Shown: positions 1 through 64,000 of the stretch, piece after piece
How positions within the stretch are numbered: the stretch's first letter is position 1
Layout: each line of letters opens with the position of its first letter
From: Parcubacteria group bacterium
GTDB taxonomy: Bacteria > Patescibacteriota > Patescibacteriia > UBA2169
Direction of reading: 5' to 3'
Assembly (NCBI GenBank): GCA_016181765.1
Contig: JACOYR010000004.1
Span: 115,937-179,936 of the forward strand
DNA length: 64,000 bases
Notes under the pieces: generated by a model
Told to the model about the DNA's origin: nothing
Database searches by the model: none
What the model saw: the letters and a program-made list of their open reading frames with translations, nothing else
Program-made: the position numbers and the translations under genes

Positions 1-58
1 ATCTCATCCTGGTTGGCGCTCTTGGAAACGCCTAGTATTTGATAATAGTCTTTTGCCA
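1..58 (-). CDS. dnaJ: Chaperone DnaJ, N-terminal fragment (J-domain start MAKDYYQILGVSKSANQDEI); gene runs off the window
   Basis: Reverse-strand translation from ATG at 58 gives the canonical DnaJ N-terminus; completes the hrcA-grpE-dnaK-dnaJ operon order. Confidence 0.8.
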
Positions 59-66
59 TATGGTTT

Positions 67-102
67 CCCCCTCCTTTACCAAGGAGGGGGTCAGGGGGTG
101 GT
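67..102 (+). repeat. Palindromic GC-rich repeat copy 1 (ccccctcctt-tacc-aaggaggggg-tcagggggtggt)
   Basis: Hairpin plus conserved YNAGGGGGTGG tail; intergenic between dnaJ start and upstream ORF. Confidence 0.7.
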
Positions 103-104
103 CC

Positions 105-407
105 TTATTTCCTGTCCTCAAACCCCAAGCCGGTCTGCGTTTGCGGAGCATCTGCCGCCTTGATCTCACCAAAACGCTCTTCGTACTTTTTGATGTTATC
201 CGCAAGCGCCGCCACAATGCGCTTTAAGTGCCCGGGGCTGGTTTGTACTTTGCTTACGACCTTGCCGGAAAGCCCGGCAACGTTCATGAATACCATCATG
301 AACTCTTCCTGGGTGTGGCTCACCTGCATCATGTTCGCGTACTCACCGCCCGGGATGTTGTCCGCGATTTTAATTTCCTGCCTTTGGGGCTGCTGTTCGT
401 TTGCCAT
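105..407 (-). CDS. Hypothetical small protein (100 aa), AT-richer than surroundings
   Basis: ORF in AT-rich block inserted between dnaK and dnaJ; no recognisable motifs. Confidence 0.4.
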   Translation of the reverse strand: MANEQQPQRQEIKIADNIPGGEYANMMQVSHTQEEFMMVFMNVAGLSGKVVSKVQTSPGHLKRIVAALADNIKKYEERFGEIKAADAPQTQTGLGFEDRK

Positions 408-413
408 ATAATC

Positions 414-1124
414 TTATTTTAATATGATAGTCGGTTCAATGATTTGCTGCATCTCATAACAACCATGCGGTAATCCAGACCCATCATCAAAGCCTGTCCC
501 GCAGGCTGACGCAAAAAGCAAATAATTTCTAGAAACTAACAATGGATACCGAATGCCTCCGGCGAAACACAAATCAAAATCATTTTTAAACTGGTCCATG
601 TTAATATATCCAAGTTTATTTGGAATTGCAGTGACCTTCCAATCTCCCTCTTGTGATTGGCCGTCATAAGCAAAAGAGTATGCCGTACCCATGTCGTTCT
701 CGGTATACGCGGACAATAATTGCTGAAAATACTGCTTGTCTTTTTCTATTCCGCTCTCATTGACGTCTTTTCCAATCGTACATTCAGCGCTGTTCGCCGC
801 AAGTTCGCTCGGTTTCATGGCCTCAAGCACGGCAAAGTTTCCCTCCGACATATCAAAGTTTCTTCCCGCATCCGAATACGCAAAAGCATCTGTAGATTTC
901 TCATTTATTGATGTTTCTTTTGGGTTTAATAGACCAGGGGCTGCTTCTGATTGGCTTGACTGTCTTGGATTAGCTGATTTATTTAAAACAGAACAACCTG
1001 ACACAACAAGCACAACAAAAACCCCGATAAACAAATACAGAAAATATGCATTCATTCGTGGCTTATTTGGTTGTGCTTGTTCGTTTGCCATAATATTTTC
1101 ATTTAGACCATATTGGCTTACCAC
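414..1124 (-). CDS. Putative lipoprotein (signal peptide with LVVSGC lipobox); start probably internal (MANEQ... or MNAYF...)
   Basis: N-terminal hydrophobic stretch followed by Cys lipobox; AT-rich composition. Confidence 0.5.
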   Translation of the reverse strand: MVSQYGLNENIMANEQAQPNKPRMNAYFLYLFIGVFVVLVVSGCSVLNKSANPRQSSQSEAAPGLLNPKETSINEKSTDAFAYSDAGRNFDMSEGNFAVLEAMKPSELAANSAECTIGKDVNESGIEKDKQYFQQLLSAYTENDMGTAYSFAYDGQSQEGDWKVTAIPNKLGYINMDQFKNDFDLCFAGGIRYPLLVSRNYLLFASACGTGFDDGSGLPHGCYEMQQIIEPTIILK

Positions 1125-1545
1125 CAGCGGCCCTTATAAATTGACTAACACCTAGTTGACCTCGTACATTTCGAGCTTTTGACCCTGGCTTTTTCAATTC
1201 TTCTTCAATTTTTGACCTAGAAGCTTTGTAAATATCTGAAACCTGATACCTTTCGTCTAGAAGAACGAGTAAAGTACTGTCCCATTCTTTTGACAAGTCA
1301 ATGCTTCCTAACCGACCACCATTTATTCTTCCGCTAATGATTCTGCGAGTCTTAATCTGAATTTTTTTCTTTCCTTGTGTTGCGTCATACCCATCCTGAC
1401 GGGCAGGAGCTAAACGAAGATTAAGCAAACGACACGCTTCGTATTCACCTATCTCGCCAGTGACGCCAAGCGGACGACCAGTCAAATTATAATATCTCTT
1501 GGCTAACGATTTTATCTGACTAATCAATTTCAGTTTTTGATTCAT
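1099..1545 (-). CDS. Hypothetical protein (148 aa), possibly restriction-endonuclease-like fold
   Basis: ORF with weak D...QIK motif pattern; AT-rich; in inserted block. Confidence 0.35.
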   Translation of the reverse strand: MNQKLKLISQIKSLAKRYYNLTGRPLGVTGEIGEYEACRLLNLRLAPARQDGYDATQGKKKIQIKTRRIISGRINGGRLGSIDLSKEWDSTLLVLLDERYQVSDIYKASRSKIEEELKKPGSKARNVRGQLGVSQFIRAAGGKPIWSK

Positions 1546-1551
1546 ATCCTA

Positions 1552-1586
1552 CCACCCCCTAACCCCCTCCTCATTAGAGGAGGGGG
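1552..1586 (-). repeat. Palindromic GC-rich repeat copy 2, inverted orientation (ccaccccctaa-ccccctcctc-atta-gaggaggggg)
   Basis: Reverse complement matches the family consensus; lies just downstream of dnaK stop, may act as its terminator. Confidence 0.7.
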
Positions 1587-1596
1587 AACCAAGAGA

Positions 1597-3522
1597 TTAC
1601 TTTTTATCATCTTTCTTAACTTCCTCGTACTGGCCTTCCACGGCTTCTGACTGCTTGTCATTTGACGATGAAGCATCGGCTTTCGCGCCGGATGATGATT
1701 TGGCAGCCTCCTCCTGCGCCATCTTGTTCAGGACTTCTCCGATCTTCTGCATCTCTTTGGAGAGCTCCTCGGACGCCTTGTTAATGGCTTCCCTGTCATT
1801 CCCGTCCTGCACTTTCTTCAGAGCATCAATCTTGGCCTGGATGCCTTTTTTGACGTCATCGCCAACTTTGTCGCCTGCATCTTTCAGAGCCTTATCTGCT
1901 GTGTACGCCAACTGCTCCGCAAGGTTGCGCGATTCAATCAGCTCTTTCTTTTTCTTGTCCTCTTCCGCGTGAGTGGCAGCATCCGCCTTCATCTTTTCCA
2001 CTTCCTCCTCGGACAAGGACGTGGTTGCAGTGATGGTGATTTTTTGTTCTTTGCCGCTGGTTTTGTCTTTCGCCTTAACATTCAGGATGCCGTTCGCGTC
2101 AATGTCAAACGTCACCTCAACCTGGGGCATGCCGCGTTGAGCCGGCGGAATGCCGTCCAGAATAAAGCGGCCCAAGGTCTTGTTGTCGCTTGCCATCTGC
2201 CGCTCCCCTTGCAAGACGTGGATTTCCACTGATGTCTGGTTGTCTGCGGCAGTTGAGAAAATCTGGGACTTTGACGTAGGAATGGTGGTGTTGCGATCAA
2301 TCAAGGGCGTGCGCACCCCGCCCAACGTTTCAAGCCCGAGCGTCAGAGGCGTTACATCCAAGAGCAGAACGTCTTTGACATCCCCCTGCAGAACGCCTGC
2401 CTGCACTGCCGCGCCAAGAGCAACCACTTCATCCGGGTTGACTCCGAGATGCGGCTCCTTGCCGAAGTAGGCCTTGACCTTTGCCTGCACCAGAGGCATG
2501 CGCGTCATGCCCCCGACCAAGACCACTTCATTGATGCTGTTCGGAGTCCAGTTCGCATCAGCCATTGCCTGCTTTACCGGGCCAAACGTCTTTTCCACCA
2601 AGCCCCCCACCAGCTCCTCCAGTTTGGCGCGCGAGAGTTGCATCACCAAGTGCTTGGGGCCGTTCGCGTCAGACGTGATGTACGGCTGGTTGATTTCCGT
2701 GGTGGCGGAAGAGGAGAGTTCGTGCTTTGCCTTTTCAGCTGCTTCCTTGATGCGCTGGAGTGCCAATGGATCCTTGGAAAGGTCAACACCTTCGGCCCGT
2801 CCGAACTCATCAACAATCCATTTGATGATGATCTGGTCAAAGTCATCCCCTCCGAGGTGCGTGTCCCCGTTCGTGGCTTTCACTTCCACGGTGTCTGCGG
2901 AAACTTCCAAAAGCGAAATATCAAACGTGCCGCCGCCGAGGTCATAGACCGCGATCTTTTCGTCCTTTTTCTTATCAAACCCATACGCCAAGGCTGCTGC
3001 GGTCGGCTCGTTGATGATGCGCTTGACATCCAAGCCCGCGATCTTGCCCGCGTCCTTGGTTGCCTGGCGCTCGGAGTCGTCAAAGTACGCAGGCACGGTG
3101 ATGACTGCTTCGGTAATTTTTTCTCCCAAACGCGCTTCTGCGTCCGCTTTCAGTTTGCTCAAAATCATTGCCGAGATTTCCTGGGGCGTGTACTCCTTGT
3201 CCGACATTTTGATTTTAACCCCGTCCCCGGACTGCGTGATTTCGTACGGCACCATGCCCCGAGTCTTGGCGACTTCCGCATCCCCAAACCTGCGGCCGAT
3301 GAGGCGCTTGATGGAATACAGCGTATTGCGCGGGTTGGTGACTGCCTGGCGCTTTGCGGACTGCCCAACCAAACGCTCGCCGTTTTTGGCGATGGCAACC
3401 ATGGACGGCGTGGTTCTCGCGCCTTCCGCGTTTTCTATAATCTTCGGCTTGCCGCCCTCCACAATGGCCATTGCCGAGTTGGTGGTGCCGAGGTCTATTC
3501 CGAGAATTTTTCCCATATGCAT
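1597..3522 (-). CDS. dnaK: Molecular chaperone DnaK (Hsp70); probable true start [14 protein letters not shown] at 3516
   Basis: Full-length Hsp70 signature motifs ([30 protein letters not shown]). Confidence 0.97.
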
Positions 3523-3579
3523 ATATGATTAATTGATGTCGTTGCGAGGCGCCGATTCGGCGCCCCGTGGTGAAACCAA

Positions 3580-3993
3580 TTACTTTGCGGCAATCTTGAT
3601 CTGCTTGGGCTTTGCGCGCTCTTCCTTGGGAATGGTGATTTTCAAAACACCATTCGTGTAATCCGCTTTCGCGCCTTCGCCGTTAACGGACGCAGGCAAG
3701 GCAACCGCGCGGTGGAATGCGCCATGCCGCACTTCCTTGCGGTAGTAGTCTTTGTCATCCACCTCTGATTCCTTCTTGGTTGCGCCCTCAATGGTGAGCA
3801 CGTCGTTTTCAACGGAGATGTTCACCTGGTCCGGATCAATGCCCGGCAAAGGCGTTTCCACGATTACGTGGTCCTTGTCCTGGTACACGTCCAGGGCAGG
3901 GACAAACCCTTGGGCGCCGCCTCCCCACTCCTCAAAGAACTTGTCAAAGTCCGAGAAGGGGTCAAGCATGGGCCGCCATCGTACGATAGACAT
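3580..3993 (-). CDS. Small heat shock protein Hsp20/alpha-crystallin family
   Basis: 137 aa with ACD domain pattern; positioned between grpE and dnaK. Confidence 0.85.
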   Translation of the reverse strand: MSIVRWRPMLDPFSDFDKFFEEWGGGAQGFVPALDVYQDKDHVIVETPLPGIDPDQVNISVENDVLTIEGATKKESEVDDKDYYRKEVRHGAFHRAVALPASVNGEGAKADYTNGVLKITIPKEERAKPKQIKIAAK

Positions 3994-4014
3994 ATGATTG
4001 TCTCCTTTCCTTAA

Positions 4015-4497
4015 TTAATGATGTGTGCCTTTAGAAACGATTACGCGGCTGGGCCGAATGAGCCTGTCTTTCATGGCGTATCCGACCTGTACTTCCTTGA
4101 TGACGTGCCCCTCGGGCACGGTTTCGGACGGCTCGTGGCCCACGGCCTCGTGCTGGTGCGGATCAAAGCGTTTGCCTTTTGATTGGACGCGCTCAATGCC
4201 CAAGGTCTCAAGCATCTCATCCCGCTCTTTTTGGACCTGGAACAAGCCCTTTGCCCACTCCGAGCTTTTGGCATCCTCGGGCAGGTGCAGAAGCGCGAGC
4301 TCAAAGTTATCAATCACCGGCATGAACTTGGCGATGATGTCCGCGGCCGCGTACTCCGCGATGCTCGCCATGCGCCTGGCGTATTCTTTTTCCAGGTTTT
4401 GGTAGTCTGCCTGGGCCCGCTTCCAGCCCGCCAGGTATTCGTCCGCCTTGGTTTGCAGTTCCACAAGCTTTGGGTCCTCGTCTTTTTTATGGTGCAT
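4015..4497 (-). CDS. grpE: Nucleotide exchange factor GrpE
   Basis: Size, coiled-coil N-terminus, C-terminal GrpE motif; operon context. Confidence 0.9.
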   Translation of the reverse strand: MHHKKDEDPKLVELQTKADEYLAGWKRAQADYQNLEKEYARRMASIAEYAAADIIAKFMPVIDNFELALLHLPEDAKSSEWAKGLFQVQKERDEMLETLGIERVQSKGKRFDPHQHEAVGHEPSETVPEGHVIKEVQVGYAMKDRLIRPSRVIVSKGTHH

Positions 4498-4500
4498 AAT

Positions 4501-5175
4501 TTACGAAAGTAATGTTTTGATGTGCTTCAAAAACGCAATGTTCCGGCCGTAATCCATGCGCATGGGCCCGAGCATGCCGATCACCATGCCGCCTCGGGCG
4601 AGCGTCAGCACGCTTGCGCACTCATCGCCGAACGGGTTGTCGCTGCCGAGCAGAACCGAGATGTCGTCATCCAGCATGGCCCCAATACCGGACATCACCT
4701 CATCCAAGTGGTCAATAATCCGCGAGATGCCCACCACGCTGTCGTGATCCGTGAATTCCGGCTTGGCAAAGATGTTGGAGAGGCCCGTGTAGAACACGTT
4801 GTTCGGGTTGAACCCCACGACCACGGCTTCGCCCGAAAGCTCGGCTCCCTTTTTGGCGACTGCTTTGATGCCGTCCACGGACGTGCTGCCCCACGCCTCG
4901 GAAAGAGCTTTCTGGTGCTTCGGAGAAAGCGCCCTCTCCGGCAGCATCTGCTGGATGTATAAGCGGTACCCGGCTTCAGTCGGGATCCTGCCCGCCGAGG
5001 TGTGGGGGTGCGTGATAAACCCTTCCCGCTCCAGCTCCTGCATCCAGTTGCGCACCGTTGGCCCGGAAACATCCTTGAAACAGTGCTCCGCGATAAACGC
5101 CGAACCAACCGGCAGAGCGGTTTTTACGTGCGATTCAATGATATGGCGTAAAAGCTCTTTTTGGCGCTCATCCAT
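4501..5175 (-). CDS. hrcA: Heat-inducible transcription repressor HrcA
   Basis: N-terminal winged-helix HrcA signature (ELLRHIIESHVKTALPVGS); first gene of chaperone operon. Confidence 0.9.
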   Translation of the reverse strand: MDERQKELLRHIIESHVKTALPVGSAFIAEHCFKDVSGPTVRNWMQELEREGFITHPHTSAGRIPTEAGYRLYIQQMLPERALSPKHQKALSEAWGSTSVDGIKAVAKKGAELSGEAVVVGFNPNNVFYTGLSNIFAKPEFTDHDSVVGISRIIDHLDEVMSGIGAMLDDDISVLLGSDNPFGDECASVLTLARGGMVIGMLGPMRMDYGRNIAFLKHIKTLLS

Positions 5176-5199
5176 AGTATAGTTACTATAGCTGACAGA

Positions 5200-5226
5200 T
5201 TATCACTCGTCAAGGGTGAGTGATAA
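5200..5226 (-). promoter_or_regulatory. CIRCE-like operator TTATCACTC-N9-GAGTGATAA upstream of hrcA
   Basis: Perfect 9-bp inverted repeat with 9-bp spacer, one mismatch per arm to CIRCE consensus TTAGCACTC-N9-GAGTGCTAA. Confidence 0.6.
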
Positions 5227-5230
5227 TTCC

Positions 5231-5258
5231 ACTATACAAAACTTGTTTTTCGTGTCAA
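5231..5258 (-). promoter_or_regulatory. Putative sigma70-type promoter for hrcA operon (TTGACA-N16-TATAGT on minus strand)
   Basis: Consensus-like -35/-10 immediately 5' of CIRCE element. Confidence 0.35.
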
Positions 5259-5321
5259 GGCGCAAAAAAAGCCAGCGGGTTTGTTTCCGTTGGCTTAACT
5301 GCCATACTTCTCTACGGAAAT

Positions 5322-5708
5322 TTAGCTTTCTATAACAATCTGCCGTGTCTTTTCCTTAAAACTGATAATAAACGGGACAAAAAAGTTATCCCTGCCGAGC
5401 AGATTGAAAGATACATTGAACTCGGGAGAGAAAATAATTTTGCAGGGGAATTTTTTGGAGCCGAACTGCACAGTGAGGGTATGCAAGTAGCCGGTTATTT
5501 TACCGCCGATGCCCGAAAGCTGGATGCGCGCGCCGTTCGTGATGGGGATTCCCAGGTATTCTGCCACTTCCGGACGAAACACCGAAAAAGACGCCCCGGA
5601 ATCAATGAGCGCTTCTATGGTAATTCTGTTGTTTCCTCGTGTCAGTGTGACCGGAACAATGGGGAAATGCTGGCTTCCCTTTTTGAAGTAGGGAAATGCC
5701 TTTTTCAT
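5322..5708 (-). CDS. Retropepsin-like (clan AA) aspartic protease; likely start MKKAFPYF
   Basis: IDSGAS active-site motif and single-lobe size typical of bacterial retropepsin-like proteases; AT-richer segment. Confidence 0.6.
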   Translation of the reverse strand: MKKAFPYFKKGSQHFPIVPVTLTRGNNRITIEALIDSGASFSVFRPEVAEYLGIPITNGARIQLSGIGGKITGYLHTLTVQFGSKKFPCKIIFSPEFNVSFNLLGRDNFFVPFIISFKEKTRQIVIES

Positions 5709-5917
5709 ACCCAGAGCACGTAGGGACCCTCGTTTTTTCGGGGAACCAAAAACACGGAGGCCTTGTCCTGCAGGCCCTTTTTCTCCACCTGCGCCATGGT
5801 TTTTGGGAGGGTTTTGTCGTGCGCTACCACACTGTTCTGCACAAACGCAACCCACTCACCGGTGTATCGGGAAAGATTTCTCCTGGTCCGTGGCCTTGTT
5901 TTGGTCCGTGTCGCCAT
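5705..5917 (-). CDS. Small conserved protein (70 aa, GEWVAFV..VVAH pattern, DUF5678-like), overlaps start of aspartic protease
   Basis: 4-nt overlap with downstream protease gene suggests an operon pair. Confidence 0.4.
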   Translation of the reverse strand: MATRTKTRPRTRRNLSRYTGEWVAFVQNSVVAHDKTLPKTMAQVEKKGLQDKASVFLVPRKNEGPYVLWV

Positions 5918-5937
5918 ATAGTAACATTGTACGCGTT

Positions 5938-6168
5938 TTAGTCTCTAACCGTCAAGCCACGATTCTGGCAGTCCCGCGCAACCCATACTACAAACCACAG
6001 GTGCGCCTCTACGAGCGCGTTGTGGGCCGCTTCGTCGCCTGCTTGGATGCGTTGCGCAAGCTCGCACTCCTCTTCGCGCGACAATCTGCGGCCCGAGTAC
6101 TTCCGAAGATCATCAAAGTACGAATCCTCCACAGAAGGAGGACCAAAACGCCGCTTGGTGCCGGCCAT
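5938..6168 (-). pseudogene. Truncated sigma-70 paralog fragment (regions 1.2-2.2 only, 76 aa)
   Basis: LSREEECELAQRIQAGDEAAHNALVEAHLWFVVWVARDCQNRGLT is clearly homologous to residues of the adjacent full sigma factor (LSREKEAELALRIHEGDAKARNELVEANLRFVVSVAREYQGRGLT) then terminates. Confidence 0.5.
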
Positions 6169-6368
6169 GGCGTTCCTCCTGTCTGGTGGACGTGAAATGA
6201 GCTTGGAAAAGACCTGCCCTCATCCTAGCAAAAAGATGTCCTGATGTGAAGCTCCCGTGGAAAATATACCGGCCAAAAACAAGGCTGTCAAGGATAAAAA
6301 AGGCCCACGGAACCTCGCGATTCCGTGGGATGGGAAACAGGCGTCGGAGCGCCTCAACATTGAAGCGC

Positions 6369-7376
6369 TTACTGTTGGGCCAAGGCTAGGCTCTTTCTCG
6401 GCCTTCCGGCGCGCCTGGCGCCGGGTTTATTGGAAGCAGGGCACTTCCGGTGCGCTTGGGTATACTTTGCCCGAAGCGCCTCTGCCGCGTCCAGCCGGGC
6501 CGATTCTCCGCCTGCGCCGTCAAACACGGCTAAGCGCTTCGCATTCGCACCGGCGCGGAGCAGATGGAGTGCCCGCTCCTTGATCTGACGCGCGCGCTCG
6601 CGCGTGACGTCTAACCGATGGCCGATCTGTTCCAAGGTCATGGGCAATTCCCCGTCCAAGCCGAAGTAGAGCCTCAAGACTTCAGCTTCCCTTCGGGGAA
6701 GCCTGTAAACCGCGGCATCAATCTGCGCGCGCATATCCTCCTGGTCCAGAACTTCATCCGGCGGCTCGGCGGATTCGTCCGCACGCCTTTCAAACAAGCT
6801 ATTGCCCGGATCACCCTGTATAGACGCGCTTCCGCTTGCGCCCCCTGCCTCCGCATCAAGGGAAATGGCGGGCTTGCTTGCAACGATTGAGCGTTCCACC
6901 TCATCCTCCGCGATGCCGAGATTCCCGGCAATATCCTCTGTTGTGGGGCTGGCACAGCCGCTGTGCTGCAGCTCGCGGGCGGCTTTGGATATCTTCAAAA
7001 GCAATTGGCTGGTGCCCGCGGAAAGCGGGACAACCCTGTCTTTCGCAATCGCCTGAAGCATTGCCTGCCTGATCCACCACACCGCGTAGGAGATGAACTT
7101 GAAGCCGCGCGTCTCATCAAAGCGCTCCGCGGCCGTGACGAGCCCTGTGTTGCCGGCGCTGACGAGCTCGTCCATGGTCAGCCCGCGGCCCTGGTACTCT
7201 CTGGCCACGCTCACCACGAACCGCAGGTTTGCCTCCACCAGCTCGTTGCGGGCTTTTGCATCGCCTTCGTGGATGCGCAGCGCAAGCTCTGCCTCCTTCT
7301 CGCGCGAGAGCGGAATTGAGTGCATGATGATGTTGAGGTAATGCCCCAACCCGTCCACATCGCTCCTGGTATTCAT
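6369..7376 (-). CDS. RNA polymerase sigma-70 family factor (regions 2-4) with basic C-terminal extension
   Basis: Region 2 (FISYAVWWIRQAM), region 3 and 4.2 HTH motifs present; 335 aa. Confidence 0.9.
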   Translation of the reverse strand: MNTRSDVDGLGHYLNIIMHSIPLSREKEAELALRIHEGDAKARNELVEANLRFVVSVAREYQGRGLTMDELVSAGNTGLVTAAERFDETRGFKFISYAVWWIRQAMLQAIAKDRVVPLSAGTSQLLLKISKAARELQHSGCASPTTEDIAGNLGIAEDEVERSIVASKPAISLDAEAGGASGSASIQGDPGNSLFERRADESAEPPDEVLDQEDMRAQIDAAVYRLPRREAEVLRLYFGLDGELPMTLEQIGHRLDVTRERARQIKERALHLLRAGANAKRLAVFDGAGGESARLDAAEALRAKYTQAHRKCPASNKPGARRAGRPRKSLALAQQ

Positions 7377-7501
7377 TCCCCGCCTCTCTTGTCCGTGAAA
7401 GTGAAAAGGGTATGGTTAGCCGCTTGTCAAAGTACAAAAACAACGCTGCCCTCTGTACCTGTTTGCAAACCTACCAAATAATGCGTATCAACGCAAGGCG
7501 C

Positions 7502-7816
7502 CTATAGTTCGCCAATCTTTGCGGCCAGCGCAAAATCCGCTTCCGTGAGTCCTTGCCGGAAATGCGTGTACAGCACAATATCAGCATATTTGAAACTGAA
7601 CGTGATGTCCGGGTGGTGGTTCGCCTGTTCCGCAAGCGCGGACACCTTGTCCACGAACACCTTGGATTCTTTGAAATTATTAAAATCAAAATGCTTAAAT
7701 AGTTTTCCGTCTCTGATGCCCCAGGACGGACCGAGCTCTGCCTTAAGCGCGCTGACCTCGTCATCCGTAAGTTTTGGGCCGTGGTCTTCTGGCGTGCGTT
7801 GTGAAAGTTTTATCAT
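7502..7816 (-). CDS. Pterin-4-alpha-carbinolamine dehydratase (PCD/DCoH); start at MIKLSQ
   Basis: Conserved PCD core including HHPD motif; upstream part of long ORF overlaps TPM gene and is not coding. Confidence 0.8.
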   Translation of the reverse strand: MIKLSQRTPEDHGPKLTDDEVSALKAELGPSWGIRDGKLFKHFDFNNFKESKVFVDKVSALAEQANHHPDITFSFKYADIVLYTHFRQGLTEADFALAAKIGEL

Positions 7817-7823
7817 AGGATAG

Positions 7824-8723
7824 TTACCACCTGCCGCTTGCTCCGCCCCCGCCGGAAAGCCCGCCGCCAAATCCTCCGAAGCCGCCTCCTTTATCCCACC
7901 GGTGCGGGCCGCCTCCCATAAAAAATATCCACGGGAATAGGGAATGATGCTTTGTGGAGCCGTCCTTGTGGAGAAACAAGCTGCGGTACTTTGTTGATAC
8001 CAGGTAGTCAAGCCCCAAGCCCGCGGCAATAAGAATCGGCAGCCACCACCACCCGCCGGTTGCAAATCCCGCGATCATGCCGCCTGCTGCGCCAACCACG
8101 CCGCCGAGCCACCACGAGCGCGAACGCGCGAACACGGAAGCGAGCCAGATGAAGATAAAAATAAAGACCCAGAAAAACTCGCCGATAAACGAGCCGGTGC
8201 CCCCCTGGCTTTGCGCAACTGCCGCGCCAACAGACGCATCCGCCCCAACCGCCTGGAGCATGCCGATGACGCCGGCGCGCACGCCGCCGCCAAAGTCGCT
8301 TGATGCAAAATATGGCGGAATGACCGTGCTTACCAGATGCTTGGCTTCCACGTCCGTGAGATCCCCTTCCAGGCCATAGCCCACCTCAATGCGCATTTCC
8401 CTGTCAGCCACCGCAACCACAAAGAGCGCGCCGTTATCCCGGCCCTCGGCGCCGATTCCCCACTCTTGGAACAGGGCTGCTGCGTACGTTTCAATGGTTT
8501 CATCCCCGACTGAATTGACTATGGCCGCCGCAATCTCGTTTCCGGTCTGCTTCTGGTACTCCGAGAGCAGCTGCTCCAGGCTCGCTCGTTCCTCCGATGA
8601 GAGCACGCCCGCAAAATCGTTCACAAACCCGGTTGGCGCGCCCGGGGAAACGTACGCGGCTGCTGAAAGCGGCAGCGCGAGCAAAATTGTCGCGAGCCAG
8701 AGCCGCATGGAATTAGCTCTCAA
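7824..8723 (-). CDS. TPM-domain (TLP18.3/Psb32-like) protein with signal peptide, C-terminal TM helix and Gly-rich tail
   Basis: TPM domain pattern (FVNDFAGVLS...IVNS...FVVAVADREMRIEVGYGLEG). Confidence 0.75.
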   Translation of the reverse strand: MRANSMRLWLATILLALPLSAAAYVSPGAPTGFVNDFAGVLSSEERASLEQLLSEYQKQTGNEIAAAIVNSVGDETIETYAAALFQEWGIGAEGRDNGALFVVAVADREMRIEVGYGLEGDLTDVEAKHLVSTVIPPYFASSDFGGGVRAGVIGMLQAVGADASVGAAVAQSQGGTGSFIGEFFWVFIFIFIWLASVFARSRSWWLGGVVGAAGGMIAGFATGGWWWLPILIAAGLGLDYLVSTKYRSLFLHKDGSTKHHSLFPWIFFMGGGPHRWDKGGGFGGFGGGLSGGGGASGRW

Positions 8724-9279
8724 AATCTACGGCCGGAGCTGCTTCCGCGCCTGCTGATGCCTCAAACAGCTCGTGCGGCCCGAACCCAAACACACTGGCT
8801 ATGATGTTGCGGGGAACTTTCCGGATTGCCACGTTGTAGTCGCGAACTTTTTCGTTGTAGCGCATGCGCTCAACGCTGATGCGGTTCTCGCTCCCCTCCA
8901 GTTCCGCGATCAGGGCCTGGAACGATTCCTGGGATTTGAGCGTTGGGTAATTTTCCACGATGACCAAAAGCCGCGCGAGCGCTGATTCAACCTGGGTCGC
9001 GGCTGCCGCCTGCTCATCCGTTGACCCGGCGCCCGCGTACCGCGCGCGCGCGTCCGCTAAATCGCCGAACACTTTTTCGTCCTGCGCCGCAGAGCCTTTG
9101 ACCGTGTTCACGATATTCGGGATGAGGTCCAACCGGCGCTGGTACACGGACTCAATGTTGGCCCACTGGGCCAAGACTGCCTCGTCGCGGGACACGAGCC
9201 CGTTATATCCGCTCCAGAGCCAGAGCACGGCCAGCGCAATGGCACCTATGATGATCCAGGATGTCTTGATCTTTGGCAT
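8713..9279 (-). CDS. lemA: LemA family protein
   Basis: N-terminal TM plus LemA domain; frequently paired with TPM protein. Confidence 0.85.
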   Translation of the reverse strand: MPKIKTSWIIIGAIALAVLWLWSGYNGLVSRDEAVLAQWANIESVYQRRLDLIPNIVNTVKGSAAQDEKVFGDLADARARYAGAGSTDEQAAAATQVESALARLLVIVENYPTLKSQESFQALIAELEGSENRISVERMRYNEKVRDYNVAIRKVPRNIIASVFGFGPHELFEASAGAEAAPAVDFES

Positions 9280-9386
9280 ATACTATTGATGATTAATGGT
9301 ATGAAACCAGTATAGCAAACGGTTGCATTTTCCGCAAAAATCCGCTATAGTATGCCGTATAAATCACAGCGTCCCTGCGACAGCAC

Positions 9387-9461
9387 GCCGCTATCGTCTA
9401 ATGGTCAGGACGCCAGGTTCTCATCCTGGCAATCGGGGTTCGATTCCCCGTAGCGGTACCA
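9387..9461 (+). tRNA. tRNA-Glu (anticodon CTC), CCA encoded
   Basis: Cloverleaf: acceptor GCCGCTA/TAGCGGT, anticodon loop TTCTCAT, T-loop GGGGTTCGATTCCCC. Confidence 0.85.
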
Positions 9462-9465
9462 ACGC

Positions 9466-11043
9466 ATGCCTTCCATCACCCAGCCAATCCAGGCGCTGGT
9501 CCAGGCCGCGCTCGCTTCCAAGCGCGAGCAGGACATTGACCCGCAGGAGCCCAAAATAGCCATTCCCACGCGCGCGGCGGCCGCGAGTTTTGTGTATGAG
9601 CGCATGCGGAACGCGGTTGACTACAAAGAAGAGCACCTCATCCGCCGCAACGCCATTGAGCGCATTTTGCGCAGGATGCTCTCCCAAGGAGAGCGCGAGA
9701 ATATCGCGGAGAACCTGGTATACGAACTCATCCACGCGCGCTATTTGCCGAACAACGCCATCCCCCAACGCAAACTCGGGGACCTGAAAAAAATCTTTGA
9801 CAAGTACGTTGCCATTCTCGGGTTTGCGCATCTCAAAGACGCGGCTGATCGCGCGAGCCTGCCCGGATTCATGCTCGGGATATTTGCCACGGAGGTTGAT
9901 GAATTTTTGGTGCCTCCGCACGTGATGCACGCGTCCATCAACGCCATGTACGAGTCTATGGACCGGCACATGCACATTGAGCGCGCGGGCATTCCGCCCG
10001 AGGACCGCGCGAAACAGATTTACCTGGCCGCATCGCGCGCCCTCTACAAGAACGACAACGACACGCTCGCCTACCACTTGATGCTCGTCTACTGCCCGCG
10101 CTGGAGAAACGCGGACCCAAGCCTCATCCGGGACGTGGGCGCGCGCCTGGAGGAACTGCGGCAAAAAATCAGCGCGGACCTGAACCACCCGCTCAAAGAA
10201 AAACTCGCGGCCGCCCTGCGCAAGCGCGTGGCGTACTTCGCCATAGTGCGCGACATCATTGTAGGCGATCCGAGCAACGCCTGGCACGACCTGCAAACTC
10301 CAGGCCTTGCGTTTGAAGCGCGCATCCGCGAGCGGTGCGGAGAAAACTACAAAGCGTCCCGCACGAGCCTCCACCGATCCATCACGCGCTCCATCATCTA
10401 CCTCGTCATCACCAAGTTCCTGCTGTTCCTGGTGCTGGAAATTCCGGTTGACTACTTCATCATGAAGCACTTCGCCCTTGCACCCATTGCCATCAACCTC
10501 CTGTTCCCGCCGAGCCTGCTCGCCATCATTGCGCTCTCCACTAAGCTGCCGGACGAAAAAAACACGGACCTCATCGTAACGGGCATCCAGGACATTGTGG
10601 AGGGCCGCGGGGATCTGGTGCAGGTCGCGAAGAGCGCCCGGCGGAGCCTGGTGCGCGGGGCCGTGTTTATCGTGCTCTATGCCATGCTCTTCGCGGTCTC
10701 GTTCGGACTCCTCATCTATATTTTGCAGCTTTTGGAGTTTACCGCGGTCTCTATTTTGGTCTTCCTCTTTTTCCTATCCTTGGTTTCTTTGTTTGCGTAC
10801 CGCATTCGGCTCGCAAACCAGGAGTTGATTGTGACCCCGCCCAAGCGCGGCATGTTCCGCGCGCTGTGGAGCTTTTTTACGCTGCCGGTGCTGCACGCGG
10901 GCAAGTGGATGTCCACACGCTTTGCCCATATCAACGTATTTATTTTTGTGCTGGACTTTGTGATTGAAGCGCCGTTCAAAGCCTTCATCAAAGTGATTGA
11001 GGAATGGATGAATTATGTGTACGAGAAAAAGGAGGAGATTTAG
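9466..11043 (+). CDS. Hypothetical integral membrane protein (525 aa; cytoplasmic N-domain plus C-terminal multi-TM region)
   Basis: Long ORF with coding-like composition and multiple hydrophobic helices; start adjacent to tRNA is uncertain. Confidence 0.45.
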   Translation: MPSITQPIQALVQAALASKREQDIDPQEPKIAIPTRAAAASFVYERMRNAVDYKEEHLIRRNAIERILRRMLSQGERENIAENLVYELIHARYLPNNAIPQRKLGDLKKIFDKYVAILGFAHLKDAADRASLPGFMLGIFATEVDEFLVPPHVMHASINAMYESMDRHMHIERAGIPPEDRAKQIYLAASRALYKNDNDTLAYHLMLVYCPRWRNADPSLIRDVGARLEELRQKISADLNHPLKEKLAAALRKRVAYFAIVRDIIVGDPSNAWHDLQTPGLAFEARIRERCGENYKASRTSLHRSITRSIIYLVITKFLLFLVLEIPVDYFIMKHFALAPIAINLLFPPSLLAIIALSTKLPDEKNTDLIVTGIQDIVEGRGDLVQVAKSARRSLVRGAVFIVLYAMLFAVSFGLLIYILQLLEFTAVSILVFLFFLSLVSLFAYRIRLANQELIVTPPKRGMFRALWSFFTLPVLHAGKWMSTRFAHINVFIFVLDFVIEAPFKAFIKVIEEWMNYVYEKKEEI

Positions 11044-11053
11044 ATTCCACGTT

Positions 11054-11087
11054 CCCCGCCTTACTAAGGAGGGGTTAGGGGAGGTTG
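11054..11087 (+). repeat. Palindromic repeat copy 3 (ccccgcctt-acta-aggagggg-ttaggggagg), supplies SD for dus
   Basis: Family consensus with minor degeneration, immediately upstream of dus ATG. Confidence 0.55.
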
Positions 11088-11091
11088 TACG

Positions 11092-12129
11092 ATGAATTTC
11101 TGGAATGACCTTCCACGCCCCTTTTTTGTATTGGCCCCCATGGCCGATGTCACGGACGCGGCATTCCGGCGTTTGATTGCAAAATACGGCGGGCCGCACG
11201 CCATGTGGACTGAATTTGTGTCTGCGGATGGTTTGTTTTCCGCGGGGCATGATGCCGTGGTAAAAGATTTGGCATATGATGAGAGCGAGCGCCCGATTGT
11301 GGCCCAGCTCTTTACGTCCAAGCCCCACGTGATGGAGAAAGCCGCGGCCATGATTCAAAGTATGGGCTTTGACGGGTTTGACATTAACATGGGCTGCCCG
11401 GACCGGGCCGTGGAAAAGCAGGGATGCGGAGCCGCACTCATGAAAGACCATAAGCTCGCGCAAGAATTGATTGCCGCGGCAAAACAGGGCGCGCCCAAGC
11501 TGCCAATCTCGGTTAAGACTCGGATTGGGTATCGTACCAATGAACTTGATGCATGGCTGCCTGCTCTGCTTGAGGCTGAACCTGCTGCCGTAACCTTTCA
11601 CTGGCGCACGCGGTCTGAACTCTCGGATGTGCCCAGCCACTGGGAATTGGCGCATGACGCGGTGCGTATTCGGGACGACATGCATGCAAAGACGCTGATA
11701 GTGGGCAATGGGGATGTTTTGTCCCTGGAAGACGCGCAACGAAAAGCTGATGAGACTGGAGTGGACGGAGTCATGGTCGGCAAAGGCATCTTCGGCAACC
11801 CCTGGCTCTTCTCCGGCCATGTGCCGACTGTTGATGAAAAGCTAGCTGTTTTGGTTGAGCATTGCCGTTTGTTTGAGAAACTCGTGTCCCACAAACGGTT
11901 CCACGTCATGAAAAAGCACTTCAAGGCGTACGTCCAGGGATGGGACGGGGCTAAAGAGCTACGCATGAAACTGATGGAGTGCGAAACCGCGGATGAGGTG
12001 GAGCGTGTGATTAGTGTGGCAATGGTGGCCAATGGAATGGCAACGACACGGAGCGGGGCCTTGAGTCAAGAAACCCAACATGCTATAATGGCTCCATGGA
12101 TAACCAAAACGAACAAGACCAACCGGTAA
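11092..12129 (+). CDS. dus: tRNA-dihydrouridine synthase (Dus family)
   Basis: FMN-binding TIM-barrel motifs (LAPMADVTD, INMGCP) and C-terminal helical domain. Confidence 0.9.
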   Translation: MNFWNDLPRPFFVLAPMADVTDAAFRRLIAKYGGPHAMWTEFVSADGLFSAGHDAVVKDLAYDESERPIVAQLFTSKPHVMEKAAAMIQSMGFDGFDINMGCPDRAVEKQGCGAALMKDHKLAQELIAAAKQGAPKLPISVKTRIGYRTNELDAWLPALLEAEPAAVTFHWRTRSELSDVPSHWELAHDAVRIRDDMHAKTLIVGNGDVLSLEDAQRKADETGVDGVMVGKGIFGNPWLFSGHVPTVDEKLAVLVEHCRLFEKLVSHKRFHVMKKHFKAYVQGWDGAKELRMKLMECETADEVERVISVAMVANGMATTRSGALSQETQHAIMAPWITKTNKTNR

Positions 12130-12398
12130 CCCAACGAGAATTCAAGAAGGATATCTCGGATGTCAAGGAATCCATTGATTTTATTATTCAAAACGCGGCC
12201 ACCAAAGAAGACTTAACGCAGTTTAAGAGTGATATTCTGACGGGCGTGGACAAAGTTTTTAAGGAAGTCAAAACCATGCGCGAGGAGCAAACCATGAAAG
12301 TCGCGCGGGACGACCGGCAGGATGATGAAATCATAGGCATCAAGCGCCGCGTGACGCGCGTTGAAACGCATGTCGGCCTTGAGCCGCTGGCGGGCTAG
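12096..12398 (+). CDS. Hypothetical small charged protein (100 aa)
   Basis: ORF only; overlaps dus 3' end, start may be downstream. Confidence 0.3.
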   Translation: MDNQNEQDQPVTQREFKKDISDVKESIDFIIQNAATKEDLTQFKSDILTGVDKVFKEVKTMREEQTMKVARDDRQDDEIIGIKRRVTRVETHVGLEPLAG

Positions 12399-13651
12399 TT
12401 CAAGCGGCGGGGCTCGGCCATGATTTCTTTGACGATTGCCTCCATCTTCATGCCGCGCGAACCCTTGACCAGCACCAGGTCCCCTTTTTCCATTCTCTGC
12501 TGGACAAACAAGCCCGCTTCCTGCGTGGCGCCAAATTCAAACACGCGCTCCTCTTCCATGCCAGCTTCCCGCGCGCCGGCCGCAATGTCCCTGGCGCGCT
12601 CCCCGACCGTAATGAGCACGTTAATCCCGGAAAGTGACGCAATGAGCTGGCCTATGGCGCGGTGCTCGCCTTCGCTCAAACTCCCGAGCTCAAGCATGTC
12701 CCCGAGCACGGCAAACACGGTTCCGTGGCGATGCAAATCCGCAACTGCCTGCAGCGCGGCTTTCATGGAAGCCGGGGACGCGTTGTAGGTATCATCAATA
12801 ATGGTGGTGCGCTTAATGCCGGGAAGCACGCGCATCCTGCCCGGCTCAAGTTTGAGCTCGCGTAAGCCCTCCGCAACCTCAACCATATTCACCCCCAGTA
12901 TGCCGGCGACGCTCGCCGCAACCAGCGCGGGGTAGGCCCAGTGGCTGCCCAGCGCATCGCGGATCAAAACGGGCGTGACTGACCCGGCCGCGTGCACTTT
13001 GAACGACATTCCCGCGATTCCTGTTTCAGTATCATTGGTTTCGCTTACCAGGATATCGGAGGCAAAGACATCAACCCCCTCTGCCTCTGACAGCGCATAG
13101 CTGACCCTTTGCGCACGTGACGATTCGGCGAGCTTCGCCACTTCCGCATCGTCCCGGTTCACCACAATCCACCCGCCCGGCCGCACTGCGCGGAACAGGG
13201 CGCCCTTTTCCTTTGCCACGCCCGCGGCATCGCCGAACGCTTGCGTGTGCGCCGTAGAGATCGCGGTGATAACGGCAATGTCCGGCGGTACAAAAGCTGT
13301 TAAGGCCGCAATGTCCCCGGGCTTGTCCGCTCCCATCTCAAGGATGAGCACCTTGGCGTAATTGCACGGCCGCACAAGCAAACTCGCCGCGCGCAGCAAC
13401 ACAGCGCACCACCGCACCGGCGATCTGCCCGGCATCCAGCCTATGTCAAAAATGGCGAGCGGCACGCCGATTTCCGTGTTGAAATTCCCGCGGCTCCGGC
13501 GGGTTTTGAACTTCTTCTTAATGGCCGCGTACACCGCCTCTTTGGCCGCGGTCTTGCCCACGCTGCCCGTAATGGCGATAACCGTGGGCCGGTACTTCTG
13601 TATGACGCGGCGCGCGAGTACCGCGAGTACTATTATGACTATGCGCTTCAT
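12395..13651 (-). CDS. murF: UDP-N-acetylmuramoyl-tripeptide--D-alanyl-D-alanine ligase (Mur ligase family, MurF-like)
   Basis: ITGSVGKT P-loop, GNFNTEIGVPL motif, dcw cluster position after ftsI. Confidence 0.8.
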   Translation of the reverse strand: MKRIVIIVLAVLARRVIQKYRPTVIAITGSVGKTAAKEAVYAAIKKKFKTRRSRGNFNTEIGVPLAIFDIGWMPGRSPVRWCAVLLRAASLLVRPCNYAKVLILEMGADKPGDIAALTAFVPPDIAVITAISTAHTQAFGDAAGVAKEKGALFRAVRPGGWIVVNRDDAEVAKLAESSRAQRVSYALSEAEGVDVFASDILVSETNDTETGIAGMSFKVHAAGSVTPVLIRDALGSHWAYPALVAASVAGILGVNMVEVAEGLRELKLEPGRMRVLPGIKRTTIIDDTYNASPASMKAALQAVADLHRHGTVFAVLGDMLELGSLSEGEHRAIGQLIASLSGINVLITVGERARDIAAGAREAGMEEERVFEFGATQEAGLFVQQRMEKGDLVLVKGSRGMKMEAIVKEIMAEPRRLN

Positions 13652-15402
13652 AGTGCTTCATCCGGCGGAACTTCGTAGTACTGCATAATGAATTTGGCAA
13701 TGTCCCCGAACAGAGGAGCGGCAGTTCCCGACGCAAACCTGCCGTTCTCGGGGGCATCCAATTTGATGAGCATGGCGAACCGCGGAGCATCCACCGGGCC
13801 GTAGCCCGCAAACGAGTGCATGGTCTTTCTGCCGTACGCCCCGCCCTCCGCAATCTGCGCGGTTCCGGTCTTGCCCGCAATGTAGTACCCTGGCACGCCC
13901 CCGTGGTTATCATACCCCTCCCTGACCACGGACACGAGCATGCCCGAGATGATGGCAGACGTGCGGGGGCTTACAACCGTATCCACGGCTAAGGGCTCAG
14001 TGCGGCTTACCACAGCATCAGACCGCCGCTTTTCGGCAATAATATAGGGTTTCATCAGTGTACCACCATTTGCCAGGGCTGCATATCCCATCACAATCTG
14101 GAGCGGAGTTACGGTGATTCCCTGCCCGAACGAGGCCGTGGCAGCCCAGATGTCGCCCCGCTTTTTGAGGGATGAAATGTTCCCGGAAACCTCGTTCGGC
14201 AGCTCAATGTCTGTACTCCTGCCGAACCCGAACGTCTCCACGTACTCGCGGAACGTGCCTGATCCGATGCTCTGCTGGGCAAACACCGCGCCCGTGTTGA
14301 GCGACTGCTCCAACACGGCAACCATGTCCACGAGCCCGCGCCCCTGTCCGTCAAAATTATTCAAACGATGCTCTCCGACAACCATAAACCCCTCGTCTGT
14401 GTACGTGGTCTGCGGGGTGAGCGCCTCCTCGTTCAAGGCAGCTGCCATGGTAAACGGCTTAAAGATTGAGCCCGGCTCATAAGTTCCGGCAATGGCCGGG
14501 TTCAAATACACGCTGATGTCCGCAACCTCGTTGTAGTTATTCGGGTCAAAGCCGGGAACCGAGCACATCACGAGCACGGCCCCGCTTGCGGGGTCCACGA
14601 TAATGGCGGTTCCGCCGGAAGCGGCCACCTGGGCAACGCGCTCCGAAAGCTTTTGGCACGCGTATGTCTGCAAGGTCCGGTCTATGGTGAGGACAAGGTC
14701 AATGCCGGGCTCGGGCTCAATGCGTTCCAAGGCCGCGTTCTGTATGAGCCTCCCGGACGAATCCGTGGCCCCGGAAATGGATCCGTCTTTCCCGGCGAGC
14801 TCTGCATCAAAGAGCCTCTCAAGCCCGTACTGCCCTGTTTTCTCTTCGCTTGCGGACCCCACAAACCCGGTGACGTGGGCCACGAGCCCGCCCTCCGGAT
14901 AGTAGCGCCACTCTTCGGGTTCCCATGCTAATCCCGGCATGCCCAGCTGTTCAAACGGCGCCAACTCCTCTTTGGTGAGTTTATGCAGAAGCGGCTCGTA
15001 GATATCGTTCTCTTTGCCCAGGCGATAGCGCAGCGTTTCTCCATCCAGGCCGTACGGCTCAAGGAGCGGCACAAGCGCGGTAAACGCGGCTTCCGCATTC
15101 CCGATATCTTTAGGCACAATGTACAGCTGGCTGAACGCGCGGTTTGTGGCAACCGGATATTCGGTGCCGGATGCGCGCTCGCCGATGAATATCTTGCCCC
15201 GTTCCGCCATCAACACGCGCACGGTTCCGTGCTGGCTTTGGGCGCGCTCCAGAATCTCGGCCGCGCGCAGAATCTGCAGATCCGCGAGCCGGTATGCAAG
15301 CGTTGCCCCGAATATAAAAATAACCCCAATCATCAAACTGAGGCGGACCGGCGAGAGGGACGCGGACGCGTTAAGGCGAGAGCGGGGAACCATACGCGGC
15401 AA
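13648..15402 (-). CDS. ftsI: Penicillin-binding protein 2/FtsI transpeptidase
   Basis: SxxK (SIFKP), SxN, KTGT motifs; N-terminal TM; dcw context. Confidence 0.9.
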   Translation of the reverse strand: MPRMVPRSRLNASASLSPVRLSLMIGVIFIFGATLAYRLADLQILRAAEILERAQSQHGTVRVLMAERGKIFIGERASGTEYPVATNRAFSQLYIVPKDIGNAEAAFTALVPLLEPYGLDGETLRYRLGKENDIYEPLLHKLTKEELAPFEQLGMPGLAWEPEEWRYYPEGGLVAHVTGFVGSASEEKTGQYGLERLFDAELAGKDGSISGATDSSGRLIQNAALERIEPEPGIDLVLTIDRTLQTYACQKLSERVAQVAASGGTAIIVDPASGAVLVMCSVPGFDPNNYNEVADISVYLNPAIAGTYEPGSIFKPFTMAAALNEEALTPQTTYTDEGFMVVGEHRLNNFDGQGRGLVDMVAVLEQSLNTGAVFAQQSIGSGTFREYVETFGFGRSTDIELPNEVSGNISSLKKRGDIWAATASFGQGITVTPLQIVMGYAALANGGTLMKPYIIAEKRRSDAVVSRTEPLAVDTVVSPRTSAIISGMLVSVVREGYDNHGGVPGYYIAGKTGTAQIAEGGAYGRKTMHSFAGYGPVDAPRFAMLIKLDAPENGRFASGTAAPLFGDIAKFIMQYYEVPPDEAL

Positions 15403-15718
15403 CGGTGCTGAATCCCAGGTGCACGTACGTAACCTCCTGGGGCGCCTGCAGCGCCAGGCGCTCGGCGCGGCGCGCCACCGCGGCGAGCGAACGCGCCTGG
15501 GAGAGCTGCAAATTTAAATCACGGATCTCGCCCGCAAGCTCCGTGCGCCGCGCCTCCAGGTCGCGGATGGAAAATGTGTGCCCTGCCTCGGAGTTGAGCT
15601 GCCACACGTATACCGCGGCAAATCCGACCAACAACAGGATGAGGATGGCGTGCCATTTTACCAAGCCTGTGTTGTGCGATCGGGAATAGTGCATGGGCAA
15701 CGCGTAAGCCCGCTCCAA
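15371..15718 (-). CDS. ftsL: Cell division protein FtsL-like (single TM plus coiled coil)
   Basis: Size, topology and position between rsmH and ftsI. Confidence 0.55.
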   Translation of the reverse strand: MERAYALPMHYSRSHNTGLVKWHAILILLLVGFAAVYVWQLNSEAGHTFSIRDLEARRTELAGEIRDLNLQLSQARSLAAVARRAERLALQAPQEVTYVHLGFSTVAAYGSPLSP

Positions 15719-15729
15719 GCGCAGCGCGG

Positions 15730-16668
15730 CTACGTTTTTTGTATAATGCGCAGCTTGGCGCTCCGCGAAGGCTTGTTCGCGAGCGCCTCGGCGCGGGTTG
15801 GTTTCTTGACTTTCTTGTTTACCAGGGTGATGGTTGGCGCTTGGGCGCGCGCCGCATCCCTAAAAAAGAATTTCACGATGCGGTCCTCCAGGGAATGGAA
15901 CGATAATACCGCCATGCGCCCGCCCGGAGCGAGCAGCGAAACCAGCTCGGGCAGGGCCCTCTTGAGGTTTTCCAATTCACCGTTGGTAGCTATGCGCAGA
16001 GCCTGGAAAATGCGGGTAGCGGGGTGGATGCGGTACCTACCGCGCCCTCCGGCTCCGCGCACAACTACGTCTGCCAGTTCTCGGGTGGTGTTGATGGGCG
16101 CGCGCTTGCGCGCAGCGGCTATTGCCTGTGCTGCGCGAGCGGCGTGCCGCTCTTCACCATATTCGGTGAATATTCGTTCCAGAGATTTCTCTGGCCAGGT
16201 GTTCACTATCTCGCGCGCGGTTAGCGTCCCCTGGTCAGAAAACCTCATGTCTAGCGGTCCTTCAGTGTTGAAACTAAATCCTCTAGACTCGTCTTTGAGT
16301 TGATCGCGAGATACACCCAGATCCAGTAGTACAGCGCTAACCGGATAAAATCGTTGTTCATACGCAATTCGTTTTGTTTCGGTATAATTTGCTTGTTTGA
16401 AGATGACTCTCTTTGCTTCCCCCTCCTTTGTCCTCAAGGAGGGGGCGAGGGGGTGGTTGTACTTTGCAAGGCGTTTTTGTGAACGCCCGATCGCGTCCTG
16501 GTCCCAGTCAATGGCGAGGAGCCTCCCGTTTGGGGCCGTTGCGTTAAGGATCGCTTCCGCGTGTCCCCCTCCGCCCACGGTTGCATCTATGACAAGCGCT
16601 CCGGGTTTCAAATTAAGCCCATTAACTGCCTCCTCAAGCATGACGGGAATTTGTAGGGATTCACTCAT
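15730..16668 (-). CDS. rsmH: 16S rRNA (cytosine1402-N4)-methyltransferase RsmH, containing an in-frame palindromic-repeat insertion
   Basis: RsmH motifs (DATVGGGGH, LLDLGVS, GFSF); repeat copy 4 at 16419-16457 translates as NHPLAPSLRTKEGEA. Confidence 0.9.
   Translation of the reverse strand: MSESLQIPVMLEEAVNGLNLKPGALVIDATVGGGGHAEAILNATAPNGRLLAIDWDQDAIGRSQKRLAKYNHPLAPSLRTKEGEAKRVIFKQANYTETKRIAYEQRFYPVSAVLLDLGVSRDQLKDESRGFSFNTEGPLDMRFSDQGTLTAREIVNTWPEKSLERIFTEYGEERHAARAAQAIAAARKRAPINTTRELADVVVRGAGGRGRYRIHPATRIFQALRIATNGELENLKRALPELVSLLAPGGRMAVLSFHSLEDRIVKFFFRDAARAQAPTITLVNKKVKKPTRAEALANKPSRSAKLRIIQKT
16419..16457 (+). repeat. Palindromic repeat copy 4, located inside rsmH coding sequence in frame
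   Basis: ccccctcctt-tgtcctc-aaggaggggg-cgagggggtggt matches family consensus. Confidence 0.7.
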
Positions 16669-16817
16669 GGCATTAAAAAGGAGCTCTTACAAAAGCTCCA
16701 CTAAAAAACAATGCAAAACAGTCATGCGAAAAAAAACTGGATGTGTTTTGTTTTTGTTTTTTGGCGTAAAGCCTTTGGGTCATAGCGCGAGCTGCCTCGC
16801 GGTATGATTGAAAGACA

Positions 16818-17246
16818 TTACACTCCGAGCTCTTCCGCGATTTTGGCGGAATCTTTCTCGGTAGCAAGCTTGTACTTTTCCCAAGTCTTGGCATCCCACA
16901 CTTCCAAGCGGTTGTGCAAACCCGCAATGGTGGTGTCTTTTTTGATGCCGGCAAATTTTCTCAAATACTCCGGGATTAAGATGCGGCCCTGGCTGTCCAG
17001 TGACACGTCCATGGCGCCGGCGAGCATAAGGCGGCTGAATGCGCGCGATGTGCCTTGCGAGAGCGGGAGGCCGGAAAGCCTCTCTACAAATTTTTTCCAC
17101 TCATCCGGGGTGTACACGAACAAGCAGTTATCAAGTCCCCTTGTGACGATTGCCCCTTTTTTCAAAGTCTGGCGGAATTTGGCGGGAATTGCCATTCTGC
17201 CTTTCCCATCAATGGAATGTTGGTACTCTCCGATGAACATGGCCAC
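16818..17246 (-). CDS. mraZ: Transcriptional regulator MraZ
   Basis: Tandem MraZ repeats with DxxxR motifs (IDGKGRMAIP, LDSQGRILIP). Confidence 0.9.
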   Translation of the reverse strand: MAMFIGEYQHSIDGKGRMAIPAKFRQTLKKGAIVTRGLDNCLFVYTPDEWKKFVERLSGLPLSQGTSRAFSRLMLAGAMDVSLDSQGRILIPEYLRKFAGIKKDTTIAGLHNRLEVWDAKTWEKYKLATEKDSAKIAEELGV

Positions 17247-17380
17247 TCTTTATCAACAGTTTTGGTGACTTATCCCCACTTCCATCCACCTTTCACCACT
17301 GTGCAGGTATTATACACCACTTTGCATTTCATCACAACCCCCTGCAAGAGGGGTTTTACGCACAACTTATTCACAACAGC

Positions 17381-17456
17381 ATTCCCCCTCCTTGATTTAA
17401 GGAAGGCTTGACTAAACATTCCCCCTCCTTGATAAGGAGGGGGTTAGGGGGTGGTA
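17381..17456 (+). repeat. Palindromic repeat copy 5 with partial tandem duplication, upstream of mraZ
   Basis: cattccccctccttgat occurs twice (17380 and 17418); second unit completes aaggaggggg-ttagggggtggt. Confidence 0.65.
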
Positions 17457-17489
17457 AAAAAAAAGCCAATCCATGTAGGTCTGGATTGG
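17453..17489 (-). terminator. Rho-independent terminator (hairpin gccaatcca...tggattggc followed by T-run on minus strand)
   Basis: 9-bp stem plus poly-T on minus strand, downstream of small membrane protein gene. Confidence 0.5.
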
Positions 17490-17666
17490 CCGTGGTATAT
17501 CTGCAACGGCGGCGCTTGACTTTGTCAAGGTCCACGTTGGTAAGGAGGCGGTAACGCGCCTGCTGCGCCATGGGCCCCGTCCCCTTGCGGGGCTTAGCTA
17601 CGGACGAAGAACAACTGGCTTGTCAGTCCCGCGCCAGCTTCGGTTTGTAGCGGAGTAGATGACTCC

Positions 17667-17903
17667 TTATCTCCCCCAAATCTCACCCGCAAGCCGAACG
17701 GGTATTGCAAGAACAGACAACGCCAAAAACACAAGAAATCCCAGAAGCAGTGCAGTTGCTGCTGCCTCTCCCGCTCTACCTAAGGGGCCATGCCGAAGGC
17801 CGATCTTAGAAGTATCATTCATGAATGAGCGGAAGATGAATAGAGAGATGATGAGCGATATCACTATCAACCATGGGTTCATAGCTGACTCTCCTTGACC
17901 CAT
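17667..17903 (-). CDS. Small membrane protein (78 aa, two TM helices)
   Basis: Strong SD (AAGGAGA) 7 nt upstream of ATG; hydrophobic. Confidence 0.45.
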   Translation of the reverse strand: MGQGESAMNPWLIVISLIISLFIFRSFMNDTSKIGLRHGPLGRAGEAAATALLLGFLVFLALSVLAIPVRLAGEIWGR

Positions 17904-17970
17904 GTGCTCGGTCCGGTGAGGGTGAAAAAACGTAGCCTAACTTGTTGACAAAATACAATTTTAACCTATC

Positions 17971-18111
17971 TAGGACTTACGCGTTTGCCGTCATTCTGGA
18001 GCGAGGGTACTCCCGAGCGATAGAATCTATGCGTTTTTCACGGAGATTCTATCGGCTTTGAGTACAAAGCCTCCAGAATGACGACTATTTTTGTCAAACG
18101 CGTAAGTCCTA
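17971..18111. mobile_element. MITE-like 141-bp element with 17-bp terminal inverted repeats (TAGGACTTACGCGTTTG ... CAAACGCGTAAGTCCTA) and nested internal palindromes
   Basis: Directly visible TIRs plus a second inner inverted repeat (CCGTCATTCTGGAG / CTCCAGAATGACG) and a central palindrome (cgatagaatct / agattctatcg); non-coding. Confidence 0.5.
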
Positions 18112-18114
18112 TAA

Positions 18115-18375
18115 TTGTCATTACCATATACTGCTTTTACTACTAACTGTATGAAAATCAAGTACGACAAAACAACTGACACGCTTTACGTTGAATTTTT
18201 GGATACCACGGTCACCACCAAGCGGCTATCGGACGACATTGCCGTTGATTATGATGCCGCCGGAAAACTGGCCGGCATTGAGGTGCTGGGCGCGAAACAT
18301 CTCGTTTCAGAGGAATGGCCCAACCGGCATGTGGAATACCAGGAAGACGCGCTTGCGAAAGTGCAGCGGCTCTAG
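18115..18375 (+). CDS. DUF2283-family small protein
   Basis: MKIKYDKTTDTLYVEF... pattern typical of DUF2283. Confidence 0.55.
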   Translation: MSLPYTAFTTNCMKIKYDKTTDTLYVEFLDTTVTTKRLSDDIAVDYDAAGKLAGIEVLGAKHLVSEEWPNRHVEYQEDALAKVQRL

Positions 18376-18408
18376 CGGCTGGCGTGTGCTTTGCGAACGG
18401 ACGCGGCG

Positions 18409-18819
18409 TTAACCGCGCTTTTTTGGGATGATGTCCGGCTCACGCCCGTACTCGGGTATGATGATGGCTGGGGTTTTTGACGTTTTGCGGCGGCGTTTGA
18501 ACAACACAGCTATTTTATCAATCCCCTGTTCTTTTGAAACGCCGACAACAGGAATCTGCAATGCGTATGCCAAGGCATTGGCCGTTGCAATGCCGATGCG
18601 CAGGGACACGAACGAACCCAGGCCGCGGACGCAGGCGATGCCGCGTATATCTGACAGTGACGCTTTTGCCTGCGAAAGCATGCGCTGAATTGACGCTAAT
18701 AATTTTTCCGAATGCTGGCGGTTTGATGCGACGGTTTTTGTGCGGACGACTCCCCCGTCATTCACCAGTGCGACGGCAAATGAGTCGCGCTCGGTTGTAT
18801 TGATATAAAGATACATCAC
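18409..18819 (-). CDS. tsaB: tRNA threonylcarbamoyladenosine biosynthesis protein TsaB (YeaZ-like)
   Basis: N-terminal Kae1/YeaZ fold pattern (LYINTTERDSFAVAL...GSFVSLRIGIATANALAYAL). Confidence 0.8.
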   Translation of the reverse strand: MMYLYINTTERDSFAVALVNDGGVVRTKTVASNRQHSEKLLASIQRMLSQAKASLSDIRGIACVRGLGSFVSLRIGIATANALAYALQIPVVGVSKEQGIDKIAVLFKRRRKTSKTPAIIIPEYGREPDIIPKKRG

Positions 18820-18852
18820 GGTGATAGTAGTATTTCAGGAGCAAAAAGTAAA

Positions 18853-18878
18853 CCCCGCCTTATCCGAAGGCGGGGCCT
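18853..18878 (-). terminator. Stem-loop ccccgcctt-atccg-aaggcgggg downstream of hypothetical gene
   Basis: 9-bp perfect stem. Confidence 0.35.
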
Positions 18879-19245
18879 AGTGGTTTGCGTGGTTCGGAAA
18901 CCGCTCACGCAGTTTTTGCGGAAAGTTCGGGTGCCGGGCATACTCGCGGAACGCCCTGCGCTCAACGCCGGCTGGGGCGCGCGCCATTGCCCGCGCGAAC
19001 GCGCATGCGAGCTTCCATACGCCCCTCGCAACAGTCCTCCCTTCCGCATGCTCAATGAGCGTCCTGATGTGCGGGAGGTAGCGCGCGATGTACACCCACG
19101 AGAGCGCCGCGGCGCGCACCCACCGGTGCGTTGCCCAGTGGAGCAGGTACTCCTCTTCGGAACGCGGGTACGCGTACCGCGCGAGCCGGGACACGACAAC
19201 AAGGAACAATTGCAGCCCTGTAAGCGCTCCGAGAAATTGGAGCAC
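18877..19245 (-). CDS. Hypothetical protein (122 aa, GTG start with strong GGAAGGAGG SD)
   Basis: Consensus SD 6 nt upstream of GTG; N-terminal hydrophobic segment. Confidence 0.4.
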   Translation of the reverse strand: MLQFLGALTGLQLFLVVVSRLARYAYPRSEEEYLLHWATHRWVRAAALSWVYIARYLPHIRTLIEHAEGRTVARGVWKLACAFARAMARAPAGVERRAFREYARHPNFPQKLRERFPNHANH

Positions 19246-19292
19246 GCTTTACCTCCTTCCCGTGTAAGTGAACGGGTAAAAAGGCGCCGTGG

Positions 19293-19320
19293 GCAGCAGG
19301 CCACGGCGCCGATGTCTCTG
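19293..19320 (-). terminator. Rho-independent terminator of dapB (ggcgccgtgg...ccacggcgcc plus T5 on minus strand)
   Basis: 10-bp GC stem followed by TTTTT. Confidence 0.55.
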
Positions 19321-19413
19321 CGGGGAACCCGCCTTGAGAGAGGTCCGCGGCCACCGCGGGCTGCCAGGCTCCCAGAGCCGCGACCGGTGAGGATGCGCGG
19401 CTCGCGCAGAGGC

Positions 19414-20289
19414 CTACGTCCAGATGTGCATGTTCGCGGGATTGGGCAGGCGCATCACGTCCCGCATGCGGTACACCTTCCCCTCAAAGCCGCCCGCGAC
19501 CGGCCCGGACGAGAGGGGCGAGCAGAACATGATGGCCAAAAGCGCGCCGAGCGCGAAACTCACTGTTGAGTATGCGCGCTGCTCCAGCACGAGCAAATCG
19601 TGCTGGCCTGCGAAATACACCTCATGCTCTCCAGGAAGTCCGCCGAGCCTATGCCCGGTAACCGAGATGTCACTCTCCTTGCGTTCCGCTCCCGGCCGCG
19701 CCCCGTGGCGCTGGATGACGGCTTCGGGATCAAGTCCGCGTCCTCGGGCAATGCTCCGCGCATACATCAGGGCGGTCCCGCTTAAGGGGCCCGCTTTCCG
19801 GTTGTGGTGCTTGTCCGTAACCCCAGCGTCATAGCCCGGAAAAACCTTGGCCCAGACCTCGGCGGTCCAGTCAACAAGCGTAGCTGCGGGGCTGAAGTTC
19901 GGCGCGTCCAGCACCAGCTCTCCGCGCACGGCCATCTCCTTTAGGTACTGCACGGTCGCGGGCGGAAGATCTGTGGAACCCACCACATGCCTTTTGAACC
20001 CGTTCTGAACCGCCTCCTGCATGCGTTTCAAAACTTGGTCGCCCTTTGTGGCATAGAGCACTACGGTTCCGTCCCGGTTGGAGACAAAGGCACTGGACTC
20101 GCGAGCGAGCGACGCGAATGATCCGGCCACTGCTACTCCTCCGAGTTCCTGGCTACGTTGTACGACGCCGCCATTGGGGCTCGTTACCCCGCCGACGAAC
20201 GCGCACGCTTCGGACTCAAGGATAGCACGGCACACGGGTCTGCCCAGCGCCTTCCCGTACGGACCTACCACTATGACCGGGATTTTCAC
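19414..20289 (-). CDS. dapB: 4-hydroxy-tetrahydrodipicolinate reductase (DapB)
   Basis: N-terminal Rossmann motif (IVVGPYGKALGR), HHNRKAGPLSGTA matches DapB HHRHKxDAPSGTA signature. Confidence 0.85.
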   Translation of the reverse strand: MKIPVIVVGPYGKALGRPVCRAILESEACAFVGGVTSPNGGVVQRSQELGGVAVAGSFASLARESSAFVSNRDGTVVLYATKGDQVLKRMQEAVQNGFKRHVVGSTDLPPATVQYLKEMAVRGELVLDAPNFSPAATLVDWTAEVWAKVFPGYDAGVTDKHHNRKAGPLSGTALMYARSIARGRGLDPEAVIQRHGARPGAERKESDISVTGHRLGGLPGEHEVYFAGQHDLLVLEQRAYSTVSFALGALLAIMFCSPLSSGPVAGGFEGKVYRMRDVMRLPNPANMHIWT

Positions 20290-21176
20290 TACTCACCTCC
20301 CTTTCGGGTTGGGGTTATCCTGCGTTGAGGTTGAACAACGTCAGTCACATCATCCTTAAACCCCCCGTGCTCGCGCGGCCAATCGTGGATGGCATTCACA
20401 AGCGTGTCATAGGGATAGATAAACTCTTCACCGCGCCGTGTGCCAGGATCATTGGTGATAAACTGCGTTGGCGTGTACCCGCGGATGATGAGCATGTGGT
20501 ACAGGGGCCCGTCTCCGGTAAAATTTGGGTTCCCGAGCATCCGGCCCGCAGCAGGGATAATGACGAGCTTGTTTGATGAGATGCGGCGCTTGATGTTATC
20601 AACGCTCACATCATCATCCAGCACTGCGGAACCCTTAAAATATTCCTGCCAGATGAACGCCACTTCTGCGGCTGTGGTGTCTTCGTAGTACCCGAACGTA
20701 TTCTGCTCCCAGGCAACCAGTTCTCTGATTGCCTCATCCATTTGTTCCGCGGACAAACTCTCGCCGAAAAAAAATCTATCAGCCATGATAAGGGACGCTT
20801 CTTCGCACGCTTCCTGATAGGGCAATGACCAATCAGCATGCGGAGCTTGGGATTGGAACGGGACCGCAAGGTTGTACTCAACCGGAATTCCCCCTCCTGT
20901 AACTCCGGGGTCCCCAGAAACTGCCGAAGGCATTTCTGGGGTGGAACTGAGGGGGACGGGGGGTGGTGACGCGCCCTCGCTGTCATTGCGAGGAGCCCCG
21001 TCCGGCGCATCATTAAGATTGCTTCGCTCCCCCGCCGAATCGGCGGGTTCGCTCGCAATGACATCAGAGTATGGAACAGCCTCCGGCAAACCAGGCTCTT
21101 GGTTTGCATACCAAATAATTACAGCCCCTATAATGACGATAATTACAAAAATTTTTTTCATAAAAAAGTTATCCAC
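20289..21176 (-). CDS. Membrane-anchored secreted C39-like peptidase domain protein with low-complexity linker containing an in-frame repeat copy
   Basis: N-terminal TM, candidate Cys (EACEEAS) and His (YHMLIIRGY) of C39_2-like fold; repeat at 20890-20968 encodes PPPVPLSS...GGGI. Confidence 0.5.
   Translation of the reverse strand: MDNFFMKKIFVIIVIIGAVIIWYANQEPGLPEAVPYSDVIASEPADSAGERSNLNDAPDGAPRNDSEGASPPPVPLSSTPEMPSAVSGDPGVTGGGIPVEYNLAVPFQSQAPHADWSLPYQEACEEASLIMADRFFFGESLSAEQMDEAIRELVAWEQNTFGYYEDTTAAEVAFIWQEYFKGSAVLDDDVSVDNIKRRISSNKLVIIPAAGRMLGNPNFTGDGPLYHMLIIRGYTPTQFITNDPGTRRGEEFIYPYDTLVNAIHDWPREHGGFKDDVTDVVQPQRRITPTRKGGE
20890..20968 (+). repeat. Palindromic repeat copy 6, expanded by ~50-bp internal insert, inside C39-like peptidase gene
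   Basis: ccccctcct ... gagggggacggggggtggtg flank an inner hairpin ccagaaa..ttctgg. Confidence 0.55.
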
Positions 21177-21185
21177 AATAACCTA

Positions 21186-21214
21186 TTTGACTTTCGGTTT
21201 TTCTTCGGCTATTA
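21186..21214 (+). promoter_or_regulatory. Putative sigma70-type promoter TTGACT-N17-TATTAT upstream of the 111-aa ORF/lexA operon
   Basis: Near-consensus -35 and -10 hexamers with 17-bp spacer. Confidence 0.4.
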
Positions 21215-21244
21215 TAAAACCATAACAAACGAAAAGAAAAATAT

Positions 21245-21580
21245 ATGGCAACCTCCCTCTTCCAACTCACGCTCGCGATTACCCCGGCTCTCCTGGTGGG
21301 CGCTTTTTTAAAGCGCGTAACCATGCCCTGGGAAAAAGAGAAGCGCCCCAATGAGCGCGCTATTCTACTCCGCATGCTCGCCAAGGACGTAAGCCGCGTC
21401 AAAACCATTATGGCCGCAAACATTGCGGCAGTCAACCAGGGCCGCGCGTGCACCGTACGCAGGCTCCCCCTCTCCAACTGGAACCGCCTCAAAAAAGACA
21501 CGCGCTTCCACAAGTATTCAAGCGAACCCATTTTCCGGCACATGATCAGCCAGTTCCGCGAATGGGAGCGCGCCTATTAA
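21245..21580 (+). CDS. Hypothetical protein (111 aa) immediately upstream of lexA
   Basis: Stop 2 nt before lexA start; same strand. Confidence 0.3.
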   Translation: MATSLFQLTLAITPALLVGAFLKRVTMPWEKEKRPNERAILLRMLAKDVSRVKTIMAANIAAVNQGRACTVRRLPLSNWNRLKKDTRFHKYSSEPIFRHMISQFREWERAY

Positions 21581-21581
21581 T

Positions 21582-22169
21582 ATGACCATCATCTTACCAA
21601 ACAAAAAACAGCAGCTGCTTGATTTTTTGAAATCATACGTCAAGGACCGGGGATACGCGCCCACGCTCTCGGAGATCGCGAAAAAATTCAAGGTCTCGTC
21701 CCTAGCTACGGTGCACGAGCACATGGCGTTTTTGGAGAAGCACGGGTTCATCAAGCGCACGGGCAACATCCAGTCCCGGGAACTTGAAATTGTGAGGAGC
21801 GGAAGCAATGTGGAACCAACCTTCCTGGAAGGCAGCATGCACTCCCTGCCCCTGGTTGGATTGATTACCGCAGGAGCGCCCATTGAGGCAGTGGAGAACC
21901 GCGAAGCGGAGATCGCGGTGCCCGCGGAGATTACGCGCGGCAGGCAGTGCTATATGGACGGGGATTTGGTGATTGTGGAAAAAACCGAATACGCCAAGAA
22001 CGGGGACATGGTGGTTGCGGTGCTGGATGATGGAACCGCGACTCTGAAGAAGTTCTACAAGGAAAAGAACTACGTGCGCCTTCAGCCCGCGAACGCCAAG
22101 TACCAACCCCTGATGGTTGAGAATGTGATCATTCGCGGCAGGGTGGTGGGGATTATCAGGAAGTACTAA
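21582..22169 (+). CDS. lexA: LexA-like repressor (wHTH plus S24 peptidase domain)
   Basis: N-terminal LexA DNA-binding domain (GYAPTLSEIAKKF), Ala-Gly site (ITAGAP), MDGDLVIV and Lys (TLKKFYK) of S24 fold. Confidence 0.8.
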   Translation: MTIILPNKKQQLLDFLKSYVKDRGYAPTLSEIAKKFKVSSLATVHEHMAFLEKHGFIKRTGNIQSRELEIVRSGSNVEPTFLEGSMHSLPLVGLITAGAPIEAVENREAEIAVPAEITRGRQCYMDGDLVIVEKTEYAKNGDMVVAVLDDGTATLKKFYKEKNYVRLQPANAKYQPLMVENVIIRGRVVGIIRKY

Positions 22170-22208
22170 ATTTTGGGTGCAAGCAGTTTTTTCTGCTATA
22201 ATTTAGAT

Positions 22209-23165
22209 ATGCCGAAAATACATAAAAAAAGAAAAACGGTACTGGAACTTTGCGCGGGCGGTGGTGGACAATTTTTAGGATTAGAAGGGGCGGGATTTGA
22301 TTGTGTCGGCGCTGTTGAAATAGAGGAAGAGTATTGCCGAACTCTTACGCACAACCGACCCGGCCTAAACGTTATAAATTACGATTTAAAGCAATTTAAT
22401 GCGAAAAATTTTTTAGGGGTTGATTTAGTCGCAGGCGGGGTTCCCTGTCCTCCATTTTCCATTGCGGGCAAACAGCTAGGACAAAAGGACGATAGAGATT
22501 TATTTCCCTATGCGCTCAAAATAATAGGGCAAGCCGACCCAAAAGCGGTATTGCTTGAAAATGTTCCCGGCCTGGCTTCGGCAAAATTTGCAACCTACAG
22601 AAGAAATATTCAAAAAAAATTAACTGATTTGGGTTATTGGTCTGATTGGAAAATATTAAATGCTTCCGATTTTGGGGTGCCGCAATTGAGGCCTAGATTT
22701 ATATTGGTGGCGGTAAAAAACGGATTAAAAAATTTTTTTGAATGGCCGAGGACTCTCTCAACTAAAGTTACGGTTGGAGAAGCCCTCTTTGATTTAATGT
22801 CAGCCAATGGCTGGACAGGCGCGCATAAGTGGTTGAAAAAAGCAAACAATGTCGGCCCAACCTTAGTGGGAGGTTCAAAAAAACACGGCGGGCCTGATTT
22901 GGGGCCAACACGAGCGCGAGAGCAATGGAAAAATTTGGGAGTTGACGGATTAGGCATTGCCGATTCTGCTCCGGAAATAAAATTTCCACATAACAAACTA
23001 CCAAGGTTGACCGTGCGCATGACTGCCCGTATCCAGGGCTTCCCGGATTCCTGGCATTTTCCGGGGCGAAAAACTTCATCATACAGGCAAATTGGCAACG
23101 CTTTTCCACCCGCAGTCGCCAAAGCAGTTGGGTTTAGAATCATCAAAGCCATCCAAACAACATGA
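22209..23165 (+). CDS. DNA (cytosine-5)-methyltransferase (type II R-M, M subunit)
   Basis: Motif I LELCAGGGG, motif IV GGVPCPPFS, motif VI ENVPGL; AT-rich island. Confidence 0.9.
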   Translation: MPKIHKKRKTVLELCAGGGGQFLGLEGAGFDCVGAVEIEEEYCRTLTHNRPGLNVINYDLKQFNAKNFLGVDLVAGGVPCPPFSIAGKQLGQKDDRDLFPYALKIIGQADPKAVLLENVPGLASAKFATYRRNIQKKLTDLGYWSDWKILNASDFGVPQLRPRFILVAVKNGLKNFFEWPRTLSTKVTVGEALFDLMSANGWTGAHKWLKKANNVGPTLVGGSKKHGGPDLGPTRAREQWKNLGVDGLGIADSAPEIKFPHNKLPRLTVRMTARIQGFPDSWHFPGRKTSSYRQIGNAFPPAVAKAVGFRIIKAIQTT

Positions 23166-23734
23166 AAAGAGACAGGGAGAAAGGATCAAAACAAAAAATT
23201 CTTGATTTCCTTACCGATAATATCGGGAAAGTCGTAAACTCAAAGGAAATTCAAGAGGCTTCTGGCTGGGCCGCTGAATGGGCACGGCGCGTCCGTGAGC
23301 TGCGCGATGAACAGGGGTATCAAATTCTGTCGCACAAAGACCGCGCTGATTTGAAGCCAGGACAGTACATAATGGCCACCAAAAAAAGAAAACCGGCTTT
23401 TGCTCGCGGCATTTCCAAGGAAACAAAAGCTATAGTGTTGGAAAGAAACGGTTTTACCTGTCAAAGCTGCGGCTTAGCAGCAGGCGATCCCGACCCTTTT
23501 CACACTGGCAGGACTATCCGCCTTACTATGGGCCATATTATTGATAAATCAAAAGGCGGTCCAGATTCTCCCGAAAATTTAAAAGCTATGTGTACAAACT
23601 GTAACGAAGGATTACAGAATGCCGCCCTACCAAAACCCAATACAGTCCAGCTTCTGGCGCAGGTCAGAAGAGGCACCATTGAGAGTCAACAAGCCGTTCT
23701 TGATTGGCTTATAAAAAAATACAAAAAGCATTAA
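23162..23734 (+). CDS. HNH endonuclease, probable cognate restriction enzyme (ATGA start/stop overlap with methyltransferase)
   Basis: CxxC...H-N..CxxC HNH motif (CQSCG...GHIIDKSKGG...NLKAMCTNCN) preceded by wHTH-like domain. Confidence 0.75.
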   Translation: MKRDREKGSKQKILDFLTDNIGKVVNSKEIQEASGWAAEWARRVRELRDEQGYQILSHKDRADLKPGQYIMATKKRKPAFARGISKETKAIVLERNGFTCQSCGLAAGDPDPFHTGRTIRLTMGHIIDKSKGGPDSPENLKAMCTNCNEGLQNAALPKPNTVQLLAQVRRGTIESQQAVLDWLIKKYKKH

Positions 23735-23743
23735 CACTAGTAC

Positions 23744-24202
23744 ATGCAAGTTCACAATCCCGATTACTATAACGTTGCGCTCAAAATTATCTTAAAAAAT
23801 AAAAAAGGGAAAATTTTAGTACTCAAAAACGCCGAAGAGACCGGGGAAGGTGATTATTATGATATGCCCGGGGGTAGAATTAACACGGATGAATTTACCA
23901 CTCCATATGAAACACTTATTGACCGAGAATTAAAAGAGGAGATTGGAGGAGATGTAAAATATAAATTATCGCTTGATCCAGTTTCGTTTGGGCGACATGA
24001 ATATTTTTCTGTACGTCAAAAAAAAGAAATCCGCGTATTCTACCTGCTCTTTGAGGCAGAATATATTGCAGGTGTCCCCATAGTATCTCATGAGCACAGC
24101 GGCTATAAATGGTTGCGCCTAGAAAATATTCCATTTGAAAAATACTTTATAAAGGGAATGCTTGAGTCTGTGAAGCGATACGCGGCAAATCAAAAATCTT
24201 GA
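23744..24202 (+). CDS. NUDIX hydrolase
   Basis: Nudix box GGRINTDEFTTPYETLIDRELKEEIG. Confidence 0.85.
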   Translation: MQVHNPDYYNVALKIILKNKKGKILVLKNAEETGEGDYYDMPGGRINTDEFTTPYETLIDRELKEEIGGDVKYKLSLDPVSFGRHEYFSVRQKKEIRVFYLLFEAEYIAGVPIVSHEHSGYKWLRLENIPFEKYFIKGMLESVKRYAANQKS

Positions 24203-24263
24203 TTCACAAACAAGTATCTGATATAATGCAAACGTACTAGCGCAACTACAGATACCAGTTCAG

Positions 24264-24296
24264 AAAAACAGCCGATGCTATCGGCTGTTTTTCTTT
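24264..24296. terminator. Bidirectional rho-independent terminator (aaaaacagccgatgctatcggctgttttt)
   Basis: Perfect stem flanked by A-run and T-run between convergent nudix and rluB. Confidence 0.7.
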
Positions 24297-25021
24297 TTGA
24301 GTGATGCAATCTCCTGCGGAGTAAGTTGCCGGTACGCGCCCTCCTTGAGGCCGCCGAGTTTGATCGGGCCCATGCGTACGCGCGTGAGGGATACCACGGA
24401 TGCGCCGATGGCGTTGATCATCTGCCGCACCTGGTGCTTGCGGCCCTCGTGGATGGCGATGCAAATGAGGTACTGGCGCGCTCCAATCTTTTTGATGAAG
24501 CGCGTTTTGGCGGGGCTTGTTCTGCCGGTGGTGATCTTCACACCCTGCCGGAGCCGCTCCAGCCCTTTCTTGAGAAGCCCGGCTCCCCAGTTGCCCGGAA
24601 TCTCCACCACTGCCTCATATTCTTTCTCGTGCTCAAACTTTGGGTGCGTGAGCTCGTACACGAGCTCCCCGTCGTTCGTGAGAATGAGGAGGCCCGTGGT
24701 ATCAACATCAAGCCTGCCCACCGGAACGATCCGTTCCCGCGTTTTGACGATATCTAAAACTGTTGTGCGGCCGCGGTCATCATGCGCGGTTGAGAGCACG
24801 CCTTTGGACTTGTGCAGCAAAAAATAGACTTTAGAGCCTTCGTGTCCAAGCGGTTTGCCGTTTATGGTGATGCGGTCGCGCTGTACCTCAACCCGCGTTC
24901 CGAGTTTCGTGATCTTTTGGCCGTTGACCTTGACTCTGCCCGCACGGATCAGTTTTTCAGCGGCGCGGCGCGAGGCAGCCCCGGCGTCCGCAATTGCTTT
25001 CTGCAGCACCACTCCCTCCAT
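24278..25021 (-). CDS. rluB: 23S rRNA pseudouridine synthase RluB/RsuA family
   Basis: S4 domain plus catalytic VGRLDVDTTGLLILTNDGEL motif. Confidence 0.9.
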   Translation of the reverse strand: MEGVVLQKAIADAGAASRRAAEKLIRAGRVKVNGQKITKLGTRVEVQRDRITINGKPLGHEGSKVYFLLHKSKGVLSTAHDDRGRTTVLDIVKTRERIVPVGRLDVDTTGLLILTNDGELVYELTHPKFEHEKEYEAVVEIPGNWGAGLLKKGLERLRQGVKITTGRTSPAKTRFIKKIGARQYLICIAIHEGRKHQVRQMINAIGASVVSLTRVRMGPIKLGGLKEGAYRQLTPQEIASLKKKNSR

Positions 25022-25022
25022 G

Positions 25023-25652
25023 CTACACTCCGAGCTTGTTAATGACGGTAATCTTACGGCCGTTCAGAATGGTGAAGATGAACCTGTCCCCAAGCTCCAC
25101 GCGGTGCTGAAACTCTTTTTTGTTCATGACCGTGTACTTTAAGTCGCGGCCGCTCTCTTTGAGGTAATTTTTTACGAACTGCTCCAGCTTGGGCTTTTGC
25201 ACGCGGCCCACGATGAAAATGTCAACCGGCGATTCTGCCTGGCCCACGAACGAGCCGGCGAGCACTAAGAGGTCCATGGTGCCCACCTTCTCCAGCTGGC
25301 CGACCAGCTTCTGCTCCCCGAGCTCGCGCGACTTTAAGAGCAGGGACTTGAGCTCCGGCACCAGCAAAAAATCTTTGTTCACGCCGTAGTACTTGCGCTT
25401 GTCCTTTTCCTGGGACACCACAAGCCCCACGTCTTCCAGATTTTCCAGCTCCCGGCGCACTGAATTCAAATGCTCCCCGAGGATGCGGGCAAGCTCGCGG
25501 ATGTAGTAGTCCCGTTCGTCCGTGGGGCCCGCCAAAAAGAGCTTTAGGAGCTTTACCCGAACCTTTGACCCGAAAATGTGCTCAAGCATACACAAAATTT
25601 GTTCACTGATAGCAGATGTAGTATAATACCTTGATACCCCCACGTCAACCAC
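25023..25652 (-). CDS. Winged-helix (ArsR-like) transcriptional regulator with C-terminal nucleotidyltransferase-like domain
   Basis: HTH region (RDYYIRELARILGEHLNSVRRELENLEDVGLV) then DLLVLAGSFVGQAESPVDIFIVG. Confidence 0.4.
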   Translation of the reverse strand: MVDVGVSRYYTTSAISEQILCMLEHIFGSKVRVKLLKLFLAGPTDERDYYIRELARILGEHLNSVRRELENLEDVGLVVSQEKDKRKYYGVNKDFLLVPELKSLLLKSRELGEQKLVGQLEKVGTMDLLVLAGSFVGQAESPVDIFIVGRVQKPKLEQFVKNYLKESGRDLKYTVMNKKEFQHRVELGDRFIFTILNGRKITVINKLGV

Positions 25653-27835
25653 GGCCCCAAAAAAACAATATGAAAAGCCGCCAATCCACCATTGTTTCCA
25701 CGGAGGTTTTAAGGCAGTCCGGAGCCCCGGGCACGCTTGAGGTGTTTGATCTCTCCCACGAGCGCGCCCGGGACAAAAAACTCGTGGTGCTTGTGGAAAT
25801 AGAGATCTCAGACCGCGACAACGAAATCATCGTTGAGGATATCGTCCGGGAATTGGAGTACCAATTTTTTAACGCGCCCACCCAGGAAACGGAGTACGCG
25901 TTTGAAAACGCGCTCGCCAAGGCGAACATCAAAATCAAAGATACGCTGCTCGGGAAACCGAAAAACTGGCTGAACCGCATCCACATCGCGGTGCTCGGGC
26001 TCGCGGAGAGCGAGGTGCACCTCGCAGCAGTAGGCATGGTGCACGCATTTTTGGTGCACAACGAAAAAATCGTGGACGTGCTCAAATCTCCGAACGATGC
26101 ATCCGCGCCCAACCCCATTAAGCTCTTCACCAACATCATAAGCGGCAAACTCACAAACGAAACCGCACTGGTGCTTACCAATGAATCCGTGCTTGACTAC
26201 CTCTCGGTGGAGCGTATCCGGAAGTGCGCCCGGGAGTTTGAGGCCCCGGAGGCGTGCGCCGCGCTCACCGAACTCCTGGCGCGCGCGCCGAGCCACAAGC
26301 AGTTCGCCCTGGCGGTCGTCTCCCCCGCGCGCGCGAGCGTGGAGCCGCGCGAAACGGCGCGCCCAAGCGTACCCAAAGCGCGGTACGCGGAAGAGGCAAC
26401 GCTGGCCGCCGAATACCAGCCCGCGCTGCCCGAAAGCGCGCCCTACCCCGAGGCGATCACGCGTTTTGAAGAAGGCGGACAAACAGCCCAAGCCGTTCTT
26501 GCGCGAATGGGGCAATATTCCCGGGCAGCCTTGACGTTTATGCTCGCGACACTCGCAAAGCTCCTGGAAGCGTTCCAGAGAGCGCTCAAACGCGCCATCC
26601 CGGCCATGGTGGCTTTTGAAAAAACCGTCGCAGCAAGCCTGAAAAACGGCAATACCCGATCCTATATGCGGCAGCGGATCAAAAATACGGCGGCCGCGTG
26701 GACCCGCAACCTTGTGTACGGGCAATCTAAAAAACGGAAGCTCGCCGGGCTCGCCGCGGTGGCGCTGGTACTCGTGTTCGCGGGGAGCATCGCAGTGCGC
26801 GCGCGCCGGCAGAACCAAGAAAGCCGGATTGCGGAATTTCAGGGGCGCATCGCGAGGGTTGAACAAAAGGTGAGCGAGGCGGAAGCGTCCCTCATCTACG
26901 GAAACAAAATCAAATCCCAAACACTGCTTGCCGAAGTGCAGGCCCTGATTGCCGAGCTTGAGCGCGAATTTCCGGACGAGGAAGCGCGGTACCAGGCGCT
27001 CGCGGGCGCCATCGCAACACTTCAGAATAAGAGTGAGAAAAAGCAGCCTATAAGCGACATTGCGACTGTTGCAACCATCATTCCCGCGCCCATTTCCGCG
27101 AACGAATCCGGGCTTGCCGCGCTCGGAGAAACCATATTCTTCTACGACGGGGTGCAGGAAAAAATCGCGAGACTGGATGCCGAAAACGGGCTCCTGCTTT
27201 CGCTCGCCCTTACACCCTCGGGCATGGCCCCGTTCAATACCGCGCTTCCCCTTGAGGGAAGCGCTATCGCGGCCCTGGCTCCGCAAGCCGCGCTCATTGT
27301 GGACGCGGATGGCGAAACCGTAGCGCGCCAGGAATTCCCCTATGCCCCGGAGAGCGCCAAGCCGTTCGCCGCGTACGGCACCAGTTTGTACACGTGGAGC
27401 GCTGAAGAAAACCAGATTATCAGGTTCAGGCGGGCCGGAGCAGGCTTTACCGCGCCCCAAAAGTGGCTCACCGGAGAGTACGAGTTCGCCACCATGCAAG
27501 ACATTGCGGTTGACGGATTCGTTTACCTGCTGGACTCCCAGGGCACCATACACGCGTTCCTGCGCGGGAGCCTGAACAAGACCATCCCCTGGGGCGCGAT
27601 TGAACTGCCCGGAGACTACGTGCGGCTCTACACCACGGAACAAGGAACCCGGCTGTATGTCCTGGATCCCGCGTACAGCCGCGTGGTGATCACGAGCAAA
27701 GAGGGTGAACTTCTGACCCAGCTCACCAACCCCATTCTGAATGATGTGACGGACCTTGCGATTGGCGCGGACGAAAAGAGCCTGTACGCGCTCGCCGGAG
27801 ACAAAATCTACCGCATCAACATTCCGGACTACTAA
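25631..27835 (+). CDS. Large hypothetical membrane protein (734 aa: cytoplasmic N-domain, one TM, coiled coil, C-terminal beta-rich domain); start may be at 25670
   Basis: Coding-like composition, TM helix LAGLAAVALVLVFAGSIAV, followed by strong terminator; antisense 694-aa ORF judged spurious. Confidence 0.5.
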   Translation: MIPPRQPRPQKNNMKSRQSTIVSTEVLRQSGAPGTLEVFDLSHERARDKKLVVLVEIEISDRDNEIIVEDIVRELEYQFFNAPTQETEYAFENALAKANIKIKDTLLGKPKNWLNRIHIAVLGLAESEVHLAAVGMVHAFLVHNEKIVDVLKSPNDASAPNPIKLFTNIISGKLTNETALVLTNESVLDYLSVERIRKCAREFEAPEACAALTELLARAPSHKQFALAVVSPARASVEPRETARPSVPKARYAEEATLAAEYQPALPESAPYPEAITRFEEGGQTAQAVLARMGQYSRAALTFMLATLAKLLEAFQRALKRAIPAMVAFEKTVAASLKNGNTRSYMRQRIKNTAAAWTRNLVYGQSKKRKLAGLAAVALVLVFAGSIAVRARRQNQESRIAEFQGRIARVEQKVSEAEASLIYGNKIKSQTLLAEVQALIAELEREFPDEEARYQALAGAIATLQNKSEKKQPISDIATVATIIPAPISANESGLAALGETIFFYDGVQEKIARLDAENGLLLSLALTPSGMAPFNTALPLEGSAIAALAPQAALIVDADGETVARQEFPYAPESAKPFAAYGTSLYTWSAEENQIIRFRRAGAGFTAPQKWLTGEYEFATMQDIAVDGFVYLLDSQGTIHAFLRGSLNKTIPWGAIELPGDYVRLYTTEQGTRLYVLDPAYSRVVITSKEGELLTQLTNPILNDVTDLAIGADEKSLYALAGDKIYRINIPDY

Positions 27836-27840
27836 CCAAA

Positions 27841-27877
27841 AAACACCGGGGAGCCGTGCGGCTCCCTGGTGTTTTTG
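27841..27877. terminator. Bidirectional rho-independent terminator (aaacaccggggagccg-tgcg-gctccctggtgttttt)
   Basis: Long perfect stem with A/T runs between convergent genes. Confidence 0.75.
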
Positions 27878-27892
27878 TAATGCGCGGAACAA

Positions 27893-28324
27893 TTATTTGA
27901 GTGCAACCGTGGCGCCCGCTTCTTCCAATTTCTTCTTCAGAGCCTCGGCGTCTTCTTTCTTGACGCCTTCTTTTACGATCTTCGGAGCGCCGTCAACCAA
28001 ATCCTTGGCTTCTTTCAAGCCGAGCTCCGTGACCTCGCGGACCGCCTTGATAACCGCGATCTTGGTGGCACCGGCGCTCACGAGCTCAACGTCAAACGTT
28101 GACTTCTCTTCCTCGGCCGGAGCAGATGCGGCTGCGGCTCCCGCCATCATCATAGGAGCTGCGGCTGACACGCCGAACTTCTCCTCCAAAATCTTTACGA
28201 GCTCCGAGAGGTCCAAGACGCTCATCTGCTCTATTTTTTCAACGAGGTCCTTGAACTTTGCCGGAACCTCTGCTTTCTTTTCGCCCTCTGCCGCGGCAAT
28301 AGGCTGCTTTGCTTCGTCTGCCAT
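27893..28324 (-). CDS. rplL: 50S ribosomal protein L7/L12
   Basis: Canonical L7/L12 sequence including hinge [14 protein letters not shown] and C-terminal domain. Confidence 0.95.
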
Positions 28325-28368
28325 AGTATGTCTCCTTAAGTTATGGGTGATAGATGAATAAATTGACG

Positions 28369-28890
28369 TTATGCTTTTGCGTCCCGGATGCCTCCCAGCA
28401 CTCTTACCAGGGCGCGGATCGTTCCGGCGAGCACATGCACAAACCCGGAAACCGGGGCATTGATTGAGCCCGCGAGCTTACTGTACAGCTCCTGCTTTGA
28501 GAGGAGCTTTGAGAGCGCCACAACCTGCGCCTCGCCAATGAACGCACGCTCCATGATGCCGCCGTAGAGTCGTAACGCTTCGTTCTCCTTTTGGAACTGC
28601 GCGAGCACCTTGGCCGCTGACACCTCATCCGAGAGGGCAAACGCGACTGCCAGGCCTTCGCCCAGATTTTTGACGTCTACCTCAAGCTTGGCTTCGTCCA
28701 AGACCCGCTTAATAAGGGTTTTTTTGATGACCTGAAACGCAACCTGCTCGGCCCTGAGCTTCCTGCGGAGCTCGGAGAGCGCGGCCACGGACAGGCCGTG
28801 GTAGCCCACGAACACCATTGATTTGGCGTCTTTGACGTATTGGCTCGCCTCTTTGAGCGCCTCTTCTTTTTGCTTTCTTGTTTTTGGCAT
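28369..28890 (-). CDS. rplJ: 50S ribosomal protein L10 (start at [10 protein letters not shown])
   Basis: L10 family sequence, directly upstream of rplL. Confidence 0.9.
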
Positions 28891-29072
28891 ATGGCGTGGA
28901 TGAGACAAACTAAAAAATCTGCGGAAATTCCGCAGACGGGGCATAACAGCTGATCAACCGCAATGGGCTCTACCTGCTGCTTGTTCCTCGGCAGGTCATT
29001 GAGCTCCGGAGAGCGCCTGCTGTCTGCGGAAACATAGGTTTAAGGGCATACTACTACAACCCGGGAATGGTG
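28891..29072 (-). promoter_or_regulatory. Possible rplJ leader / L10 autoregulatory structured 5' UTR
   Basis: ~180-nt untranslated leader with hairpins (atctgcggaaattccgcagac) before rplJ; identity not verifiable by eye. Confidence 0.25.
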
Positions 29073-30119
29073 TCAAGGCTGCCGCAAGTGCCGCGCTTTT
29101 GCGGCGTTGTGCTCCCGAAGGGTGCGGCTGAATATGGTCTCCCCTTCCGGGGTTGAGAGAAAGTAGAAATAGTCGGTTTTTGCCGGGTATATGGCTGCCT
29201 GGATTGCAGAGGCCCCCGGGTTTCCGATGGGCGTGGGCGGCAGGCCGCGGTACTTGTAGGTATTGTAGGCGGAATCAATCTCAAGCTGTTCCAAGGTCAA
29301 AGCCGGCGAATCGCCGCCAATGATGTAGTTGAGCGTCGCGTCTGACTGCAGGGCCACACCGCTCTCAAGGCGCGACCAGAAAATGTCCGAGACGATTGCG
29401 CGGTCAGATTCGTGCGGCACCTCGGCCTCAATGATGGACGCCATGATGAGCACGCTGTAGAAATTTTTGCCCTGCCGCACGATCTCCTCCCGCAGATCCG
29501 CGGTGAACTCTGCATCAAAGTGCGCGACCATTTTTTCTATCACGTCCCGGGGCGCGGCGTCTGCGTACACCTCATAGGTGTCCGGGAACAGGTACCCCTC
29601 TAATGGGGCTGCCGCGGCCCGGTACACCAGGGGCTGGTGGCGGCCTACAAGCTCATTGTAAAAATTGTTGTCCGCGGAGCCGAACGCGCCGGGTACGCCC
29701 GTAAGCCGCAAAAACTCGCCTTGGGGAAAAAGCCCCTCGCGTTCCAAATACGCCGCAATGTCGCCGATCCCCCACCCCTCAAGAATGATAATGGTGCGGA
29801 CGTCCTGGCGAGCGCCGCTCGTGAAGAGCGTAATGAGGCCGGACGGAGAAACGCGTTCCGGCAGGTCAAAGGTCCCGGCTAAAAATCGGCTCTGCTTCTG
29901 TTTGAGCCACACCAGGGTCCTGAACCAAAAATCGCTCCTGATGATGCCGCGCTCGGCAAGTTGCGCGCTTATCTCTTTGACCGGGGTGCCCGGGGACACA
30001 GTAAATGCGCGGAACTCGCCTGGGACCGGAACGCTCCCGACGAGACGGAATGAGACGTACGCCGCGGATACAACCGCGAGTGCGGCAAGGGCTATGATGG
30101 CGCGTGCCTTTGGGGCCAT
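29073..30119 (-). CDS. mltG: Endolytic murein transglycosylase MltG (YceG family)
   Basis: N-terminal TM plus YceG domain signature. Confidence 0.85.
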   Translation of the reverse strand: MAPKARAIIALAALAVVSAAYVSFRLVGSVPVPGEFRAFTVSPGTPVKEISAQLAERGIIRSDFWFRTLVWLKQKQSRFLAGTFDLPERVSPSGLITLFTSGARQDVRTIIILEGWGIGDIAAYLEREGLFPQGEFLRLTGVPGAFGSADNNFYNELVGRHQPLVYRAAAAPLEGYLFPDTYEVYADAAPRDVIEKMVAHFDAEFTADLREEIVRQGKNFYSVLIMASIIEAEVPHESDRAIVSDIFWSRLESGVALQSDATLNYIIGGDSPALTLEQLEIDSAYNTYKYRGLPPTPIGNPGASAIQAAIYPAKTDYFYFLSTPEGETIFSRTLREHNAAKARHLRQP

Positions 30120-30120
30120 A

Positions 30121-31194
30121 CTACAAATACTCCTTCTTGCCTCGCAGGACAAGTTCCGCGACCAGGGCCTTTACCTCCTGTGCGCGGCCTTTATCCGCCA
30201 ACAGTATCACATCGCGCGTCTGCACCATCACCAGGTTGCGCACGCCGAGCGAGGCGACCAGCGTGCCGGGTTGCGCGGAAAAATAGTTGTTGCTTGAGTC
30301 CAGCAGGACGGATTCCCCAACCACCGCGTTACCGTCGCGATCTTTCTCGGACATTTCAGAAACAGCGCGCCAGTGGCCGATGTCAGACCACTCAATGCGC
30401 GTGGGGATCACCAAGCGCTTGCCCGTCTTCTCCAAGATCCCGCGGTCAATGGAAACGGAGGGCAGTTTGGGGAACTCGCGCTTGATGGCGGCAGTGCGGC
30501 CGCGGCCGGTGACCCTCGCGATTGCCGAGAGCGGGCCGTAGTGTTTGGGAAGATGCATGCGGTACAGTTCCAAAAGCGCGCCAACCTTCCACCCAAACCA
30601 TCCCGGATTCCAGAAATAATTTTTGTCGCGTACAAACCGCTCCGCAAGCGCTTGTTTCGGTTTTTCTATAAAGCGTTTGACCGAGTACACCGAGTGGCCG
30701 GCAAGCCGTACAACTTTTTTGTTCAGCTGGATGTAGCCGTATCCGGTTTCGGGGTACGTGGGCGGAATGCCGAAGAGGAGCGTGTGCTCCGGGTAGCGCA
30801 GAAGCGCGCTGTGTGCAGCGTGGATGGCGGAAACGAACGGCTGCTCATCCGGAATCCATGCATCAGCGTGCACCGAGATGAGCACCTCTTCGGGACAGCA
30901 CTGCGCAAGGAGCGCCGCGGCAAGCCCGATGGCTCCGGCTGAATCCCGGCGCACCGGCTCAACGAGCATATTCTCGCGCGGCAGGCCCGGGAGCTGCCGC
31001 GCGACTGACCGCGCGTGCGCTGCTCCGGTTGAAACCAAAATATCCCGATGCGAAACCACGCGGCGTACTCTCTGGAACGTCTGCTGCAGAAGCGTACCCT
31101 TTCCTAAAATTGTTTGAAGCTGCTTGGGGCGCTGTTCGCGTGAGAGCGGCCACAGCCTCCTTCCAACGCCCCCGGCGAGAATGACGACTTTCAT
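30121..31194 (-). CDS. Mannose-1-phosphate guanylyltransferase-like sugar nucleotidyltransferase
   Basis: MKVVILAGGVGRRLWPLS nucleotidyltransferase motif and GMP-like length. Confidence 0.75.
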   Translation of the reverse strand: MKVVILAGGVGRRLWPLSREQRPKQLQTILGKGTLLQQTFQRVRRVVSHRDILVSTGAAHARSVARQLPGLPRENMLVEPVRRDSAGAIGLAAALLAQCCPEEVLISVHADAWIPDEQPFVSAIHAAHSALLRYPEHTLLFGIPPTYPETGYGYIQLNKKVVRLAGHSVYSVKRFIEKPKQALAERFVRDKNYFWNPGWFGWKVGALLELYRMHLPKHYGPLSAIARVTGRGRTAAIKREFPKLPSVSIDRGILEKTGKRLVIPTRIEWSDIGHWRAVSEMSEKDRDGNAVVGESVLLDSSNNYFSAQPGTLVASLGVRNLVMVQTRDVILLADKGRAQEVKALVAELVLRGKKEYL

Positions 31195-31295
31195 GAAAAG
31201 ATTGTAGCATCTCTTGACTTTGTGTTCAAGGTGTGCTATACTTACCTTATTGTTTCCTCGCGAGACCCGTGTTTAACCCAAAAAAACACGGGTTT

Positions 31296-32342
31296 ATGTT
31301 TATATCACTATTCTCCAACCTACTACTCTCGTTTCCCCTCTGGAAACTCTGGAAACGCGGCCTTGCGAATTGTGCGGCCCTCTCCATTGCAGGGGGCATT
31401 CTGTTTGCGCCGGCCATAGCCCTTGGGGCGAGCATTGAGGCCTCTGACCTCATCCTCTTCACCAACCAGGAGCGCAAAGCGCTCAAGCTGCCGGAGCTTG
31501 TCCCGAACCACGACCTCACCCAGGCGGCCCGGGCAAAAGCCGCTGACCTCTTGGAACAATCCTACTTCAGCCACACCACCCCCCAAGGAAAACCGTTCTA
31601 CGAATGGATAGAAGAAGCCGGCTACCGCTACCTGTATGCCGGCGAAAACTTAGCCATTGATTTTGCGGACTCCCGCGCCCTTATGGCCGCCTGGATGAAG
31701 AGCCCAACGCACCGCGCCAACATCGTAAATGATCACTATACGGACATAGGCATTGTGGCGTTGCGGGGCGCGTGGGACAACAGGGAGACGACCGTGGTGG
31801 TGCAGCTCTTCGGTTCCCTGCTTACGGATGCGCCCACGGTGCTCGGACAGGCCTTTGAAAACGCGAGCGCGGGATTGGGGCTGCGCCGGGAGTCGCTCGC
31901 AACGCTCGCCGCGGATTTGGTGCTCCTGCCGAGCCTTGCCGGCAACCGCTACTTTGACGTGATGGTGCGCCCGAAGAACACTGCCACGCTCGCGGCATCC
32001 AACCTCTCGCCGCAGGCAATCGCGCAAGTTCCGTTCACAAAAATTGTACAAAACGAAACGTACCAGACCCTGCTCAAAGCAAGCTCCGAGTGCTGCTACC
32101 CCGAGACTGCGTTCGCGCTCACCGAAGAACGCTACGGCGCCCTTGCCTCCACCCCAATCTCCTACCCCACGCTTGCGTATGTGTTCTCGCGCGTGGCCGG
32201 CACGGCATCCGGAGCGCTCCCGGCGTTTCCGCAAACGCTCGCAACCAACCTGGCCATCGCGGGCATTGCAGCCCTGCTGCTGCTCGCGGCGTTTGAAGCG
32301 GAAATCAGGCGGGAGTTTCTGCGGCTCAACGCGAAACGATAG
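31296..32342 (+). CDS. CAP/SCP (YkwD-like) domain protein with N- and C-terminal hydrophobic anchors
   Basis: CAP motifs (SYFSHTTPQGKPFYEWIEEAGY...GENLA...HRANI). Confidence 0.65.
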   Translation: MFISLFSNLLLSFPLWKLWKRGLANCAALSIAGGILFAPAIALGASIEASDLILFTNQERKALKLPELVPNHDLTQAARAKAADLLEQSYFSHTTPQGKPFYEWIEEAGYRYLYAGENLAIDFADSRALMAAWMKSPTHRANIVNDHYTDIGIVALRGAWDNRETTVVVQLFGSLLTDAPTVLGQAFENASAGLGLRRESLATLAADLVLLPSLAGNRYFDVMVRPKNTATLAASNLSPQAIAQVPFTKIVQNETYQTLLKASSECCYPETAFALTEERYGALASTPISYPTLAYVFSRVAGTASGALPAFPQTLATNLAIAGIAALLLLAAFEAEIRREFLRLNAKR

Positions 32343-32850
32343 CGCGCACCCGCGCAATACGCAGGGACAACCGGACCGCGAGAGCCGCGCCAAGGCCCAC
32401 CAGCGCGCCAACTGCCGCATCCTCAACGAAGTGGACGCCGGCAAGCACGCGTCCCACGGACACCAAAAACGCCATGCCCAAAAATAGCCAGGCGTTTTTT
32501 TGTTTCATCAGGGCATAAGCGCACCCGAGCGCCCACGCGATTGCGGCATGGTCCGAGGGGTACGAGCCCCCTAAGTGCGCGGTGCTGATGAGAGCATGCG
32601 CAACCTCGCCCGAAACAAACGGCCGGGGGCGGACGATTAGGAAGCCAATCAGCGCATTAGCGCCGTACGCAAGAAGGGCGCTCCCAGCAAGGAGTATTGC
32701 CGCGCGGCGCGTGGTCCGGGCGCGCCAGAGCGCGATCAAAAGCAAAACGGCCATCACCCATATCAAATAGGACGCCAAAAAAACAACCAGGGATTCGGGC
32801 AGGCGCTCTCCCGCCTCAAACAGGGCACGGCTTGCGGATGGGCCAATCAT
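32326..32850 (-). CDS. PAP2-family phosphatase (undecaprenyl-diphosphatase-like)
   Basis: PAP2 motifs KX6RP (IVRPRPF), PSDH (YPSDHAA), SRX5HX3D (GRVLAGVHFVEDA). Confidence 0.8.
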   Translation of the reverse strand: MIGPSASRALFEAGERLPESLVVFLASYLIWVMAVLLLIALWRARTTRRAAILLAGSALLAYGANALIGFLIVRPRPFVSGEVAHALISTAHLGGSYPSDHAAIAWALGCAYALMKQKNAWLFLGMAFLVSVGRVLAGVHFVEDAAVGALVGLGAALAVRLSLRIARVRAIVSR

Positions 32851-34427
32851 ACGAGCGAGCGGGAGGCCATGTCCGCGGGAATGGGCAGGCCGAGGATAGT
32901 GAGGATGGTCGGGGCAACGTCCGAAAGCACGCCCCCAACCGTCATCTGGTGCAAGGCGAGATCGCGCTCAAGCGGTTCCGCGCGCTTGAACGCGTCCCCC
33001 ACCAGGGTGCACGGCACCGGATTGGCGCTGTGCTCTTTGATGATGTGCCCGTTTTCCCAATTCACCATCTCTTCCGCGTTTCCGTGGTCAGCGGTTATGA
33101 TGAGCACACCGCCCCGCTTGGCAACGGCGCGGGCGACCGCGGCAAGGGATTCGTCCACCGTGCGCAAACCCTGGATGGTTGCCGCGAGGTTGCCGGTGTG
33201 CCCCACCATGTCCGCGTTCGCGAAATTGGCGATGATCACGTCGTGCGCCCGGGACTGGAGGGACTCAAGGATCTTCCTGGTGATGTCCGGGGCAGACATC
33301 TCGGGCTTGTCCGCGTACGAGGCAACGCCCGCGGAGGGCACGATCACGTTCTCCTGGCCTTGGTAGCTCTTGTCCTCGCCCCCGTTGAAAAAGTAGGTCA
33401 CGTGCGCGTACTTTTCGGTTTCCGCGATATGGAGCTGTGAGAGCGAGGCTTCGGAAAGCACGCGCGAAAGCGGGTACGCAACGATTTCTTTTTTGAACGC
33501 GACCCGCACCGGAAGGTCCAGGCCGTAGGAAGACATGGCCACGAAGTAGAGGTCCGAGAGCAGGGTCCGGGGAAACTTATTGAACCCCGGCAGCACGAAC
33601 GCGGCAGTGAGCTCCCGGGCGCGGTCCGGCCGGTAGTTCGTAAAAATCACTGAATCCCCGGGCTGGACCCGGCTGGTGCCGGGATCTCCCGGATGGGAGA
33701 TGGCTGCGGGAACAAACTCCTCGTCGTACACCCCGCGTCCGTAGCTTGCCGCAAGCGCGGCAAGCGCGTCCGGAAACGTTTCCGCGGACTCGCCGCGCGC
33801 CATGGCGCGGTACACCTGCTCAATCCGGTCCCAGTGGTTGTCGCGGTCCATGGCCCAGAACCGCCCGGAGAGGGTGGCAATGGTTCCGGCCCCGAGCCGC
33901 TTGATGGCTTTATCAAGCTGCTTGAGGTAGGTTGCGGCGCTATTGTACGGCGTATCCCTGCCGTCCAGGATGAGGTGCAAAAAAACCCGCGAAAGCTTTG
34001 CCCGCGCAGCCAGTTCCAAGGTGGCGTAGATGTGGTCCGCCTGCCCGTGGATCCCCCCGTCAGAGAGGATGCCCGCAATGTGCAGACTGGAATTATGCTT
34101 CTTGCAGTGCGCAATGGCCCCCGCGAGCTCCGCGTTCTCAAAAAAGCTTCCGTTCTCAATGGCCTGGTTGATGCGCAACACGTCCTGGTACACGATCCTG
34201 CCGGCCCCGAGGTTAAGGTGCCCCACTTCGGAGTTGCCGGGCTCGCCCCAGGGCAATCCCACCGCCTCGCCGCTCGCGGCGAGGCTGAATGTCTGGTACT
34301 GCTTGAGCAAGGAGCCGTAAAACGGCAGGCGCGCCTCGGTGATGGCGTTGCCGCGCGAAGGAGGGGCAATCCCGAACCCGTCCAGAATCACGAGCGCGAG
34401 CGGTAGGTTGTTGGCGGATGCGGGCAT
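32847..34427 (-). CDS. gpmI: 2,3-bisphosphoglycerate-independent phosphoglycerate mutase, paralog 1
   Basis: Full-length iPGM with metal-binding and phosphoserine motifs. Confidence 0.9.
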   Translation of the reverse strand: MPASANNLPLALVILDGFGIAPPSRGNAITEARLPFYGSLLKQYQTFSLAASGEAVGLPWGEPGNSEVGHLNLGAGRIVYQDVLRINQAIENGSFFENAELAGAIAHCKKHNSSLHIAGILSDGGIHGQADHIYATLELAARAKLSRVFLHLILDGRDTPYNSAATYLKQLDKAIKRLGAGTIATLSGRFWAMDRDNHWDRIEQVYRAMARGESAETFPDALAALAASYGRGVYDEEFVPAAISHPGDPGTSRVQPGDSVIFTNYRPDRARELTAAFVLPGFNKFPRTLLSDLYFVAMSSYGLDLPVRVAFKKEIVAYPLSRVLSEASLSQLHIAETEKYAHVTYFFNGGEDKSYQGQENVIVPSAGVASYADKPEMSAPDITRKILESLQSRAHDVIIANFANADMVGHTGNLAATIQGLRTVDESLAAVARAVAKRGGVLIITADHGNAEEMVNWENGHIIKEHSANPVPCTLVGDAFKRAEPLERDLALHQMTVGGVLSDVAPTILTILGLPIPADMASRSLV

Positions 34428-34436
34428 AGAGGGGGC

Positions 34437-36008
34437 TTACGCCTTAAACAGGCTCTTGCCGGTCATCTCCTCGGGCTTCCGGATGCCGAAAAGGTCCAGG
34501 ATAGTGGGGGCCACATCCCCGAGGATCCCCTCCTGGCGCACCCGGGGCAGGGCAGGCCTGCCCGCGGATTCGGCGGGCCAGATCCAGCACGGAACCTGGT
34601 TCTTGGAGTGCTCGGTGTCAACGCGCCCGCTGGACAAATCTTTCATCTCCTCAATGTTGCCGTGGTCCGCGGTCACGATGAGTACGCCGCCCCTGCGCGC
34701 AACCGCATCAGCAACCGCGCCCACGGCCGCGTCCGTTGCCTTAAGCGCGATCCGTGCCGCCGCAAAGTCGCCGGTGTGCGCCACCATGTCCGTGGCCGCA
34801 ATGTTCGCGGCCACAAAATCATACCCCTCGGAAAGGGCGCGCACGATTGCTGCCGCGATTTGGGCGGTTGCCATTGCCGGAGCCTGGTCGTAGCGGTCAA
34901 CCGCGGGCGACGGGATCATGAGCCGCTTTTCGCCGGCGACCGGATCCGCGTACCCCCCGTTGAAAAAGTACGTCATGTGCGCGTACTTTTCGGTTTCCGC
35001 GATGTAGAGCTGGCGCTTGCCCGCGAGTACTGCGGGCAGGGTGCGGGTGACGTCTATGCTCGGGTAAGCCGTGAGAATGCCTTCCAGGTCCGGCCCGAAG
35101 TCCGAAAGCGCCACAAACTTCAGATTTTTTATGACCTTTTTTGGCTTGAACGTTTCCGAGTTCTTTCCGATGAAATCTTTCTGCACAAAAGGCTTGGTGA
35201 GCTGGCGCGCCCGATCCGACCGGTGGTTGAAAAAGATGATGGAATCGTTATCTTGGATCGTGCCGATGGCCCTGCCGCCCTCGCAAATGACTGTGGGCTC
35301 TATGAACTCGTCCGTAACGCCATTTTCGTAATTTGCGTCAAACACTGCAAGCGGCTCTTGGGCGCAGGGCCCCTCGCCCAAGACAATCGCGTTATAGATC
35401 CGCTCGGTCCTTGCCCACTCTTTTTTGCGGTCCATGGCAAAGAACCGGCCCGTGATGCTCGCGATTGCCTGGCCCGGGGCGAGCCGCCGCGCGAGGGACG
35501 CGCAGAGCTCGCGTCCCGCGCGCGGCGAAGAGTCCCGGCCGTCCGTGAACAAATGCACGTACACGCGCTCCACGCGTTCCCGGGACAGGAGTGCAAGCAG
35601 CGCGTACAGATGCTCGGGCGTTGCATGCGCGCTCTGGCCGTCCGAGAGCATGCCCATCAAATGCACGCGTGAGTTATTCCGCTTGGCATGGCCAATGGCT
35701 TCGCGGAACGCGGGATTTTTGTTAAAAGTGCCATCCGCGATTGACTCCGAAATGATCACCGGGTCCTGCTTGACCACCCTGCCCGCGCCCAAATTAAGGT
35801 GCCCTGCCTCGGAGTTCCCGTCCTGGTCCTTGGGCAGGCCAACGTACTGGCCGTGCGCCCAGAGCCGCGCGGTCCGCGACTCGCCCTCTATTTTATTGAA
35901 CAAGGGCAGCTCGGTTCTTGTGATGGGATTTGATTCGGAATCCGGAGCAAGCCCAAAGCCGTCCAGGACGAGCAGCACGACCGGCCCTAAAATTTTTGTG
36001 TTCTGCAT
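34437..36008 (-). CDS. gpmI: 2,3-bisphosphoglycerate-independent phosphoglycerate mutase, paralog 2 (divergent, roughly 45% identity to paralog 1 by eye)
   Basis: Same domain architecture; tandem with paralog 1. Confidence 0.9.
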   Translation of the reverse strand: MQNTKILGPVVLLVLDGFGLAPDSESNPITRTELPLFNKIEGESRTARLWAHGQYVGLPKDQDGNSEAGHLNLGAGRVVKQDPVIISESIADGTFNKNPAFREAIGHAKRNNSRVHLMGMLSDGQSAHATPEHLYALLALLSRERVERVYVHLFTDGRDSSPRAGRELCASLARRLAPGQAIASITGRFFAMDRKKEWARTERIYNAIVLGEGPCAQEPLAVFDANYENGVTDEFIEPTVICEGGRAIGTIQDNDSIIFFNHRSDRARQLTKPFVQKDFIGKNSETFKPKKVIKNLKFVALSDFGPDLEGILTAYPSIDVTRTLPAVLAGKRQLYIAETEKYAHMTYFFNGGYADPVAGEKRLMIPSPAVDRYDQAPAMATAQIAAAIVRALSEGYDFVAANIAATDMVAHTGDFAAARIALKATDAAVGAVADAVARRGGVLIVTADHGNIEEMKDLSSGRVDTEHSKNQVPCWIWPAESAGRPALPRVRQEGILGDVAPTILDLFGIRKPEEMTGKSLFKA

Positions 36009-36024
36009 AGTATGCGTACTGATA

Positions 36025-37284
36025 TTATGCGGACTGGCGCTCTATGTCCATAAGCCTATTATACTTTGCAACGCGCTCGCCTCGCGAGGGGGCGCCTGCC
36101 TTGAGGTACTCTGCCCCAGAAGCCACGGCAAGATCACTGATATATGCGTCATTTGTTTCTCCGCTGCGGTGCGAGACAACCACGATGATGCCGTGCTTTT
36201 GCGCGAGCTTGATGACCTCCATAGTCTCGGAGAGCGTGCCGATCTGGTTTGGTTTGACGAGAATGGCGGTCATGGCCTTCTCTGCTATCCCCTTTTCCAG
36301 CCGCTCTTTGTTGGTGGCGAGAAGGTCATCCCCAATCACCATAATACCTTCCTTCGCAACGCTGCCCGTGAAAGCGCGGAACGAATCCCATGCGTCTTCG
36401 CTAAACGGGTCCTCAATGCTCGCAAGCTGGTACTCGCGAATCCACCGGCTGTAGAGCTCCCCGAGCGTTTCCGTGGTGTACGTTTTTGCGGGCGGGGCAA
36501 CGGTGTACGCTCCATCAGTATAGAACTCGCTCGCTGCCGCGTCTATGCCCAAGGCCACGTCTATGCCCGGGGTAAAGCCCGCGTCTATGATGCTTGAGCC
36601 GAGCAGGTGGAACATGTCCTCCACGTCCGGGACGTCCGGAGCATACCCTCCCTCATTGCCCACGTCGCTGTCCAGGTCGCGCTTGACCAGTTCCCTCCCG
36701 AGCAGGTGGAAAATCTCGCTTCCGATTTCAATTTTTTCGGCAATTGTTTCCCCGGCGCGCGGGATGATCTGGAACTCCTGGACCGTAAGATTTGTGTCCG
36801 CGTGCCTGCCGCCGTTGACCAGGTTCATGATGGGAGCGGGCATTGAGGCGTGGCGCTTGAATCCAAACGTCTCCTGCAGGGAACGGTAGAGCGGCAGGCC
36901 CCGCCCAACGGAAACCGCGCGCGAAACCGCGAGGGAAACCGCGAGAATGGCATTTGCGCCGAGCTTGGATTTGTTCGGGGTGCCGTCCAAGCGGTTCATA
37001 ATGCGATCAATGCGTTCCTGATCCTCTCCATCTTCGCCAAGCAACGCTCCCGCGATTTTGACATTCACGTTGCTGCACGCCTTGAGCACGCCTTTCCCGG
37101 CATACCGGTCCGGATTGTTGTCGCGCAGCTCAAGGGCCTCGTGCGTGCCTTTAGACGCGCCCGAGGGCACGGCTGCCGCGGCTTTAGCGCCGTTTAAGAG
37201 GCGGACCGTAGCCATGACCGTGGGCTCGCCCCGCGAATCCAGTATTTCCCCGGCTTCAATGTGAGTTATGGCAAACTTATTCAT
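36025..37284 (-). CDS. eno: Enolase
   Basis: Canonical enolase signature throughout (SHRSGETED-like, LLLKVNQIGT-like). Confidence 0.97.
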   Translation of the reverse strand: MNKFAITHIEAGEILDSRGEPTVMATVRLLNGAKAAAAVPSGASKGTHEALELRDNNPDRYAGKGVLKACSNVNVKIAGALLGEDGEDQERIDRIMNRLDGTPNKSKLGANAILAVSLAVSRAVSVGRGLPLYRSLQETFGFKRHASMPAPIMNLVNGGRHADTNLTVQEFQIIPRAGETIAEKIEIGSEIFHLLGRELVKRDLDSDVGNEGGYAPDVPDVEDMFHLLGSSIIDAGFTPGIDVALGIDAAASEFYTDGAYTVAPPAKTYTTETLGELYSRWIREYQLASIEDPFSEDAWDSFRAFTGSVAKEGIMVIGDDLLATNKERLEKGIAEKAMTAILVKPNQIGTLSETMEVIKLAQKHGIIVVVSHRSGETNDAYISDLAVASGAEYLKAGAPSRGERVAKYNRLMDIERQSA

Positions 37285-37313
37285 AATTTACAACTCCTGC
37301 ACACCTCTTATTA

Positions 37314-38471
37314 TTACAAGGAAACAGCCGCGAGTCCTGGCATATCTCCGCCGACTAAGAACGTAAGCATAGCGCCTCCGCCGGCTGACACAAAACCAAA
37401 CTGATCAATCAATCCGAGCCGTTCAATGAGCTCCACGGTTTCCCCGCCTCCGGCAAGGGTGCGGCTACGCCGGTTCTTTGCAATGGCCCGGGCAACCTCC
37501 TCTGACCCGCGGGCATAGGCGCTCTCTTCAAAGGCGCCCAAGGGGCCGTTCCATAGGATGGTTTTTGCCTCGGCAATGCGCTGTACAAAAAGTTTGGTCG
37601 TTTCCGGGCCGATATCAAGCACCGCCTGGTTGGAACTGACCGCCCCAATGCCAACGACTTTTCCGCCTGCGGCAACCGCGTCACTCGGAAGCACGAATGC
37701 CTCCCCGGAGAGTTCGGACGCTCTGTTGAGCATGGCCTCTTCCACGAGCGACGCTCCCATGGAAACTCCGCGGCTTGCGAGGATTGTGTTGGCGAGCGCG
37801 CCTCCTATGAGGATGCTCTGGCTCACGCGCGCGAGTAGGGAGAGCAGTGGAAGCTTGGTGGAAATTTTTGCTCCCCCGACCACGGCGACGAACGGCTCCT
37901 TGATGCCGCCTAAAAACGACTCAAGCTCTTCTGCCTCGCGGGCAAGCGCCGGGCCCGCGAACGCCTGGCTCAAGGCGCGGGGCAGGAGCACCAAGGACGC
38001 GTGCGCCCGGTGGCTTGAGCCGAACGCATCATTCACGTACACCTCGCCCCATTGGGCGAGCTTTGATGCAAATCCTGAATCAGCGGCTTTCTCCCCGGGG
38101 TTAAAGCGGAGATTTTCCAGCATCACGAGGTCCTGGTCGCGGTGGCCCGAAGGCTCAACACTGCTGTCCTCAACAAAGGCAATGGGCTCATCCAGCCCTT
38201 CGGCGCGGCAAAGCTCCGCAAGGCGGTCGCACACGGGCGCGAGCGAGTGCTCCGGCGCGGCAGTGCCCCCGGGATTGCCGCGGTGGCCCATCATGACCAC
38301 TTGCTTGGCGCCGAACGAAAAAAGTCCAGAAAGAGTCGGGACAATGCGCTCTAACCGCAAATCGTGGAACTCGTCAACCCTGCCATCGCTCCCTACGGCA
38401 ACGTCCAAATCGCACCGCAAAACAACCCGTTTTCCCCGAATGTCTTCTTGTGTATAGCGCGCGAATTCCAT
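37314..38471 (-). CDS. pgk: Phosphoglycerate kinase
   Basis: PGK N- and C-domain motifs. Confidence 0.95.
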   Translation of the reverse strand: MEFARYTQEDIRGKRVVLRCDLDVAVGSDGRVDEFHDLRLERIVPTLSGLFSFGAKQVVMMGHRGNPGGTAAPEHSLAPVCDRLAELCRAEGLDEPIAFVEDSSVEPSGHRDQDLVMLENLRFNPGEKAADSGFASKLAQWGEVYVNDAFGSSHRAHASLVLLPRALSQAFAGPALAREAEELESFLGGIKEPFVAVVGGAKISTKLPLLSLLARVSQSILIGGALANTILASRGVSMGASLVEEAMLNRASELSGEAFVLPSDAVAAGGKVVGIGAVSSNQAVLDIGPETTKLFVQRIAEAKTILWNGPLGAFEESAYARGSEEVARAIAKNRRSRTLAGGGETVELIERLGLIDQFGFVSAGGGAMLTFLVGGDMPGLAAVSL

Positions 38472-38497
38472 GCGCTAAGTATAGCAGAAAGCGCGTG

Positions 38498-39643
38498 CTA
38501 CCTCAATTTTCTAATCTCCTCGGAAAGTACGGGTACCAAACGCTTAAGGTGCCCGAGCCGGGTGGATGCGCCCAGGGTTATGCGCAGGCTCCCTTGGGCC
38601 GCGTTTTTATCCAGTCCGCAGGCAAAAAGCACGTGCGAAGGGTCCAGGCTCCCTTCAGAGCACGCGGAGCCGCTTGAGCACCAGAATCCGCGCTCCGAGA
38701 GGCGCAGCACCAGGTGCTCGCCGGAAATCCCGGGAAAGCAGAATGATGCGCTGTTTGGGAGGCGCTCGGACGGATGGCCGGTCAATAGTGTGTCTGGAAT
38801 CCGGGACATGACTTCCTTGATGAGCCAGTTGCGCAGTTTTGACAAACGGGCGGCTTCTTTCTCCCGATGGCTCTCCGCGCGCTCAAGCGCGATTGCGGCG
38901 CCGACAATTCCAGGCACGTTTTCCGTGCCTGACCGTAACCCCCGCTCGTGCCCGCCGCCCTGCATCTGCGGCGAGACGTGCGTGCCGCGTTTAACATACA
39001 CTATGCCCGCGCCCTTGGGGCCGTAGAACTTGTGCGCCGAGAGGCTCATCAAATCAATGTGCAGCTTATTGGCAGCAAGCGGCAAAAGCCCCGGAGCCTG
39101 CACCGCGTCCGTGTGCATGAGGATCCCCTTTTTCTGCACCAGGTTTCCGATTGTTGCAATGTCCTGGATGGTGCCGATCTCATTGTTCGCGTACATGATG
39201 GATACCAAAAATGTATCATCGCGGATTGCGGCTAAGACATCCTGAGGATTCACGCGGCCGTACGCATCAACCCCGACAATGGTGGCTGATACGCCGCGCA
39301 TTTTGAGGCGCCCAACAACTTCCAAGACGCTCGCGTGCTCAATAGGGCTCGTGATGATGTGGCCTTTGCAGCCATGCGCTTCCGCAACGCCGGCAAGAGC
39401 CAGGTTGTTTGATTCGGTTCCGCCGGACGTGAACACCACTTCATCCGGATTGCAGCCAAGAACACCCGCGATTTTTTGGCGCGCCGCAGCAACTGCTTTT
39501 TTCGCGTTATGCCCGCTTGAGTGGATGGATGAGGGGTTTGCGAACTCTTCGGAGAAATACGGCCGCATTGCGGAAAACACCGCCCTGTCAAGCGGCGCAG
39601 CGGCTGCATAATCCAAGTATACGCGTTGGCGTGCCTGAAACAT
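38498..39643 (-). CDS. Cysteine desulfurase (NifS/IscS family, class V aminotransferase)
   Basis: PLP-Lys motif SAHKFYGPKG and catalytic Cys loop. Confidence 0.9.
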   Translation of the reverse strand: MFQARQRVYLDYAAAAPLDRAVFSAMRPYFSEEFANPSSIHSSGHNAKKAVAAARQKIAGVLGCNPDEVVFTSGGTESNNLALAGVAEAHGCKGHIITSPIEHASVLEVVGRLKMRGVSATIVGVDAYGRVNPQDVLAAIRDDTFLVSIMYANNEIGTIQDIATIGNLVQKKGILMHTDAVQAPGLLPLAANKLHIDLMSLSAHKFYGPKGAGIVYVKRGTHVSPQMQGGGHERGLRSGTENVPGIVGAAIALERAESHREKEAARLSKLRNWLIKEVMSRIPDTLLTGHPSERLPNSASFCFPGISGEHLVLRLSERGFWCSSGSACSEGSLDPSHVLFACGLDKNAAQGSLRITLGASTRLGHLKRLVPVLSEEIRKLR

Positions 39644-39695
39644 ACATCTGAACTCTAGTTCAGATGCGGCAAAAAATCAAATAACGTAACGCGCG

Positions 39696-40052
39696 CTACT
39701 CAAGGCTCTTTGACCATGCAACGCACGCCTGGTAGTTTTCGCTCTGCTCGCAGTAGCCCGCGCACTCTTCCCAGTTCCTGCACCCCGCGAGCTGGGCTAT
39801 GGGGAACGGCGCTGTTTTGGCGTCTACCGCTTCAAACGGGTTTTGGTAGTATGGGCCCGCTCCAGTGCCGAGCACGCGCGTTACAGGTACGGTCGTTGCC
39901 AAAGCGCGGTTCACCGCCTCCTCGGAGAACTCAAAGAGCGCAATGCTGTATCCCCAGACTCCGCCGACAATCAAGAAAGCCGCCGCGATAACCGCGGAGA
40001 GGAACTTTTCGTTCAACGATGCGATGGAGAATGATGTGATGTGGCGTTTCAT
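39696..40052 (-). CDS. Small membrane-anchored protein with C-terminal Cys motif (CRNWEECAGYCEQSENYQACVAW), co-directional downstream of giant surface protein
   Basis: TM helix plus Cys module resembling CTTPEQCEQYCTANPGVRGCEW in the giant protein. Confidence 0.45.
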   Translation of the reverse strand: MKRHITSFSIASLNEKFLSAVIAAAFLIVGGVWGYSIALFEFSEEAVNRALATTVPVTRVLGTGAGPYYQNPFEAVDAKTAPFPIAQLAGCRNWEECAGYCEQSENYQACVAWSKSLE

Positions 40053-40061
40053 AATTGCGCG

Positions 40062-43000
40062 TTAGAGGCCTAAGAGTGATTTGATGGGCGCGAACACGCG
40101 GAACGGGTTAAAGCCGGATCCAGAGGAACCCCGCTTAGTGGAAGCTCCCTGCACGGTCCCGCAGTCAGCCGGGCAGGATGACGTGGTTTCTCCGGTGCCG
40201 CAGTATGCGTTGCCGCACGTTTCCGAGGTATAGGAACTACTCCCGCAGTCGCCCGGGCACTTGGAAGAATCTTCCCCGTTGCCGCAAACGCCATCGCAAC
40301 TCGGGCCGTAATCATAGCTGCCGCTTCCAGTGCTTCCACTGCTTCCGCAGTCGCTCCAGCACGACGTGGATGTTTCGCCGCTGTCGCACGCGCCATTTCC
40401 GCAGTATGATCCCGAACTTCCGCCCGTGGCGCCGGTGCTGGAACAGCCGGTTGCGGGCGTGGCGGCACAGGAATACAGGGTTCCGTTCGCGGTGTAGTAA
40501 TTGAGCATGGACGAATCAAAACAGTTGCCGTCCGAACCCATAGTGTGCCAGCCGCTCCCGTATTTGGTGTCACAACTAGAGGTTGTTGATGTCGTGCCGC
40601 CGGTGAATGCGGAACAGCCAGGGTCCGCCGCATCAATGAAGCCATCAGCATCATTATCAACGCCGTCCGCGCATTTGAGCTGCGTGTCTTCGTAGCTGCT
40701 CGCCGCCGTTCCGCACCCGGATGATGAGTAATAGCAGTAGCTCGTTGAACCACTGCTGGTACTGGCGTACCAGCAACAATTTGAGGCAGCGGTGCACGAC
40801 GCCTGGCCAGCATACGAACCGCATGAGCCATACTGGCCGCTTGAGCCGCCGCAGTCGCTTGGGCAGCTTGAGTACGATTCATTGGACTCGCACACGCCGT
40901 CGCTGTCGCAGAATGAGCCGCTTCCCCCGCTCGTGTACGCGGAACAGCCCGGGTCCGCCGCATCAATATAGCCATCAGCATCATTGTCAACGCCGTCCGC
41001 GCATTTGAGCTGTGTGTCTTCGTAGCCGCCGCTCGTGGTTCCCCCGCAATCAGCAGGGCACGACGTGGAAGATTCGCTGGAACCGCAGATGCTGTCCCCG
41101 CACGTGTCGGTCCTGCACGCCGTAGGGCAGCCCGTGCTGCTGTAGGTACAGCCACTCGGGCACTTTGAATAGGAGCACGAGTAGGAGCCCGTGTTGTTGT
41201 TGTACGCGTTGATGGGGCACACCCCGCCGGAAGAGAGGCAGCTCGCCGGGCACCCGGTTGAATCGTAGTTGCACCCATTCGGGCATGCCTTGTAGTTGCA
41301 CGTGGTTCCGGTGGTCTGGTTGTTGTACTGGTTCGCCGGGCACGAAGGGGCGGTGTAGCAGCCCGTGGTACAGCCGGTTGAATCATAGCTGCACCCTGAC
41401 GGGCACTTCTTGTAACTGCACGAGTAGCCGCTGGTATAGTCGTTAAACTCAGTTGCCGGGCACGAAGTTGTTGTGCCGGACTTGCAGTCGCTCGGGCAGG
41501 ACGACGTGGTTTCTCCGCTTCCGCAGAATCCATTGCCGCATGTCTCCTTTACTTCTACTTCACTGGCGCCAGAACAATCCGGAATGCCGAAGTTCCTCCA
41601 GTCTCCGTCATCCCCTGCGTTGGATTTCCAGGAAAAATTCGCTTTTGGAACCTTGGTGCACTGCGCGGCAACGCCTGCGATGAAGCTTATGTACTCGCTG
41701 TCCGTGCGGTTCAAAATGTATGAGGTTTCAGTTTGGCCGTCGCTGAACTTCCAGGTCTTGCTCACCCAATTCTTGCTGCCCGGGTCTTCTGGGGCTTTCT
41801 CCGGGGCTGTGCACTTGCCCAGGAACTGGTCGTAATAATCCCCCGGGGCGCAGGTTGGGGAGCAACCCTTGGCGCAGCCAAAATTATCGTACAAGCAGTA
41901 GCTTGAGCCGCTACACGAGGGCGTGCACGAGAGCGGGCAGTTGCCCACCACCGAACTGTCCTGCCTGCAGTACCCACTGTCGTCCCACACCCAGCCGCGC
42001 TCGCACGAGCCCTTGCTTGGTGGTACGTAATCACTGCTGTTCAGGCACTTCTTGATCTGCTGTGCCCAGAACTGGCCCTTGGCGCACTCCTGGATAAAGG
42101 TTCCGCACTGCCCAAAGTATTTAACCGCAACGCCGCGAGCGCGCGCCTTGCAGTCATTGTCATAGGTGGCGTTGTCGCTGCCGCACACCGGACTGTAGAC
42201 ATCCGGGCAACCAGTTCTTCCCGTTGACTGGATGCACTCGCCGAATCGGGCGCACCCCTGCGAATCTTTGACAATGTCGCGCACCTGCCCCTCGGGACAC
42301 CCGAGCGGCGATTGCGCCGAAAGGTCCGGGCAAATGGCTACCTGCTGTATGCACGAGGGCTGGCCGCAGGGATCCCCGGGCCGGGGTGGAACAGGCTGTT
42401 CTCCGGGATTGCACGCCCGCGGCGGATTGTAAACCGCCGGACAGATGAGCGTCTGTTCGCAATACCCTCGGCTTGAGTTCCACCGCTCAAAAGGACCGCA
42501 CTGCGCAAAACCAACCGGTGGACGGTAGTAGGGGTCAACCGCGCACGAAGTTCCATTCCAGTACTGGCCAGCTGCGCATGAAACACTCGCCAAGTCAATC
42601 TCATTTTGGTACACGCACTGGTTGCGCCCCTGGTCAAAAAAGCCGCCCGGGCCGCAATCCTTGAACGTGTGTTCAACCGTTGCCCACTCGCACCCCCGAA
42701 CCCCGGGGTTCGCCGTACAGTACTGCTCGCACTGCTCCGGGGTAGTGCACTTGCCGGCCAGGGGGTTGTTCTCTTTGAAATCTTTCCGCTCCCGCTCAAT
42801 GCGGTTGCGCTCCCGCACCAAGTCGTCCGCCAGGCGCTCTTTTTCGTGCCGCGCCTCCTGCTCCAAAAACGTCAGCTGTATCTGGCGGCACGCGCTGTCG
42901 CACCAGGGGTCATTTTGCATGCGAGCCTCAAAAATCCGCTTGCGCTCGCCAAACACCTCGTCAGACCGCGATACCTGATTATTGATTTTTTCTTCCCACA

Positions 43001-44948
43001 GCGCCTTTCGGGTTCCAAAGTCTTCCCAGGAAATATCGTTGAGCTTCTCAAAAAATGCCTCCTCTTCCTGGCGCTGGACACGGTCCACCTGGAAGTTCAC
43101 CTCCCGCTCTTCATAGTCCAGCGCGGCCCGCGCAATCTCCCGCTCGCGCTCAAACTTCTGCTGTTCAACCTTGCGGACCTTGAACTGCAAGGCATCCTGG
43201 AATCCGCTGTCGCGGGCCCTGATGTCGTTGATGACGAACTCCGGCACGTCAAAGAACCGCTCGTGGAACCGGTCAAACGCTGCCGGCTCGGAAACGTCCT
43301 GCATGAACACTTTGTATTGTTCCGTGTTCTTGCGCACGAATTGGTCCTGGAACTCATCTCCAAACTGCAGATCCGCAAGAATCGCCATGTCAGAGGGATC
43401 CAGGGTTGCCACCTGGTTCAAAAACCGGTCCCCTTGCCGGCGATACTGGCTCTCAAACTGCTGGGTCATGGCCTGCTCTATCTGGTCCAAGAACTCCCGC
43501 TTTGCCGGGTCGGCTTGAACATCCTGTTCAAGGGAAGCAATCAGCTTAAAGGTCTTTGGAGAGGGATTGTTCAAAAAGTCGTCAGAGAGTTTTTGAAACC
43601 TCGCTGCCTGGTCCTGGGACTCGGCATCCTTAAACCGCTGCTTGAACGCGTCAACCGAACGGCTGTGCACCCCCTCAACGAGCTTGAATTCCTCCGAATC
43701 GGCGCTCATGCGGTTCTTAAACTCATCAAGCACAACCAAGTCCGCAACATCGTCGGTATCAAAAGACCGAAAGAACCGGTCAGAAACCTCGGGGTCGTCA
43801 ATAAGGGAGAGCTTGTCCTCAAACTTGCGGACCGCAATTTCCTTGGCCTCTTCTATCTTTGCGAGGATGTCGTCCGAAATGCCGCTTGACCGCTTGATTT
43901 CTTCCAGGATCCCGAGGAGCCGCGTTTCATCAATGGCCGCGTGCTCCAGGTACTGGGAAAACTTCTGGCCGCGCACGGCCTCGGGAATGTTCTGGATGCG
44001 GATCTCAAACTTTTGGATGGTGTTCTTTTTGGCCTGCGCAATCGCGTCTTTAACCGTAGCCGGAGCGCTGTCCCGCATGGCCTCAAGGATTTCCAAATTC
44101 TTAAGCTCCTTAAACTCGGACCCGGCCTGCTTGTCAAAGGCGCGCGTCATGCGGACGCGGACCTGATCCGGCTCATCTTCCACTCCGGCCAAGAGCTCGG
44201 TAAAATTTCCAATGGTTTTTTCCTTGGCGTCCGAAACATGCGCCACCACCTGCTCAAGCCCGGCATCCGGCTCCTCGCCCGTATCCCGCGCAAGCTGGCG
44301 CGCTTTGACTGCCTCGTCCGAAATGTCCTCCAGCACCTGCCGGTGCTTGATCTGCTTGTCCGCCACCTCGTCCAGCACGCGCTCCACCTCAAGCGGGTTG
44401 TCGGCCTTGGCGCTCTTGAGACGGGCCGTGGTCGCCCGCACATCCTCAAACTTCTTCTCAAACCGATCAATGGCGCGGTTCAGCGCGCCCGGATCCACTT
44501 GCGAAACACCTCGCTCATCAACCATCTGCTTGACCTCGGAAAGCTCCTGGTTCGCGTGCTTGAACTTAAGCTCCGCGTCCGCGACCGAGTCAAAAGTGAA
44601 CGCCTCCTGGATGCCCCAGCCAAAACGCTTGAACACGTGCAGAGGGTTATCAGGCAGGATGCGCGCCTCGCTGGTTCCCAAATCTTGAAGGCTGACACTG
44701 AAGTCCTGCACCACCTCAAGCGGAGGCTCATTTGACTGGGCTGCGGTCTGGGTAGCGCCGTCAGAAACCGGTTCTTGAGTTGCAGATTCAGCATCGCCCG
44801 CAGCCTGGTCCTGTACTGCTTGGTCTTGCGCCCCCGCAATCCCAACAAACAAAAAAGCCGCTGACAACGCGGCTACGAAAACAGACAACAACGAAAATCG
44901 TGTTGTTTGGCGGTTTAAGCGTACACTACAATATGTGCCAACCCCCAT
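40062..44948 (-). CDS. Giant membrane-anchored surface protein (1628 aa): N-terminal TM, ~700-aa charged helical stalk, C-terminal mosaic of Cys-rich modules including a Kazal-like domain, tandem ~38-aa Cys repeats, Asp-rich Ca-binding-like motifs and CGNGxCxxGET..CPxDC repeats
   Basis: Uninterrupted ORF; CPDVYSPVCGSDNATYDNDCKARARGV matches Kazal consensus; KCADGVDNDADGYIDAADPGCS occurs twice; repeats CP..YN..TG..C.Y..CP.GC.YDSTGC three times. Confidence 0.7.
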   Translation of the reverse strand: MGVGTYCSVRLNRQTTRFSLLSVFVAALSAAFLFVGIAGAQDQAVQDQAAGDAESATQEPVSDGATQTAAQSNEPPLEVVQDFSVSLQDLGTSEARILPDNPLHVFKRFGWGIQEAFTFDSVADAELKFKHANQELSEVKQMVDERGVSQVDPGALNRAIDRFEKKFEDVRATTARLKSAKADNPLEVERVLDEVADKQIKHRQVLEDISDEAVKARQLARDTGEEPDAGLEQVVAHVSDAKEKTIGNFTELLAGVEDEPDQVRVRMTRAFDKQAGSEFKELKNLEILEAMRDSAPATVKDAIAQAKKNTIQKFEIRIQNIPEAVRGQKFSQYLEHAAIDETRLLGILEEIKRSSGISDDILAKIEEAKEIAVRKFEDKLSLIDDPEVSDRFFRSFDTDDVADLVVLDEFKNRMSADSEEFKLVEGVHSRSVDAFKQRFKDAESQDQAARFQKLSDDFLNNPSPKTFKLIASLEQDVQADPAKREFLDQIEQAMTQQFESQYRRQGDRFLNQVATLDPSDMAILADLQFGDEFQDQFVRKNTEQYKVFMQDVSEPAAFDRFHERFFDVPEFVINDIRARDSGFQDALQFKVRKVEQQKFEREREIARAALDYEEREVNFQVDRVQRQEEEAFFEKLNDISWEDFGTRKALWEEKINNQVSRSDEVFGERKRIFEARMQNDPWCDSACRQIQLTFLEQEARHEKERLADDLVRERNRIERERKDFKENNPLAGKCTTPEQCEQYCTANPGVRGCEWATVEHTFKDCGPGGFFDQGRNQCVYQNEIDLASVSCAAGQYWNGTSCAVDPYYRPPVGFAQCGPFERWNSSRGYCEQTLICPAVYNPPRACNPGEQPVPPRPGDPCGQPSCIQQVAICPDLSAQSPLGCPEGQVRDIVKDSQGCARFGECIQSTGRTGCPDVYSPVCGSDNATYDNDCKARARGVAVKYFGQCGTFIQECAKGQFWAQQIKKCLNSSDYVPPSKGSCERGWVWDDSGYCRQDSSVVGNCPLSCTPSCSGSSYCLYDNFGCAKGCSPTCAPGDYYDQFLGKCTAPEKAPEDPGSKNWVSKTWKFSDGQTETSYILNRTDSEYISFIAGVAAQCTKVPKANFSWKSNAGDDGDWRNFGIPDCSGASEVEVKETCGNGFCGSGETTSSCPSDCKSGTTTSCPATEFNDYTSGYSCSYKKCPSGCSYDSTGCTTGCYTAPSCPANQYNNQTTGTTCNYKACPNGCNYDSTGCPASCLSSGGVCPINAYNNNTGSYSCSYSKCPSGCTYSSTGCPTACRTDTCGDSICGSSESSTSCPADCGGTTSGGYEDTQLKCADGVDNDADGYIDAADPGCSAYTSGGSGSFCDSDGVCESNESYSSCPSDCGGSSGQYGSCGSYAGQASCTAASNCCWYASTSSGSTSYCYYSSSGCGTAASSYEDTQLKCADGVDNDADGFIDAADPGCSAFTGGTTSTTSSCDTKYGSGWHTMGSDGNCFDSSMLNYYTANGTLYSCAATPATGCSSTGATGGSSGSYCGNGACDSGETSTSCWSDCGSSGSTGSGSYDYGPSCDGVCGNGEDSSKCPGDCGSSSYTSETCGNAYCGTGETTSSCPADCGTVQGASTKRGSSGSGFNPFRVFAPIKSLLGL

Positions 44949-45066
44949 GTGTTTTATTTTTGATTTCTTTTAGGTTGTGAGTGAAGAGGTACACTACTAT
45001 TACACCACATGCGCGGTGTTTGCACAAATGGAGTTGTGGATAACTACGCCTGGGGACTTTTGACCT

Positions 45067-45172
45067 CAATCGGCAGTGTAAATGTAAACATACTCCCCTT
45101 GCCCTCGCCCTCTGATTCGGCCCAGACGCGGCCGCCGTGCGCTTCTATAATTTTTTTGGCGATGAAAAGCCC
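45067..45172 (-). repeat. Diverged duplicate of the histidine kinase 3' end (encodes ...[40 protein letters not shown] on minus strand)
   Basis: ~106 bp aligning to 46263-46368 with differences concentrated at codon third positions. Confidence 0.75.
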
Positions 45173-45247
45173 TCTTCCGGACCCACCGGAAAATTTTGAC
45201 AAAAAACCAACACGGAATTTTCATTAACTCGGCAAGAGAAATTTAAC

Positions 45248-45285
45248 AATCAACGACCTCGGGCAGCAATGTCCAAGGTCGTTTT
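45248..45285 (+). terminator. Stem-loop acgacct...aggtcgt followed by T6
   Basis: 7-bp stem plus TTTTTT at the cassette edge. Confidence 0.4.
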
Positions 45286-45912
45286 TTACAGCGTCTTTAT
45301 CACTCCTTCAATTTTCTCTCGATCGGCCGTATTAAAATGACAGGTATCAATAAAGTGAGTATATTTTCCCGGCTCAACAGACAGCTCTCCAGCTACATAC
45401 CGTTGCAATGCCACGAACTCATTCATATTCATGAGCAGCTTTCCATAACAATCACTGGCACGCATATGTACGTGAATATCAAGCTTTCCGTCAATAATCT
45501 GAAACCATAGGATCTGTAAGCAAGGAGCTATGGATCCATGAATATCCACTTCTTGTTTCCAAATAGAGGCTTGCGCTCGTTTTCCGTTTGGTTTTTCTCT
45601 GAGATATTCAATAACATTTTGAATTTGATTTGGCTCACTGTCAAACAGGCGTTTGCGATATATCTTGGTCCAGTCATGGGTTACTTGATCTGCATGCTCA
45701 CCTGTCAGTAAGTAGTGGCTAATAGTATCTACCTGGCCTTTCGGCATACCAAAACGAATATCAAACAAATCTTGAATCGCATCTTCTACCTCAATAATCA
45801 TCGCTTCATCGCGGAATATTTCGTCATTCTCCGTGGCGCGGCCATTGTTATACAAGTCTTTCATGGCTTTTCGCCATGCCTGGCTGATAGTTGCTGTTTT
45901 TATGGTAAGCAT
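45286..45912 (-). CDS. Short thymidylate synthase-like protein (ThyA fold, methanogen-type size, 208 aa)
   Basis: SIAPCLQILWFQIIDGKLDIHVHMRASD aligns with ThyA catalytic-Cys segment (APCHxxxQFYVxDGKLSCQLYQRSxD); AT-rich. Confidence 0.55.
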   Translation of the reverse strand: MLTIKTATISQAWRKAMKDLYNNGRATENDEIFRDEAMIIEVEDAIQDLFDIRFGMPKGQVDTISHYLLTGEHADQVTHDWTKIYRKRLFDSEPNQIQNVIEYLREKPNGKRAQASIWKQEVDIHGSIAPCLQILWFQIIDGKLDIHVHMRASDCYGKLLMNMNEFVALQRYVAGELSVEPGKYTHFIDTCHFNTADREKIEGVIKTL

Positions 45913-46013
45913 TATACTGAATTCATAGTTGGTTAGGCAGTACTGCGTCCATGCCAGGGGCTAGCGGAACTCTTTTTAGTATACAACCTCTGGCGCGGAA
46001 AGGAAATCACACA

Positions 46014-46277
46014 ATGGAGCCATATATCGGTATCACCGGATTTACCACAAGGAAACAAACGGTGGTGATTGCCGACGGACTCTCGGCTGGTACTATTACG
46101 TTCCTTGATCCTTTGACCATGCATTCCTCTAAGTTAAGTATTGATGCCGAAAGTCGGCTGCGGACCGCAGATGATGAGCTCGATATAGAACGCTGTCGTG
46201 CGTATATAATTCAATCATTGAAATTTTTTAGCAGATTTGGTGCGGCCACTCTTATTCCACCGCAATCGGCAACGTAA
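46014..46277 (+). CDS. Hypothetical small protein (87 aa) inside the cassette
   Basis: ORF with plausible SD (aaggaaa); no motifs. Confidence 0.3.
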   Translation: MEPYIGITGFTTRKQTVVIADGLSAGTITFLDPLTMHSSKLSIDAESRLRTADDELDIERCRAYIIQSLKFFSRFGAATLIPPQSAT

Positions 46278-48432
46278 ATGTGAACATGGAGCCCTTGCCC
46301 TCGCCCTCTGATTCGGCCCAGACGCGGCCGCCGTGCGCTTCTATAATTTTTTTGGCGATGAAAAGCCCGAGGCCCGATCCGCCGGTGTGAATGCGCGTGG
46401 TTGCCTCTGCGCGCGTGAACTTCTGGAACAGCCTGTCCATTTCAATGGGGTCAATGCCCATTCCCGAATCCCGCACCTCAAACGTGATGAGCGACTTTGA
46501 GCGCGCAAGCCGCACGTTGACCCATCCGGTATCAGTGTACTTGATGGCATTGTCCACCAGGTTCATCATCACGTCGTGGATCTTGTCCCTATCAAGGCTC
46601 ATCGCGGGCAAAGGCCCATCCGGCTTCTGCACCGTAAGCTCTAATCCCTTGGTCTTTGCCTGATGCTGCAAGTCCCCAACCACCTCATCCACGATCTCCT
46701 CAAACCGGACGCTTGACTTGGTGAGTTCCAGCCTGCCCGTCTCAATGCGCGACACGTTCAAAAACACGTCAATGAGGCGCGTGAGCCGGTCCGAGGAGCG
46801 GAAAATGCGCTCCAATTCTCCGCGCTGTTCCGGAGTGAGTACTCCGTAATCGCCATCCAAAAACATGGACACATAGCCCTTGATGCCGGTGAGCGGAGTG
46901 CGCAATTGGTGCGCGGCGATGGAGAGGAACTCGGATTTTGACTGGTCCAGCTGCTTTAAGTGGGCGTTTGCAACCTGCAGTTCCGCGGTCGCATCATCCA
47001 CTTCTTTCTTGAGTTTGACCGCGAACTGCTGGGCTTCGTCGTAGAGCTTGGTGCGGCCCAAGGCGGTCGCCATCTGCGGGGCAAGCACGTCAAACGCATC
47101 AATAAGTTGCCTATCAAAAATATCTTTGGAAAGTTTTGGCCCCAATGCCACGATGGCAACCAGATTCCCCTCAACCATCACGCGCCGCGCAAGCGAAATG
47201 TCCAAGCCGTGGAGTTCATCAACAAGGAGCCCAATCCGCGCGTACTCGCCCTTGGTCGGAGCCTCGTTCTGCTCAAGCTCAACCTCTTCGGCCACGAGCA
47301 CCGGCTCGCTTGAGAGCGCGGAAACGAGCGTTGAACCGGCCGCAATGGCGCCCGTATCCCCGGCAAGCAGGGCATACCCGCCGCTCGCCTCATCCAGGAT
47401 GTAGACGCGCGCGTGGCGCACCTTGAGCCGCTCTTGAAGCATCATGGACACCGCGCGCACCAAACCCTCCTGGCTCACCTCCTCGGAAATGGACAGGCCC
47501 ATGTCGCGCAAGAGCTTCTGGTAATCCGGCTGGCCGCGGAAAAAAATGTTCGCCGTGATTGTGGCAAATAGCCGATCAAACGGGTCGTGTAAAAAGATGA
47601 CTAAGAGCGCGAGCACGCCCCCCACCAAGAGCGACTGCGTGCTGAATAGGTCCCTGCCGAACGCGCCGAACGCGAAGAGTACAATCTGCACGAACACGAA
47701 CGACGTTGCGAACGAAAACGCGTACTGCAGCAGGCGGCTCGCGACCAGCCGAATGCTCATAAGCTTGTACCGCACAATGGCAATGGCGATGAACGTAATC
47801 AAGAAGAGCGTAAACAAAGGCCCGAGCCAGATGTAGCGGTAGTCGCCGACCAAGGGCAAGATGAGGTTCGTGGTTGCGCCGCCTGCGGTGGTGATGAGCG
47901 TGCCCAAGAGCACGTACCGAATCTGCAGCTTCCGGATGCCGATGGACTCTCTGCCTTTGCGCCAGAGCAAAAAGAACGCAATGCCCATGTACATGATAAA
48001 GTACACAGTGTACACTACATACCCCCACCCAAGTATCACATCCTTGCCCCAGGGCTGGATGAACAGGGCCTCAATGTGGAGCGGGGTGAAGACCATGATG
48101 CAGATGGCGAGGAACGGAACTCCGAGGGCCGCCTCGGAGAGGCGCGAGATGGGGTTCTTGGCGTACGGGAACGCGCGCGCAAACAGCAGGAACACGTATG
48201 CGATGAATGCCGCGGAAATGTAGTAGAGCCGGGCCCAGTTGAGGGCGTGCGAGAGCGTATCCGTGCTCTCAAAAAACGCCAATCCGAGCGACCAGCCGAA
48301 GATGCCCAAGGTTACCAGGCCGAATGCTACGTTGATGCGGCTCCTCGCGAGGCGCGCGAAAATCAAAAACCCAAGGACAAGGTTGAGCCCTCCAAACACC
48401 AGCAAAACTATGTCCCTGGGGTCAAACGCCAT
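46252..48432 (-). CDS. Sensor histidine kinase with multi-TM sensor domain (7TM-like), HisKA and HATPase_c domains
   Basis: H-box (SIAAHQLRTPL), N, G1, G2 boxes (GGSGLGL); N-terminal ~7 TM helices. Confidence 0.9.
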   Translation of the reverse strand: MAFDPRDIVLLVFGGLNLVLGFLIFARLARSRINVAFGLVTLGIFGWSLGLAFFESTDTLSHALNWARLYYISAAFIAYVFLLFARAFPYAKNPISRLSEAALGVPFLAICIMVFTPLHIEALFIQPWGKDVILGWGYVVYTVYFIMYMGIAFFLLWRKGRESIGIRKLQIRYVLLGTLITTAGGATTNLILPLVGDYRYIWLGPLFTLFLITFIAIAIVRYKLMSIRLVASRLLQYAFSFATSFVFVQIVLFAFGAFGRDLFSTQSLLVGGVLALLVIFLHDPFDRLFATITANIFFRGQPDYQKLLRDMGLSISEEVSQEGLVRAVSMMLQERLKVRHARVYILDEASGGYALLAGDTGAIAAGSTLVSALSSEPVLVAEEVELEQNEAPTKGEYARIGLLVDELHGLDISLARRVMVEGNLVAIVALGPKLSKDIFDRQLIDAFDVLAPQMATALGRTKLYDEAQQFAVKLKKEVDDATAELQVANAHLKQLDQSKSEFLSIAAHQLRTPLTGIKGYVSMFLDGDYGVLTPEQRGELERIFRSSDRLTRLIDVFLNVSRIETGRLELTKSSVRFEEIVDEVVGDLQHQAKTKGLELTVQKPDGPLPAMSLDRDKIHDVMMNLVDNAIKYTDTGWVNVRLARSKSLITFEVRDSGMGIDPIEMDRLFQKFTRAEATTRIHTGGSGLGLFIAKKIIEAHGGRVWAESEGEGKGSMFTFTLPIAVE

Positions 48433-48435
48433 AGG

Positions 48436-49200
48436 CTAGGTTTTTTTTGACGAGAGCACCAGCGCCTGGTTCGCAAACGAGTATGCGGTCCGGGTGCTTG
48501 AAAATCCGGCTTCAGAAAGCAGCTCAACAAACCGCGCTTCCGGCAAAAACTGGTACTCGCCCTTTTTCCCTTTTTTTTGTATCTTGAGCGCGTACCGCAG
48601 GATCGCCGGGCCGTAGAAGAGGTTGTAGTACTTGCGCGGATCAAAAATTTCGCGCCACGAAGCCGCGAACACTCTGGCGAAGTTGACCCGGTATTTTGGC
48701 GTGCTCCACACGAACTGTCCGCCAGGCTTGAGGATGCGGCGCACTTCGCGGAAGATGGCGCGCAAAGACTCTATGCCCTTATTGCCCTCGTGCTCCTCAA
48801 TGTAGGTTAACACCAGGCTTGCGGTTACTCCATCAAACGAATTATCTGCAAACGGCAGGCGTTTTGAGAGGTTATGTTTGACTAAGGTGATGTGGTGCTC
48901 GCTCGGCGCGGGCTCAAGCGCGGGAAGGCGCTTGCGGAGATGCTCAAGCATTACGTCCGTGAGGTCCAGAGCCACAATCTCTTTAACGCGGCCACCTGAC
49001 TTATTCCAAATGAGGTCAACTAAGGCACCGGAGCCGGTTCCCAAATCAAGCCACCGCTCCCCAGGTTTCGGGTCTATGTATTCTGCTATCTGTTTGAGCA
49101 GTTTTTTGTACGGAGTTGCATCCTCAAGGTACGGATAGATTGACCCATACTTGGGCCCCCAAAACTGTTCGTCTGTGGTGAGATGTTGTTGTGTAGCCAT
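48436..49200 (-). CDS. Class I SAM-dependent methyltransferase
   Basis: Motif I LDLGTGSGALV. Confidence 0.8.
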   Translation of the reverse strand: MATQQHLTTDEQFWGPKYGSIYPYLEDATPYKKLLKQIAEYIDPKPGERWLDLGTGSGALVDLIWNKSGGRVKEIVALDLTDVMLEHLRKRLPALEPAPSEHHITLVKHNLSKRLPFADNSFDGVTASLVLTYIEEHEGNKGIESLRAIFREVRRILKPGGQFVWSTPKYRVNFARVFAASWREIFDPRKYYNLFYGPAILRYALKIQKKGKKGEYQFLPEARFVELLSEAGFSSTRTAYSFANQALVLSSKKT

Positions 49201-49304
49201 GCGTTGATTATACTAAAAATACCTCTTTTGGGCAAAATAAAACGCCCGCCTCCCCAGGTGAGAAGCGAGCGGCCTCGATAGATAGATAGAAGCATCCTCA
49301 TCGG

Positions 49305-49991
49305 TCAAGCGAGCAATTGCGCGTCAAGGCGCCTGGCTTCCTTCTTGAAAAATGCCTTGATGGTTTTCCAGTTTGCATCAAAGTAGGTCTCTGGCATGGG
49401 GTCATTCTCCGCATCATCAAAGTACGCAAGGCTCTTGATGAAGTGCGGAACGTTGTGCTCCTGATCGGGATACTGGTTCGGGACGCGCTTGAGAACGCCA
49501 ATGAGCGGCTCCCGATGCTTCGCGTACCAGTACAAATCAACAAAATCCCGCTTGCGGCCGCGCTGGGAAAGGGCAATGATTTTCATGACCGCAATGTCTT
49601 CCGGAACCAGCATGCGCACGTTGCCGCATGCGACGAGCCGAGGCGACGGGCGGAAAAAGGGATAGGCGATAAAACTCATTTTCACGCCTTTCAGCGTTCC
49701 GTAGAGCGTTCCGTTTTCCTGGTACGTAGTTTTCCACTGTTCAGTTGCGACAAGCGACCGCTCCAGCAAGGCTTTATTGAACTCGGCGTACGGGATGAAG
49801 AAATCAAGATCAACGGATTTCCGGTGCCCGACCTGCAGCGCGAGCGCGGTGCCGCCAGCGAGGTACCAGTCTGTGTTTTTGAGCAGCGGCAACTCGGCGA
49901 GGTACAAAAATGCCCGCCCGGTTGCGCGGGGGAGCGCATCAAGATGCAAATCATCGGGATTGGCTTTTTCTACCGAAAGACGAGCGACCAT
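49305..49991 (-). CDS. AbiEii/DUF1814-family nucleotidyltransferase (type IV TA toxin-like), copy 1
   Basis: YLAGGTALALQVGHRKSVDLDFF motif. Confidence 0.65.
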   Translation of the reverse strand: MVARLSVEKANPDDLHLDALPRATGRAFLYLAELPLLKNTDWYLAGGTALALQVGHRKSVDLDFFIPYAEFNKALLERSLVATEQWKTTYQENGTLYGTLKGVKMSFIAYPFFRPSPRLVACGNVRMLVPEDIAVMKIIALSQRGRKRDFVDLYWYAKHREPLIGVLKRVPNQYPDQEHNVPHFIKSLAYFDDAENDPMPETYFDANWKTIKAFFKKEARRLDAQLLA

Positions 49992-50248
49992 AGTGATCGT
50001 GATTTATCGTGAAGCACACGCGATTTTTTAACAACCTTACTGATTCGCCTTGGCGTGTAGTATCGCCGCATCCATTTGACTTCGTTTGTCCTGCCAAAAT
50101 CCAAAATCCGCTCAATGATGTAGGTTGAGTGCTTCTTGGGATCAATCTTTTTGGGGTCAACGTCCCAGAACAAAGACTGCCTGAATGCGATGACCGGCTT
50201 TTGGCGTTTCGCCTTGCTGGTTTTCTTTTTTATAACCGGCATATACAT
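49970..50248 (-). CDS. Small basic protein (92 aa), probable partner/antitoxin-like of AbiEii copy 1
   Basis: Overlaps downstream AbiEii start by 22 nt. Confidence 0.35.
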   Translation of the reverse strand: MYMPVIKKKTSKAKRQKPVIAFRQSLFWDVDPKKIDPKKHSTYIIERILDFGRTNEVKWMRRYYTPRRISKVVKKSRVLHDKSRSLWSLVFR

Positions 50249-50320
50249 TCAGTATAACACAAAATAGAGCTCTCTGCAAAGGTTTTCAAGGGAATGGCGC
50301 TGTGCTCCATCCTTAGGCTG

Positions 50321-51016
50321 TTACTTATCGCTCTCAAGACGCGCCTTTAGCAAAAAAATGGTTTCCGAGCGGAGTTTTGCCCGGGCCCAGTCTTTCTGGC
50401 TCTCAGTCAAAAATTCGCCGAGGCCGTCCAAGATGCTCCGATTGTTCATGCGCTCCAAGAGCTCAATGCACTTCTGCGCCGTTTCCGCGTACGGCATGCC
50501 TGCTCTCTTTTCCACGATCTTTCTGTTAATCGGCCAGTTGTTTTTTGCAAAAAAATACACGTCAAAAACATCCCGGCTCGTTTTGCCGAGGCGCTCGTAC
50601 AAAGCCATGAGCTTATTGGCAAACATATCTTCGGCAACCTGCACCAGCATGGAGATGCCGAGCAGCGTTTTGAGTTCATAACGGGAACCGAATGTCCTGC
50701 GGTTGACCTCAATCTTTATGTTTTGGGCCCTGGCATCGTAGGAAAGAATGATGATTGCGCTGTAGCGCTTGAGCCGCGACTCCCGTATGTCGCCGTAGCC
50801 GCGGGCAATCGTTTCCAGTTTCTCAAATACTTCTTTTTCTTTGCGTTCGTCCAAGAGATCAAAATCAAGATCAACCGAATAACGGTTCAAATGGTAAAAC
50901 AGGAGCGCCGCGGTTCCGCCTTTAAAGCCGAGGTGCGGGGCAATGGCTGTGTCAGTGTATATGTCCTTGAGCATCCGGAGCTGTATGTTTTTGTGTTTTG
51001 AATAATCAAATGCCAT
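50321..51016 (-). CDS. AbiEii/DUF1814-family nucleotidyltransferase, copy 2
   Basis: GFKGGTAALLFYHLNRYSVDLDFD motif. Confidence 0.7.
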   Translation of the reverse strand: MAFDYSKHKNIQLRMLKDIYTDTAIAPHLGFKGGTAALLFYHLNRYSVDLDFDLLDERKEKEVFEKLETIARGYGDIRESRLKRYSAIIILSYDARAQNIKIEVNRRTFGSRYELKTLLGISMLVQVAEDMFANKLMALYERLGKTSRDVFDVYFFAKNNWPINRKIVEKRAGMPYAETAQKCIELLERMNNRSILDGLGEFLTESQKDWARAKLRSETIFLLKARLESDK

Positions 51017-51019
51017 AGG

Positions 51020-51616
51020 TTATGCGGCGCTCTTGCAGTGTTTGAAATATTCGGCAACCTTCTTTGCCATGCTCTTGTTGTTGTAGATGGGCAAAATCTC
51101 AAAAACCCTATCCCAGTCCAAGGGATCCAAATGATCAAAGTGGTACTCTTTGCTTGCATACACCCGGTCTAAAAATGCCCTCTCTTTTTCGGCAATGGCG
51201 TAGCCTGCGGCATGGTCAATGCCGATGGTATTGGACAGCACATAATCTTTCATCCGTATGAATGCGATTTTTTGATCACCCACGCGTATCTCTCTTGAAA
51301 CGTATGACGCGACAAAAATAGTATCGTAATACTGGAACGTAATGCCGACGCGAGCCAAAACAGTCTCAAAGCTGACATACGAGGGCGTGTAGATCCTTGT
51401 CGCCAGTTCAAATGCGTCATACTTTTTATCTTTGGCATACAAGCCGCGGCGCACCCTAACCAGTTTTCCTGCCGCAACGTATTTATTCAACCGCGCGCTG
51501 ATGGCGCTCTCTTTTTCCTCGCCCCACAACAAAGCGGCATCTTTGGTGGAAAAGACGGTCCTGGGTGATCTTAACAAAATCCCCAAGTATTCCCCTTTTT
51601 TAGGTTTTTTATCCAT
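51020..51616 (-). CDS. AbiEi-family antitoxin/transcriptional regulator (wHTH)
   Basis: N-terminal AbiEi_4-like LVRVRRGLYA motif; 4-nt gap to AbiEii. Confidence 0.65.
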   Translation of the reverse strand: MDKKPKKGEYLGILLRSPRTVFSTKDAALLWGEEKESAISARLNKYVAAGKLVRVRRGLYAKDKKYDAFELATRIYTPSYVSFETVLARVGITFQYYDTIFVASYVSREIRVGDQKIAFIRMKDYVLSNTIGIDHAAGYAIAEKERAFLDRVYASKEYHFDHLDPLDWDRVFEILPIYNNKSMAKKVAEYFKHCKSAA

Positions 51617-51714
51617 TTTTGTACTGGAAATTACCTTAAAAGTAATTTACAGTTCATATAGTAACATAAATCAATATCAAAAGCAAGTGTGCCGCATCTA
51701 AAATTCAAGAAAAA

Positions 51715-53316
51715 TCAAAACAAGGTTCCGGCTTTGGCCGACCCTCCTGCTTCGGCATGCGCCCAGGCCGCGAGGAAGCGGTTCAAAAATTCCTGGGACC
51801 CGTCCCGGTCTTCCAAAAACTGCGAGAGCACCAGGGCTACGGAAATGACGATGTGGTACTCCTCCATGCCGCGCTGTTTGGCTTTTGCCCAGGCCGGGTG
51901 CAGGGTGTTGACGGTAAGCACATCATCAATGATGCGGCCCAACGCCATGTCCGGAGCATCCACCATGTCCGCCAGCTCAATGGCAAGTCCGCTGGTCCTG
52001 GCGCGGATTTCGCGCTTTTTGGCTGCATCCGCAACGCCAAAAGGCGGCCTGCTTTTCCCTGCATCCTGGCCGGAAGCGCCGTGGCGGCCGCCTGCTTTTT
52101 CCTCTGAAGCGCCCGATTGTTCTTCCTCTCCTAGCACAGCTTTCTTGGACGCGGCTTGGGGCTTCTCTTTTCTGCCAAGCGTTTTTGCGCGCCCGGCGCC
52201 GATGAGGCCTTCCAACTCCGGGAAATCGCCAAGCAAGCCATCTAGCGCGCCGCTGATGACGCGCCGGAGCGGCCTGACCAGCTGTTCCGGAGACGCGGAT
52301 GCGGACGGCGCGCGCTCCCCCAGGCGCTCCAGAATCAGCACCACTGCCTCTTGCACGGCCTTGCGGAATTTGTAGTATTTTTTTAAGGACCCGGAATCAG
52401 TCAAAAAATCATTCTTGTTGGTGGTAAGAATTTCCGACAGCCCGGGAATCTCCACGACCCCGGAAAGGCTGTCCGCGTGGCTGGGAATGATCCCCAGCCA
52501 CTCCCAGCCGCCCTTGATGATTTTGCCGAACGTGGAAACGTACAGCCCGGCCGGCAGGGACGTGGCAATGATTTTTTTGCCCAAAAAATTCTCCAGCCAA
52601 TTTCCCTGCATGTCGGTTTTGGCCAGAAACCCGATGCCGGCCGGACGCCGGGTTTTGCCAACGCTCACCTTGAACCAGTGCTGAAGCGCGTCCTGCCCGG
52701 ACTCCGGCAGTTCAATCTTTTTTCCGTTGATAAAAAAATAAATAGGCTTTTTGTAGAAATAACGCAGGAACTCGGCGTGCATGGTCTGGTTCAGCAGAGG
52801 ATAAAAATGCCTGATAACGGTGCGCCGCACAAAATCCGGCTTGAGAAGATGCGACTGGCTGTCGCTGAAATGCATGCTGACCGAAGTGCCGCGGGGTCCG
52901 GAAACAGCGCCCGAAAAAGACACGAATTTCCACGGCGCCCGGTACGCATTTGACAGGCGCCACTCGGTTGCGCACCGCGAACCATACCCGCCCTTGCTCT
53001 CGGTAACCACCCGCTCGGCCAAAAGCAAGGAGAGCTTTGCTCCCACGCCGGCGAATCCGATGCCCGCGCCCCGGCGCTTGGCCGTGGACGCGATATTGTG
53101 GTACTCCCGCAGAACAGAACGCTTCATGCCTTGGCCGTCGTCCGCGCACCGCAGAACTTTGCTGTCGGCGTCAACCGAAAAATGAATGGAGCTGGCCTTG
53201 CTGTCCAGCGCGTTTGCGATAAGCTCGGTTACAATAACCTCTTCCAGGGACGAAGCGTACGCGTCCCGGATATCCTCCAGAAGGTGTTTTAGATTGACGC
53301 GGGTTTCGTTGGGCAT
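51715..53316 (-). CDS. Standalone GHKL-family ATPase (HATPase_c_3 / MORC-like Bergerat fold) with long C-terminal region
   Basis: Bergerat motifs ELIANALD (N box), DDGQGM (G1), GFAGVGAK (G2); no kinase H-box. Confidence 0.6.
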   Translation of the reverse strand: MPNETRVNLKHLLEDIRDAYASSLEEVIVTELIANALDSKASSIHFSVDADSKVLRCADDGQGMKRSVLREYHNIASTAKRRGAGIGFAGVGAKLSLLLAERVVTESKGGYGSRCATEWRLSNAYRAPWKFVSFSGAVSGPRGTSVSMHFSDSQSHLLKPDFVRRTVIRHFYPLLNQTMHAEFLRYFYKKPIYFFINGKKIELPESGQDALQHWFKVSVGKTRRPAGIGFLAKTDMQGNWLENFLGKKIIATSLPAGLYVSTFGKIIKGGWEWLGIIPSHADSLSGVVEIPGLSEILTTNKNDFLTDSGSLKKYYKFRKAVQEAVVLILERLGERAPSASASPEQLVRPLRRVISGALDGLLGDFPELEGLIGAGRAKTLGRKEKPQAASKKAVLGEEEQSGASEEKAGGRHGASGQDAGKSRPPFGVADAAKKREIRARTSGLAIELADMVDAPDMALGRIIDDVLTVNTLHPAWAKAKQRGMEEYHIVISVALVLSQFLEDRDGSQEFLNRFLAAWAHAEAGGSAKAGTLF

Positions 53317-53334
53317 ACGGCGCGCGGTCCCAAT

Positions 53335-53763
53335 TCAAGAGAGGTGCGTAAGAATCTGCTTCTGAAATTCCTCCAGTTCCCCTATCCGGGTGGTGAGAAT
53401 CTCGTACACCTTTTTCCGGTCAATCGTGCCGTACTCGTGCACCAGAATATTGCGCAGACCCACCATCTTCGTAAGCGCATCCGCCAGAGATTCAGAAATA
53501 ATGCCCTGGCCGCGCAAAAGCGAGACAGCCTCGTAGTTGTCATCCGGGCGCTGTATGCCTTGGTCAATAATCACCAGATGCGCGCTGTCAATGATTGATT
53601 GCGCCGAGAGCTGGAGGTAGCGCTCCGCGTTTCCGAACAAATGAAAATCAGCAAGAAACTGCGCCTCGCTTTTTGCTTCTGACCGGAGCGTCTTGAGGTA
53701 TGATATGTACTCCTTTAAACGTTCCAGTTTTTCAAAAATTTTCTGCCTGCCGAGCTTGGTCAT
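53335..53763 (-). CDS. hepT: HepT-family RNase toxin (DUF86) of type VII TA system
   Basis: RX4HXY motif (LRNILVHEY). Confidence 0.8.
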   Translation of the reverse strand: MTKLGRQKIFEKLERLKEYISYLKTLRSEAKSEAQFLADFHLFGNAERYLQLSAQSIIDSAHLVIIDQGIQRPDDNYEAVSLLRGQGIISESLADALTKMVGLRNILVHEYGTIDRKKVYEILTTRIGELEEFQKQILTHLS

Positions 53764-54170
53764 ACGGATTGCGCCAGGCGGGCGCGGTACTGCGCAAGCA
53801 CCGGCTGGTAATCAAAGTACTCGTTGAGCGCCTTTAATTCAAAATCAATCCGCGCTTCCCGGGACCCCTCAAACGCCACAATACCCTCCCGCATTGCCAC
53901 GTACCGCAAAAACGGCGCAGCCGTATTGAGCACCACCACGTCGGCCTCGCTCCCCAGGGAGCGGGTGAACTGCTCAAGAAGCTCCAGACGGATGTCAAAA
54001 AAACGCGCGCGGAACGCAGGGTCCAGGTACACGGCTAGGTCAACATCACTTCCTTTGCGGCTGCCGCCGGTTGCGGCAGAGCCGAACACATAGCCGAATA
54101 AAACGTCTTTTCGGGCGGCCAGCACCCGTGCCGCGGCATCGGTTATTGTTGCGATATCGCTCTGTTCCAT
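53760..54170 (-). CDS. mntA: MntA-family minimal nucleotidyltransferase antitoxin
   Basis: GSAATGGSRKGSDVDLAV (GSx10DxD) motif; 4-nt overlap with hepT. Confidence 0.8.
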   Translation of the reverse strand: MEQSDIATITDAAARVLAARKDVLFGYVFGSAATGGSRKGSDVDLAVYLDPAFRARFFDIRLELLEQFTRSLGSEADVVVLNTAAPFLRYVAMREGIVAFEGSREARIDFELKALNEYFDYQPVLAQYRARLAQSV

Positions 54171-54258
54171 AGGCTTTCATCATAACATATAAAATAAGCC
54201 CGCTCAAGGTTCTGAACGGGCTTTGTCAACGGGGAATAGAAATGTCACCTTTTGCGGG

Positions 54259-55056
54259 CTATGTGCGGCGCGGTTTCCAGGCCGGGAATGTTGTGCCGAT
54301 TTGCTTGCCCCGCAGAATAGGCATAATCACCTCTTTGCCGGGGCGCGCGATATGCGCGGTGATGCCCGCTTTCTGCAGGCGGTCCGCAACCTTAAGTTTT
54401 GAACTCATGCCGGTCGGGCGGGCGGACGCATGGTCGCGCACCATACTCCAAACGGCTTTGGTAACGCGCGGGATAACCGGAATCGGGTCGCCCAGCGGCT
54501 TGCCCGAGGGACTCATTTCGCACACGCCGGGCACGTCCGTGAACAGAAACACGCGTTTGGCCTTCATTGCCCGGGCAACGCGGCACGCGAGCTGGTCATT
54601 GTCGCCTTTCTCGTTAATGTATGCCTTCATCTCCTCCGCGGAACGGGTATCGTCTTCGTTGATGATGGGCACGCCGCCGCACCTCGCGAACCGCTCCAAG
54701 AATGCAATGGACTCTGCGGCGGTTGACCCCCTTCCGAAATCCGCGTGCGTGCGCAACACCTGTCCCGCAAAAATTCCGCGCCTGGCGAATGCTTCAATCC
54801 ATGCCTGCACAATGGTCGGCTGGCCGACAGATGCCGCCATTTGCTTGCGCCAAACCTCGCCTCCCGCAGGTACCAAGTGCGCCTCGGCGCGCATGCCCGC
54901 GAGTGTGGCGCCGGACGTGATAATAATCACCCGGTACCCGAGCGCGTGCGCGTGCGCGACCTCATCCACGATCCAGCCAATCACCTTGCGGCGCACGGTA
55001 CCGGCCGGAAAAACCAGCGCATTGGAACCAATTTTGATTATGATGAGCTTGCGCAT
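54259..55056 (-). CDS. proB: Glutamate 5-kinase (ProB, no PUA domain)
   Basis: AAK-family motifs LIIIKIGSNAL, GDNDQLA, TGMSSKL. Confidence 0.75.
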   Translation of the reverse strand: MRKLIIIKIGSNALVFPAGTVRRKVIGWIVDEVAHAHALGYRVIIITSGATLAGMRAEAHLVPAGGEVWRKQMAASVGQPTIVQAWIEAFARRGIFAGQVLRTHADFGRGSTAAESIAFLERFARCGGVPIINEDDTRSAEEMKAYINEKGDNDQLACRVARAMKAKRVFLFTDVPGVCEMSPSGKPLGDPIPVIPRVTKAVWSMVRDHASARPTGMSSKLKVADRLQKAGITAHIARPGKEVIMPILRGKQIGTTFPAWKPRRT

Positions 55057-55338
55057 CACTTTTGCCTCCCTTGCGTATGAATGAACGATTCCGCACATAC
55101 CAAAAAACCAGCCCGGAAGCTGGTTTGCAAGGTAGTGCGTGGGTTACGAAATACAAATTATGCCAACTTCCGGTCGGGTTGTTTCGGCTGCGGCGGGGTT
55201 GTGATAATCGTGTATTCCATAGGTGGTGGAAGTATAGCAGTAAAGAGGTTATGCTGCAAGTAGAAACCACATAATTAATTAGCCTTGCTTTTTTACATGG
55301 AAGCGGTACTCTATAATAGAATATACCTCAATACCTAT

Positions 55339-55800
55339 ATGCCTGACTGCATTTTTTGCGACATCGTGGCCGGACGAGCCCCAAGCCACACCATCTGGGA
55401 AGACGAAAAGCACCTCGCCTTCCTTTCCATTTACCCGAACACCGAAGGATTTTCCGTGGTTGTTACCAAAGAGCACTACCCAAGCTACGCGTTTGACCTG
55501 CCGGATGAGGTATTGGCAAATTTGGCGCTCGCCGCAAAACGCGTGGGCAAGCTGCTTGATGGGCGTTTGGATGGCGTTGGCAGGACCGGCATGATACTGG
55601 AAGGCTACGGCGTGGACCACGCGCACGCAAAGCTCTTTCCCATGCACGGCACGGCCAAGGAAACGGAATGGCAAAAACGCGCGTCAAGCGTGGACAAGTA
55701 CTTTACGGAATACGAGGGGTACATTTCTTCGCATGACTACAAGCGGGCGGATGATGCTGCGCTCGCGGAGCTTGCAAAAAAAATCCGCGCGGAAACATAA
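55339..55800 (+). CDS. HIT-family hydrolase-like protein
   Basis: N-terminal CIFCDI and histidine triad-like segment GVDHAHAKLFPMH. Confidence 0.65.
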   Translation: MPDCIFCDIVAGRAPSHTIWEDEKHLAFLSIYPNTEGFSVVVTKEHYPSYAFDLPDEVLANLALAAKRVGKLLDGRLDGVGRTGMILEGYGVDHAHAKLFPMHGTAKETEWQKRASSVDKYFTEYEGYISSHDYKRADDAALAELAKKIRAET

Positions 55801-55858
55801 TGCTACGCCAGCCGCGGCACATCCAACAGGGCAACCGAAGTCAATCAAATGAAAAAGG

Positions 55859-55896
55859 AAAGCACGGGCGCACTCAAAAGAGCATGCCCGTGCTTG
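55859..55896. terminator. Bidirectional terminator hairpin (aagcacgggc...gcccgtgctt)
   Basis: 10-bp stem between convergent genes. Confidence 0.5.
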
Positions 55897-55988
55897 CATA
55901 AACAGCGCACTTTACTATACTACCTATCGCAGGGATGCGGATGCGTGAATGCCTAATCCCCAATTGGATTCACGCTCCCGCCCTGTTT

Positions 55989-57341
55989 TTAGGTTGCCTC
56001 CTGCCAAACGCACGCGCTCAAGTACGTGTCGCGCGCGCCGTGCACCAGAGAAGAACCGGGCCGCAGCATCACCTCGCACCCGGCCACTTCCCCTCCGTAA
56101 AGAAAGGCGCCATACTTGGTGTGGCCTTCTAGTTTCTGCGGAGACCCATCCGGCCCAAGCACCAACGCGGTTTCTTTGATGTTAAAGTACTCCTGCACCA
56201 CTGTCCCCGCACTCTGCGGAGAACAGCAGAACTCGTCCCACTTTCTCTGCGAACACGAACGGCCGATCATAATGCCGCGCGCGCACGCGCCGGAGGGCGG
56301 CTTTAAGAGCCAGCCCTTGCGGTTCAAATCCTGAATGGAGACGGCTCCATCCGGAAAAGAAACCGTGCCGCCACGCTCCAGGATGCCGGTCTTCGGAATC
56401 GCCTCATCCAGAACGCGGTACGCGTCCTGACCGAGCCGATCCTTAAAAACCTCTCTGAACCCCGGCATACGCAGTGCCACAAACCAGAACTTACTGCCCA
56501 AGAAACGGCGCCCGGGAGGGCTCATCACCGCATACCGATGAGGGGCTCCCTCCACAAGCCGCTGGAACTGCGGATGCCCGAACTTCACCTGGCTGCGCAG
56601 AACGCAGTTAATGCCGGAAGAGTCGTCAGGAACGTCTCCGATCATGCGCGCCGCGACGCCGCGCCGATTGAGTTCCTTTTCCAAGACGTGAAAGTTGTGC
56701 CACTCTCCTGCGTAAGCGTCAATAAGGATGCCCACGCGCGCTGCACTCTCCGCGGACCCGTACCGCGCTTGCCATCCGCGAAAACACTGCAACACGGTTT
56801 CCGCGAACACGCCGCCAGCGTCAAAACCGTTGAAAAGCGAATTGCGCAACCGATACTGCCTATCCAGCAACAGGTAATCCCCAAGGCCCAACGGGCACGT
56901 GGTGTTGATGTCAATGACCCGGAACCCCTCCTGCGTCCGGATCATATCAAGCCGAATGAACGGGGATACCGGCGACATATACCCAGGATCGTTCAGCGCA
57001 ACAGCGCGCTCACGCGCCGGCACCACCGCATCCGCAAGAACGGCGCATCGCGCATCGCCTCCGGAAAGCCCCTCCTGCACAAGTTCCAGCTGCACGCGGG
57101 TGAACTGATCCCATGCGAGCGCGAGATTCCGCAACTGCGCAACCTCTTGGGCTTCAAGCACAAAAGGCTCAAGCGTGGGCTGAATCAGCTCCTCAACGCA
57201 TTCCCCTTCGGCCCACCTTTTGCGCCGAGGAGACGGAAAAAGGGTTGCCGACTGATCCTTGAGTGCGTTCCACCGCTCCATGCTGTGCCGGTACACATGC
57301 CCGGCGTCAAAGAGCTCCTGCATATCTGCCTGCGTAAGCAC
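55989..57341 (-). CDS. Circularly-permuted ATP-grasp-like family protein (450 aa)
   Basis: Size and DINTT-containing segment suggest CP ATP-grasp/GSP-synthetase-like fold; weak. Confidence 0.35.
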   Translation of the reverse strand: MLTQADMQELFDAGHVYRHSMERWNALKDQSATLFPSPRRKRWAEGECVEELIQPTLEPFVLEAQEVAQLRNLALAWDQFTRVQLELVQEGLSGGDARCAVLADAVVPARERAVALNDPGYMSPVSPFIRLDMIRTQEGFRVIDINTTCPLGLGDYLLLDRQYRLRNSLFNGFDAGGVFAETVLQCFRGWQARYGSAESAARVGILIDAYAGEWHNFHVLEKELNRRGVAARMIGDVPDDSSGINCVLRSQVKFGHPQFQRLVEGAPHRYAVMSPPGRRFLGSKFWFVALRMPGFREVFKDRLGQDAYRVLDEAIPKTGILERGGTVSFPDGAVSIQDLNRKGWLLKPPSGACARGIMIGRSCSQRKWDEFCCSPQSAGTVVQEYFNIKETALVLGPDGSPQKLEGHTKYGAFLYGGEVAGCEVMLRPGSSLVHGARDTYLSACVWQEAT

Positions 57342-57459
57342 GGCGTACTCCTTTTCATAGTGTGGCAGGTTATGTCCTCATCGGGACTTAGCGATCCGCA
57401 GAACGTTTCTGTAGACCGCTTCGTCCCGACGAGAAGCAGGGACGAAACTACATACATTG

Positions 57460-58419
57460 TTAAAGAACGTCTTTTTGTTCACCTATGCTCCCCAACCTGC
57501 TCCCGGTGCGAACAAAATCACGAAACCGAACAGTGAGGAGTATTCCGGAAACTGGAGCGCGTACCGGCTCTTCTGCGAATGTCCGGATGTCAGCCACCGA
57601 CCCAAGCACATCACCTTTGCGCACTTCATCAAAAACATTTTTAGAAGGGACAAAGATGCCGCCCCCGTCCGTATAGAGGTAGTGGGAGACAAACACCGGG
57701 ATTTCCTTTTGAGGAACATCGCTCAAGGAAACATCGGACATGCCGTACGAGGAGAGGAGCCGGAAAAGAGAGTTGGCAATCCGGGAGATTGTTTCCGAAG
57801 AAATGGTCAGGTGGCGCTCCATCTCAAGCGCAATTGCGGGAACGCCCTCCTGAACCAGCGCGAGATCCAATGCTCCGGAAAAATGTTTGTCCGCATCTCG
57901 CTCCATATCAATCTGCCAGATACACTCCGGAGCAATTACCCGCAAAGCCTTTGAACATATCTGTTCCATCTCGCCGCCTGTTTTTACCAGAATGCCCAAG
58001 AATGGGCACTGCCGTGAAAAGGTGTGTAAATCCACAACCAAATCAGCCTTTCTCGCCTCTCCAAACACGGCAGAGGCAATGCGTTTCCCTAAATCTTTTT
58101 GGGAAGACCCGGGAAACGAGCGGTTCAAATTATCCCCATCAAGCGGCTCTTGCCGCGAGTCAAAAAGAAGACCTAAGGGATTTGCGGTAGAGATAATGAC
58201 AACTGTGCCCTTTTTGAGGGGGTATTTTTTAAGAAGCGCCAACAGCTCCTTGAGCACAAAGAGCGGCGTTATCTCGTTCCCGTGTTGATTGGCAATAAAG
58301 ACAATCCGAGGGCCAGGCACGCCCGAAGAAACCTCAATGAGCGGGAGAGATAAGTCAACGACCCCCAAAGAGCCGATAGTGAGTTGTTTTGACTGTATTT
58401 TCATATAAAATAAACACAA
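57460..58419 (-). CDS. Succinylglutamate desuccinylase/aspartoacylase (AstE_AspA) family zinc hydrolase
   Basis: NQHGNE zinc-binding motif and DLHT motif. Confidence 0.7.
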   Translation of the reverse strand: MCLFYMKIQSKQLTIGSLGVVDLSLPLIEVSSGVPGPRIVFIANQHGNEITPLFVLKELLALLKKYPLKKGTVVIISTANPLGLLFDSRQEPLDGDNLNRSFPGSSQKDLGKRIASAVFGEARKADLVVDLHTFSRQCPFLGILVKTGGEMEQICSKALRVIAPECIWQIDMERDADKHFSGALDLALVQEGVPAIALEMERHLTISSETISRIANSLFRLLSSYGMSDVSLSDVPQKEIPVFVSHYLYTDGGGIFVPSKNVFDEVRKGDVLGSVADIRTFAEEPVRAPVSGILLTVRFRDFVRTGSRLGSIGEQKDVL

Positions 58420-58448
58420 AACAAGTCCATCCGCCAGATGGACTTGTT
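58418..58448. terminator. Stem-loop acaagtccatc-cgcc-agatggacttgt between tRNA-Trp and AstE/AspA gene
   Basis: 11-bp stem. Confidence 0.4.
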
Positions 58449-58669
58449 ATCATGTTTTACCTTACGTGTTTAGCGTTTTTATGGTGTGTAAACGCTAGTG
58501 TTAGACAAAAATAGAAAACAACCTTCCGGCGGAGGGGTTTGTACGGTGCCAATAACGATATGCCGAAAAGGTATTCATAATGATTCAAGTATAGCTGAAA
58601 GAAAAAAGTTGTCAAGTGAATGAGAAAAAATTCGGCCATGATCGCTTATCGCAACCATGGCCGATATGA

Positions 58670-58747
58670 TGGCAGGGAGGGAAGGATTTGAACCTTCATC
58701 CTCTGGCTTTGGAGGCCAGCGCTCTAGCCTTTTTGAGCTACCTCCCT
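58670..58747 (-). tRNA. tRNA-Trp (anticodon CCA), CCA encoded
   Basis: Reverse strand cloverleaf: AGGGAGG acceptor, anticodon loop CTCCAAA, T-loop GAAGGTTCAAATCCTTC. Confidence 0.85.
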
Positions 58748-59147
58748 ATTCCTACGCTACTCCTGGTGCCTATGCGGGGACTGTTTTGGAACGGACAGTG
58801 CCGTTCGTGGATGCTCACTGACTGACTTAGAGCACGCATTCTGGAGAGCCACTGAATGACGTGCTCCACACGCGGAACACTCTCTCACGGTATGTGAGTT
58901 GCCCCATCCGGCCCGTACTACAACTAATTCCATTTGATGTGTAGAGTGCGCCATCGCAGCCCCCTTCCCAAGTGAAAGAACAAACAAAAATCCCGTCCCC
59001 GAAGCACAACAAATAATTGCGCATCAAGGGCGGGATTCTTTAATCTCGCGGTACCACCTTGGTTGCTGAACCGATTTTTGACGGATTTATTCAATGTGCA
59101 GGGATTGATGGAGGCGCAAAAATGTGAATATTGGCCCTCAAAACCTG

Positions 59148-59173
59148 CAAAAAAATCCGTCAGTAAAACGGAT
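59148..59173 (-). terminator. Rho-independent terminator on minus strand (atccgt...acggat plus T7), 160 nt downstream of msrA
   Basis: Hairpin followed by TTTTTTT on minus strand. Confidence 0.5.
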
Positions 59174-59332
59174 TCAAGCCACTTTACCGACTCTGGCTCC
59201 ACCTCATCGGTGGACGACATCAGCTAGGATAAGGTTACGGATCCTGCCGGGTTCGCACTATCGCACGAACCTCCTCACTCTGCCCAACCCCCAGCTCGCG
59301 CCAGGGACAGAGATCAACGGATTTTAGAATTG

Positions 59333-59908
59333 TTAATGTAACCCCAGTATAGCACGCCTGCGGAATTTGTCAAGAGGTCGCAAAAATTTTGCAAACTTCT
59401 CCCGCAGCTTCGCGACTTTGGGGTTGATGATGGCCTGGCAGTATGCCTGGTCCGGATTTTTTTTGAAGTAGTCGTGATGATAATCCTCTGCCTCGTAAAA
59501 CTCACCGAGTGGCTCAACTTCGGTGATGACCGGGCTCTCAAACGTCTTGGCATCCTCAAGCTCGCGGATGAAGCGTTCAATCTCCTGGCGCTGGTCGTCC
59601 CGAGTGTACAGGATGATGGAGCGGTACTGGGTTCCCGCGTCATTCCCTTGCCGATTTAAGGTGGTCGGGTCATGCACACCGAAAAATATGGACAATAAAT
59701 CCTGGAACTTTATTTGGTTTGGGTCGTATTCCACGCGGATCACTTCCGCGTGGCCAGTTGAGCCACTGCAAACTTGATCATAGGTTGGGTTTTTGACGGT
59801 GCCGCCCGCGTATCCTGGGGTGACTGACGTAACGCCGCGGAGCATCTGGAATGTTGCCTCGGTGCACCAGAAGCATCCCCCGCCTAAGATGATAGTTTGT
59901 GTTTGCAT
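59333..59908 (-). CDS. msrA: Peptide methionine sulfoxide reductase MsrA
   Basis: GGGCFWC active-site motif. Confidence 0.95.
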   Translation of the reverse strand: MQTQTIILGGGCFWCTEATFQMLRGVTSVTPGYAGGTVKNPTYDQVCSGSTGHAEVIRVEYDPNQIKFQDLLSIFFGVHDPTTLNRQGNDAGTQYRSIILYTRDDQRQEIERFIRELEDAKTFESPVITEVEPLGEFYEAEDYHHDYFKKNPDQAYCQAIINPKVAKLREKFAKFLRPLDKFRRRAILGLH

Positions 59909-59944
59909 AGAGTGCTTTTTGAACGAGGGATTGTCAAGGTGCTG

Positions 59945-61159
59945 CTACTGGATTTTCTTCTGGCCTGCCATATAGTCCCGCAGGACTTTTGGGATTTCAA
60001 TGGACCCGTCTTTTTGCTGGTAATTTTCCATGATCGCAATCATGGTGCGCCCCAGGGCGCATACCGTGTTGTTGAGGGTATGGACGAATTTTGGCGTGCC
60101 GCCGTCTTTGTACTTGATGTTGAGGCGGCGGGCCTGAAAATCCGTATCATTGCTGCAAGATGCGAGCTCACGGTACGCATTCTGGCCCGGAAACCAGCCC
60201 TCTATATCGTACTTCTTGGCGTTCGGCGCGCCAATGTCGCCGGAGCACATGTTGAGCACGTGGTACGGAATCTTTAGTGATTGCCAGAACTCTTCCGAGA
60301 TGGCGAGCAGGTCCTCGTGCATGTCCCATGACTGGCCTTCTTTACAGAATACGAACATCTCCACTTTATCAAACTGGTGGCCGCGGATAATGCCAGTTGT
60401 GTCCTTGCCATAGGTGCCGGCCTCGCGGCGGAAGCAGGAGGAGAAGCCGAAGTACTTAAGCGGCCCTTCAGAAAGGTCAATGACTTCGTCCGCGTGGTAC
60501 GAGGCAAGCGGCACCTCGGCCGTGCCGATGAGGTACAAATCATCCTCGTCCGCGTTGACCTTGTAGATTTCATTCTTGTCCGCCGGGAAAAATCCGGTGC
60601 CGAACATGGCGGCCTCGCGCACGAGCATGGGGGGCAGTATGGGCGTGAATCCTTTGGCCCGCATGAAGTGAGCGCTGTACTGGATAAGCGCAAACTCAAG
60701 CATGACCAGATCGTTTTTCAAGTACCAGAACCGGGCGCCGGACACTTTGGACGCTCCCAATTCCGCGTGGTCGCGCACTTTAAAATCAAACGTTGGTTTT
60801 TCGCCCCATGTTTTGACTTCCTGGTTGCCGGTTTCATCTGTGCCGACTGGAACAGACTCGTGCGTGATGTTCGGAAGCTGGATCAAGAGCTCGCGCAATG
60901 ATGATTCAACAGGTGCGAGCTTCTGCTCCAAAATTTTCACGGCATCGCCGAGCGCCTTTAACTTCTTGATTTCTCCGGGCGAGGGTTTTGACTTGGAGCC
61001 TGCTTTGAGCGCGGCGCGCTTCTCGTCAATCTCGGTGATAATGCTGCGCCGCTCGGCGTCCAATTTCAAAATTTCATCCACTGATGCGGCGCATTTGCGG
61101 ATTTTGTTGTTTGCTTTGACTTTGTCCGGGTGCTCCCGGATAAATTGCATGTCCAGCAT
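59945..61159 (-). CDS. serS: Seryl-tRNA synthetase (start at MLDMQF)
   Basis: N-terminal coiled coil and class II motifs 1-3. Confidence 0.95.
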   Translation of the reverse strand: MLDMQFIREHPDKVKANNKIRKCAASVDEILKLDAERRSIITEIDEKRAALKAGSKSKPSPGEIKKLKALGDAVKILEQKLAPVESSLRELLIQLPNITHESVPVGTDETGNQEVKTWGEKPTFDFKVRDHAELGASKVSGARFWYLKNDLVMLEFALIQYSAHFMRAKGFTPILPPMLVREAAMFGTGFFPADKNEIYKVNADEDDLYLIGTAEVPLASYHADEVIDLSEGPLKYFGFSSCFRREAGTYGKDTTGIIRGHQFDKVEMFVFCKEGQSWDMHEDLLAISEEFWQSLKIPYHVLNMCSGDIGAPNAKKYDIEGWFPGQNAYRELASCSNDTDFQARRLNIKYKDGGTPKFVHTLNNTVCALGRTMIAIMENYQQKDGSIEIPKVLRDYMAGQKKIQ

Positions 61160-61160
61160 A

Positions 61161-62408
61161 CTATATATTTGAAACCAGCTCTGTTTCTTTTGCGCCGCGC
61201 TTTTTGGCTTCAATCTTGCCTTTGGTCTTGGGGCTTATGACGAGCCGGGTTGGAATGCCGATTAAATCCGCATCTGCGAACTTTTCCGCGTTGGACGCTT
61301 CACGCCTATCATCCCATAACACTTCTTTTCCGCCCGCGGCCAGCGACTCGTACACTTTTTCGGACTGCTGGTATACTGCATCATCATCGCCCAAGCTAAC
61401 CAGGTGATAAGCAAAAGGCGCAACTTCCTCGGGCCAGATGATGCCATGCTCGTCATGGTGCACTTCCACGATCGCGCCCATTAAACGGGAGATGCCGATG
61501 CCATAGCAGCCGATGATGACCTCTTTTGATTTCCCGCTTTCATCCGTAAACTTGAGGCCGAAATCTTTGGAAAACTTGGTTCCCAAATCAAAGATATTTC
61601 CGACTTCAATAGTCTTGAGCTCTTTGACGGGTGTGCCGCAGTCAGGGCACGCCACCCCCCCTTTCTTCCCCCCCTTACCAAGGGGGGGATTGAGGGGTGG
61701 TAGATTTGCGATTTCCTTATTTTGCGCAAACCCGCAATCGCACGCAAAAATCACATCTTCCCCGTTCTCGGTTGCAACCTGGAACTCGTGCGAGTACTCT
61801 TTGGTGAATGACCCGCCCGATGCCTCGGTGATGATCGCGTCCAAGCCGCAGCGCTTGAAAACTTTTGCGTACGCGCCTTTCGCCTTTTCGTAGTATAGCT
61901 TGAGATCTTCGGCAGACGCGTGGAAGCTGTACAAATCTTTCATCAAAAATTCGCGGCCGCGCAGCAACCCGGCTTTGGCGCGCAGCTCATCCCTGAACTT
62001 GGTCTGAATCTGGTACCAGGCCCGCGGCAAATCGCGGTAGGAATTAATGTGCTTTTTGGCCAAAGGCACAATCACCTCTTCGTGGGTCGGGCCCAGGGCG
62101 TACTCGGATCCCGCGCGCGAGGGAACTTTGAACAGCACGTCCATGCTGTCCCATCGCCCGGTCTTCTGCCAGTTCTCTTTGGGGTGCAGGGCGGGCAGGG
62201 AAACTTCCTGCCCGTTGATTGCATCCATCTCCTCGCGCACAATAGCGCTGATATTTTCCAGAACCCGGACGCCTAATGGCAGGTATGAATACACGCCCGC
62301 CATCAACTGGTCAACAAACCCGGCGCGCACTAAAAAATTGTGGTTTGCGCTCTGCGCGCTCCCCTCGCCGGTTTTGCTTGTTTTGCTGAAGAGAAGCGAC
62401 TGCCGCAT
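61161..62408 (-). CDS. proS: Prolyl-tRNA synthetase, minimal form lacking editing insertion, with in-frame palindromic-repeat insertion between two Cys pairs
   Basis: ProRS class II motifs (MRQSLLFSKT, FRDE, SFH); repeat copy 7 encodes LPPLNPPLGKGGKKGGV. Confidence 0.9.
   Translation of the reverse strand: MRQSLLFSKTSKTGEGSAQSANHNFLVRAGFVDQLMAGVYSYLPLGVRVLENISAIVREEMDAINGQEVSLPALHPKENWQKTGRWDSMDVLFKVPSRAGSEYALGPTHEEVIVPLAKKHINSYRDLPRAWYQIQTKFRDELRAKAGLLRGREFLMKDLYSFHASAEDLKLYYEKAKGAYAKVFKRCGLDAIITEASGGSFTKEYSHEFQVATENGEDVIFACDCGFAQNKEIANLPPLNPPLGKGGKKGGVACPDCGTPVKELKTIEVGNIFDLGTKFSKDFGLKFTDESGKSKEVIIGCYGIGISRLMGAIVEVHHDEHGIIWPEEVAPFAYHLVSLGDDDAVYQQSEKVYESLAAGGKEVLWDDRREASNAEKFADADLIGIPTRLVISPKTKGKIEAKKRGAKETELVSNI
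61654..61703 (+). repeat. Palindromic repeat copy 7 inside proS coding sequence
   Basis: cccccccttaccaaggggggg-attgaggggtggtag, family consensus with C/G-homopolymer stem. Confidence 0.65.
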
Positions 62409-62444
62409 ATAGGGATATTCTACCACGCACGCTCTAAAAATCAA

Positions 62445-63266
62445 TCAATGCCTAACAAATCCCGGATCCCTCTGTGCGCCGCCATGTCGCGGTACCCCAT
62501 TTCGTAGGTTTCCAACATGCTCTTTTTGGTGCGCTGAAGCGTGGACACCGGAATCCCGCTTACAGGCGCAAGCCGCTCTATGCGGACCCCCTTGGGAGCT
62601 TCGTAGTGCACGAGACGCGGCCGGGCGGAGCCGGAGCCACGCTCCCATGGCAAGGCTCGCCTCCAGGCGGGGAACGGAATTGTTGATGGCAATGATGCGC
62701 TCGGCGCCGCGGCGCACAGCCTCGCGGATGTGCGCGCGCAGATCAGCGGAGAGTTCGGAATCGCAGTACCTTCCCCCGTCCACGGCAATGAGCTTCCCGA
62801 ACGCAATGGGCATGGCCTTGCTCGCGCGCAAGAGCTCAAAAATTTCTTCTTCATCCTCCCGTTCTTTATCCGAAAAGTACACGATCCCGCCGGTGTCCGC
62901 GTTCGTGGCCGCAATCAAGAGCTCGGAGGGCGAAGTTTTGACCTTGCGCAGGACAAGCGGATTGTCCTGCTTCATGATCACGTCAATCAAATAGTCCACG
63001 TCAATGATTTTCCACAGGCGCAGGCGGTTGATGAACTTGCGCGCGGCGAGCGCCTCGGTCCACACGCGCGTGATGGCATCGTACTGCTTGGCCGCATAGT
63101 ACGCGAACGTCCCGGTTGAGCCGGAACCCGCAATCAAAAAATCCGGCTCCTTGAATCCGTATTCGCGCGCCAGGGCAACCATGGCGCCTGCCGCGTAGCC
63201 GCAGGACATGCCGCCCCCGCTCGCCACCACCGCAATCTTTCCGTTCCCTTTCTGTTGTACCGGCAT
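62445..63266 (-). CDS. Patatin-like phospholipase, probable frameshift near 62640 (C-terminus continues in another frame)
   Basis: GGGMSCG oxyanion motif, GSGST (GxSxG) nucleophile, DGG catalytic Asp; two overlapping reading frames both ending at 62441-62447. Confidence 0.65.
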   Translation of the reverse strand: MPVQQKGNGKIAVVASGGGMSCGYAAGAMVALAREYGFKEPDFLIAGSGSTGTFAYYAAKQYDAITRVWTEALAARKFINRLRLWKIIDVDYLIDVIMKQDNPLVLRKVKTSPSELLIAATNADTGGIVYFSDKEREDEEEIFELLRASKAMPIAFGKLIAVDGGRYCDSELSADLRAHIREAVRRGAERIIAINNSVPRLEASLAMGAWLRLRPAASRALRSSQGGPHRAACACKRDSGVHASAHQKEHVGNLRNGVPRHGGAQRDPGFVRH

Positions 63267-63304
63267 AATCCAAAAAAACGCGCACACGCGTAAAGCGCCC
63301 AACA

Positions 63305-64000
63305 TTAAATGATTAAATGGGACACCATGTCCACGAGCCGGTTCGCATACCCCCACTCGTTGTCGTACCACGCGAGCACCTTGAGCAAGTTGCCGGAAAC
63401 GACGCGCGTATATTCCAAGTCTACGATTGCGGAGTGCGGGTTGCCGATGATGTCCGAAGAAACCAGAGGCTCGTCAGACGCCTCAACAATGTTCTTGTAG
63501 GGATACGCTTTGGCCTTTTCTCGGAAGAGCGCGTTGACCTCCTCTTTGGTCGTGTCTTTCTTGAGCAGGAACGTAAAATCCGAAATTGAGCCATTGATGG
63601 TGGGCACGCGCAGGGCAATGGCGTCAAACTTGCCTTTGAGGCCGGGAATGGTTTTGGCGGTGGCGATTGCCGCGCCCGTTGACGTGGGAATGATGTTGTG
63701 GCTCGCGGCGCGGGCCCTGCGGAAGTCCTTGCTCGGCCCATCCACCAGGTTCTGGGTTGAGGTATAGGAATGGATGGTGGTGATCATCCCTTTTTCTATT
63801 CCGTATGCGTCATCAATGATCTTGGCGACCGGACTCGCGGAGTTCGTGGTGCAGGACGCGTTGGAGACAATGGCGTCCTTGACCCCGTCCAGGGTGTTTA
63901 CGCTGATGATGCGGGTGCTCGTTTCCTCGTCTTTGGCCGGAGCCGAGATGATGACGCGCTTGGCCCCTGCCTTGAGGTGGGCTTTGGCTTTCTCGGTGGT
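63305..64000 (-). CDS. gap: Glyceraldehyde-3-phosphate dehydrogenase, partial (N-terminus beyond window end)
   Basis: SNASCTTN active site and WYDNEWGY C-terminal motif. Confidence 0.9.
   Translation of the reverse strand, partial: TTEKAKAHLKAGAKRVIISAPAKDEETSTRIISVNTLDGVKDAIVSNASCTTNSASPVAKIIDDAYGIEKGMITTIHSYTSTQNLVDGPSKDFRRARAASHNIIPTSTGAAIATAKTIPGLKGKFDAIALRVPTINGSISDFTFLLKKDTTKEEVNALFREKAKAYPYKNIVEASDEPLVSSDIIGNPHSAIVDLEYTRVVSGNLLKVLAWYDNEWGYANRLVDMVSHLII

Follow-up and report, generated by a model that had tools for sequence, protein, structure and literature searches.

The 141-bp element and its neighbours

Within the window, as we call the whole 64,000-nt stretch of Parcubacteria DNA analysed here, a gene for a small hydrophobic protein and a gene coding for a DUF2283 protein are separated by a 141-bp element with terminal inverted repeats, beside which the remnant of a further gene is preserved. 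The features of this locus, in window coordinates, are as follows:

17667-17903, minus strand: gene for a small hydrophobic protein of 78 aa (71 aa from the second ATG), the divergent left-hand neighbour
17966-17970, no strand assigned: left flank CTATC, the would-be duplication site, unlike the right flank
17971-18111, no strand assigned: very probable non-autonomous IS701-family MITE of 141 bp, self-complementary over nearly its full length
17971-17987, plus strand: left terminal inverted repeat TAGGACTTACGCGTTTG, which also forms the ends of the full-length insertion sequences (IS) in L032, L065 and L094; a putative transposase-binding end
17989-18083, no strand assigned: interior long imperfect hairpin, holding a 13-bp pair and a central palindrome
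18095-18111, minus strand: right terminal inverted repeat CAAACGCGTAAGTCCTA, 17/17 complementary to the left repeat
18112-18146, plus strand: 3' remnant of an 89-aa, weakly DUF4258-like gene, starting at 18111/18112; its first bases, TAATT, are the right flank
18151-18375, plus strand: intact DUF2283 gene, 74 aa (Pfam PF10049, 57 bits)

In agreement with the initial annotation, the element occupies 17971-18111, its outer 17-bp repeats are perfect, its central palindrome (cgatagaatct at 18018-18028 and agattctatcg at 18044-18054) lies where it had been placed, and it has no coding capacity: no meaningful ORF is found inside the 141 bp, the only overlap being a mechanical 51-aa GTG-start call that exits the element. 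The inner 13-bp perfect pair described there is also present (CGTCATTCTGGAG at 17989-18001 and CTCCAGAATGACG at 18071-18083), but its left arm had been drawn one base too long, C17988 and A18084 being unpaired; this pair is part of two interior arms of 40 nt each (17989-18028 and 18044-18083) that are 75% complementary. The two ends of the element are the only sites of the terminal 17-mer in the 64-kb window even with three mismatches allowed, a stringency at which shuffled sequence has a mean of 0.11 matches and none of 100 shuffles contained two or more. The window holds one copy of the element, which has a GC content of 47% against 56% for the window.

Folding the element as RNA, as had been advised, gives one long hairpin on either strand (-75.6 kcal/mol, z -11.6 on the plus strand and -76.8 kcal/mol, z -12.0 on the minus strand), with an equal or better fold in 0/200 shuffles, and the interior stripped of the terminal repeats has a z of -7.1. 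Such very strong folds on both strands (z about -12), together with a position just ahead of the DUF2283 gene, whose native upstream region has been lost, would speak for a structured RNA, which the initial annotation had also contemplated; this would be non-coding, an sRNA or else the 5' leader of DUF2283, with the long hairpin as its functional unit. Against such an RNA, no Rfam family is matched in the element region at the gathering threshold, and the best match of a permissive search is to a miRNA model, mir-234, at 17.4 bits against a threshold of 58 (E 1.6). A conserved intrinsic terminator within the element, made up of the inner stem followed by ACTATTTTTG, was considered separately and rejected, as the nearest subfamily copies carry an A-run at that place.

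A family of small elements with common ends

We scanned one genome per species (596 Gb) for the exact terminal 17-mer, a search in which a random 17-mer is expected to have about 70 matches, and recovered it in more than 120 genome stretches, mostly from Patescibacteria; these matches are not random. The hosts among the matches listed include, among other Patescibacteria, Saccharibacteria, Moranbacteria, Doudnabacteria, Falkowbacteria and Komeilibacteria, and further Kerfeldbacteria, Magasanikbacteria, Uhrbacteria, Berkelbacteria, Kaiserbacteria and others, along with a few Nitrospirota, cyanobacterial and other bins. The complete genome of a Methanoregula (CP121470) has at least five loci with the exact 17-mer, several of them with transposase matches, and a scan of viral contigs for the 17-mer returned 0 matches. 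For most of the 17-mers among the matches listed an inverted partner lies nearby, giving 86 paired elements, of which 81 measure 63-228 bp, four 1,067-1,074 bp and one 1,227 bp; this last pairing, in L011, probably joins the ends of two adjacent copies. The search for further copies and for an IS with matching ends that the initial annotation recommended was productive on both counts, with small copies found in many genomes and the IS described below.

Among 174 ends, there is almost no variation at positions 1-17 (TAGGACTTACGCG[T/c]TTG, or TAGGASTTACGCRKTTG as a degenerate pattern for the family end) and conservation drops sharply at position 18, with the terminal T1 conserved in 165/174 and A2 in 173/174 ends, figures that overstate the conservation of the ends, just as the counts given above are lower bounds, because the scan selected exact 17-mers and covers the matches listed. 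In each pair one end was chosen by the exact-match search and the partner end was not so chosen.

Just outside TAGG...CCTA, an exact 5-bp direct duplication brackets 37 of the 86 copies among the matches listed, as against 1.0 in shuffled pairings; a further 16 show it with one mismatch, and at least two mismatches are present at this position in 33. Duplications of 2-4 or 6-9 bp are not enriched among these 86 copies, and the duplicated 5-mers are mostly AT-rich. The initial annotation had noted that the element starts and finishes with TA and had taken this as compatible with a TA target, which would make it an IS630/Tc1-mariner-type MITE that inserts at and duplicates TA. With the terminal TA lying within the repeat and the duplications outside it, this idea is refuted: T1 and A2 are conserved repeat positions, shared also by the ends of ISMesi2 (see below), the duplications are 5 bp in length, and the autonomous element with these ends encodes an IS701-family rather than an IS630 transposase, so that an IS630/Tc1 derivation is left with a negligible probability.

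The interiors of the family, considered without their terminal repeats, are mostly structured (median z -3.8, 61% below -3, n=80) and vary from one subfamily to the next, while usually being self-complementary. Since this holds for most of them, the nested-repeat appearance of the window copy is a family trait, and its whole-length hairpin, being habitual in the family, is no evidence for an RNA gene. The recurrence of the same ends, with unrelated interiors and 5-bp duplications, at hundreds of unrelated sites, as well as around a transposase gene, likewise argues against the RNA interpretation.

The window copy falls in a subfamily of 141-148 bp and shares about 75% identity along its entire length with two copies of 141-142 bp (L077 3568-3709 and L095 3094-3234). 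The subfamily copies at this level of identity come from a groundwater Patescibacteria population (L077/L124, L095/L121, L122 and L123/L125) and occupy different sites, three of them with the intact duplications AATTC, ACTAA and AATTT. The subfamily effectively comprises two sequence types, namely the window copy and a cluster that is about 95% identical, and no near-identical copy of the window element was found in the collections scanned. A megablast comparison of the 64-kb window with the first 120 loci recovered no match, which places the source genome outside them.

One groundwater Patescibacteria genome, represented by L121 (Ga0265296_1003154) and by at least seven JBAZQK01 loci (L011, L069, L077, L083, L095, L111 and L119), carries many copies of several MITE subfamilies, of 166-, 141- and 131-bp types, with three to four copies in 14 kb on L121, a high density for such a genome. 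We also observed GTCAT, often as GTCAT[T/C]C, in 24 of 162 subterminal segments of 30 nt (shuffles: mean 3.8, maximum 10), most commonly starting at position 20 from the end, and 0 occurrences of its reverse complement in the same segments; the window element has the motif at 17990-17994 and, on the complementary strand, at 18078-18082. This motif could be a second transposase contact, or could reflect shared descent among some of the subfamilies.

The IS701-family parent and its known relatives

The four longer elements (L022, L032, L065 and L094; 1,067-1,074 bp) have the same 17-bp ends as the window copy, with a sole mismatch in the left end of L022, and each contains a single ORF of about 320 aa. 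The encoded transposase scores 368.8 bits against the NCBIfam model NF049921, 'IS701 family transposase' (cut-off 250), and 97.5 bits against the classic model NF033540 (cut-off 150), and it also matches the Pfam families DDE_Tnp_1 and DDE_5. Judged by its sequence, the parent of the window MITE is a member of the IS701 family, within the small ISMesi2/ISAba11-like group. The presence of the same ends on transposase-encoding IS accords with the earlier description of the element as a non-autonomous IS derivative (MITE), although the parents then suggested, IS630/Tc1 or IS200/IS605, give way to one with an IS701-family DDE transposase. An IS200/IS605-derived element (PATE) was rejected as a candidate on account of the perfect terminal repeats, the 5-bp family duplications and the DDE rather than TnpA(Y1)/TnpB parent.

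A tblastn comparison of the parent transposase with the 64-kb window returned noise only and no transposase gene. Similarity between the window interior and the interiors of the full-length IS stands at shuffle level, which indicates that the window element is not a simple internal-deletion derivative of the IS copies sampled. Based on the ends, the duplications and the matching IS, we hold with high confidence that window 17971-18111 is an IS701-family MITE.

We further observed that the transposase ORF ends in ...YLANA*, with its TAA inside the terminal repeat (GCA AAC GCG TAA GTCCTA; L022 2113-2152, and also in L032, L065 and L094). The repeat would thus be under both coding and binding constraint, and the conservation of the ends across transposases that are about 44% identical may in part stem from this stop codon.

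Two described elements come closest to the Patescibacteria IS: ISMesi2, annotated as IS701-like, on the Allomeiothermus silvanus plasmid NC_014213 (L139 211-1302), and an unnamed IS on the Methanosarcina barkeri MS plasmid NZ_CP009527 (L140 196-1334). Both are of about 1.09-1.14 kb and have a single DDE transposase ORF, as do the Patescibacteria IS, yet their transposases share only about 44% identity with that of L032. The ends of ISMesi2 (TAGGAGTTACGCAGTTG...CAACTGCGTAAGTCCTA) differ from the window ends at 2-3/17 positions and those of the M. barkeri IS (TAGGACTTACGCAGTT...AACTGCGTAACTCCTA) are near-identical to them; in both, repeat positions 13-14 differ from the family (AG vs GT). Both are autonomous, whereas the window element has no ORF and has only the ends in common with them.

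The ISAba11 group makes 5-bp duplications, the length also made by the family of the window element. ISAba11 itself, an IS701-family member of Acinetobacter baumannii, measures 1,101 bp (positions 998797-999897; PMC7760358), and resembles the parent IS in being a small element of this family; its host is a proteobacterium. The parent transposase is matched by 121 Acinetobacter plasmid records at less than 60% identity, and no ISAba11-derived MITE was found in the literature searched.

In kind, the window element is a standard prokaryotic MITE. MITEAba12 duplicates 9 bp. Its architecture (PMC6382973) is the same as that of the family of the window element, being about 100-150 bp long, non-coding, multicopy, located in or near genes, and equipped with IS-matching repeats and target duplications; the cyanobacterial Nezha (cited in PMC10969869) shares this MITE architecture. 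Both of these differ from the window element in their parent IS families, their ends and the lengths of their duplications. The literature searched in full text contained no MITE from Patescibacteria or the candidate phyla radiation, no IS701-derived MITE and no mention of ISMesi2, and neither IS701 nor Patescibacteria figures in a 2024 review on the MITEs of prokaryotes; the family is apparently undescribed.

Gene loss beside the element

The gene order around the window element, namely rsmH, mraZ, the small divergent gene, the 89-aa gene (a remnant in the window), DUF2283, and genes for a TsaB-like protein, DapB and a C39-like peptidase, recurs in L129 and L130, and L129 carries a syntenic 71-aa counterpart of the left-hand small gene. 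Exact-protein look-ups of the left small protein, in its 78-aa and 71-aa forms, and of MraZ found none on record. The DUF2283 orthologues are 83-96% identical, with 96% for the protein of L129 and L130, and in the relatives their gene is the second of a two-gene module, from the upstream region of which it is cut off in the window. The first gene of the module codes for an 89-aa protein that matches Pfam DUF4258 over its full length (E 0.0034, 18.1 bits, below the cut-off of 25) and obtained no name in an NCBIfam search. DUF4258 and DUF2283 form a recurrent two-gene pairing that is often predicted to be a toxin-antitoxin system, and the 89-aa gene and DUF2283 are probably a toxin-antitoxin pair.

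Nucleotide homology to L129 and L130 ends at 17968 and resumes at 18111-18118, these points being the two ends of the element. In place of the 141-bp element L129 has about 416 bp (2552-2967), consisting of a second copy of the terminator and tsaB 3' end, the upstream region of the module and the first ~78 codons of the 89-aa gene. The 17-mer is absent, even at four mismatches, from all ten syntenic or related loci (L129-L138), and the orthologous site thus shows a presence/absence polymorphism, with the element in the window and lacking in these relatives.

The locus had been taken for a plain intergenic spacer, a view that requires revision, as the right end of the element adjoins the 3' remnant of the truncated 89-aa gene: ATA ATT GTC ATT ACC ATA TAC TGC TTT TAC TAC TAA encodes IIVITIYCFYY*, 11 codons in frame, which align with the C-terminal ...ENQEIIVITVYCFYY* that L130, L131 and L133 encode in an intact gene and are followed by the same short spacer to 18151. 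This in-frame tail shows that the 89-aa gene was formerly present in the window lineage and has since largely disappeared; as both breakpoints fall at the element ends, the loss is tied to the element. The flanks of the window copy, CTATC and TAATT, mismatch at 3/5 positions and constitute no target duplication; the combination of perfect ends with a missing duplication would be explained by the loss of adjacent DNA. We consider it likely that the 89-aa gene owes its truncation to a deletion associated with the element.

The same comparison bears on the RNA interpretation, for which the initial annotation had pointed to conservation in synteny as part of a UTR as the telling observation: relatives whose neighbouring genes are 80-96% identical lack the element at the orthologous site. 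Moreover, a promoter scan of 17500-18600 found no sigma-70-like site and only the terminator of the DUF2283 gene at 18402-18419. Taken with the Rfam results and the properties of the family, this makes a functional RNA at the locus very unlikely.

We propose that the window element is a MITE without a transposase of its own, the ends of which would be recognised by an IS701-family DDE transposase of the ~1.1-kb group acting in trans, and that insertions of the family, at mostly AT-rich sites, would generate the 5-bp target duplication. The element would have landed in or next to the two-gene module, either at ...CTATC, on the left, or at TAATT inside the 89-aa gene, on the right. Subsequently, about 416 bp beside one of its ends would have been lost, taking with it the upstream region, the duplicated terminator/tsaB fragment and the first ~78 codons of the gene. 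The loss could have come about by a transposase-mediated adjacent deletion through intramolecular transposition or by recombination between two copies, and after either route a single element would remain, its ends perfect and its flanks unrelated. For the IS701 family, replicative movement has been reported in Deinococcus (PMC8944449). As a whole, this account of an IS701-type MITE moved in trans, with insertion and an adjacent loss of ~416 bp, is in our view very probable; within it, we infer the order of events and the deletion mechanism at the window locus, as we do the mobility of the window copy and any effect on the expression of the DUF2283 gene.

The module has features that bear on the direction of change. 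In L129, and in the same manner in L130, it is bracketed by direct repeats of ~110 bp that are 99% identical (L129 2564-2673 and 3252-3349), each made up of a terminator hairpin and the 3' end of the TsaB-like gene, the upstream copy being lost in the window; in L131 and L132 the module occurs in a different gene context. The bracketing repeats suggest that the module was itself inserted or duplicated. This apparent mobility is consistent with the opposite polarity, in which the arrangement of the window would be ancestral, the MITE having inserted cleanly with subsequent decay of its duplication, and the relatives would have later gained the 89-aa gene and its upstream DNA; that 33 of the 86 family copies among the matches listed have at least two mismatches at the duplication position is compatible with such decay. 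However, an in-frame tail of 11 codons with its stop and the correct spacing to DUF2283 is what truncation is expected to leave, both homology breakpoints coincide with the element ends, and ends that are perfect at 17/17 positions argue against decay having erased 3/5 flank bases. We therefore regard an ancestral window arrangement as improbable and retain the insertion of the MITE followed by adjacent loss.

Three Logan contigs (L126, L127 and L128, from runs SRR12113424, SRR12113430 and SRR12113433) encode the identical DUF2283 protein and all start at 18061, inside the element. A break shared by three independent assemblies, as repeats produce in de Bruijn assembly, suggests that it is repeat-induced, and is a hint of further copies only; the contigs place the source population in the samples of those three runs.

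With the DUF2283 gene deprived of its native upstream region and the left-hand neighbour divergent, its transcription, if any, would have to start in the element or at its edge. At the junction, the terminal TA of the element and the flanking TAAT make up a perfect TATAAT (18110-18115), which precedes the DUF2283 start codon by 36 nt. A promoter function of the junction is doubtful, since just 13 bp separate the TATAAT from the closest hexamer resembling a -35 box (TTGTCA, 18091-18096), a spacing that is too short.

A broader reading combines an undescribed, unusually widespread MITE superfamily with a DUF2283 gene orphaned from a toxin-antitoxin-like pair and maybe driven from the junction TATAAT (18110-18115); we put this conjunction forward tentatively and think it rather unlikely in full. 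It draws on 17-bp ends that hardly vary among more than 15 lineages of Patescibacteria and on the reach of such ends into archaea (Methanoregula and Methanosarcina), Deinococcota, Nitrospirota and cyanobacteria. If true, one pair of transposase and end would still be spreading across phyla and even domains, in genomes that are regarded as streamlined and as having little mobile DNA.

Some Patescibacteria genomes of ~1 Mb contain several copies in 10 kb, a density with consequences for assembly breaks, annotation and ideas of streamlining. With the 17-bp end conserved in bacteria and archaea, members of the whole clade can be searched for simply by this sequence. The locus itself would be a clean natural case of a MITE-associated deletion that truncated the first gene of a toxin-antitoxin-like module and left the second intact.

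Elsewhere in the window, we noted at 24262-24294 a hairpin of 15 perfect base pairs closed by a 3-nt loop (AGAAAAACAGCCGAT / ATCGGCTGTTTTTCT), which looks like a bidirectional terminator, and at 26969-27260 a 23-nt inverted pair, 78% complementary and with 246 nt between its arms; neither seems connected with the element. The Rfam search also identified a ribosomal protein L10 leader at 28901-29047 on the minus strand (48.4 bits against a gathering threshold of 44) and tRNAs at 9387-9458 on the plus and 58673-58747 on the minus strand, all of them routine.

Follow-up and report, generated by a model that had tools for sequence, protein, structure and literature searches.

A repeat within a C39-like peptidase gene of a Parcubacteria group bacterium consists of two palindromic elements, one of which is seated in the loop of the other. 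Most likely (at a probability of roughly 80%), this composite lies in frame within a disordered tether of the peptidase and is translated, and its outer element represents a mobile repeat family reminiscent of REPs and of Rickettsia palindromic elements (RPEs). The window analyzed here is a stretch of 64,000 nucleotides (64 kb) from a 281-kb contig of a metagenome-assembled genome (MAG), and all positions given below refer to this window. The features of the peptidase gene that are relevant for the argument are the following.

20289..21161, minus strand: C39-like peptidase gene, 290 amino acids from the ATG at 21161, with the ORF open from the GTG at 21176.
20888..20967, plus strand (the G-rich strand is on plus): composite repeat copy, delineated by sequence, pattern search, MAFFT alignment and folds.
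20888..20898, plus strand: outer left arm of the composite, TTCCCCCTCCT, matching the family consensus at 11 of 11 positions.
20899..20948, plus strand: expanded loop of the composite, 50 nt, defined from the sequence and compared with loci L001 and L129.
20906..20944, plus strand: inner hairpin unit, CGGGGT-CCCCAGAAA-c-TGCC-GAA-GGCA-TTTCTGGGG-TGG, minus-strand translation TPEMPSAVSGDP.
20949..20967, plus strand: outer right arm GAGGGGG, spacer ACG and G-rich tail GGGGGTGGT.
20982..21062, plus strand: second palindromic element (element B) in the same linker, unrelated to the outer family.

The identity of the host gene is readily established. Amino acids 103-244 of the 295-aa ORF match the Peptidase_C39_2 family (Pfam PF13529) with E = 4.5e-10 and a score of 40.7 bits, compared to the gathering cutoff of 24, and the match covers positions 1-142 of the 143 in the profile. 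The 290-aa protein is 100% identical to an NCBI entry, the C39 family peptidase of Parcubacteria group bacterium (P0001), which is encoded on the 281-kb contig. The protein combines a membrane helix (aa 2-19), a disordered linker (about aa 21-85) and the peptidase domain, from about aa 95. In an AlphaFold2 model built with 16 orthologues, the N-terminal helix spans residues 2-19, pLDDT stays under 50 for residues 33-85, and the folded portion begins at about residue 95. The model thus places the composite in a disordered tether, with the membrane anchor on one side and the catalytic domain on the other.

The minus-strand ORF (20289..21176) is open right through the composite, reading ...SPPPVPLSSTPEMPSAVSGDPGVTGGGIP..., and the predicted peptide of the read-through region includes the stretch ...SSTPEMPSAVSGDPGVTGGGIPVEYNLAVPF...; on the gene (C-rich) strand, the composite has the form ACCACCCCCC-GT-CCCCCTC...CAGGAGGGGGAA. 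The earlier note held that the whole segment is read through as part of the linker of a C39-like peptidase, and the uninterrupted frame together with the downstream PF13529 match agrees with this. As judged from the reading frame, translation of the composite would add about 28 residues rich in Pro, Gly, Ser and Thr to the peptidase. Such an insertion appears to be tolerated because the frame in use is free of stop codons, the length is divisible by three, and there is no fold in a flexible linker that could be disturbed.

The rest of the linker is another palindrome. Element B, directly upstream of the composite in the tether, consists of outer arms of 11-12 bp (GTCATTGCGAG / CTCGCAATGAC) that enclose an inner hairpin (CCCGCCGAnnCGGCGGG), folds at -43.7 kcal/mol (z = -3.2), and is translated as VIASEPADSAGERSNLNDAPDGAPRND, a sequence of the VIASE...APRNDS type. 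In the orthologues of the peptidase, the arms of element B are kept, and the inner hairpin is different in each; element B is a second case of hairpin-in-loop modularity.

The outer family to which the composite belongs is about 40 nt long and has the form TTCCCCCTCC-loop-GGAGGGGG-NNN-GGGGGTGGT, with the left arm also occurring as CCCCCTCC. The repeat search rendered the family as TTCCCCCTCCTT, a loop of 3-4 nt, AAGGAGGGGG, TNA and GGGGGTGGT, and yielded copies at 65-102, 1551-1588 (on the opposite strand), 16420-16457 and 17418-17455, along with a degenerate one at 61664-61701. The arms go together: the left arm CCCCCTCT is accompanied by the matching right arm AGAGGGGG in three of three copies, and one copy pairs CCCCCTCC with AGAGGGGG. 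When the pattern GGAGGGGGNNAGGGGGTGGT was searched with up to 3 mismatches, five matches were found in the window compared to 0.03 expected from shuffled sequences, the fifth of these being 20948-20967, the right part of the composite. Altogether, the family is abundant in this genome, with seven copies in the 64 kb, of which three are intragenic. Besides the composite, these are as follows.

65..102, plus strand: intergenic copy by the start of a dnaJ-like gene (MAKDYYQILGV; the dnaJ reading comes from inspection of the sequence).
1551..1588, minus strand: intergenic copy flanked by the dnaK stop (1597) and the ATG of the next ORF (1545).
11046..11088, plus strand: degenerate intergenic copy just upstream of dus, with GGAGG 7 nt before the ATG.
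16414..16455, plus strand: copy within RsmH (ORF 15730..16668, minus strand), a 42-nt in-frame block read as NHPLAPSLRTKEGE.
17379..17455, plus strand: intergenic pair of one degenerate and one full copy, a 77-nt block right after a terminator-like hairpin.
61664..61701, plus strand: degenerate copy within prolyl-tRNA synthetase (ProRS; ORF 61161..62444, minus strand), in frame and read as LPPLNPPLGKGG.

Several trivial identities of these repeats can be dismissed. They are not CRISPR repeats, given that there is no spacer periodicity, and not intrinsic terminators, given that most copies are not followed by a U-run. A search of the window against Rfam produced matches above the gathering score only for two tRNAs and the L10 leader, with sub-threshold noise over 20700-21250.

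Both halves of the composite show the hallmarks of this family. The left arm is identical to the consensus, and 20948-20967 (TGAGGGGGACGGGGGGTGGT) matches the pattern GGAGGGGGNNAGGGGGTGGT at 18 of 20 positions, with two mismatches. The right arm, TGAGGGGG, forms an outer stem of 7-8 bp with the left arm and is followed by the 3-nt spacer ACG and the tail GGGGGTGGT at 20956-20967, that is, the arm pairing and the spacer-plus-tail arrangement are those of the family. What sets this copy apart is the loop: the distance from TCCCCCTC to GAGGGGG is 52 nt compared to 10 in the canonical copies, well outside the 7-15 nt that otherwise separate the 8-nt arm cores of family members, and this expanded variant is shared with L129. 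In a MAFFT alignment of nine copies, both halves of the composite fall in the family register, and a 44-column insert block is set apart. The earlier note had described 20890-20968 as an expanded family copy whose halves are parted by a hairpin-containing insert of about 50 bp, and had named a lack of similarity on formal alignment as the refuting outcome; the alignment, the arm matches and the 50-nt loop carrying a 13-bp hairpin concur with that description, and the shuffle statistics rule out chance similarity of low-complexity halves to the family.

The 13-bp inner hairpin, CCCCAGAAA-c-TGCC/GAA/GGCA-TTTCTGGGG, occupies 20912-20941 and occurs only once within the 64-kb window. The tetranucleotide AACT is present on both sides of the inner unit, at 20901-20904 and 20945-20948, and may be a 4-nt duplication. 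The composite folds on either strand as a hairpin within a hairpin, at -37.6 kcal/mol for the sense strand and -45.3 kcal/mol for the other strand (z = -2.9 for both).

The gene order LexA, 111-aa ORF, C39, DapB is conserved around the C39 loci that were retrieved, and because the neighboring genes are conserved, these are true orthologues. Two of them, L001 and L003, carry a canonical short copy of the outer element at the same codon boundary, immediately 5' of (I/V)P-x-x-YNL: ACCACCCCCCGACCCCCTCCTGAATACAGGAGGGGGA, read as LPPPDPLLNTGGG, in L001, and ACCACCCCCCAACCCCCTACTTTTCAAGGAGGGGGA, read as TTPQPPTFQGGG, in L003, a locus of 43% GC that encodes a protein only 53% identical. The left half of the element is read in the TTPQPP frame in L003 and in the LPPPDPL frame in L001, which implies that it is the DNA element that is shared and not the peptide. 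The site is empty in L214 (..NDSEN|VP) and L215 (..NDNEG|VP), and in L002 other hairpins are found at the C39 site instead of a family copy. Relative to L001, 49 nt in the window replace 7 nt of the loop, for a net gain of 42 nt (14 codons); relative to the empty site of L215, there are 84 extra nucleotides (28 codons). The comparison with orthologous peptidase genes that the earlier note proposed thus yields a series of empty site, short copy and composite.

The orthologous C39 linkers are themselves mosaics of translated palindromes, including VIAS..ERSN, IAASPPEAAPRNDS, RHPE..VKDP..LRYTQDD and SPPYQGGDKGG. Copies of the element are read through in unrelated proteins elsewhere as well, namely, in a Ser/Thr kinase domain (L180), the linker of an Fe-S/CCG protein (L166), an M56-HEAT linker (L209) and, as a tandem array, the linker between the N-domain and the transmembrane segments of DsbD (L148). 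Together with the mosaic linkers, these read-through copies lend weight to the earlier suggestion that Pro/Gly-rich linkers derive in part from such repeats.

The in-frame short copies at the same site in independent assemblies (L001, L003/L004) also bear on the concern that the stretch is an artefact, either misassembled or non-coding, with the true start of the gene located downstream. Repeats are classic sites of assembly errors, and the gene comes from a MAG, with the protein known from a single contig. Against this, the frame is open through both elements, the orthologues have conserved both the upstream membrane helix and the LPEAVPYSDV motif, and there is no in-frame start followed by an anchor downstream of the repeats. 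An artefact therefore appears highly improbable.

Presence-absence patterns at other sites suggest that the outer family as a whole has moved. The L215 contig is about 81% identical in nucleotide sequence to 10690-29335 of the window and contains no copy of the family. Block-by-block alignment shows that the four window copies in this region, at 11046, 16414, 17379 and 20888, are all missing from L215. In L215, the upstream stop codon overlaps the dus ATG, and in the window, the 43-nt element parts the two; the pair at 17379-17455 forms a 77-nt block that L215 lacks and that follows a terminator hairpin common to both genomes. The RsmH protein of L215 is 85% identical and lacks the 42-nt block 16414-16455, a clean in-frame insertion that also corresponds to extra residues in comparison with solved RsmH structures; the filled and empty RsmH sites, compared between the window and L215, display no target-site duplication. 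In ProRS, the insert of 36 nt (12 aa) is located between the CxCG and CPxCG motifs, which contribute two Cys pairs; of the 30 closest orthologues, 29 lack it, among them one that is 87% identical, and one ProRS orthologue has a different 7-residue Pro/Gly insertion at the same spot. Judging from these alignments, the family looks recently mobile, and the pattern could reflect either gain in the lineage of the window or precise excision in the relatives. No transposase families (Pfam) were detected among the 67 ORFs of the window.

The lengths of the insertions differ between genes and intergenic regions. The three intragenic inserts, of 84, 42 and 36 nt, are all stop-free multiples of three, compared to 43 and 77 nt for the intergenic ones. 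This pattern fits selection on translated insertions and speaks against bypassing or excision. It also weakens the case for a functional RNA or DNA structure within the peptidase gene, be it a translation pause during membrane targeting or a regulatory or bypassed segment. Such a structure would draw on the stable sense-strand fold of the composite, on the GGAGG/CCUCC sequences in the arms, on the location immediately behind the signal anchor, which would suit a pause, and on the intergenic copies that adjoin start codons. However, the close orthologues L214, L215 and L002 do without the element, stop-free inserts in multiples of three are not required for bypassing or excision, and there is no Rfam match, so that we regard a functional structure as improbable.

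A broader and more tentative possibility is that the outer repeat is a widespread modular element that combines translation signals of its own with a landing pad in its loop and serves as a recurrent source of linkers. The arms resemble the Shine-Dalgarno (AAGGAGG) and the anti-Shine-Dalgarno (CCUCCUU) sequence, and the tail AGGGGGUGGU could pair with the 3' end of 16S rRNA, the gene for which is absent from the window. Such signals would make the element a portable ribosome-binding site and allow it to settle between translationally coupled genes, as in the case of dus, and also, in two open frames, harmlessly within genes. Three intergenic copies in the window precede a start codon by 5-10 nt; for the copy at 65..102, on the minus strand, the arm AAGGAGGGGG is located 7 nt before the dnaJ-like start and the GGAGG core 10 nt upstream. 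Across 116 copies, the distance from the element to the nearest start is noisy in high-GC contigs. Nearly identical family sequences occur in contigs of 34-73% GC, a breadth that would be odd for a selfish repeat and unusual for a REP-like one, and that hints at a sequence-specific constraint. If this modular scenario is correct, the repeat would be a linker source in Parcubacteria and other bacteria, with nesting in the loop building composites.

The inner hairpin has a history of its own. We identified it without the outer element in L109, an AT-rich MAG ("bacterium ARS1386"), as a 37-nt sequence, cggggtCCCCAGAAACTGCCacaGGCATTTCTGGGGt, that differs from the window only in the loop (35 of 37 positions identical by BLAST; the corresponding value for L129/L132 is 38 of 39). 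There, it encodes the C-terminal end of a GT2 glycosyltransferase, ...NFTPEMPVAVSGDPEKYE followed by the stop codon, and is read in the frame that the window uses (...TPEMPVAVSGDP...). Thus, the inner unit, which the earlier note suggested might exist as an independent repeat, is indeed found alone in an unrelated genome, and as a single copy in the window. When species-representative genomes were scanned with a loose seed, the matches listed were mostly chance hairpins and unrelated repeats, and L109 was the only true relative among them. Of the 125 seed matches listed, 30 have the additional GGGGT/ACCCC flank, compared to about 0.24 expected, which suggests that the inner hairpin is part of a broader hairpin class; the flank-bearing matches listed belong to repeats that are present in multiple copies in Chthonomonas, Nitrospirota and another MAG. 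A search of JGI metagenomes for the exact inner-hairpin pattern, CCCCAGAAACTGCCN{3,5}GGCATTTCTGGGG, returned 0 matches because the pattern was too strict, given that the copy in the relative contains CCCCGGAAA.

The scan of metagenomes for outer-family copies with long loops produced 89 loci, most of which are doublets, either tandem or inverted, or variants with a longer stem. Two of these, L129 and L132, represent one contig recovered from two samples and contain the composite ACCACCCCCTCGCCCCCTCC-AAATACC-ACCCCAGAAATGCCTTCGGCAGTTTCCGGGGACCCCG-AGTTA-GAGGAGGGGGAA. The same composite is found in L216, a longer version of the L129 contig. In this close relative, it lies between genes, with 13 nt separating it from the secA start downstream, and the SecA protein shares 92% identity with the one (P0268) that the 281-kb contig of the window encodes. 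L216 has the same ENA sample and GC content as L215, and from these two shared properties, the two contigs would seem to belong to one genome. The composite in L129/L216 is complete and includes part of both junctions seen in the window: beyond the core present in L109, the window and L129 have in common T(G/C)TAACTC at one junction and TGG at the other.

These findings constrain the origin of the nesting. The long loop could be a local product of replication slippage or template switching, without any second element; template switching can give perfect nested hairpins, and the inner hairpin of element B, which varies from one orthologue to another, would be compatible with such a process. However, the 37-nt sequence is also present in the unrelated, AT-rich L109 genome, with differences confined to the loop, and in L129, and GGGGT-CCCCAGAAA...TTTCTGGGG is a multi-copy repeat in several phyla, as the flank counts among the matches listed indicate. 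L109 and L129 come close to refuting a local origin, which we consider very unlikely.

Nested insertion, as originally proposed, is supported by the solitary inner hairpin in L109 and the short copies in the orthologues, and what the new data refine is the timing. A complete composite is also present upstream of secA in the close relative, and the nesting therefore probably predates the arrival of the repeat in the peptidase gene, as far as the comparison of these loci goes. We favor, with some reservation, a single nesting event in the ancestor of the composite variant, which then reached the gene as a unit or by conversion, because the window and L129 share junction bases that are missing from the solitary L109 copy. 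An alternative that we consider possible but doubtful is nesting in place, whereby a short copy was resident in the linker and an inner hairpin of 37-40 nt was later inserted into its loop; in that case, the composite upstream of secA would have arisen separately or have been copied later from the one in the peptidase gene. The exact site in L001, which shares the upstream SEG motif, is indeed occupied by a short copy with an identical right arm, CAGGAGGGGGA, the AACT on both flanks of the inner unit resembles a 4-nt target duplication, and the inner hairpin exists alone elsewhere. However, one origin of the composite is the more economical explanation of the junctions shared by the window and L129, and the AACT duplication is seen in the window only and is not kept in L129.

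Combining these lines of evidence, we propose the following scenario. The outer element would be a hairpin-plus-tail repeat of about 40 nt, mobile or prone to conversion in a REP/RPE-like manner, and the inner element an independent hairpin of about 37 nt that became seated in the loop of the outer one. The composite would have reached the peptidase gene as a unit, or else, a short copy already resident there would have been converted. Within genes, only stop-free copies with a length that is a multiple of three would survive, in permissive loops and linkers. For the peptidase, the effect would be limited to a longer tether, and the insertion would be neutral or nearly so.

The peptidase tether thus offers a filled/empty-site case of small palindromic repeats that create and lengthen disordered linkers, and RsmH and ProRS present peptide insertion into essential enzymes in the reduced genomes of Parcubacteria. 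The repeats nest in one another's loops, and the resulting composite would then appear at new loci; such elements account for much of the length variation among orthologues. Peptides that recur in predicted proteins, such as "PPLxPPL..GGG", "VIAS..ARND" and "TPEMPxAVSGDP", can be traced to these elements, which are likely to be trouble spots for MAG assembly and for homology-based annotation.

Among the known systems, the GC-rich hairpin insertions of mitochondrial genes (yeast GC clusters, "byp" elements) are small, mobile hairpins that are found in protein-coding genes. Byp elements are skipped by the ribosome and need not keep the frame. Unlike byp elements, all intragenic inserts described here keep the frame and lack stop codons, which points to ordinary translation.

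The closest functional parallel are the Rickettsia palindromic elements, short palindromes that are scattered over a small genome, with many copies inserted in frame in unrelated genes, housekeeping ones included, and with the encoded peptide located at permissive surface sites (PMC10969869, PMC3733652). Similarly, the palindromes described here are in frame in the C39 peptidase, RsmH and ProRS, each of which has orthologues with an empty site. However, there is no sequence relation to RPE-1 to RPE-10 and no CGTC tag, and the host is a member of Parcubacteria. Furthermore, the element is about 40 nt long, whereas classic RPE families measure roughly 100-150 nt; it occurs in contigs of 34-73% GC, and it differs from RPEs in combining a hairpin with an asymmetric G-rich tail and in forming a nested composite.

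REPs and REPINs are mobilized by RAYT and include intragenic REPs that encode 20-30 residues (Di Nocera et al. 2013, PMC3733652). As in REPs, the unit is a GC-rich imperfect palindrome of 20-40 nt with an asymmetric conserved end, and occurs as single copies and as tandem or inverted doublets. REPIN-like inverted (head-to-head) doublets were found at L131, L141, L146, L155, L169, L181, L185, L192, L203 and L207, and none within the window; L143 and L157 are REP-like tandems. REPs are mainly extragenic, and the multi-copy element described here is mostly intergenic as well, with three of the seven copies in the window, and half of the well-preserved ones, located within genes. The GTAG/CGTC tag is inconsistent, unlike in REPs, with GTAG following the tail only in a subset of copies (1551 and 61664 in the window; L173, L178 and L211), and no gene for RAYT, the IS200/IS605-type tyrosine transposase, was found within the 64 kb read. 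REPs have also been described as targets for insertion sequences (IS) (PMC3733652), and the presence of a second element within a palindromic repeat is similar to such landing sites, although the guest in our case is a 37-nt non-coding hairpin and not an IS.

Finally, MITEs, including ERIC, BOX, Correia and the cyanobacterial elements, are non-autonomous and can fuse in frame with host ORFs (PMC10969869, PMC3184786). Compared to MITEs, which are usually 70-300 bp, the elements described here are much shorter, with no terminal inverted repeats (TIRs) beyond the hairpin and no target-site duplication in RsmH. In the full-text literature, the coverage of which is incomplete, we found no report of RPE-like behavior in Patescibacteria/Parcubacteria and no paper containing these sequences. 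Given that there is no consistent tag, no homology to RPEs, no RAYT in the region read, and neither a TIR nor a target-site duplication, the repeats are, on present sequence comparisons, best filed as a family distinct from RPEs, REPs/REPINs and MITEs that would nevertheless work in the same way as RPEs and intragenic REPs.

Within the window, copies of the outer repeat family, a hairpin of ~40 nt with a G-rich tail, are found both inside the coding sequences of conserved enzymes and between genes, as follows.

16414-16455: in-frame copy (NHPLAPSLRTKEGE) in the gene for RsmH, the 16S rRNA methyltransferase (ORF 15730..16668, minus strand)
61664-61701: degenerate in-frame copy (LPPLNPPLGKGG) in the gene for prolyl-tRNA synthetase, ProRS (ORF 61161..62444, minus strand)
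11046-11088: degenerate copy between a 525-aa ORF and dus
17379-17455: tandem pair, one copy degenerate and one full

The RsmH of the syntenic relative L215, which is 85% identical to that of the window, lacks exactly the 42 nt of the repeat. In ProRS, the copy lies between the CxCG and CPxCG motifs and is absent from 29 of the 30 closest orthologues; one orthologue, P0123, carries a different 7-aa Pro/Gly insertion at the identical spot. Among the intergenic copies, the 77 nt of the tandem pair, which immediately follows a terminator-like hairpin common to the window and L215, are missing from the latter. In L215, the stop codon upstream of dus overlaps its start (TAATG); in the window, the degenerate element parts the two and places a GGAGG 7 nt ahead of the ATG of dus.

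The linker of the C39-like peptidase contains, in addition to the composite repeat, another element.

20982-21062: second palindrome of the peptidase linker, GTCATTGCGAG...GAAGCAATC...CTCGCAATGAC

We compared this palindrome with L215 (6162-7055) and with the C39 orthologue loci L002 (1934-2836) and L214 (888-1646). The arms are kept across the orthologues and the inner hairpin differs from one to the next (CCCGCCGATTCGGCGGG in the window, GGGGGTCTAATGACCCCC in L215, CCCCGTTGAAAAACGGGG in L002). L215 keeps a stretch, located between two GCTCCT(C)GCAATG repeats, that appears to have been lost from the window. Separately, a near-perfect intergenic palindrome of 95 nt (17989-18083; CGTCATTCTGGAGCGAGG... 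/ ...CCTCCAGAATGACG) has arms similar to the GTCATT-type element of the peptidase linker.

A block of low GC content (0.44; 22170-24264) codes for a C5 cytosine DNA methyltransferase, an HNH endonuclease and a NUDIX protein; it is missing from L215, which is otherwise syntenic, and probably represents a small restriction-modification island that is mobile. Toxin-antitoxin-type modules are found at 50321-51016 and 53335-54170, the components being an AbiEii nucleotidyltransferase toxin and a pair of a HepT-like RNase with a Polbeta/MNT nucleotidyltransferase. Two adjoining paralogues for cofactor-independent phosphoglycerate mutase (32847-34427 and 34437-36008) have DNA repeats in common, at a spacing of 1575-1578 nt. 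Several DNA repeats of 70-116 nt (families D2-D4) lie within the 1628-aa ORF at 40062-44948, for which DUF5667 is the only match; the probable product of this ORF is a large surface protein of repetitive sequence. Outside the window, on the same 281-kb contig, the annotated SecA (P0268) is only 590 aa long, compared with ~930 aa in relatives, and may be truncated or split.

Outer-family copies also lie in frame within genes of other organisms, on metagenome contigs L180, L148, L166 and L209. The copy in L180 interrupts the Pkinase domain of a Ser/Thr kinase of 845 aa, a tandem array in L148 occupies the linker between the N-domain and the TM region of DsbD, and the copies in L166 and L209 lie in the linkers of an Fe-S/CCG protein and of a peptidase M56-HEAT protein, respectively. 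The GC content of the contigs carrying the outer family (L125-L213) ranges from 34% to 73%, and the family may therefore reach well beyond Parcubacteria. A hairpin built on the frame of the inner unit, GGGGT-CCCCAGAAA...TTTCTGGGG, forms a multi-copy repeat in Chthonomonas, in Nitrospirota/Thermodesulfovibrio and in an unclassified MAG (loci L005-L124, for example, L005, L012, L024 and L076), the hairpin flank being present in 30 of the 125 seed matches listed, against ~0.24 expected.

What the first reader, a model, noticed from the sequence alone, without database searches (positions are those of the whole stretch)
22173..24202. AT-rich type II R-M module (m5C MTase plus HNH nuclease, ATGA-overlapped) plus Nudix hydrolase, immediately downstream of a LexA-like repressor
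These three genes are markedly AT-richer than the flanking 60% GC DNA. The segment is bounded on the right by a strong bidirectional terminator, which suggests lateral acquisition. The HNH protein has an N-terminal wHTH-like domain typical of HNH-family REases. The Nudix gene sits 9 bp downstream. The S24-family repressor directly upstream, with a near-consensus promoter, might control the module.
Basis: partly seen in the sequence, partly recalled or inferred. Interest (0 to 1): 0.5.

Follow-up and report, generated by a model that had tools for sequence, protein, structure and literature searches.

The report
Mobile restriction-modification pair beside lexA
A small, widely travelling two-gene restriction-modification unit (a cytosine methylase plus an HNH nuclease) recently landed just after the lexA gene of a Parcubacteria genome, next to an older Nudix gene; it is an ordinary defence module and shows no sign of LexA control.

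Summary
22173-24202 holds three same-strand genes: an m5C methyltransferase (true start 22209), an HNH nuclease (ATGA overlap) and a Nudix hydrolase. At 43% GC (GC3 0.33-0.42 against 0.71-0.74 in neighbours) it is the most AT-rich 2-kb stretch of the window. It ends at a real 15-bp bidirectional terminator.

The MTase-HNH pair is a self-contained mobile type II R-M cassette with its own promoter. The nuclease family is at least 69% identical across 425 species representatives from many bacterial phyla and an archaeon. A DNA methyltransferase sits directly upstream in 79 of 79 readable loci (35 m5C type, 44 N4/N6 type). Flanking genes are otherwise unrelated.

The closest relatives have lexA and rluB convergent with nothing between them. 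One relative has lexA-nudix-rluB without R-M genes, and its Nudix is also AT-rich. Nudix is therefore an older resident of the slot and not part of the R-M module.

LexA control is not supported. The conserved candidate operator (TTCGG-N6-TTCGG) occurs only at lexA's own promoter. Instead, the lexA stop/terminator junction behaves as a recurrent landing site with a GTACTAG motif at every junction, and another relative carries a different R-M system there. The recognition sequence remains undetermined.

Verdict: a new member of a known kind, of modest interest.

The parts
21187..21215 (+). Promoter of the orf111-lexA operon (TTGACT-17-TATTAT). Its spacer holds the direct repeat TTCGG-N6-TTCGG (21193-21208), a candidate LexA operator. 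A perfect DnaA-box consensus TTATCCACA lies at 21169-21177.
   Evidence: Promoter scan. The block GTTATCCACA...TTGACTTTCGGTTTTTATTCGGTTAT is conserved in 9 relatives of 33-57% GC. It is the only exact TTCGGN6TTCGG in the window.
21245..21580 (+). orf111, a conserved hypothetical gene and the first gene of the lexA operon (host gene, context only).
   Evidence: Called as a gene and syntenic in L007, L097, L098 and L181. No Pfam or PHROG hit.
21582..22169 (+). lexA (host gene). The window allele carries a 42-bp in-frame deletion at 21955/21956 that removes the catalytic-Ser motif (ILKVRGDSMVESLIS).
   Evidence: TIGR00498, PF01726 and PF00717. The alignment with the 209-aa alleles of L007/L009 and the otherwise 100%-identical DNA are.
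22163..22169 (+). Left junction motif GTACTAA (the last lexA codons plus the stop).
   Evidence: Sequence.
22170..23743 (+). Inserted mobile type II R-M cassette (1,574 bp): promoter, MTase and HNH nuclease.
   Evidence: The cassette is absent from the closest relatives L097, L098, L099, L103 and L181. Homology with cassettes in other phyla begins just after the lexA stop and ends at the HNH stop. GC3 is 0.39-0.42.
22194..22202 (+). Extended -10 promoter element TGCTATAAT of the cassette. It lies 6 nt upstream of the MTase ATG, which implies a leaderless or near-leaderless mRNA.
   Evidence: Read from the sequence. TATAAT-like elements occur at the same place in cassettes from L018, L023, L027 and L020. 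The consensus scan did not report it because the -35 is weak.
22209..23165 (+). C5-cytosine DNA methyltransferase (318 aa) with motifs I (LCAGGGG), IV (PCPPFS), VI (ENV), VIII (QLRPR) and X (GNAFPP) intact.
   Evidence: PF00145 3.6e-69. TIGR00675. Alignment to M.HhaI and 3g7u. 83% identical to the L027 copy.
23162..23734 (+). HNH (beta-beta-alpha-Me) restriction endonuclease, 190 aa. It has an N-terminal winged helix (residues ~9-73) and a C-terminal HNH core with a Cys4 zinc site (C100, C103, C144, C147) and H125/N139/N148.
   Evidence: Pfam. PADLOC REase_II 5e-17. PDB sequence hits to the ScoMcrA and EcoKMcrA HNH domains. Invariant residues. AF2 and Foldseek. A MTase lies upstream in 79/79 loci.
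23736..23743 (+). Middle junction motif ACTAGTAC. It contains CTAGTAC, the reverse complement of GTACTAG, and that 7-mer is unique in the window.
23744..24202 (+). Nudix hydrolase (152 aa). It is lineage-specific, an older resident of the lexA-rluB slot, and not part of the R-M cassette.
   Evidence: PF00293 2e-11. Only 6 homologs were found. Orthologs occupy the same slot in L181 (78%), L100, L101 and L104-L106 (53-63%).
24234..24261 (+). Right junction: GTACTAG plus the ancestral lexA-downstream spacer. This stretch follows the lexA stop directly in the empty-site relative L098.
   Evidence: Alignments. GTACTAG is unique in the window. The 37 nt upstream resemble lexA 3' ends (20/37, P~1e-4), but that part is uncertain.
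24262..24294 (.). Bidirectional intrinsic terminator shared by the lexA-side transcription unit and the convergent rluB gene.
   Evidence: 15-bp stem with a T-run. MFE -23.6 kcal/mol, z -3.9. It is conserved in L097 and L098 directly after lexA.
24278..25021 (-). rluB/rsuA-type pseudouridine synthase (host gene, right flank).
   Evidence: PF00849 + PF01479. Syntenic in all relatives.

Best explanation
The AT-rich segment holds two separate things that occupy one insertion-prone slot between the lexA stop codon and its terminator. (1) 22170-23743 is a recently acquired, self-contained, promiscuously mobile type II restriction-modification cassette. Its own extended -10 promoter drives an m5C methyltransferase. 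A translationally coupled (ATGA) HNH endonuclease follows, and its N-terminal winged helix presumably reads the target sequence. The methylase protects a short cytosine-containing site in host DNA, and the nuclease cuts that site when it is unmethylated in incoming DNA. As with other R-M pairs, the unit may also behave as a selfish addiction module. (2) 23744-24202 is a lineage-specific Nudix hydrolase that entered the same slot earlier; relatives keep it without any R-M genes. LexA is the neighbour because its 3' flank (motif GTACTAG) is a recurrent landing site, not because it regulates the module. Shown here: gene content, intact catalytic motifs, obligate MTase-HNH pairing, breadth of transfer, empty and intermediate sites, and the composition break. 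Inferred: cleavage of unmethylated DNA, dimeric action, a leaderless transcript, the order of the two insertions, and use of GTACTAG as target.
For: Composition: GC 0.43 against 0.556, the lowest 2-kb window; GC3 0.33-0.42 against 0.71-0.74. R-M identity: PF00145 and HNH domains; PADLOC MTase_II and REase_II; all MTase motifs align to M.HhaI; the HNH Cys4 + H/N/N residues are invariant in 33 homologs. Obligate pairing: 79/79 loci have a MTase directly upstream of the HNH gene, 35 PF00145 and 44 PF01555; the same pairing occurs on plasmid pGT2 and in Pandoraea apista. Mobility: 425 species representatives in >10 phyla plus Methanoperedens at >=69% identity; flanks are heterogeneous; the cassette is AT-richer than its host in 80% of loci. 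Vsr lies next to the MTase in 8 loci, as expected for an m5C system. Boundaries: homology starts after the lexA stop and ends at the HNH stop. Empty sites: L097 (LexA 95%), L098, L099, L103. Intermediate state: L181 has lexA-nudix-rluB. Hotspot: L100 carries an N6-MTase + S subunit + MTase fragment in the same slot and L101 carries two AT-rich ORFs; L027 has the same cassette after an unrelated S24 gene. The GTACTA motif is at all three junctions. No operator lies in the island.
Against: No biochemical or methylome data exist, and the recognition sequence could not be assigned. Avoidance analysis gives only a weak GGCC signal (O/E 0.68 against 0.82) and is confounded by host taxonomy. The HNH core is most similar to methyl-dependent McrA-type nucleases. 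The LexA operator used for the negative test is itself inferred from conservation, not demonstrated. No terminator separates lexA from the MTase, so SOS-linked read-through cannot be excluded. Nudix is as AT-rich as the cassette, and the ancestral lexA junction lies after it, so co-transfer of all three genes from a relative that already had lexA-RM-nudix is not fully excluded.
Confidence: 0.8

Rival explanations
1. The module is an SOS-controlled R-M system. LexA represses it, or co-transcribes it, so that restriction and modification respond to DNA damage.
For: The cassette lies between the lexA stop and the lexA terminator, with only a 39-bp gap and no intervening terminator. A second Parcubacterium has the same cassette directly after an S24 gene. 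A relative has a different R-M system in the same place.
Against: The only conserved operator-like element (TTCGG-N6-TTCGG) is at lexA's own promoter and nowhere in the island. The cassette carries its own promoter, shared with copies in unrelated hosts. 77 of 79 other loci have no S24 neighbour. The closest relatives have lexA without any R-M genes. The two S24 proteins are only 24% identical while the MTases are 83% identical, so the insertions were independent and there is no co-evolved unit.
Confidence: 0.1
2. All three genes (MTase, HNH, Nudix) arrived together as one ~2.06-kb block inserted at the lexA stop codon, from a lower-GC relative in which the cassette already sat between lexA and nudix.
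For: All three genes have similarly low GC3. The ancestral 'GTACTAG + spacer + terminator' junction lies after Nudix. The closest relative L097 lacks all three genes.
Against: L181 (LexA 93%) has lexA-nudix-rluB with the same ancestral spacer after Nudix and no R-M genes. Its Nudix is also AT-rich in a 57% GC host. Nudix identity to relatives tracks host-gene identity: 78% against RluB 75%, and 58-63% against 55-60%. A junction motif also lies between HNH and Nudix. No cassette locus elsewhere carries this Nudix.
Confidence: 0.12
3. The HNH protein is not the cognate restriction enzyme. It is either a methylation-dependent (type IV, McrA-like) nuclease or a Vsr-like repair nickase that merely accompanies an orphan methylase.
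For: The best sequence and structure matches of the HNH core are EcoKMcrA, ScoMcrA and TagI. One source annotates a homolog as McrA. A distant homolog is fused to Vsr in Pandoraea oxalativorans.
Against: The pairing is strict and usually overlapping, with a MTase in 79/79 loci drawn from two unrelated MTase families. That pattern is expected for a protect-and-cut pair and would be suicidal for a methyl-dependent nuclease of the same specificity. A separate Vsr gene is present alongside the pair in 8 loci. The N-terminal domain is a small winged helix, not the McrA 5mC-reader domain. The protein matches PADLOC REase_II models better than type IV models (5e-17 against 1e-6).
Confidence: 0.06

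Closest known systems
Orthodox type II (IIP-like) R-M systems with an m5C methyltransferase and an HNH (beta-beta-alpha-Me) endonuclease, e.g. Hpy99I; other HNH type II enzymes such as KpnI and PacI (named from my own knowledge of the literature)
   Same: Two-gene MTase + nuclease unit. HNH catalytic core with a zinc-binding Cys4. Small size. Occasional Vsr partner for m5C systems. Lateral mobility without dedicated mobility genes.
   Different: No detectable sequence similarity to the solved type II HNH enzymes: none appears among the PDB sequence hits at E<=1 or among the 50 Foldseek hits listed. The N-terminal winged-helix + HNH architecture has no solved counterpart as a whole. The specificity is unknown. 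The same nuclease family is paired with either m5C or N4/N6 beta-class methyltransferases.
McrA-family type IV HNH nucleases (EcoKMcrA 6ghc, ScoMcrA 5zmm, TagI 6ghs)
   Same: Closest HNH-domain sequence and fold.
   Different: Those enzymes are stand-alone, modification-dependent, and carry large modified-base reader domains. This protein is 190 aa, has a plain winged helix and is always coupled to a methyltransferase.
M.HhaI / M.HaeIII-type small monospecific C5-cytosine methyltransferases (PF00145)
   Same: Length (~318-330 aa), the full motif set and the fold family (phmmer 4e-26 to M.HhaI).
   Different: Motif IV is PCPPFS rather than PCQxFS. The target-recognition domain is unrelated, so specificity cannot be transferred.
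R-M gene units behaving as mobile elements that insert between conserved genes, with short target repeats or by replacing other R-M systems (described in comparative-genomics studies of R-M mobility; named from my own knowledge)
   Same: A bare R-M unit without transposase or integrase. Empty sites in close relatives. Short repeats at the junctions. A different R-M system at the same locus in another relative.
   Different: Here the slot is the lexA stop/terminator junction of Parcubacteria, and a non-defence gene (Nudix) shares the same slot.

Membership tests
Type II restriction-modification system | A DNA methyltransferase with a complete catalytic motif set | tested here: met
   PF00145 full length, 3.6e-69. 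Motifs I, IV (PC), VI (ENV), VIII and X align with M.HhaI.
Type II restriction-modification system | A separate adjacent nuclease gene whose presence is tied to the methyltransferase | tested here: met
   ATGA overlap. A MTase lies directly upstream of the HNH homolog in 79/79 loci. Also seen on a plasmid and in cultured Pandoraea.
Type II restriction-modification system | The nuclease cleaves a defined unmethylated sequence and cognate methylation blocks cleavage | not testable with these tools
   This needs enzymology or methylome data. K-mer avoidance gave only a weak GGCC hint.
HNH / beta-beta-alpha-Me nuclease superfamily | Catalytic His, Asn and a metal-ligand residue on a beta-beta-alpha fold, often with a CxxC...CxxC zinc site | tested here: met
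   PF01844/PF14279. H125, N139, N148 and C100/C103/C144/C147 are invariant. The model has strands 121-125 and 140-144 and helix 145-153. Foldseek matches HNH domains.
Winged-helix DNA-binding domain (N-terminus of the nuclease) | a1-b1-a2-a3-b2-wing-b3 topology | tested here: met
   AF2 model with pLDDT 87-92 over residues 10-70 and elements H9-19, E24-26, H27-33, H40-49, E54-56, E68-73. Zalpha domains match at TM 0.67-0.75, rmsd 2.2-2.5 A.
Type IV McrA-like modification-dependent nuclease | A stand-alone gene with a modified-base reader domain and no cognate methyltransferase | tested here: not met
   The gene is always MTase-coupled. Only the HNH core matches McrA proteins.
LexA (SOS) regulon member | A LexA operator in the promoter region of the gene | tested here: not met
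   The candidate operator TTCGG-N6-TTCGG, conserved at the lexA operon promoter in 10 genomes, has its only exact copy at 21193-21208. Nothing within 1 mismatch lies in 22170-24202. Caveat: the operator is inferred, not demonstrated.
Druantia type II (the PADLOC DruM model is the best hit for the MTase) | DruM methylase together with the large DruE helicase and accessory genes | tested here: not met
   DruM model hit 3e-145, but the neighbours are the HNH, Nudix, lexA and rluB genes only.
Nudix hydrolase superfamily | Nudix fold and Nudix box GX5EX7REUXEEXGU | tested here: inconclusive
   PF00293 is above threshold at 44 bits. By eye the box reads G-x5-E-x10-RELKEEIG, so the first spacer is 3 residues longer than the consensus. 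L100 and L101 share this spacing. The substrate is not inferable.
LexA repressor (the upstream gene) | wHTH + S24 domain with an Ala-Gly cleavage site and a Ser/Lys dyad | tested here: inconclusive
   The domains and the A-G site are present, and Lys is present in the LKKF stretch. The window allele lacks the 14 residues that carry the catalytic Ser. Otherwise-identical population contigs have them.

The most novel reading that the evidence does not exclude
In this Parcubacteria lineage the junction between the lexA stop codon and its terminator (GTACTAG) is a dedicated landing pad that successively captures cargo genes: Nudix, then different R-M systems, and in one relative small AT-rich ORFs. 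This places the cargo inside the SOS transcription unit, so that restriction-modification becomes damage-responsive by read-through. The co-occurring lexA allele that lacks the catalytic serine would then be an adaptation that locks this read-through down after R-M acquisition.
Probability: 0.1. Interest if true: 0.55.

Novelty: new member of a known kind. Interest (0 to 1): 0.3.

Why it matters
It matters little as a mechanism, because this is a standard protect-and-cut defence module. The modest value lies in three points. (1) It documents one of the most widely transferred R-M nuclease families: more than 14,000 database proteins in two subfamilies, at least 69% identical from CPR bacteria to an archaeon, and apparently not yet characterised biochemically, so cloning one member would assign a specificity to thousands of genomes. 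(2) The same nuclease family has swapped between m5C and N4/N6 methyltransferase partners. (3) It gives a clean natural series (empty site, Nudix only, Nudix + R-M, alternative R-M) for studying how genome-reduced CPR bacteria acquire defence genes at a single hotspot next to lexA.

Tried and rejected
(1) TCGA as the cassette's target. TCGA is extremely avoided in the window (5 against ~123), but not in other cassette hosts, so it belongs to some other pressure in this lineage.

(2) Inferring the recognition site from avoidance across 72 host loci (1.04 Mb). Only generic palindrome depletion emerged. Comparing ameliorated with recent hosts singled out GGCC weakly. This is inconclusive.

(3) The first AF2 model, built from a 20-sequence low-diversity alignment, was poor (pLDDT 63) and I did not use it. 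A second model with the sister subfamily added was usable.

(4) My intermediate hypothesis of a single 2,064-bp MTase-HNH-Nudix insert was revised after L181 showed the Nudix-only state.

(5) The idea that the lexA 3' relic extends into the Nudix C-terminus was weakened, because L181 and L183 share the ...RYA(A/S)(N/H)QK ending.

(6) Druantia membership was suggested by the PADLOC DruM hit. I rejected it because no DruE or accessory genes are present.

(7) Two literature searches found no characterised member. The Deinococcus DraI nuclease is a GIY-YIG enzyme, and the Paracoccus HNH is a different 135-aa protein.

(8) Phage carriage: the phage collection has only distant HNH hits (<40% identity).

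(9) No tRNA or Rfam element lies at the insertion site.
Full report
OBSERVATION. The three ORFs are present on the + strand as described. The first is an m5C methyltransferase ORF, 22173-23165. Its likely start is the ATG at 22209, which matches the N-termini of homologs. The second is an HNH nuclease gene, 23162-23734, overlapping the MTase stop as ATGA. The third is a Nudix gene, 23744-24202, 9 bp further on. Pfam supports all three: PF00145 at 3.6e-69, PF01844/PF14279, and PF00293 at 2e-11. The segment has 43.0% GC against 55.6% for the window and is the lowest of all 2-kb windows. Third-codon-position GC is 0.39, 0.42 and 0.33 for the three genes, against 0.71-0.74 in orf111, lexA, rluB and the other neighbours. 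The right-hand terminator is real: a 15-bp stem at 24262-24294 with an A-run before it and a T-run after it and a folding z-score of -3.9. It overlaps the 3' end of the convergent pseudouridine synthase gene. The upstream gene is a genuine LexA (TIGR00498, 144 bits). It is the second gene of an orf111-lexA operon whose promoter lies at 21187-21215. An identical HNH protein is recorded in NCBI under 'Parcubacteria group bacterium'.

WHAT THE MTase-HNH PAIR IS. The HNH protein belongs to a very large and unusually conserved family. There were 6,248 database hits. The top 120 are 73-100% identical yet come from Parcubacteria, Kuenenbacteria, Magasanikbacteria, Verrucomicrobia, Desulfobacterales and the archaeon Methanoperedens. 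In the species-representative genome collection, 425 loci encode a relative. The best 80 are at least 69% identical and span Patescibacteria, Verrucomicrobiota, Acidobacteriota, Planctomycetota, Bacteroidota, Chloroflexota, Nitrospirota, Proteobacteria and Firmicutes. A sister subfamily of about 8,000 proteins, 53% identical, occurs in cultured Acidithiobacillus (on the 14-kb plasmid pGT2, next to a tyrosine recombinase), in Pandoraea apista and in Nitratidesulfovibrio.

In every one of the 79 loci with readable upstream sequence, a DNA methyltransferase lies directly upstream on the same strand. In 35 it is m5C type (PF00145). In 44 it is the unrelated N4/N6 beta-class type (PF01555); the one example I read (L040) has an SPPY motif. 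Beyond the pair, neighbours are unrelated from locus to locus. The one recurring neighbour is Vsr, next to the MTase in 8 loci, which is the usual companion of m5C systems. No integrase or transposase is consistently present. The cassette is AT-richer than its host in 80% of loci, by 3.6 points on average. The window's deficit of about 11 points is among the largest. The obligate nuclease-methylase coupling, the interchangeable cytosine-directed methylases and the promiscuous transfer are the signature of a type II R-M unit.

THE PROTEINS. The MTase has all the catalytic motifs, including the PC dipeptide in PCPPFS, and aligns along its full length with M.HhaI. The nuclease has an invariant CxxC...CxxC zinc site and invariant H125/N139/N148. 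A first AF2 model was poor. After I added the sister subfamily, the model reached pLDDT 81.6. It shows an N-terminal winged helix (a1-b1-a2-a3-b2-b3, residues 9-73) that superposes on Zalpha and Rok domains (TM 0.67-0.75). Its C-terminal HNH core matches EcoKMcrA, Cap5, the Gme nicking HNH and Cas-HNH domains. No solved type II HNH enzyme is a close match by sequence or among the listed fold hits. PADLOC places the protein in type II REase models (5e-17) ahead of type IV models. The best PADLOC hit for the MTase is a Druantia DruM model, but no other Druantia gene is present.

BOUNDARIES AND HISTORY. Alignment of cassette edges from seven other hosts shows where the transferable unit begins and ends. 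Homology begins immediately after the lexA stop codon and includes a TATAAT element; the window has TGCTATAAT at 22194-22202, 6 nt before the ATG. Homology ends exactly at the HNH stop. Relatives of the host were recovered through the pseudouridine synthase gene. Thirteen of these contigs carry part of the HTH/734-aa/rluB/lexA/orf111/C39 neighbourhood, and they form a series. L097 (LexA 95% identical), L098, L099 and L103 have lexA and rluB convergent, with 27-100 bp and only the terminator between them. L181/L182 (LexA 93%) and L104-L106 have lexA-nudix-rluB. L101 has two small AT-rich ORFs between lexA and nudix. L100 has a different R-M-like set in that position: a 610-aa N6-MTase, a type I S subunit and a truncated MTase.

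The sequence that follows the lexA stop in the empty site of L098 is GTACTAG, then a spacer, then the terminator. In the window this sequence is found after Nudix, at 24234 onward. L181 has the homologous spacer and terminator after its Nudix. The Nudix ortholog of L181 is also AT-rich in a 57% GC genome: GC3 0.41 against 0.66-0.85. Nudix identity to relatives tracks that of the host genes. The simplest history is therefore two steps. Nudix entered the lexA-stop/terminator junction earlier. The 1,574-bp R-M cassette then inserted between lexA and Nudix in the window's lineage only. All six population contigs that carry the identical nuclease have the cassette.

A GTACTA-type motif marks all three junctions: 22163 GTACTAA, 23736 ACTAGTAC and 24234 GTACTAG. 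It occurs only 14 times in the window on both strands, and the two 7-mers GTACTAG and CTAGTAC are each unique. This suggests repeated use of one short target at the lexA stop. That reading is an inference.

LEXA CONTROL. The promoter region of the orf111-lexA operon is almost invariant across ten genomes of 33-57% GC. Its -35/-10 spacer carries the direct repeat TTCGG-N6-TTCGG, a plausible autoregulatory operator. Its only exact copy in the window is at that promoter. No copy within one mismatch lies in the island. The cassette has its own promoter. 77 of 79 other cassette loci have no S24 neighbour. The one other case (L027) involves an S24 protein only 24% identical to this LexA, next to an MTase 83% identical to this one, so it was an independent insertion. 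Operator-based LexA control is therefore not supported. Read-through from lexA is possible, because the cassette sits upstream of the lexA terminator. I could not test this.

SPECIFICITY. I could not assign a recognition sequence. TCGA is almost absent from the window (5 against ~123 expected), but it is normal in other cassette hosts, so it reflects another pressure. Across 72 host loci only general palindrome avoidance appears. Comparing hosts with an ameliorated cassette against hosts with a compositionally foreign one singles out GGCC weakly (0.68 against 0.82). The alternation of m5C and SPPY-type methylases argues that a cytosine is the protected base. Literature searches found no characterised member.

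VERDICT. The reading of the pair as a laterally acquired type II R-M module with a wHTH-HNH nuclease is supported. Including Nudix in the module and regulation by LexA are not supported. This is a new member of a known kind. Its modest extra interest comes from the breadth of transfer, the methylase swapping, and the lexA-flank hotspot with its empty, intermediate and alternative states.

Noticed in passing
window, whole; TCGA sites at 1171, 9440, 45319, 46180, 49275: TCGA is extremely avoided: 5 sites against about 123 expected (O/E 0.04). It also occurs 0 times against 16 expected in population contig L007. One surviving site lies inside tRNA-Glu (9387-9461). CTNAG is also depleted (35 against 90). 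Other hosts of the cassette do not avoid TCGA, so this points to a different TaqI-like restriction pressure in this lineage or its partners.
   Followed up: partly
window 21955/21956 (lexA): The window's lexA carries a clean 42-bp in-frame deletion relative to population contigs L007 and L009, which are otherwise 100% identical over 8.2 kb. The deletion removes ILKVRGDSMVESLIS, including the catalytic serine, so this allele should be unable to self-cleave. It could be a real population variant or an assembly artefact.
   Followed up: partly
window 21169-21215 and the homologous regions of L097-L110: The orf111-lexA promoter region is nearly invariant in relatives of 33-57% GC. It has a perfect DnaA-box consensus TTATCCACA, then TTGACT, then the direct repeat TTCGG-N6-TTCGG in the spacer, then the -10. 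This is a candidate LexA operator of direct-repeat type for this lineage.
   Followed up: partly
window 17250-17375: Three DnaA-box-like 9-mers (one mismatch each) cluster within 125 bp in a locally AT-rich stretch (GC 0.41-0.52 around 16.6-18.2 kb). This may be a replication-origin-like region.
   Followed up: no
window 24199-24227: A near-consensus promoter-like site (TTGATT-17-TATAAT, with TG) lies between the Nudix stop and the terminator. It could only drive a transcript of about 60 nt into the hairpin. It may be fortuitous, arising in AT-rich DNA that partly resembles a degraded lexA 3' end.
   Followed up: partly
L040 9125-9985, plus 43 further loci among L033-L096: The same HNH nuclease family (about 70% identical) is paired in 44 of 79 loci with an N4/N6 beta-class methyltransferase instead of an m5C enzyme; the example read, L040, has an SPPY motif. 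The methylase partner has therefore been exchanged during the family's spread.
   Followed up: yes
L100 5249-8497; L101 7483-8246: Relatives carry different cargo in the same slot after lexA. L100 has an N6-adenine MTase (610 aa), a type I specificity subunit and a truncated N4/N6 MTase. L101 has two AT-rich ORFs (177 and 74 aa, 28% GC) of unknown function.
   Followed up: partly
L178 2083-3441 (Pandoraea oxalativorans plasmid pPO70-1): A 452-aa protein annotated as Vsr contains a C-terminal region 35% identical to this HNH nuclease. It directly follows an m5C methyltransferase, so it appears to be a Vsr-HNH fusion.
   Followed up: no
L027/L005 (Parcubacteria, 557-kb contig), HNH at L005 5001-5549: This copy of the nuclease has a divergent, shortened C-terminus (...ILFGNFIPSCKCENQ). 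A PIF1-type helicase gene follows 10 bp later, and an IS200-like Y1 transposase gene lies about 5 kb upstream of the nuclease gene. The copy may have been rearranged.
   Followed up: no
window 28901-29047 (- strand): An ordinary ribosomal protein L10 leader (Rfam RF00557, 48 bits) lies upstream of the L10/L12 genes, consistent with the conserved synteny seen in relatives.
   Followed up: no
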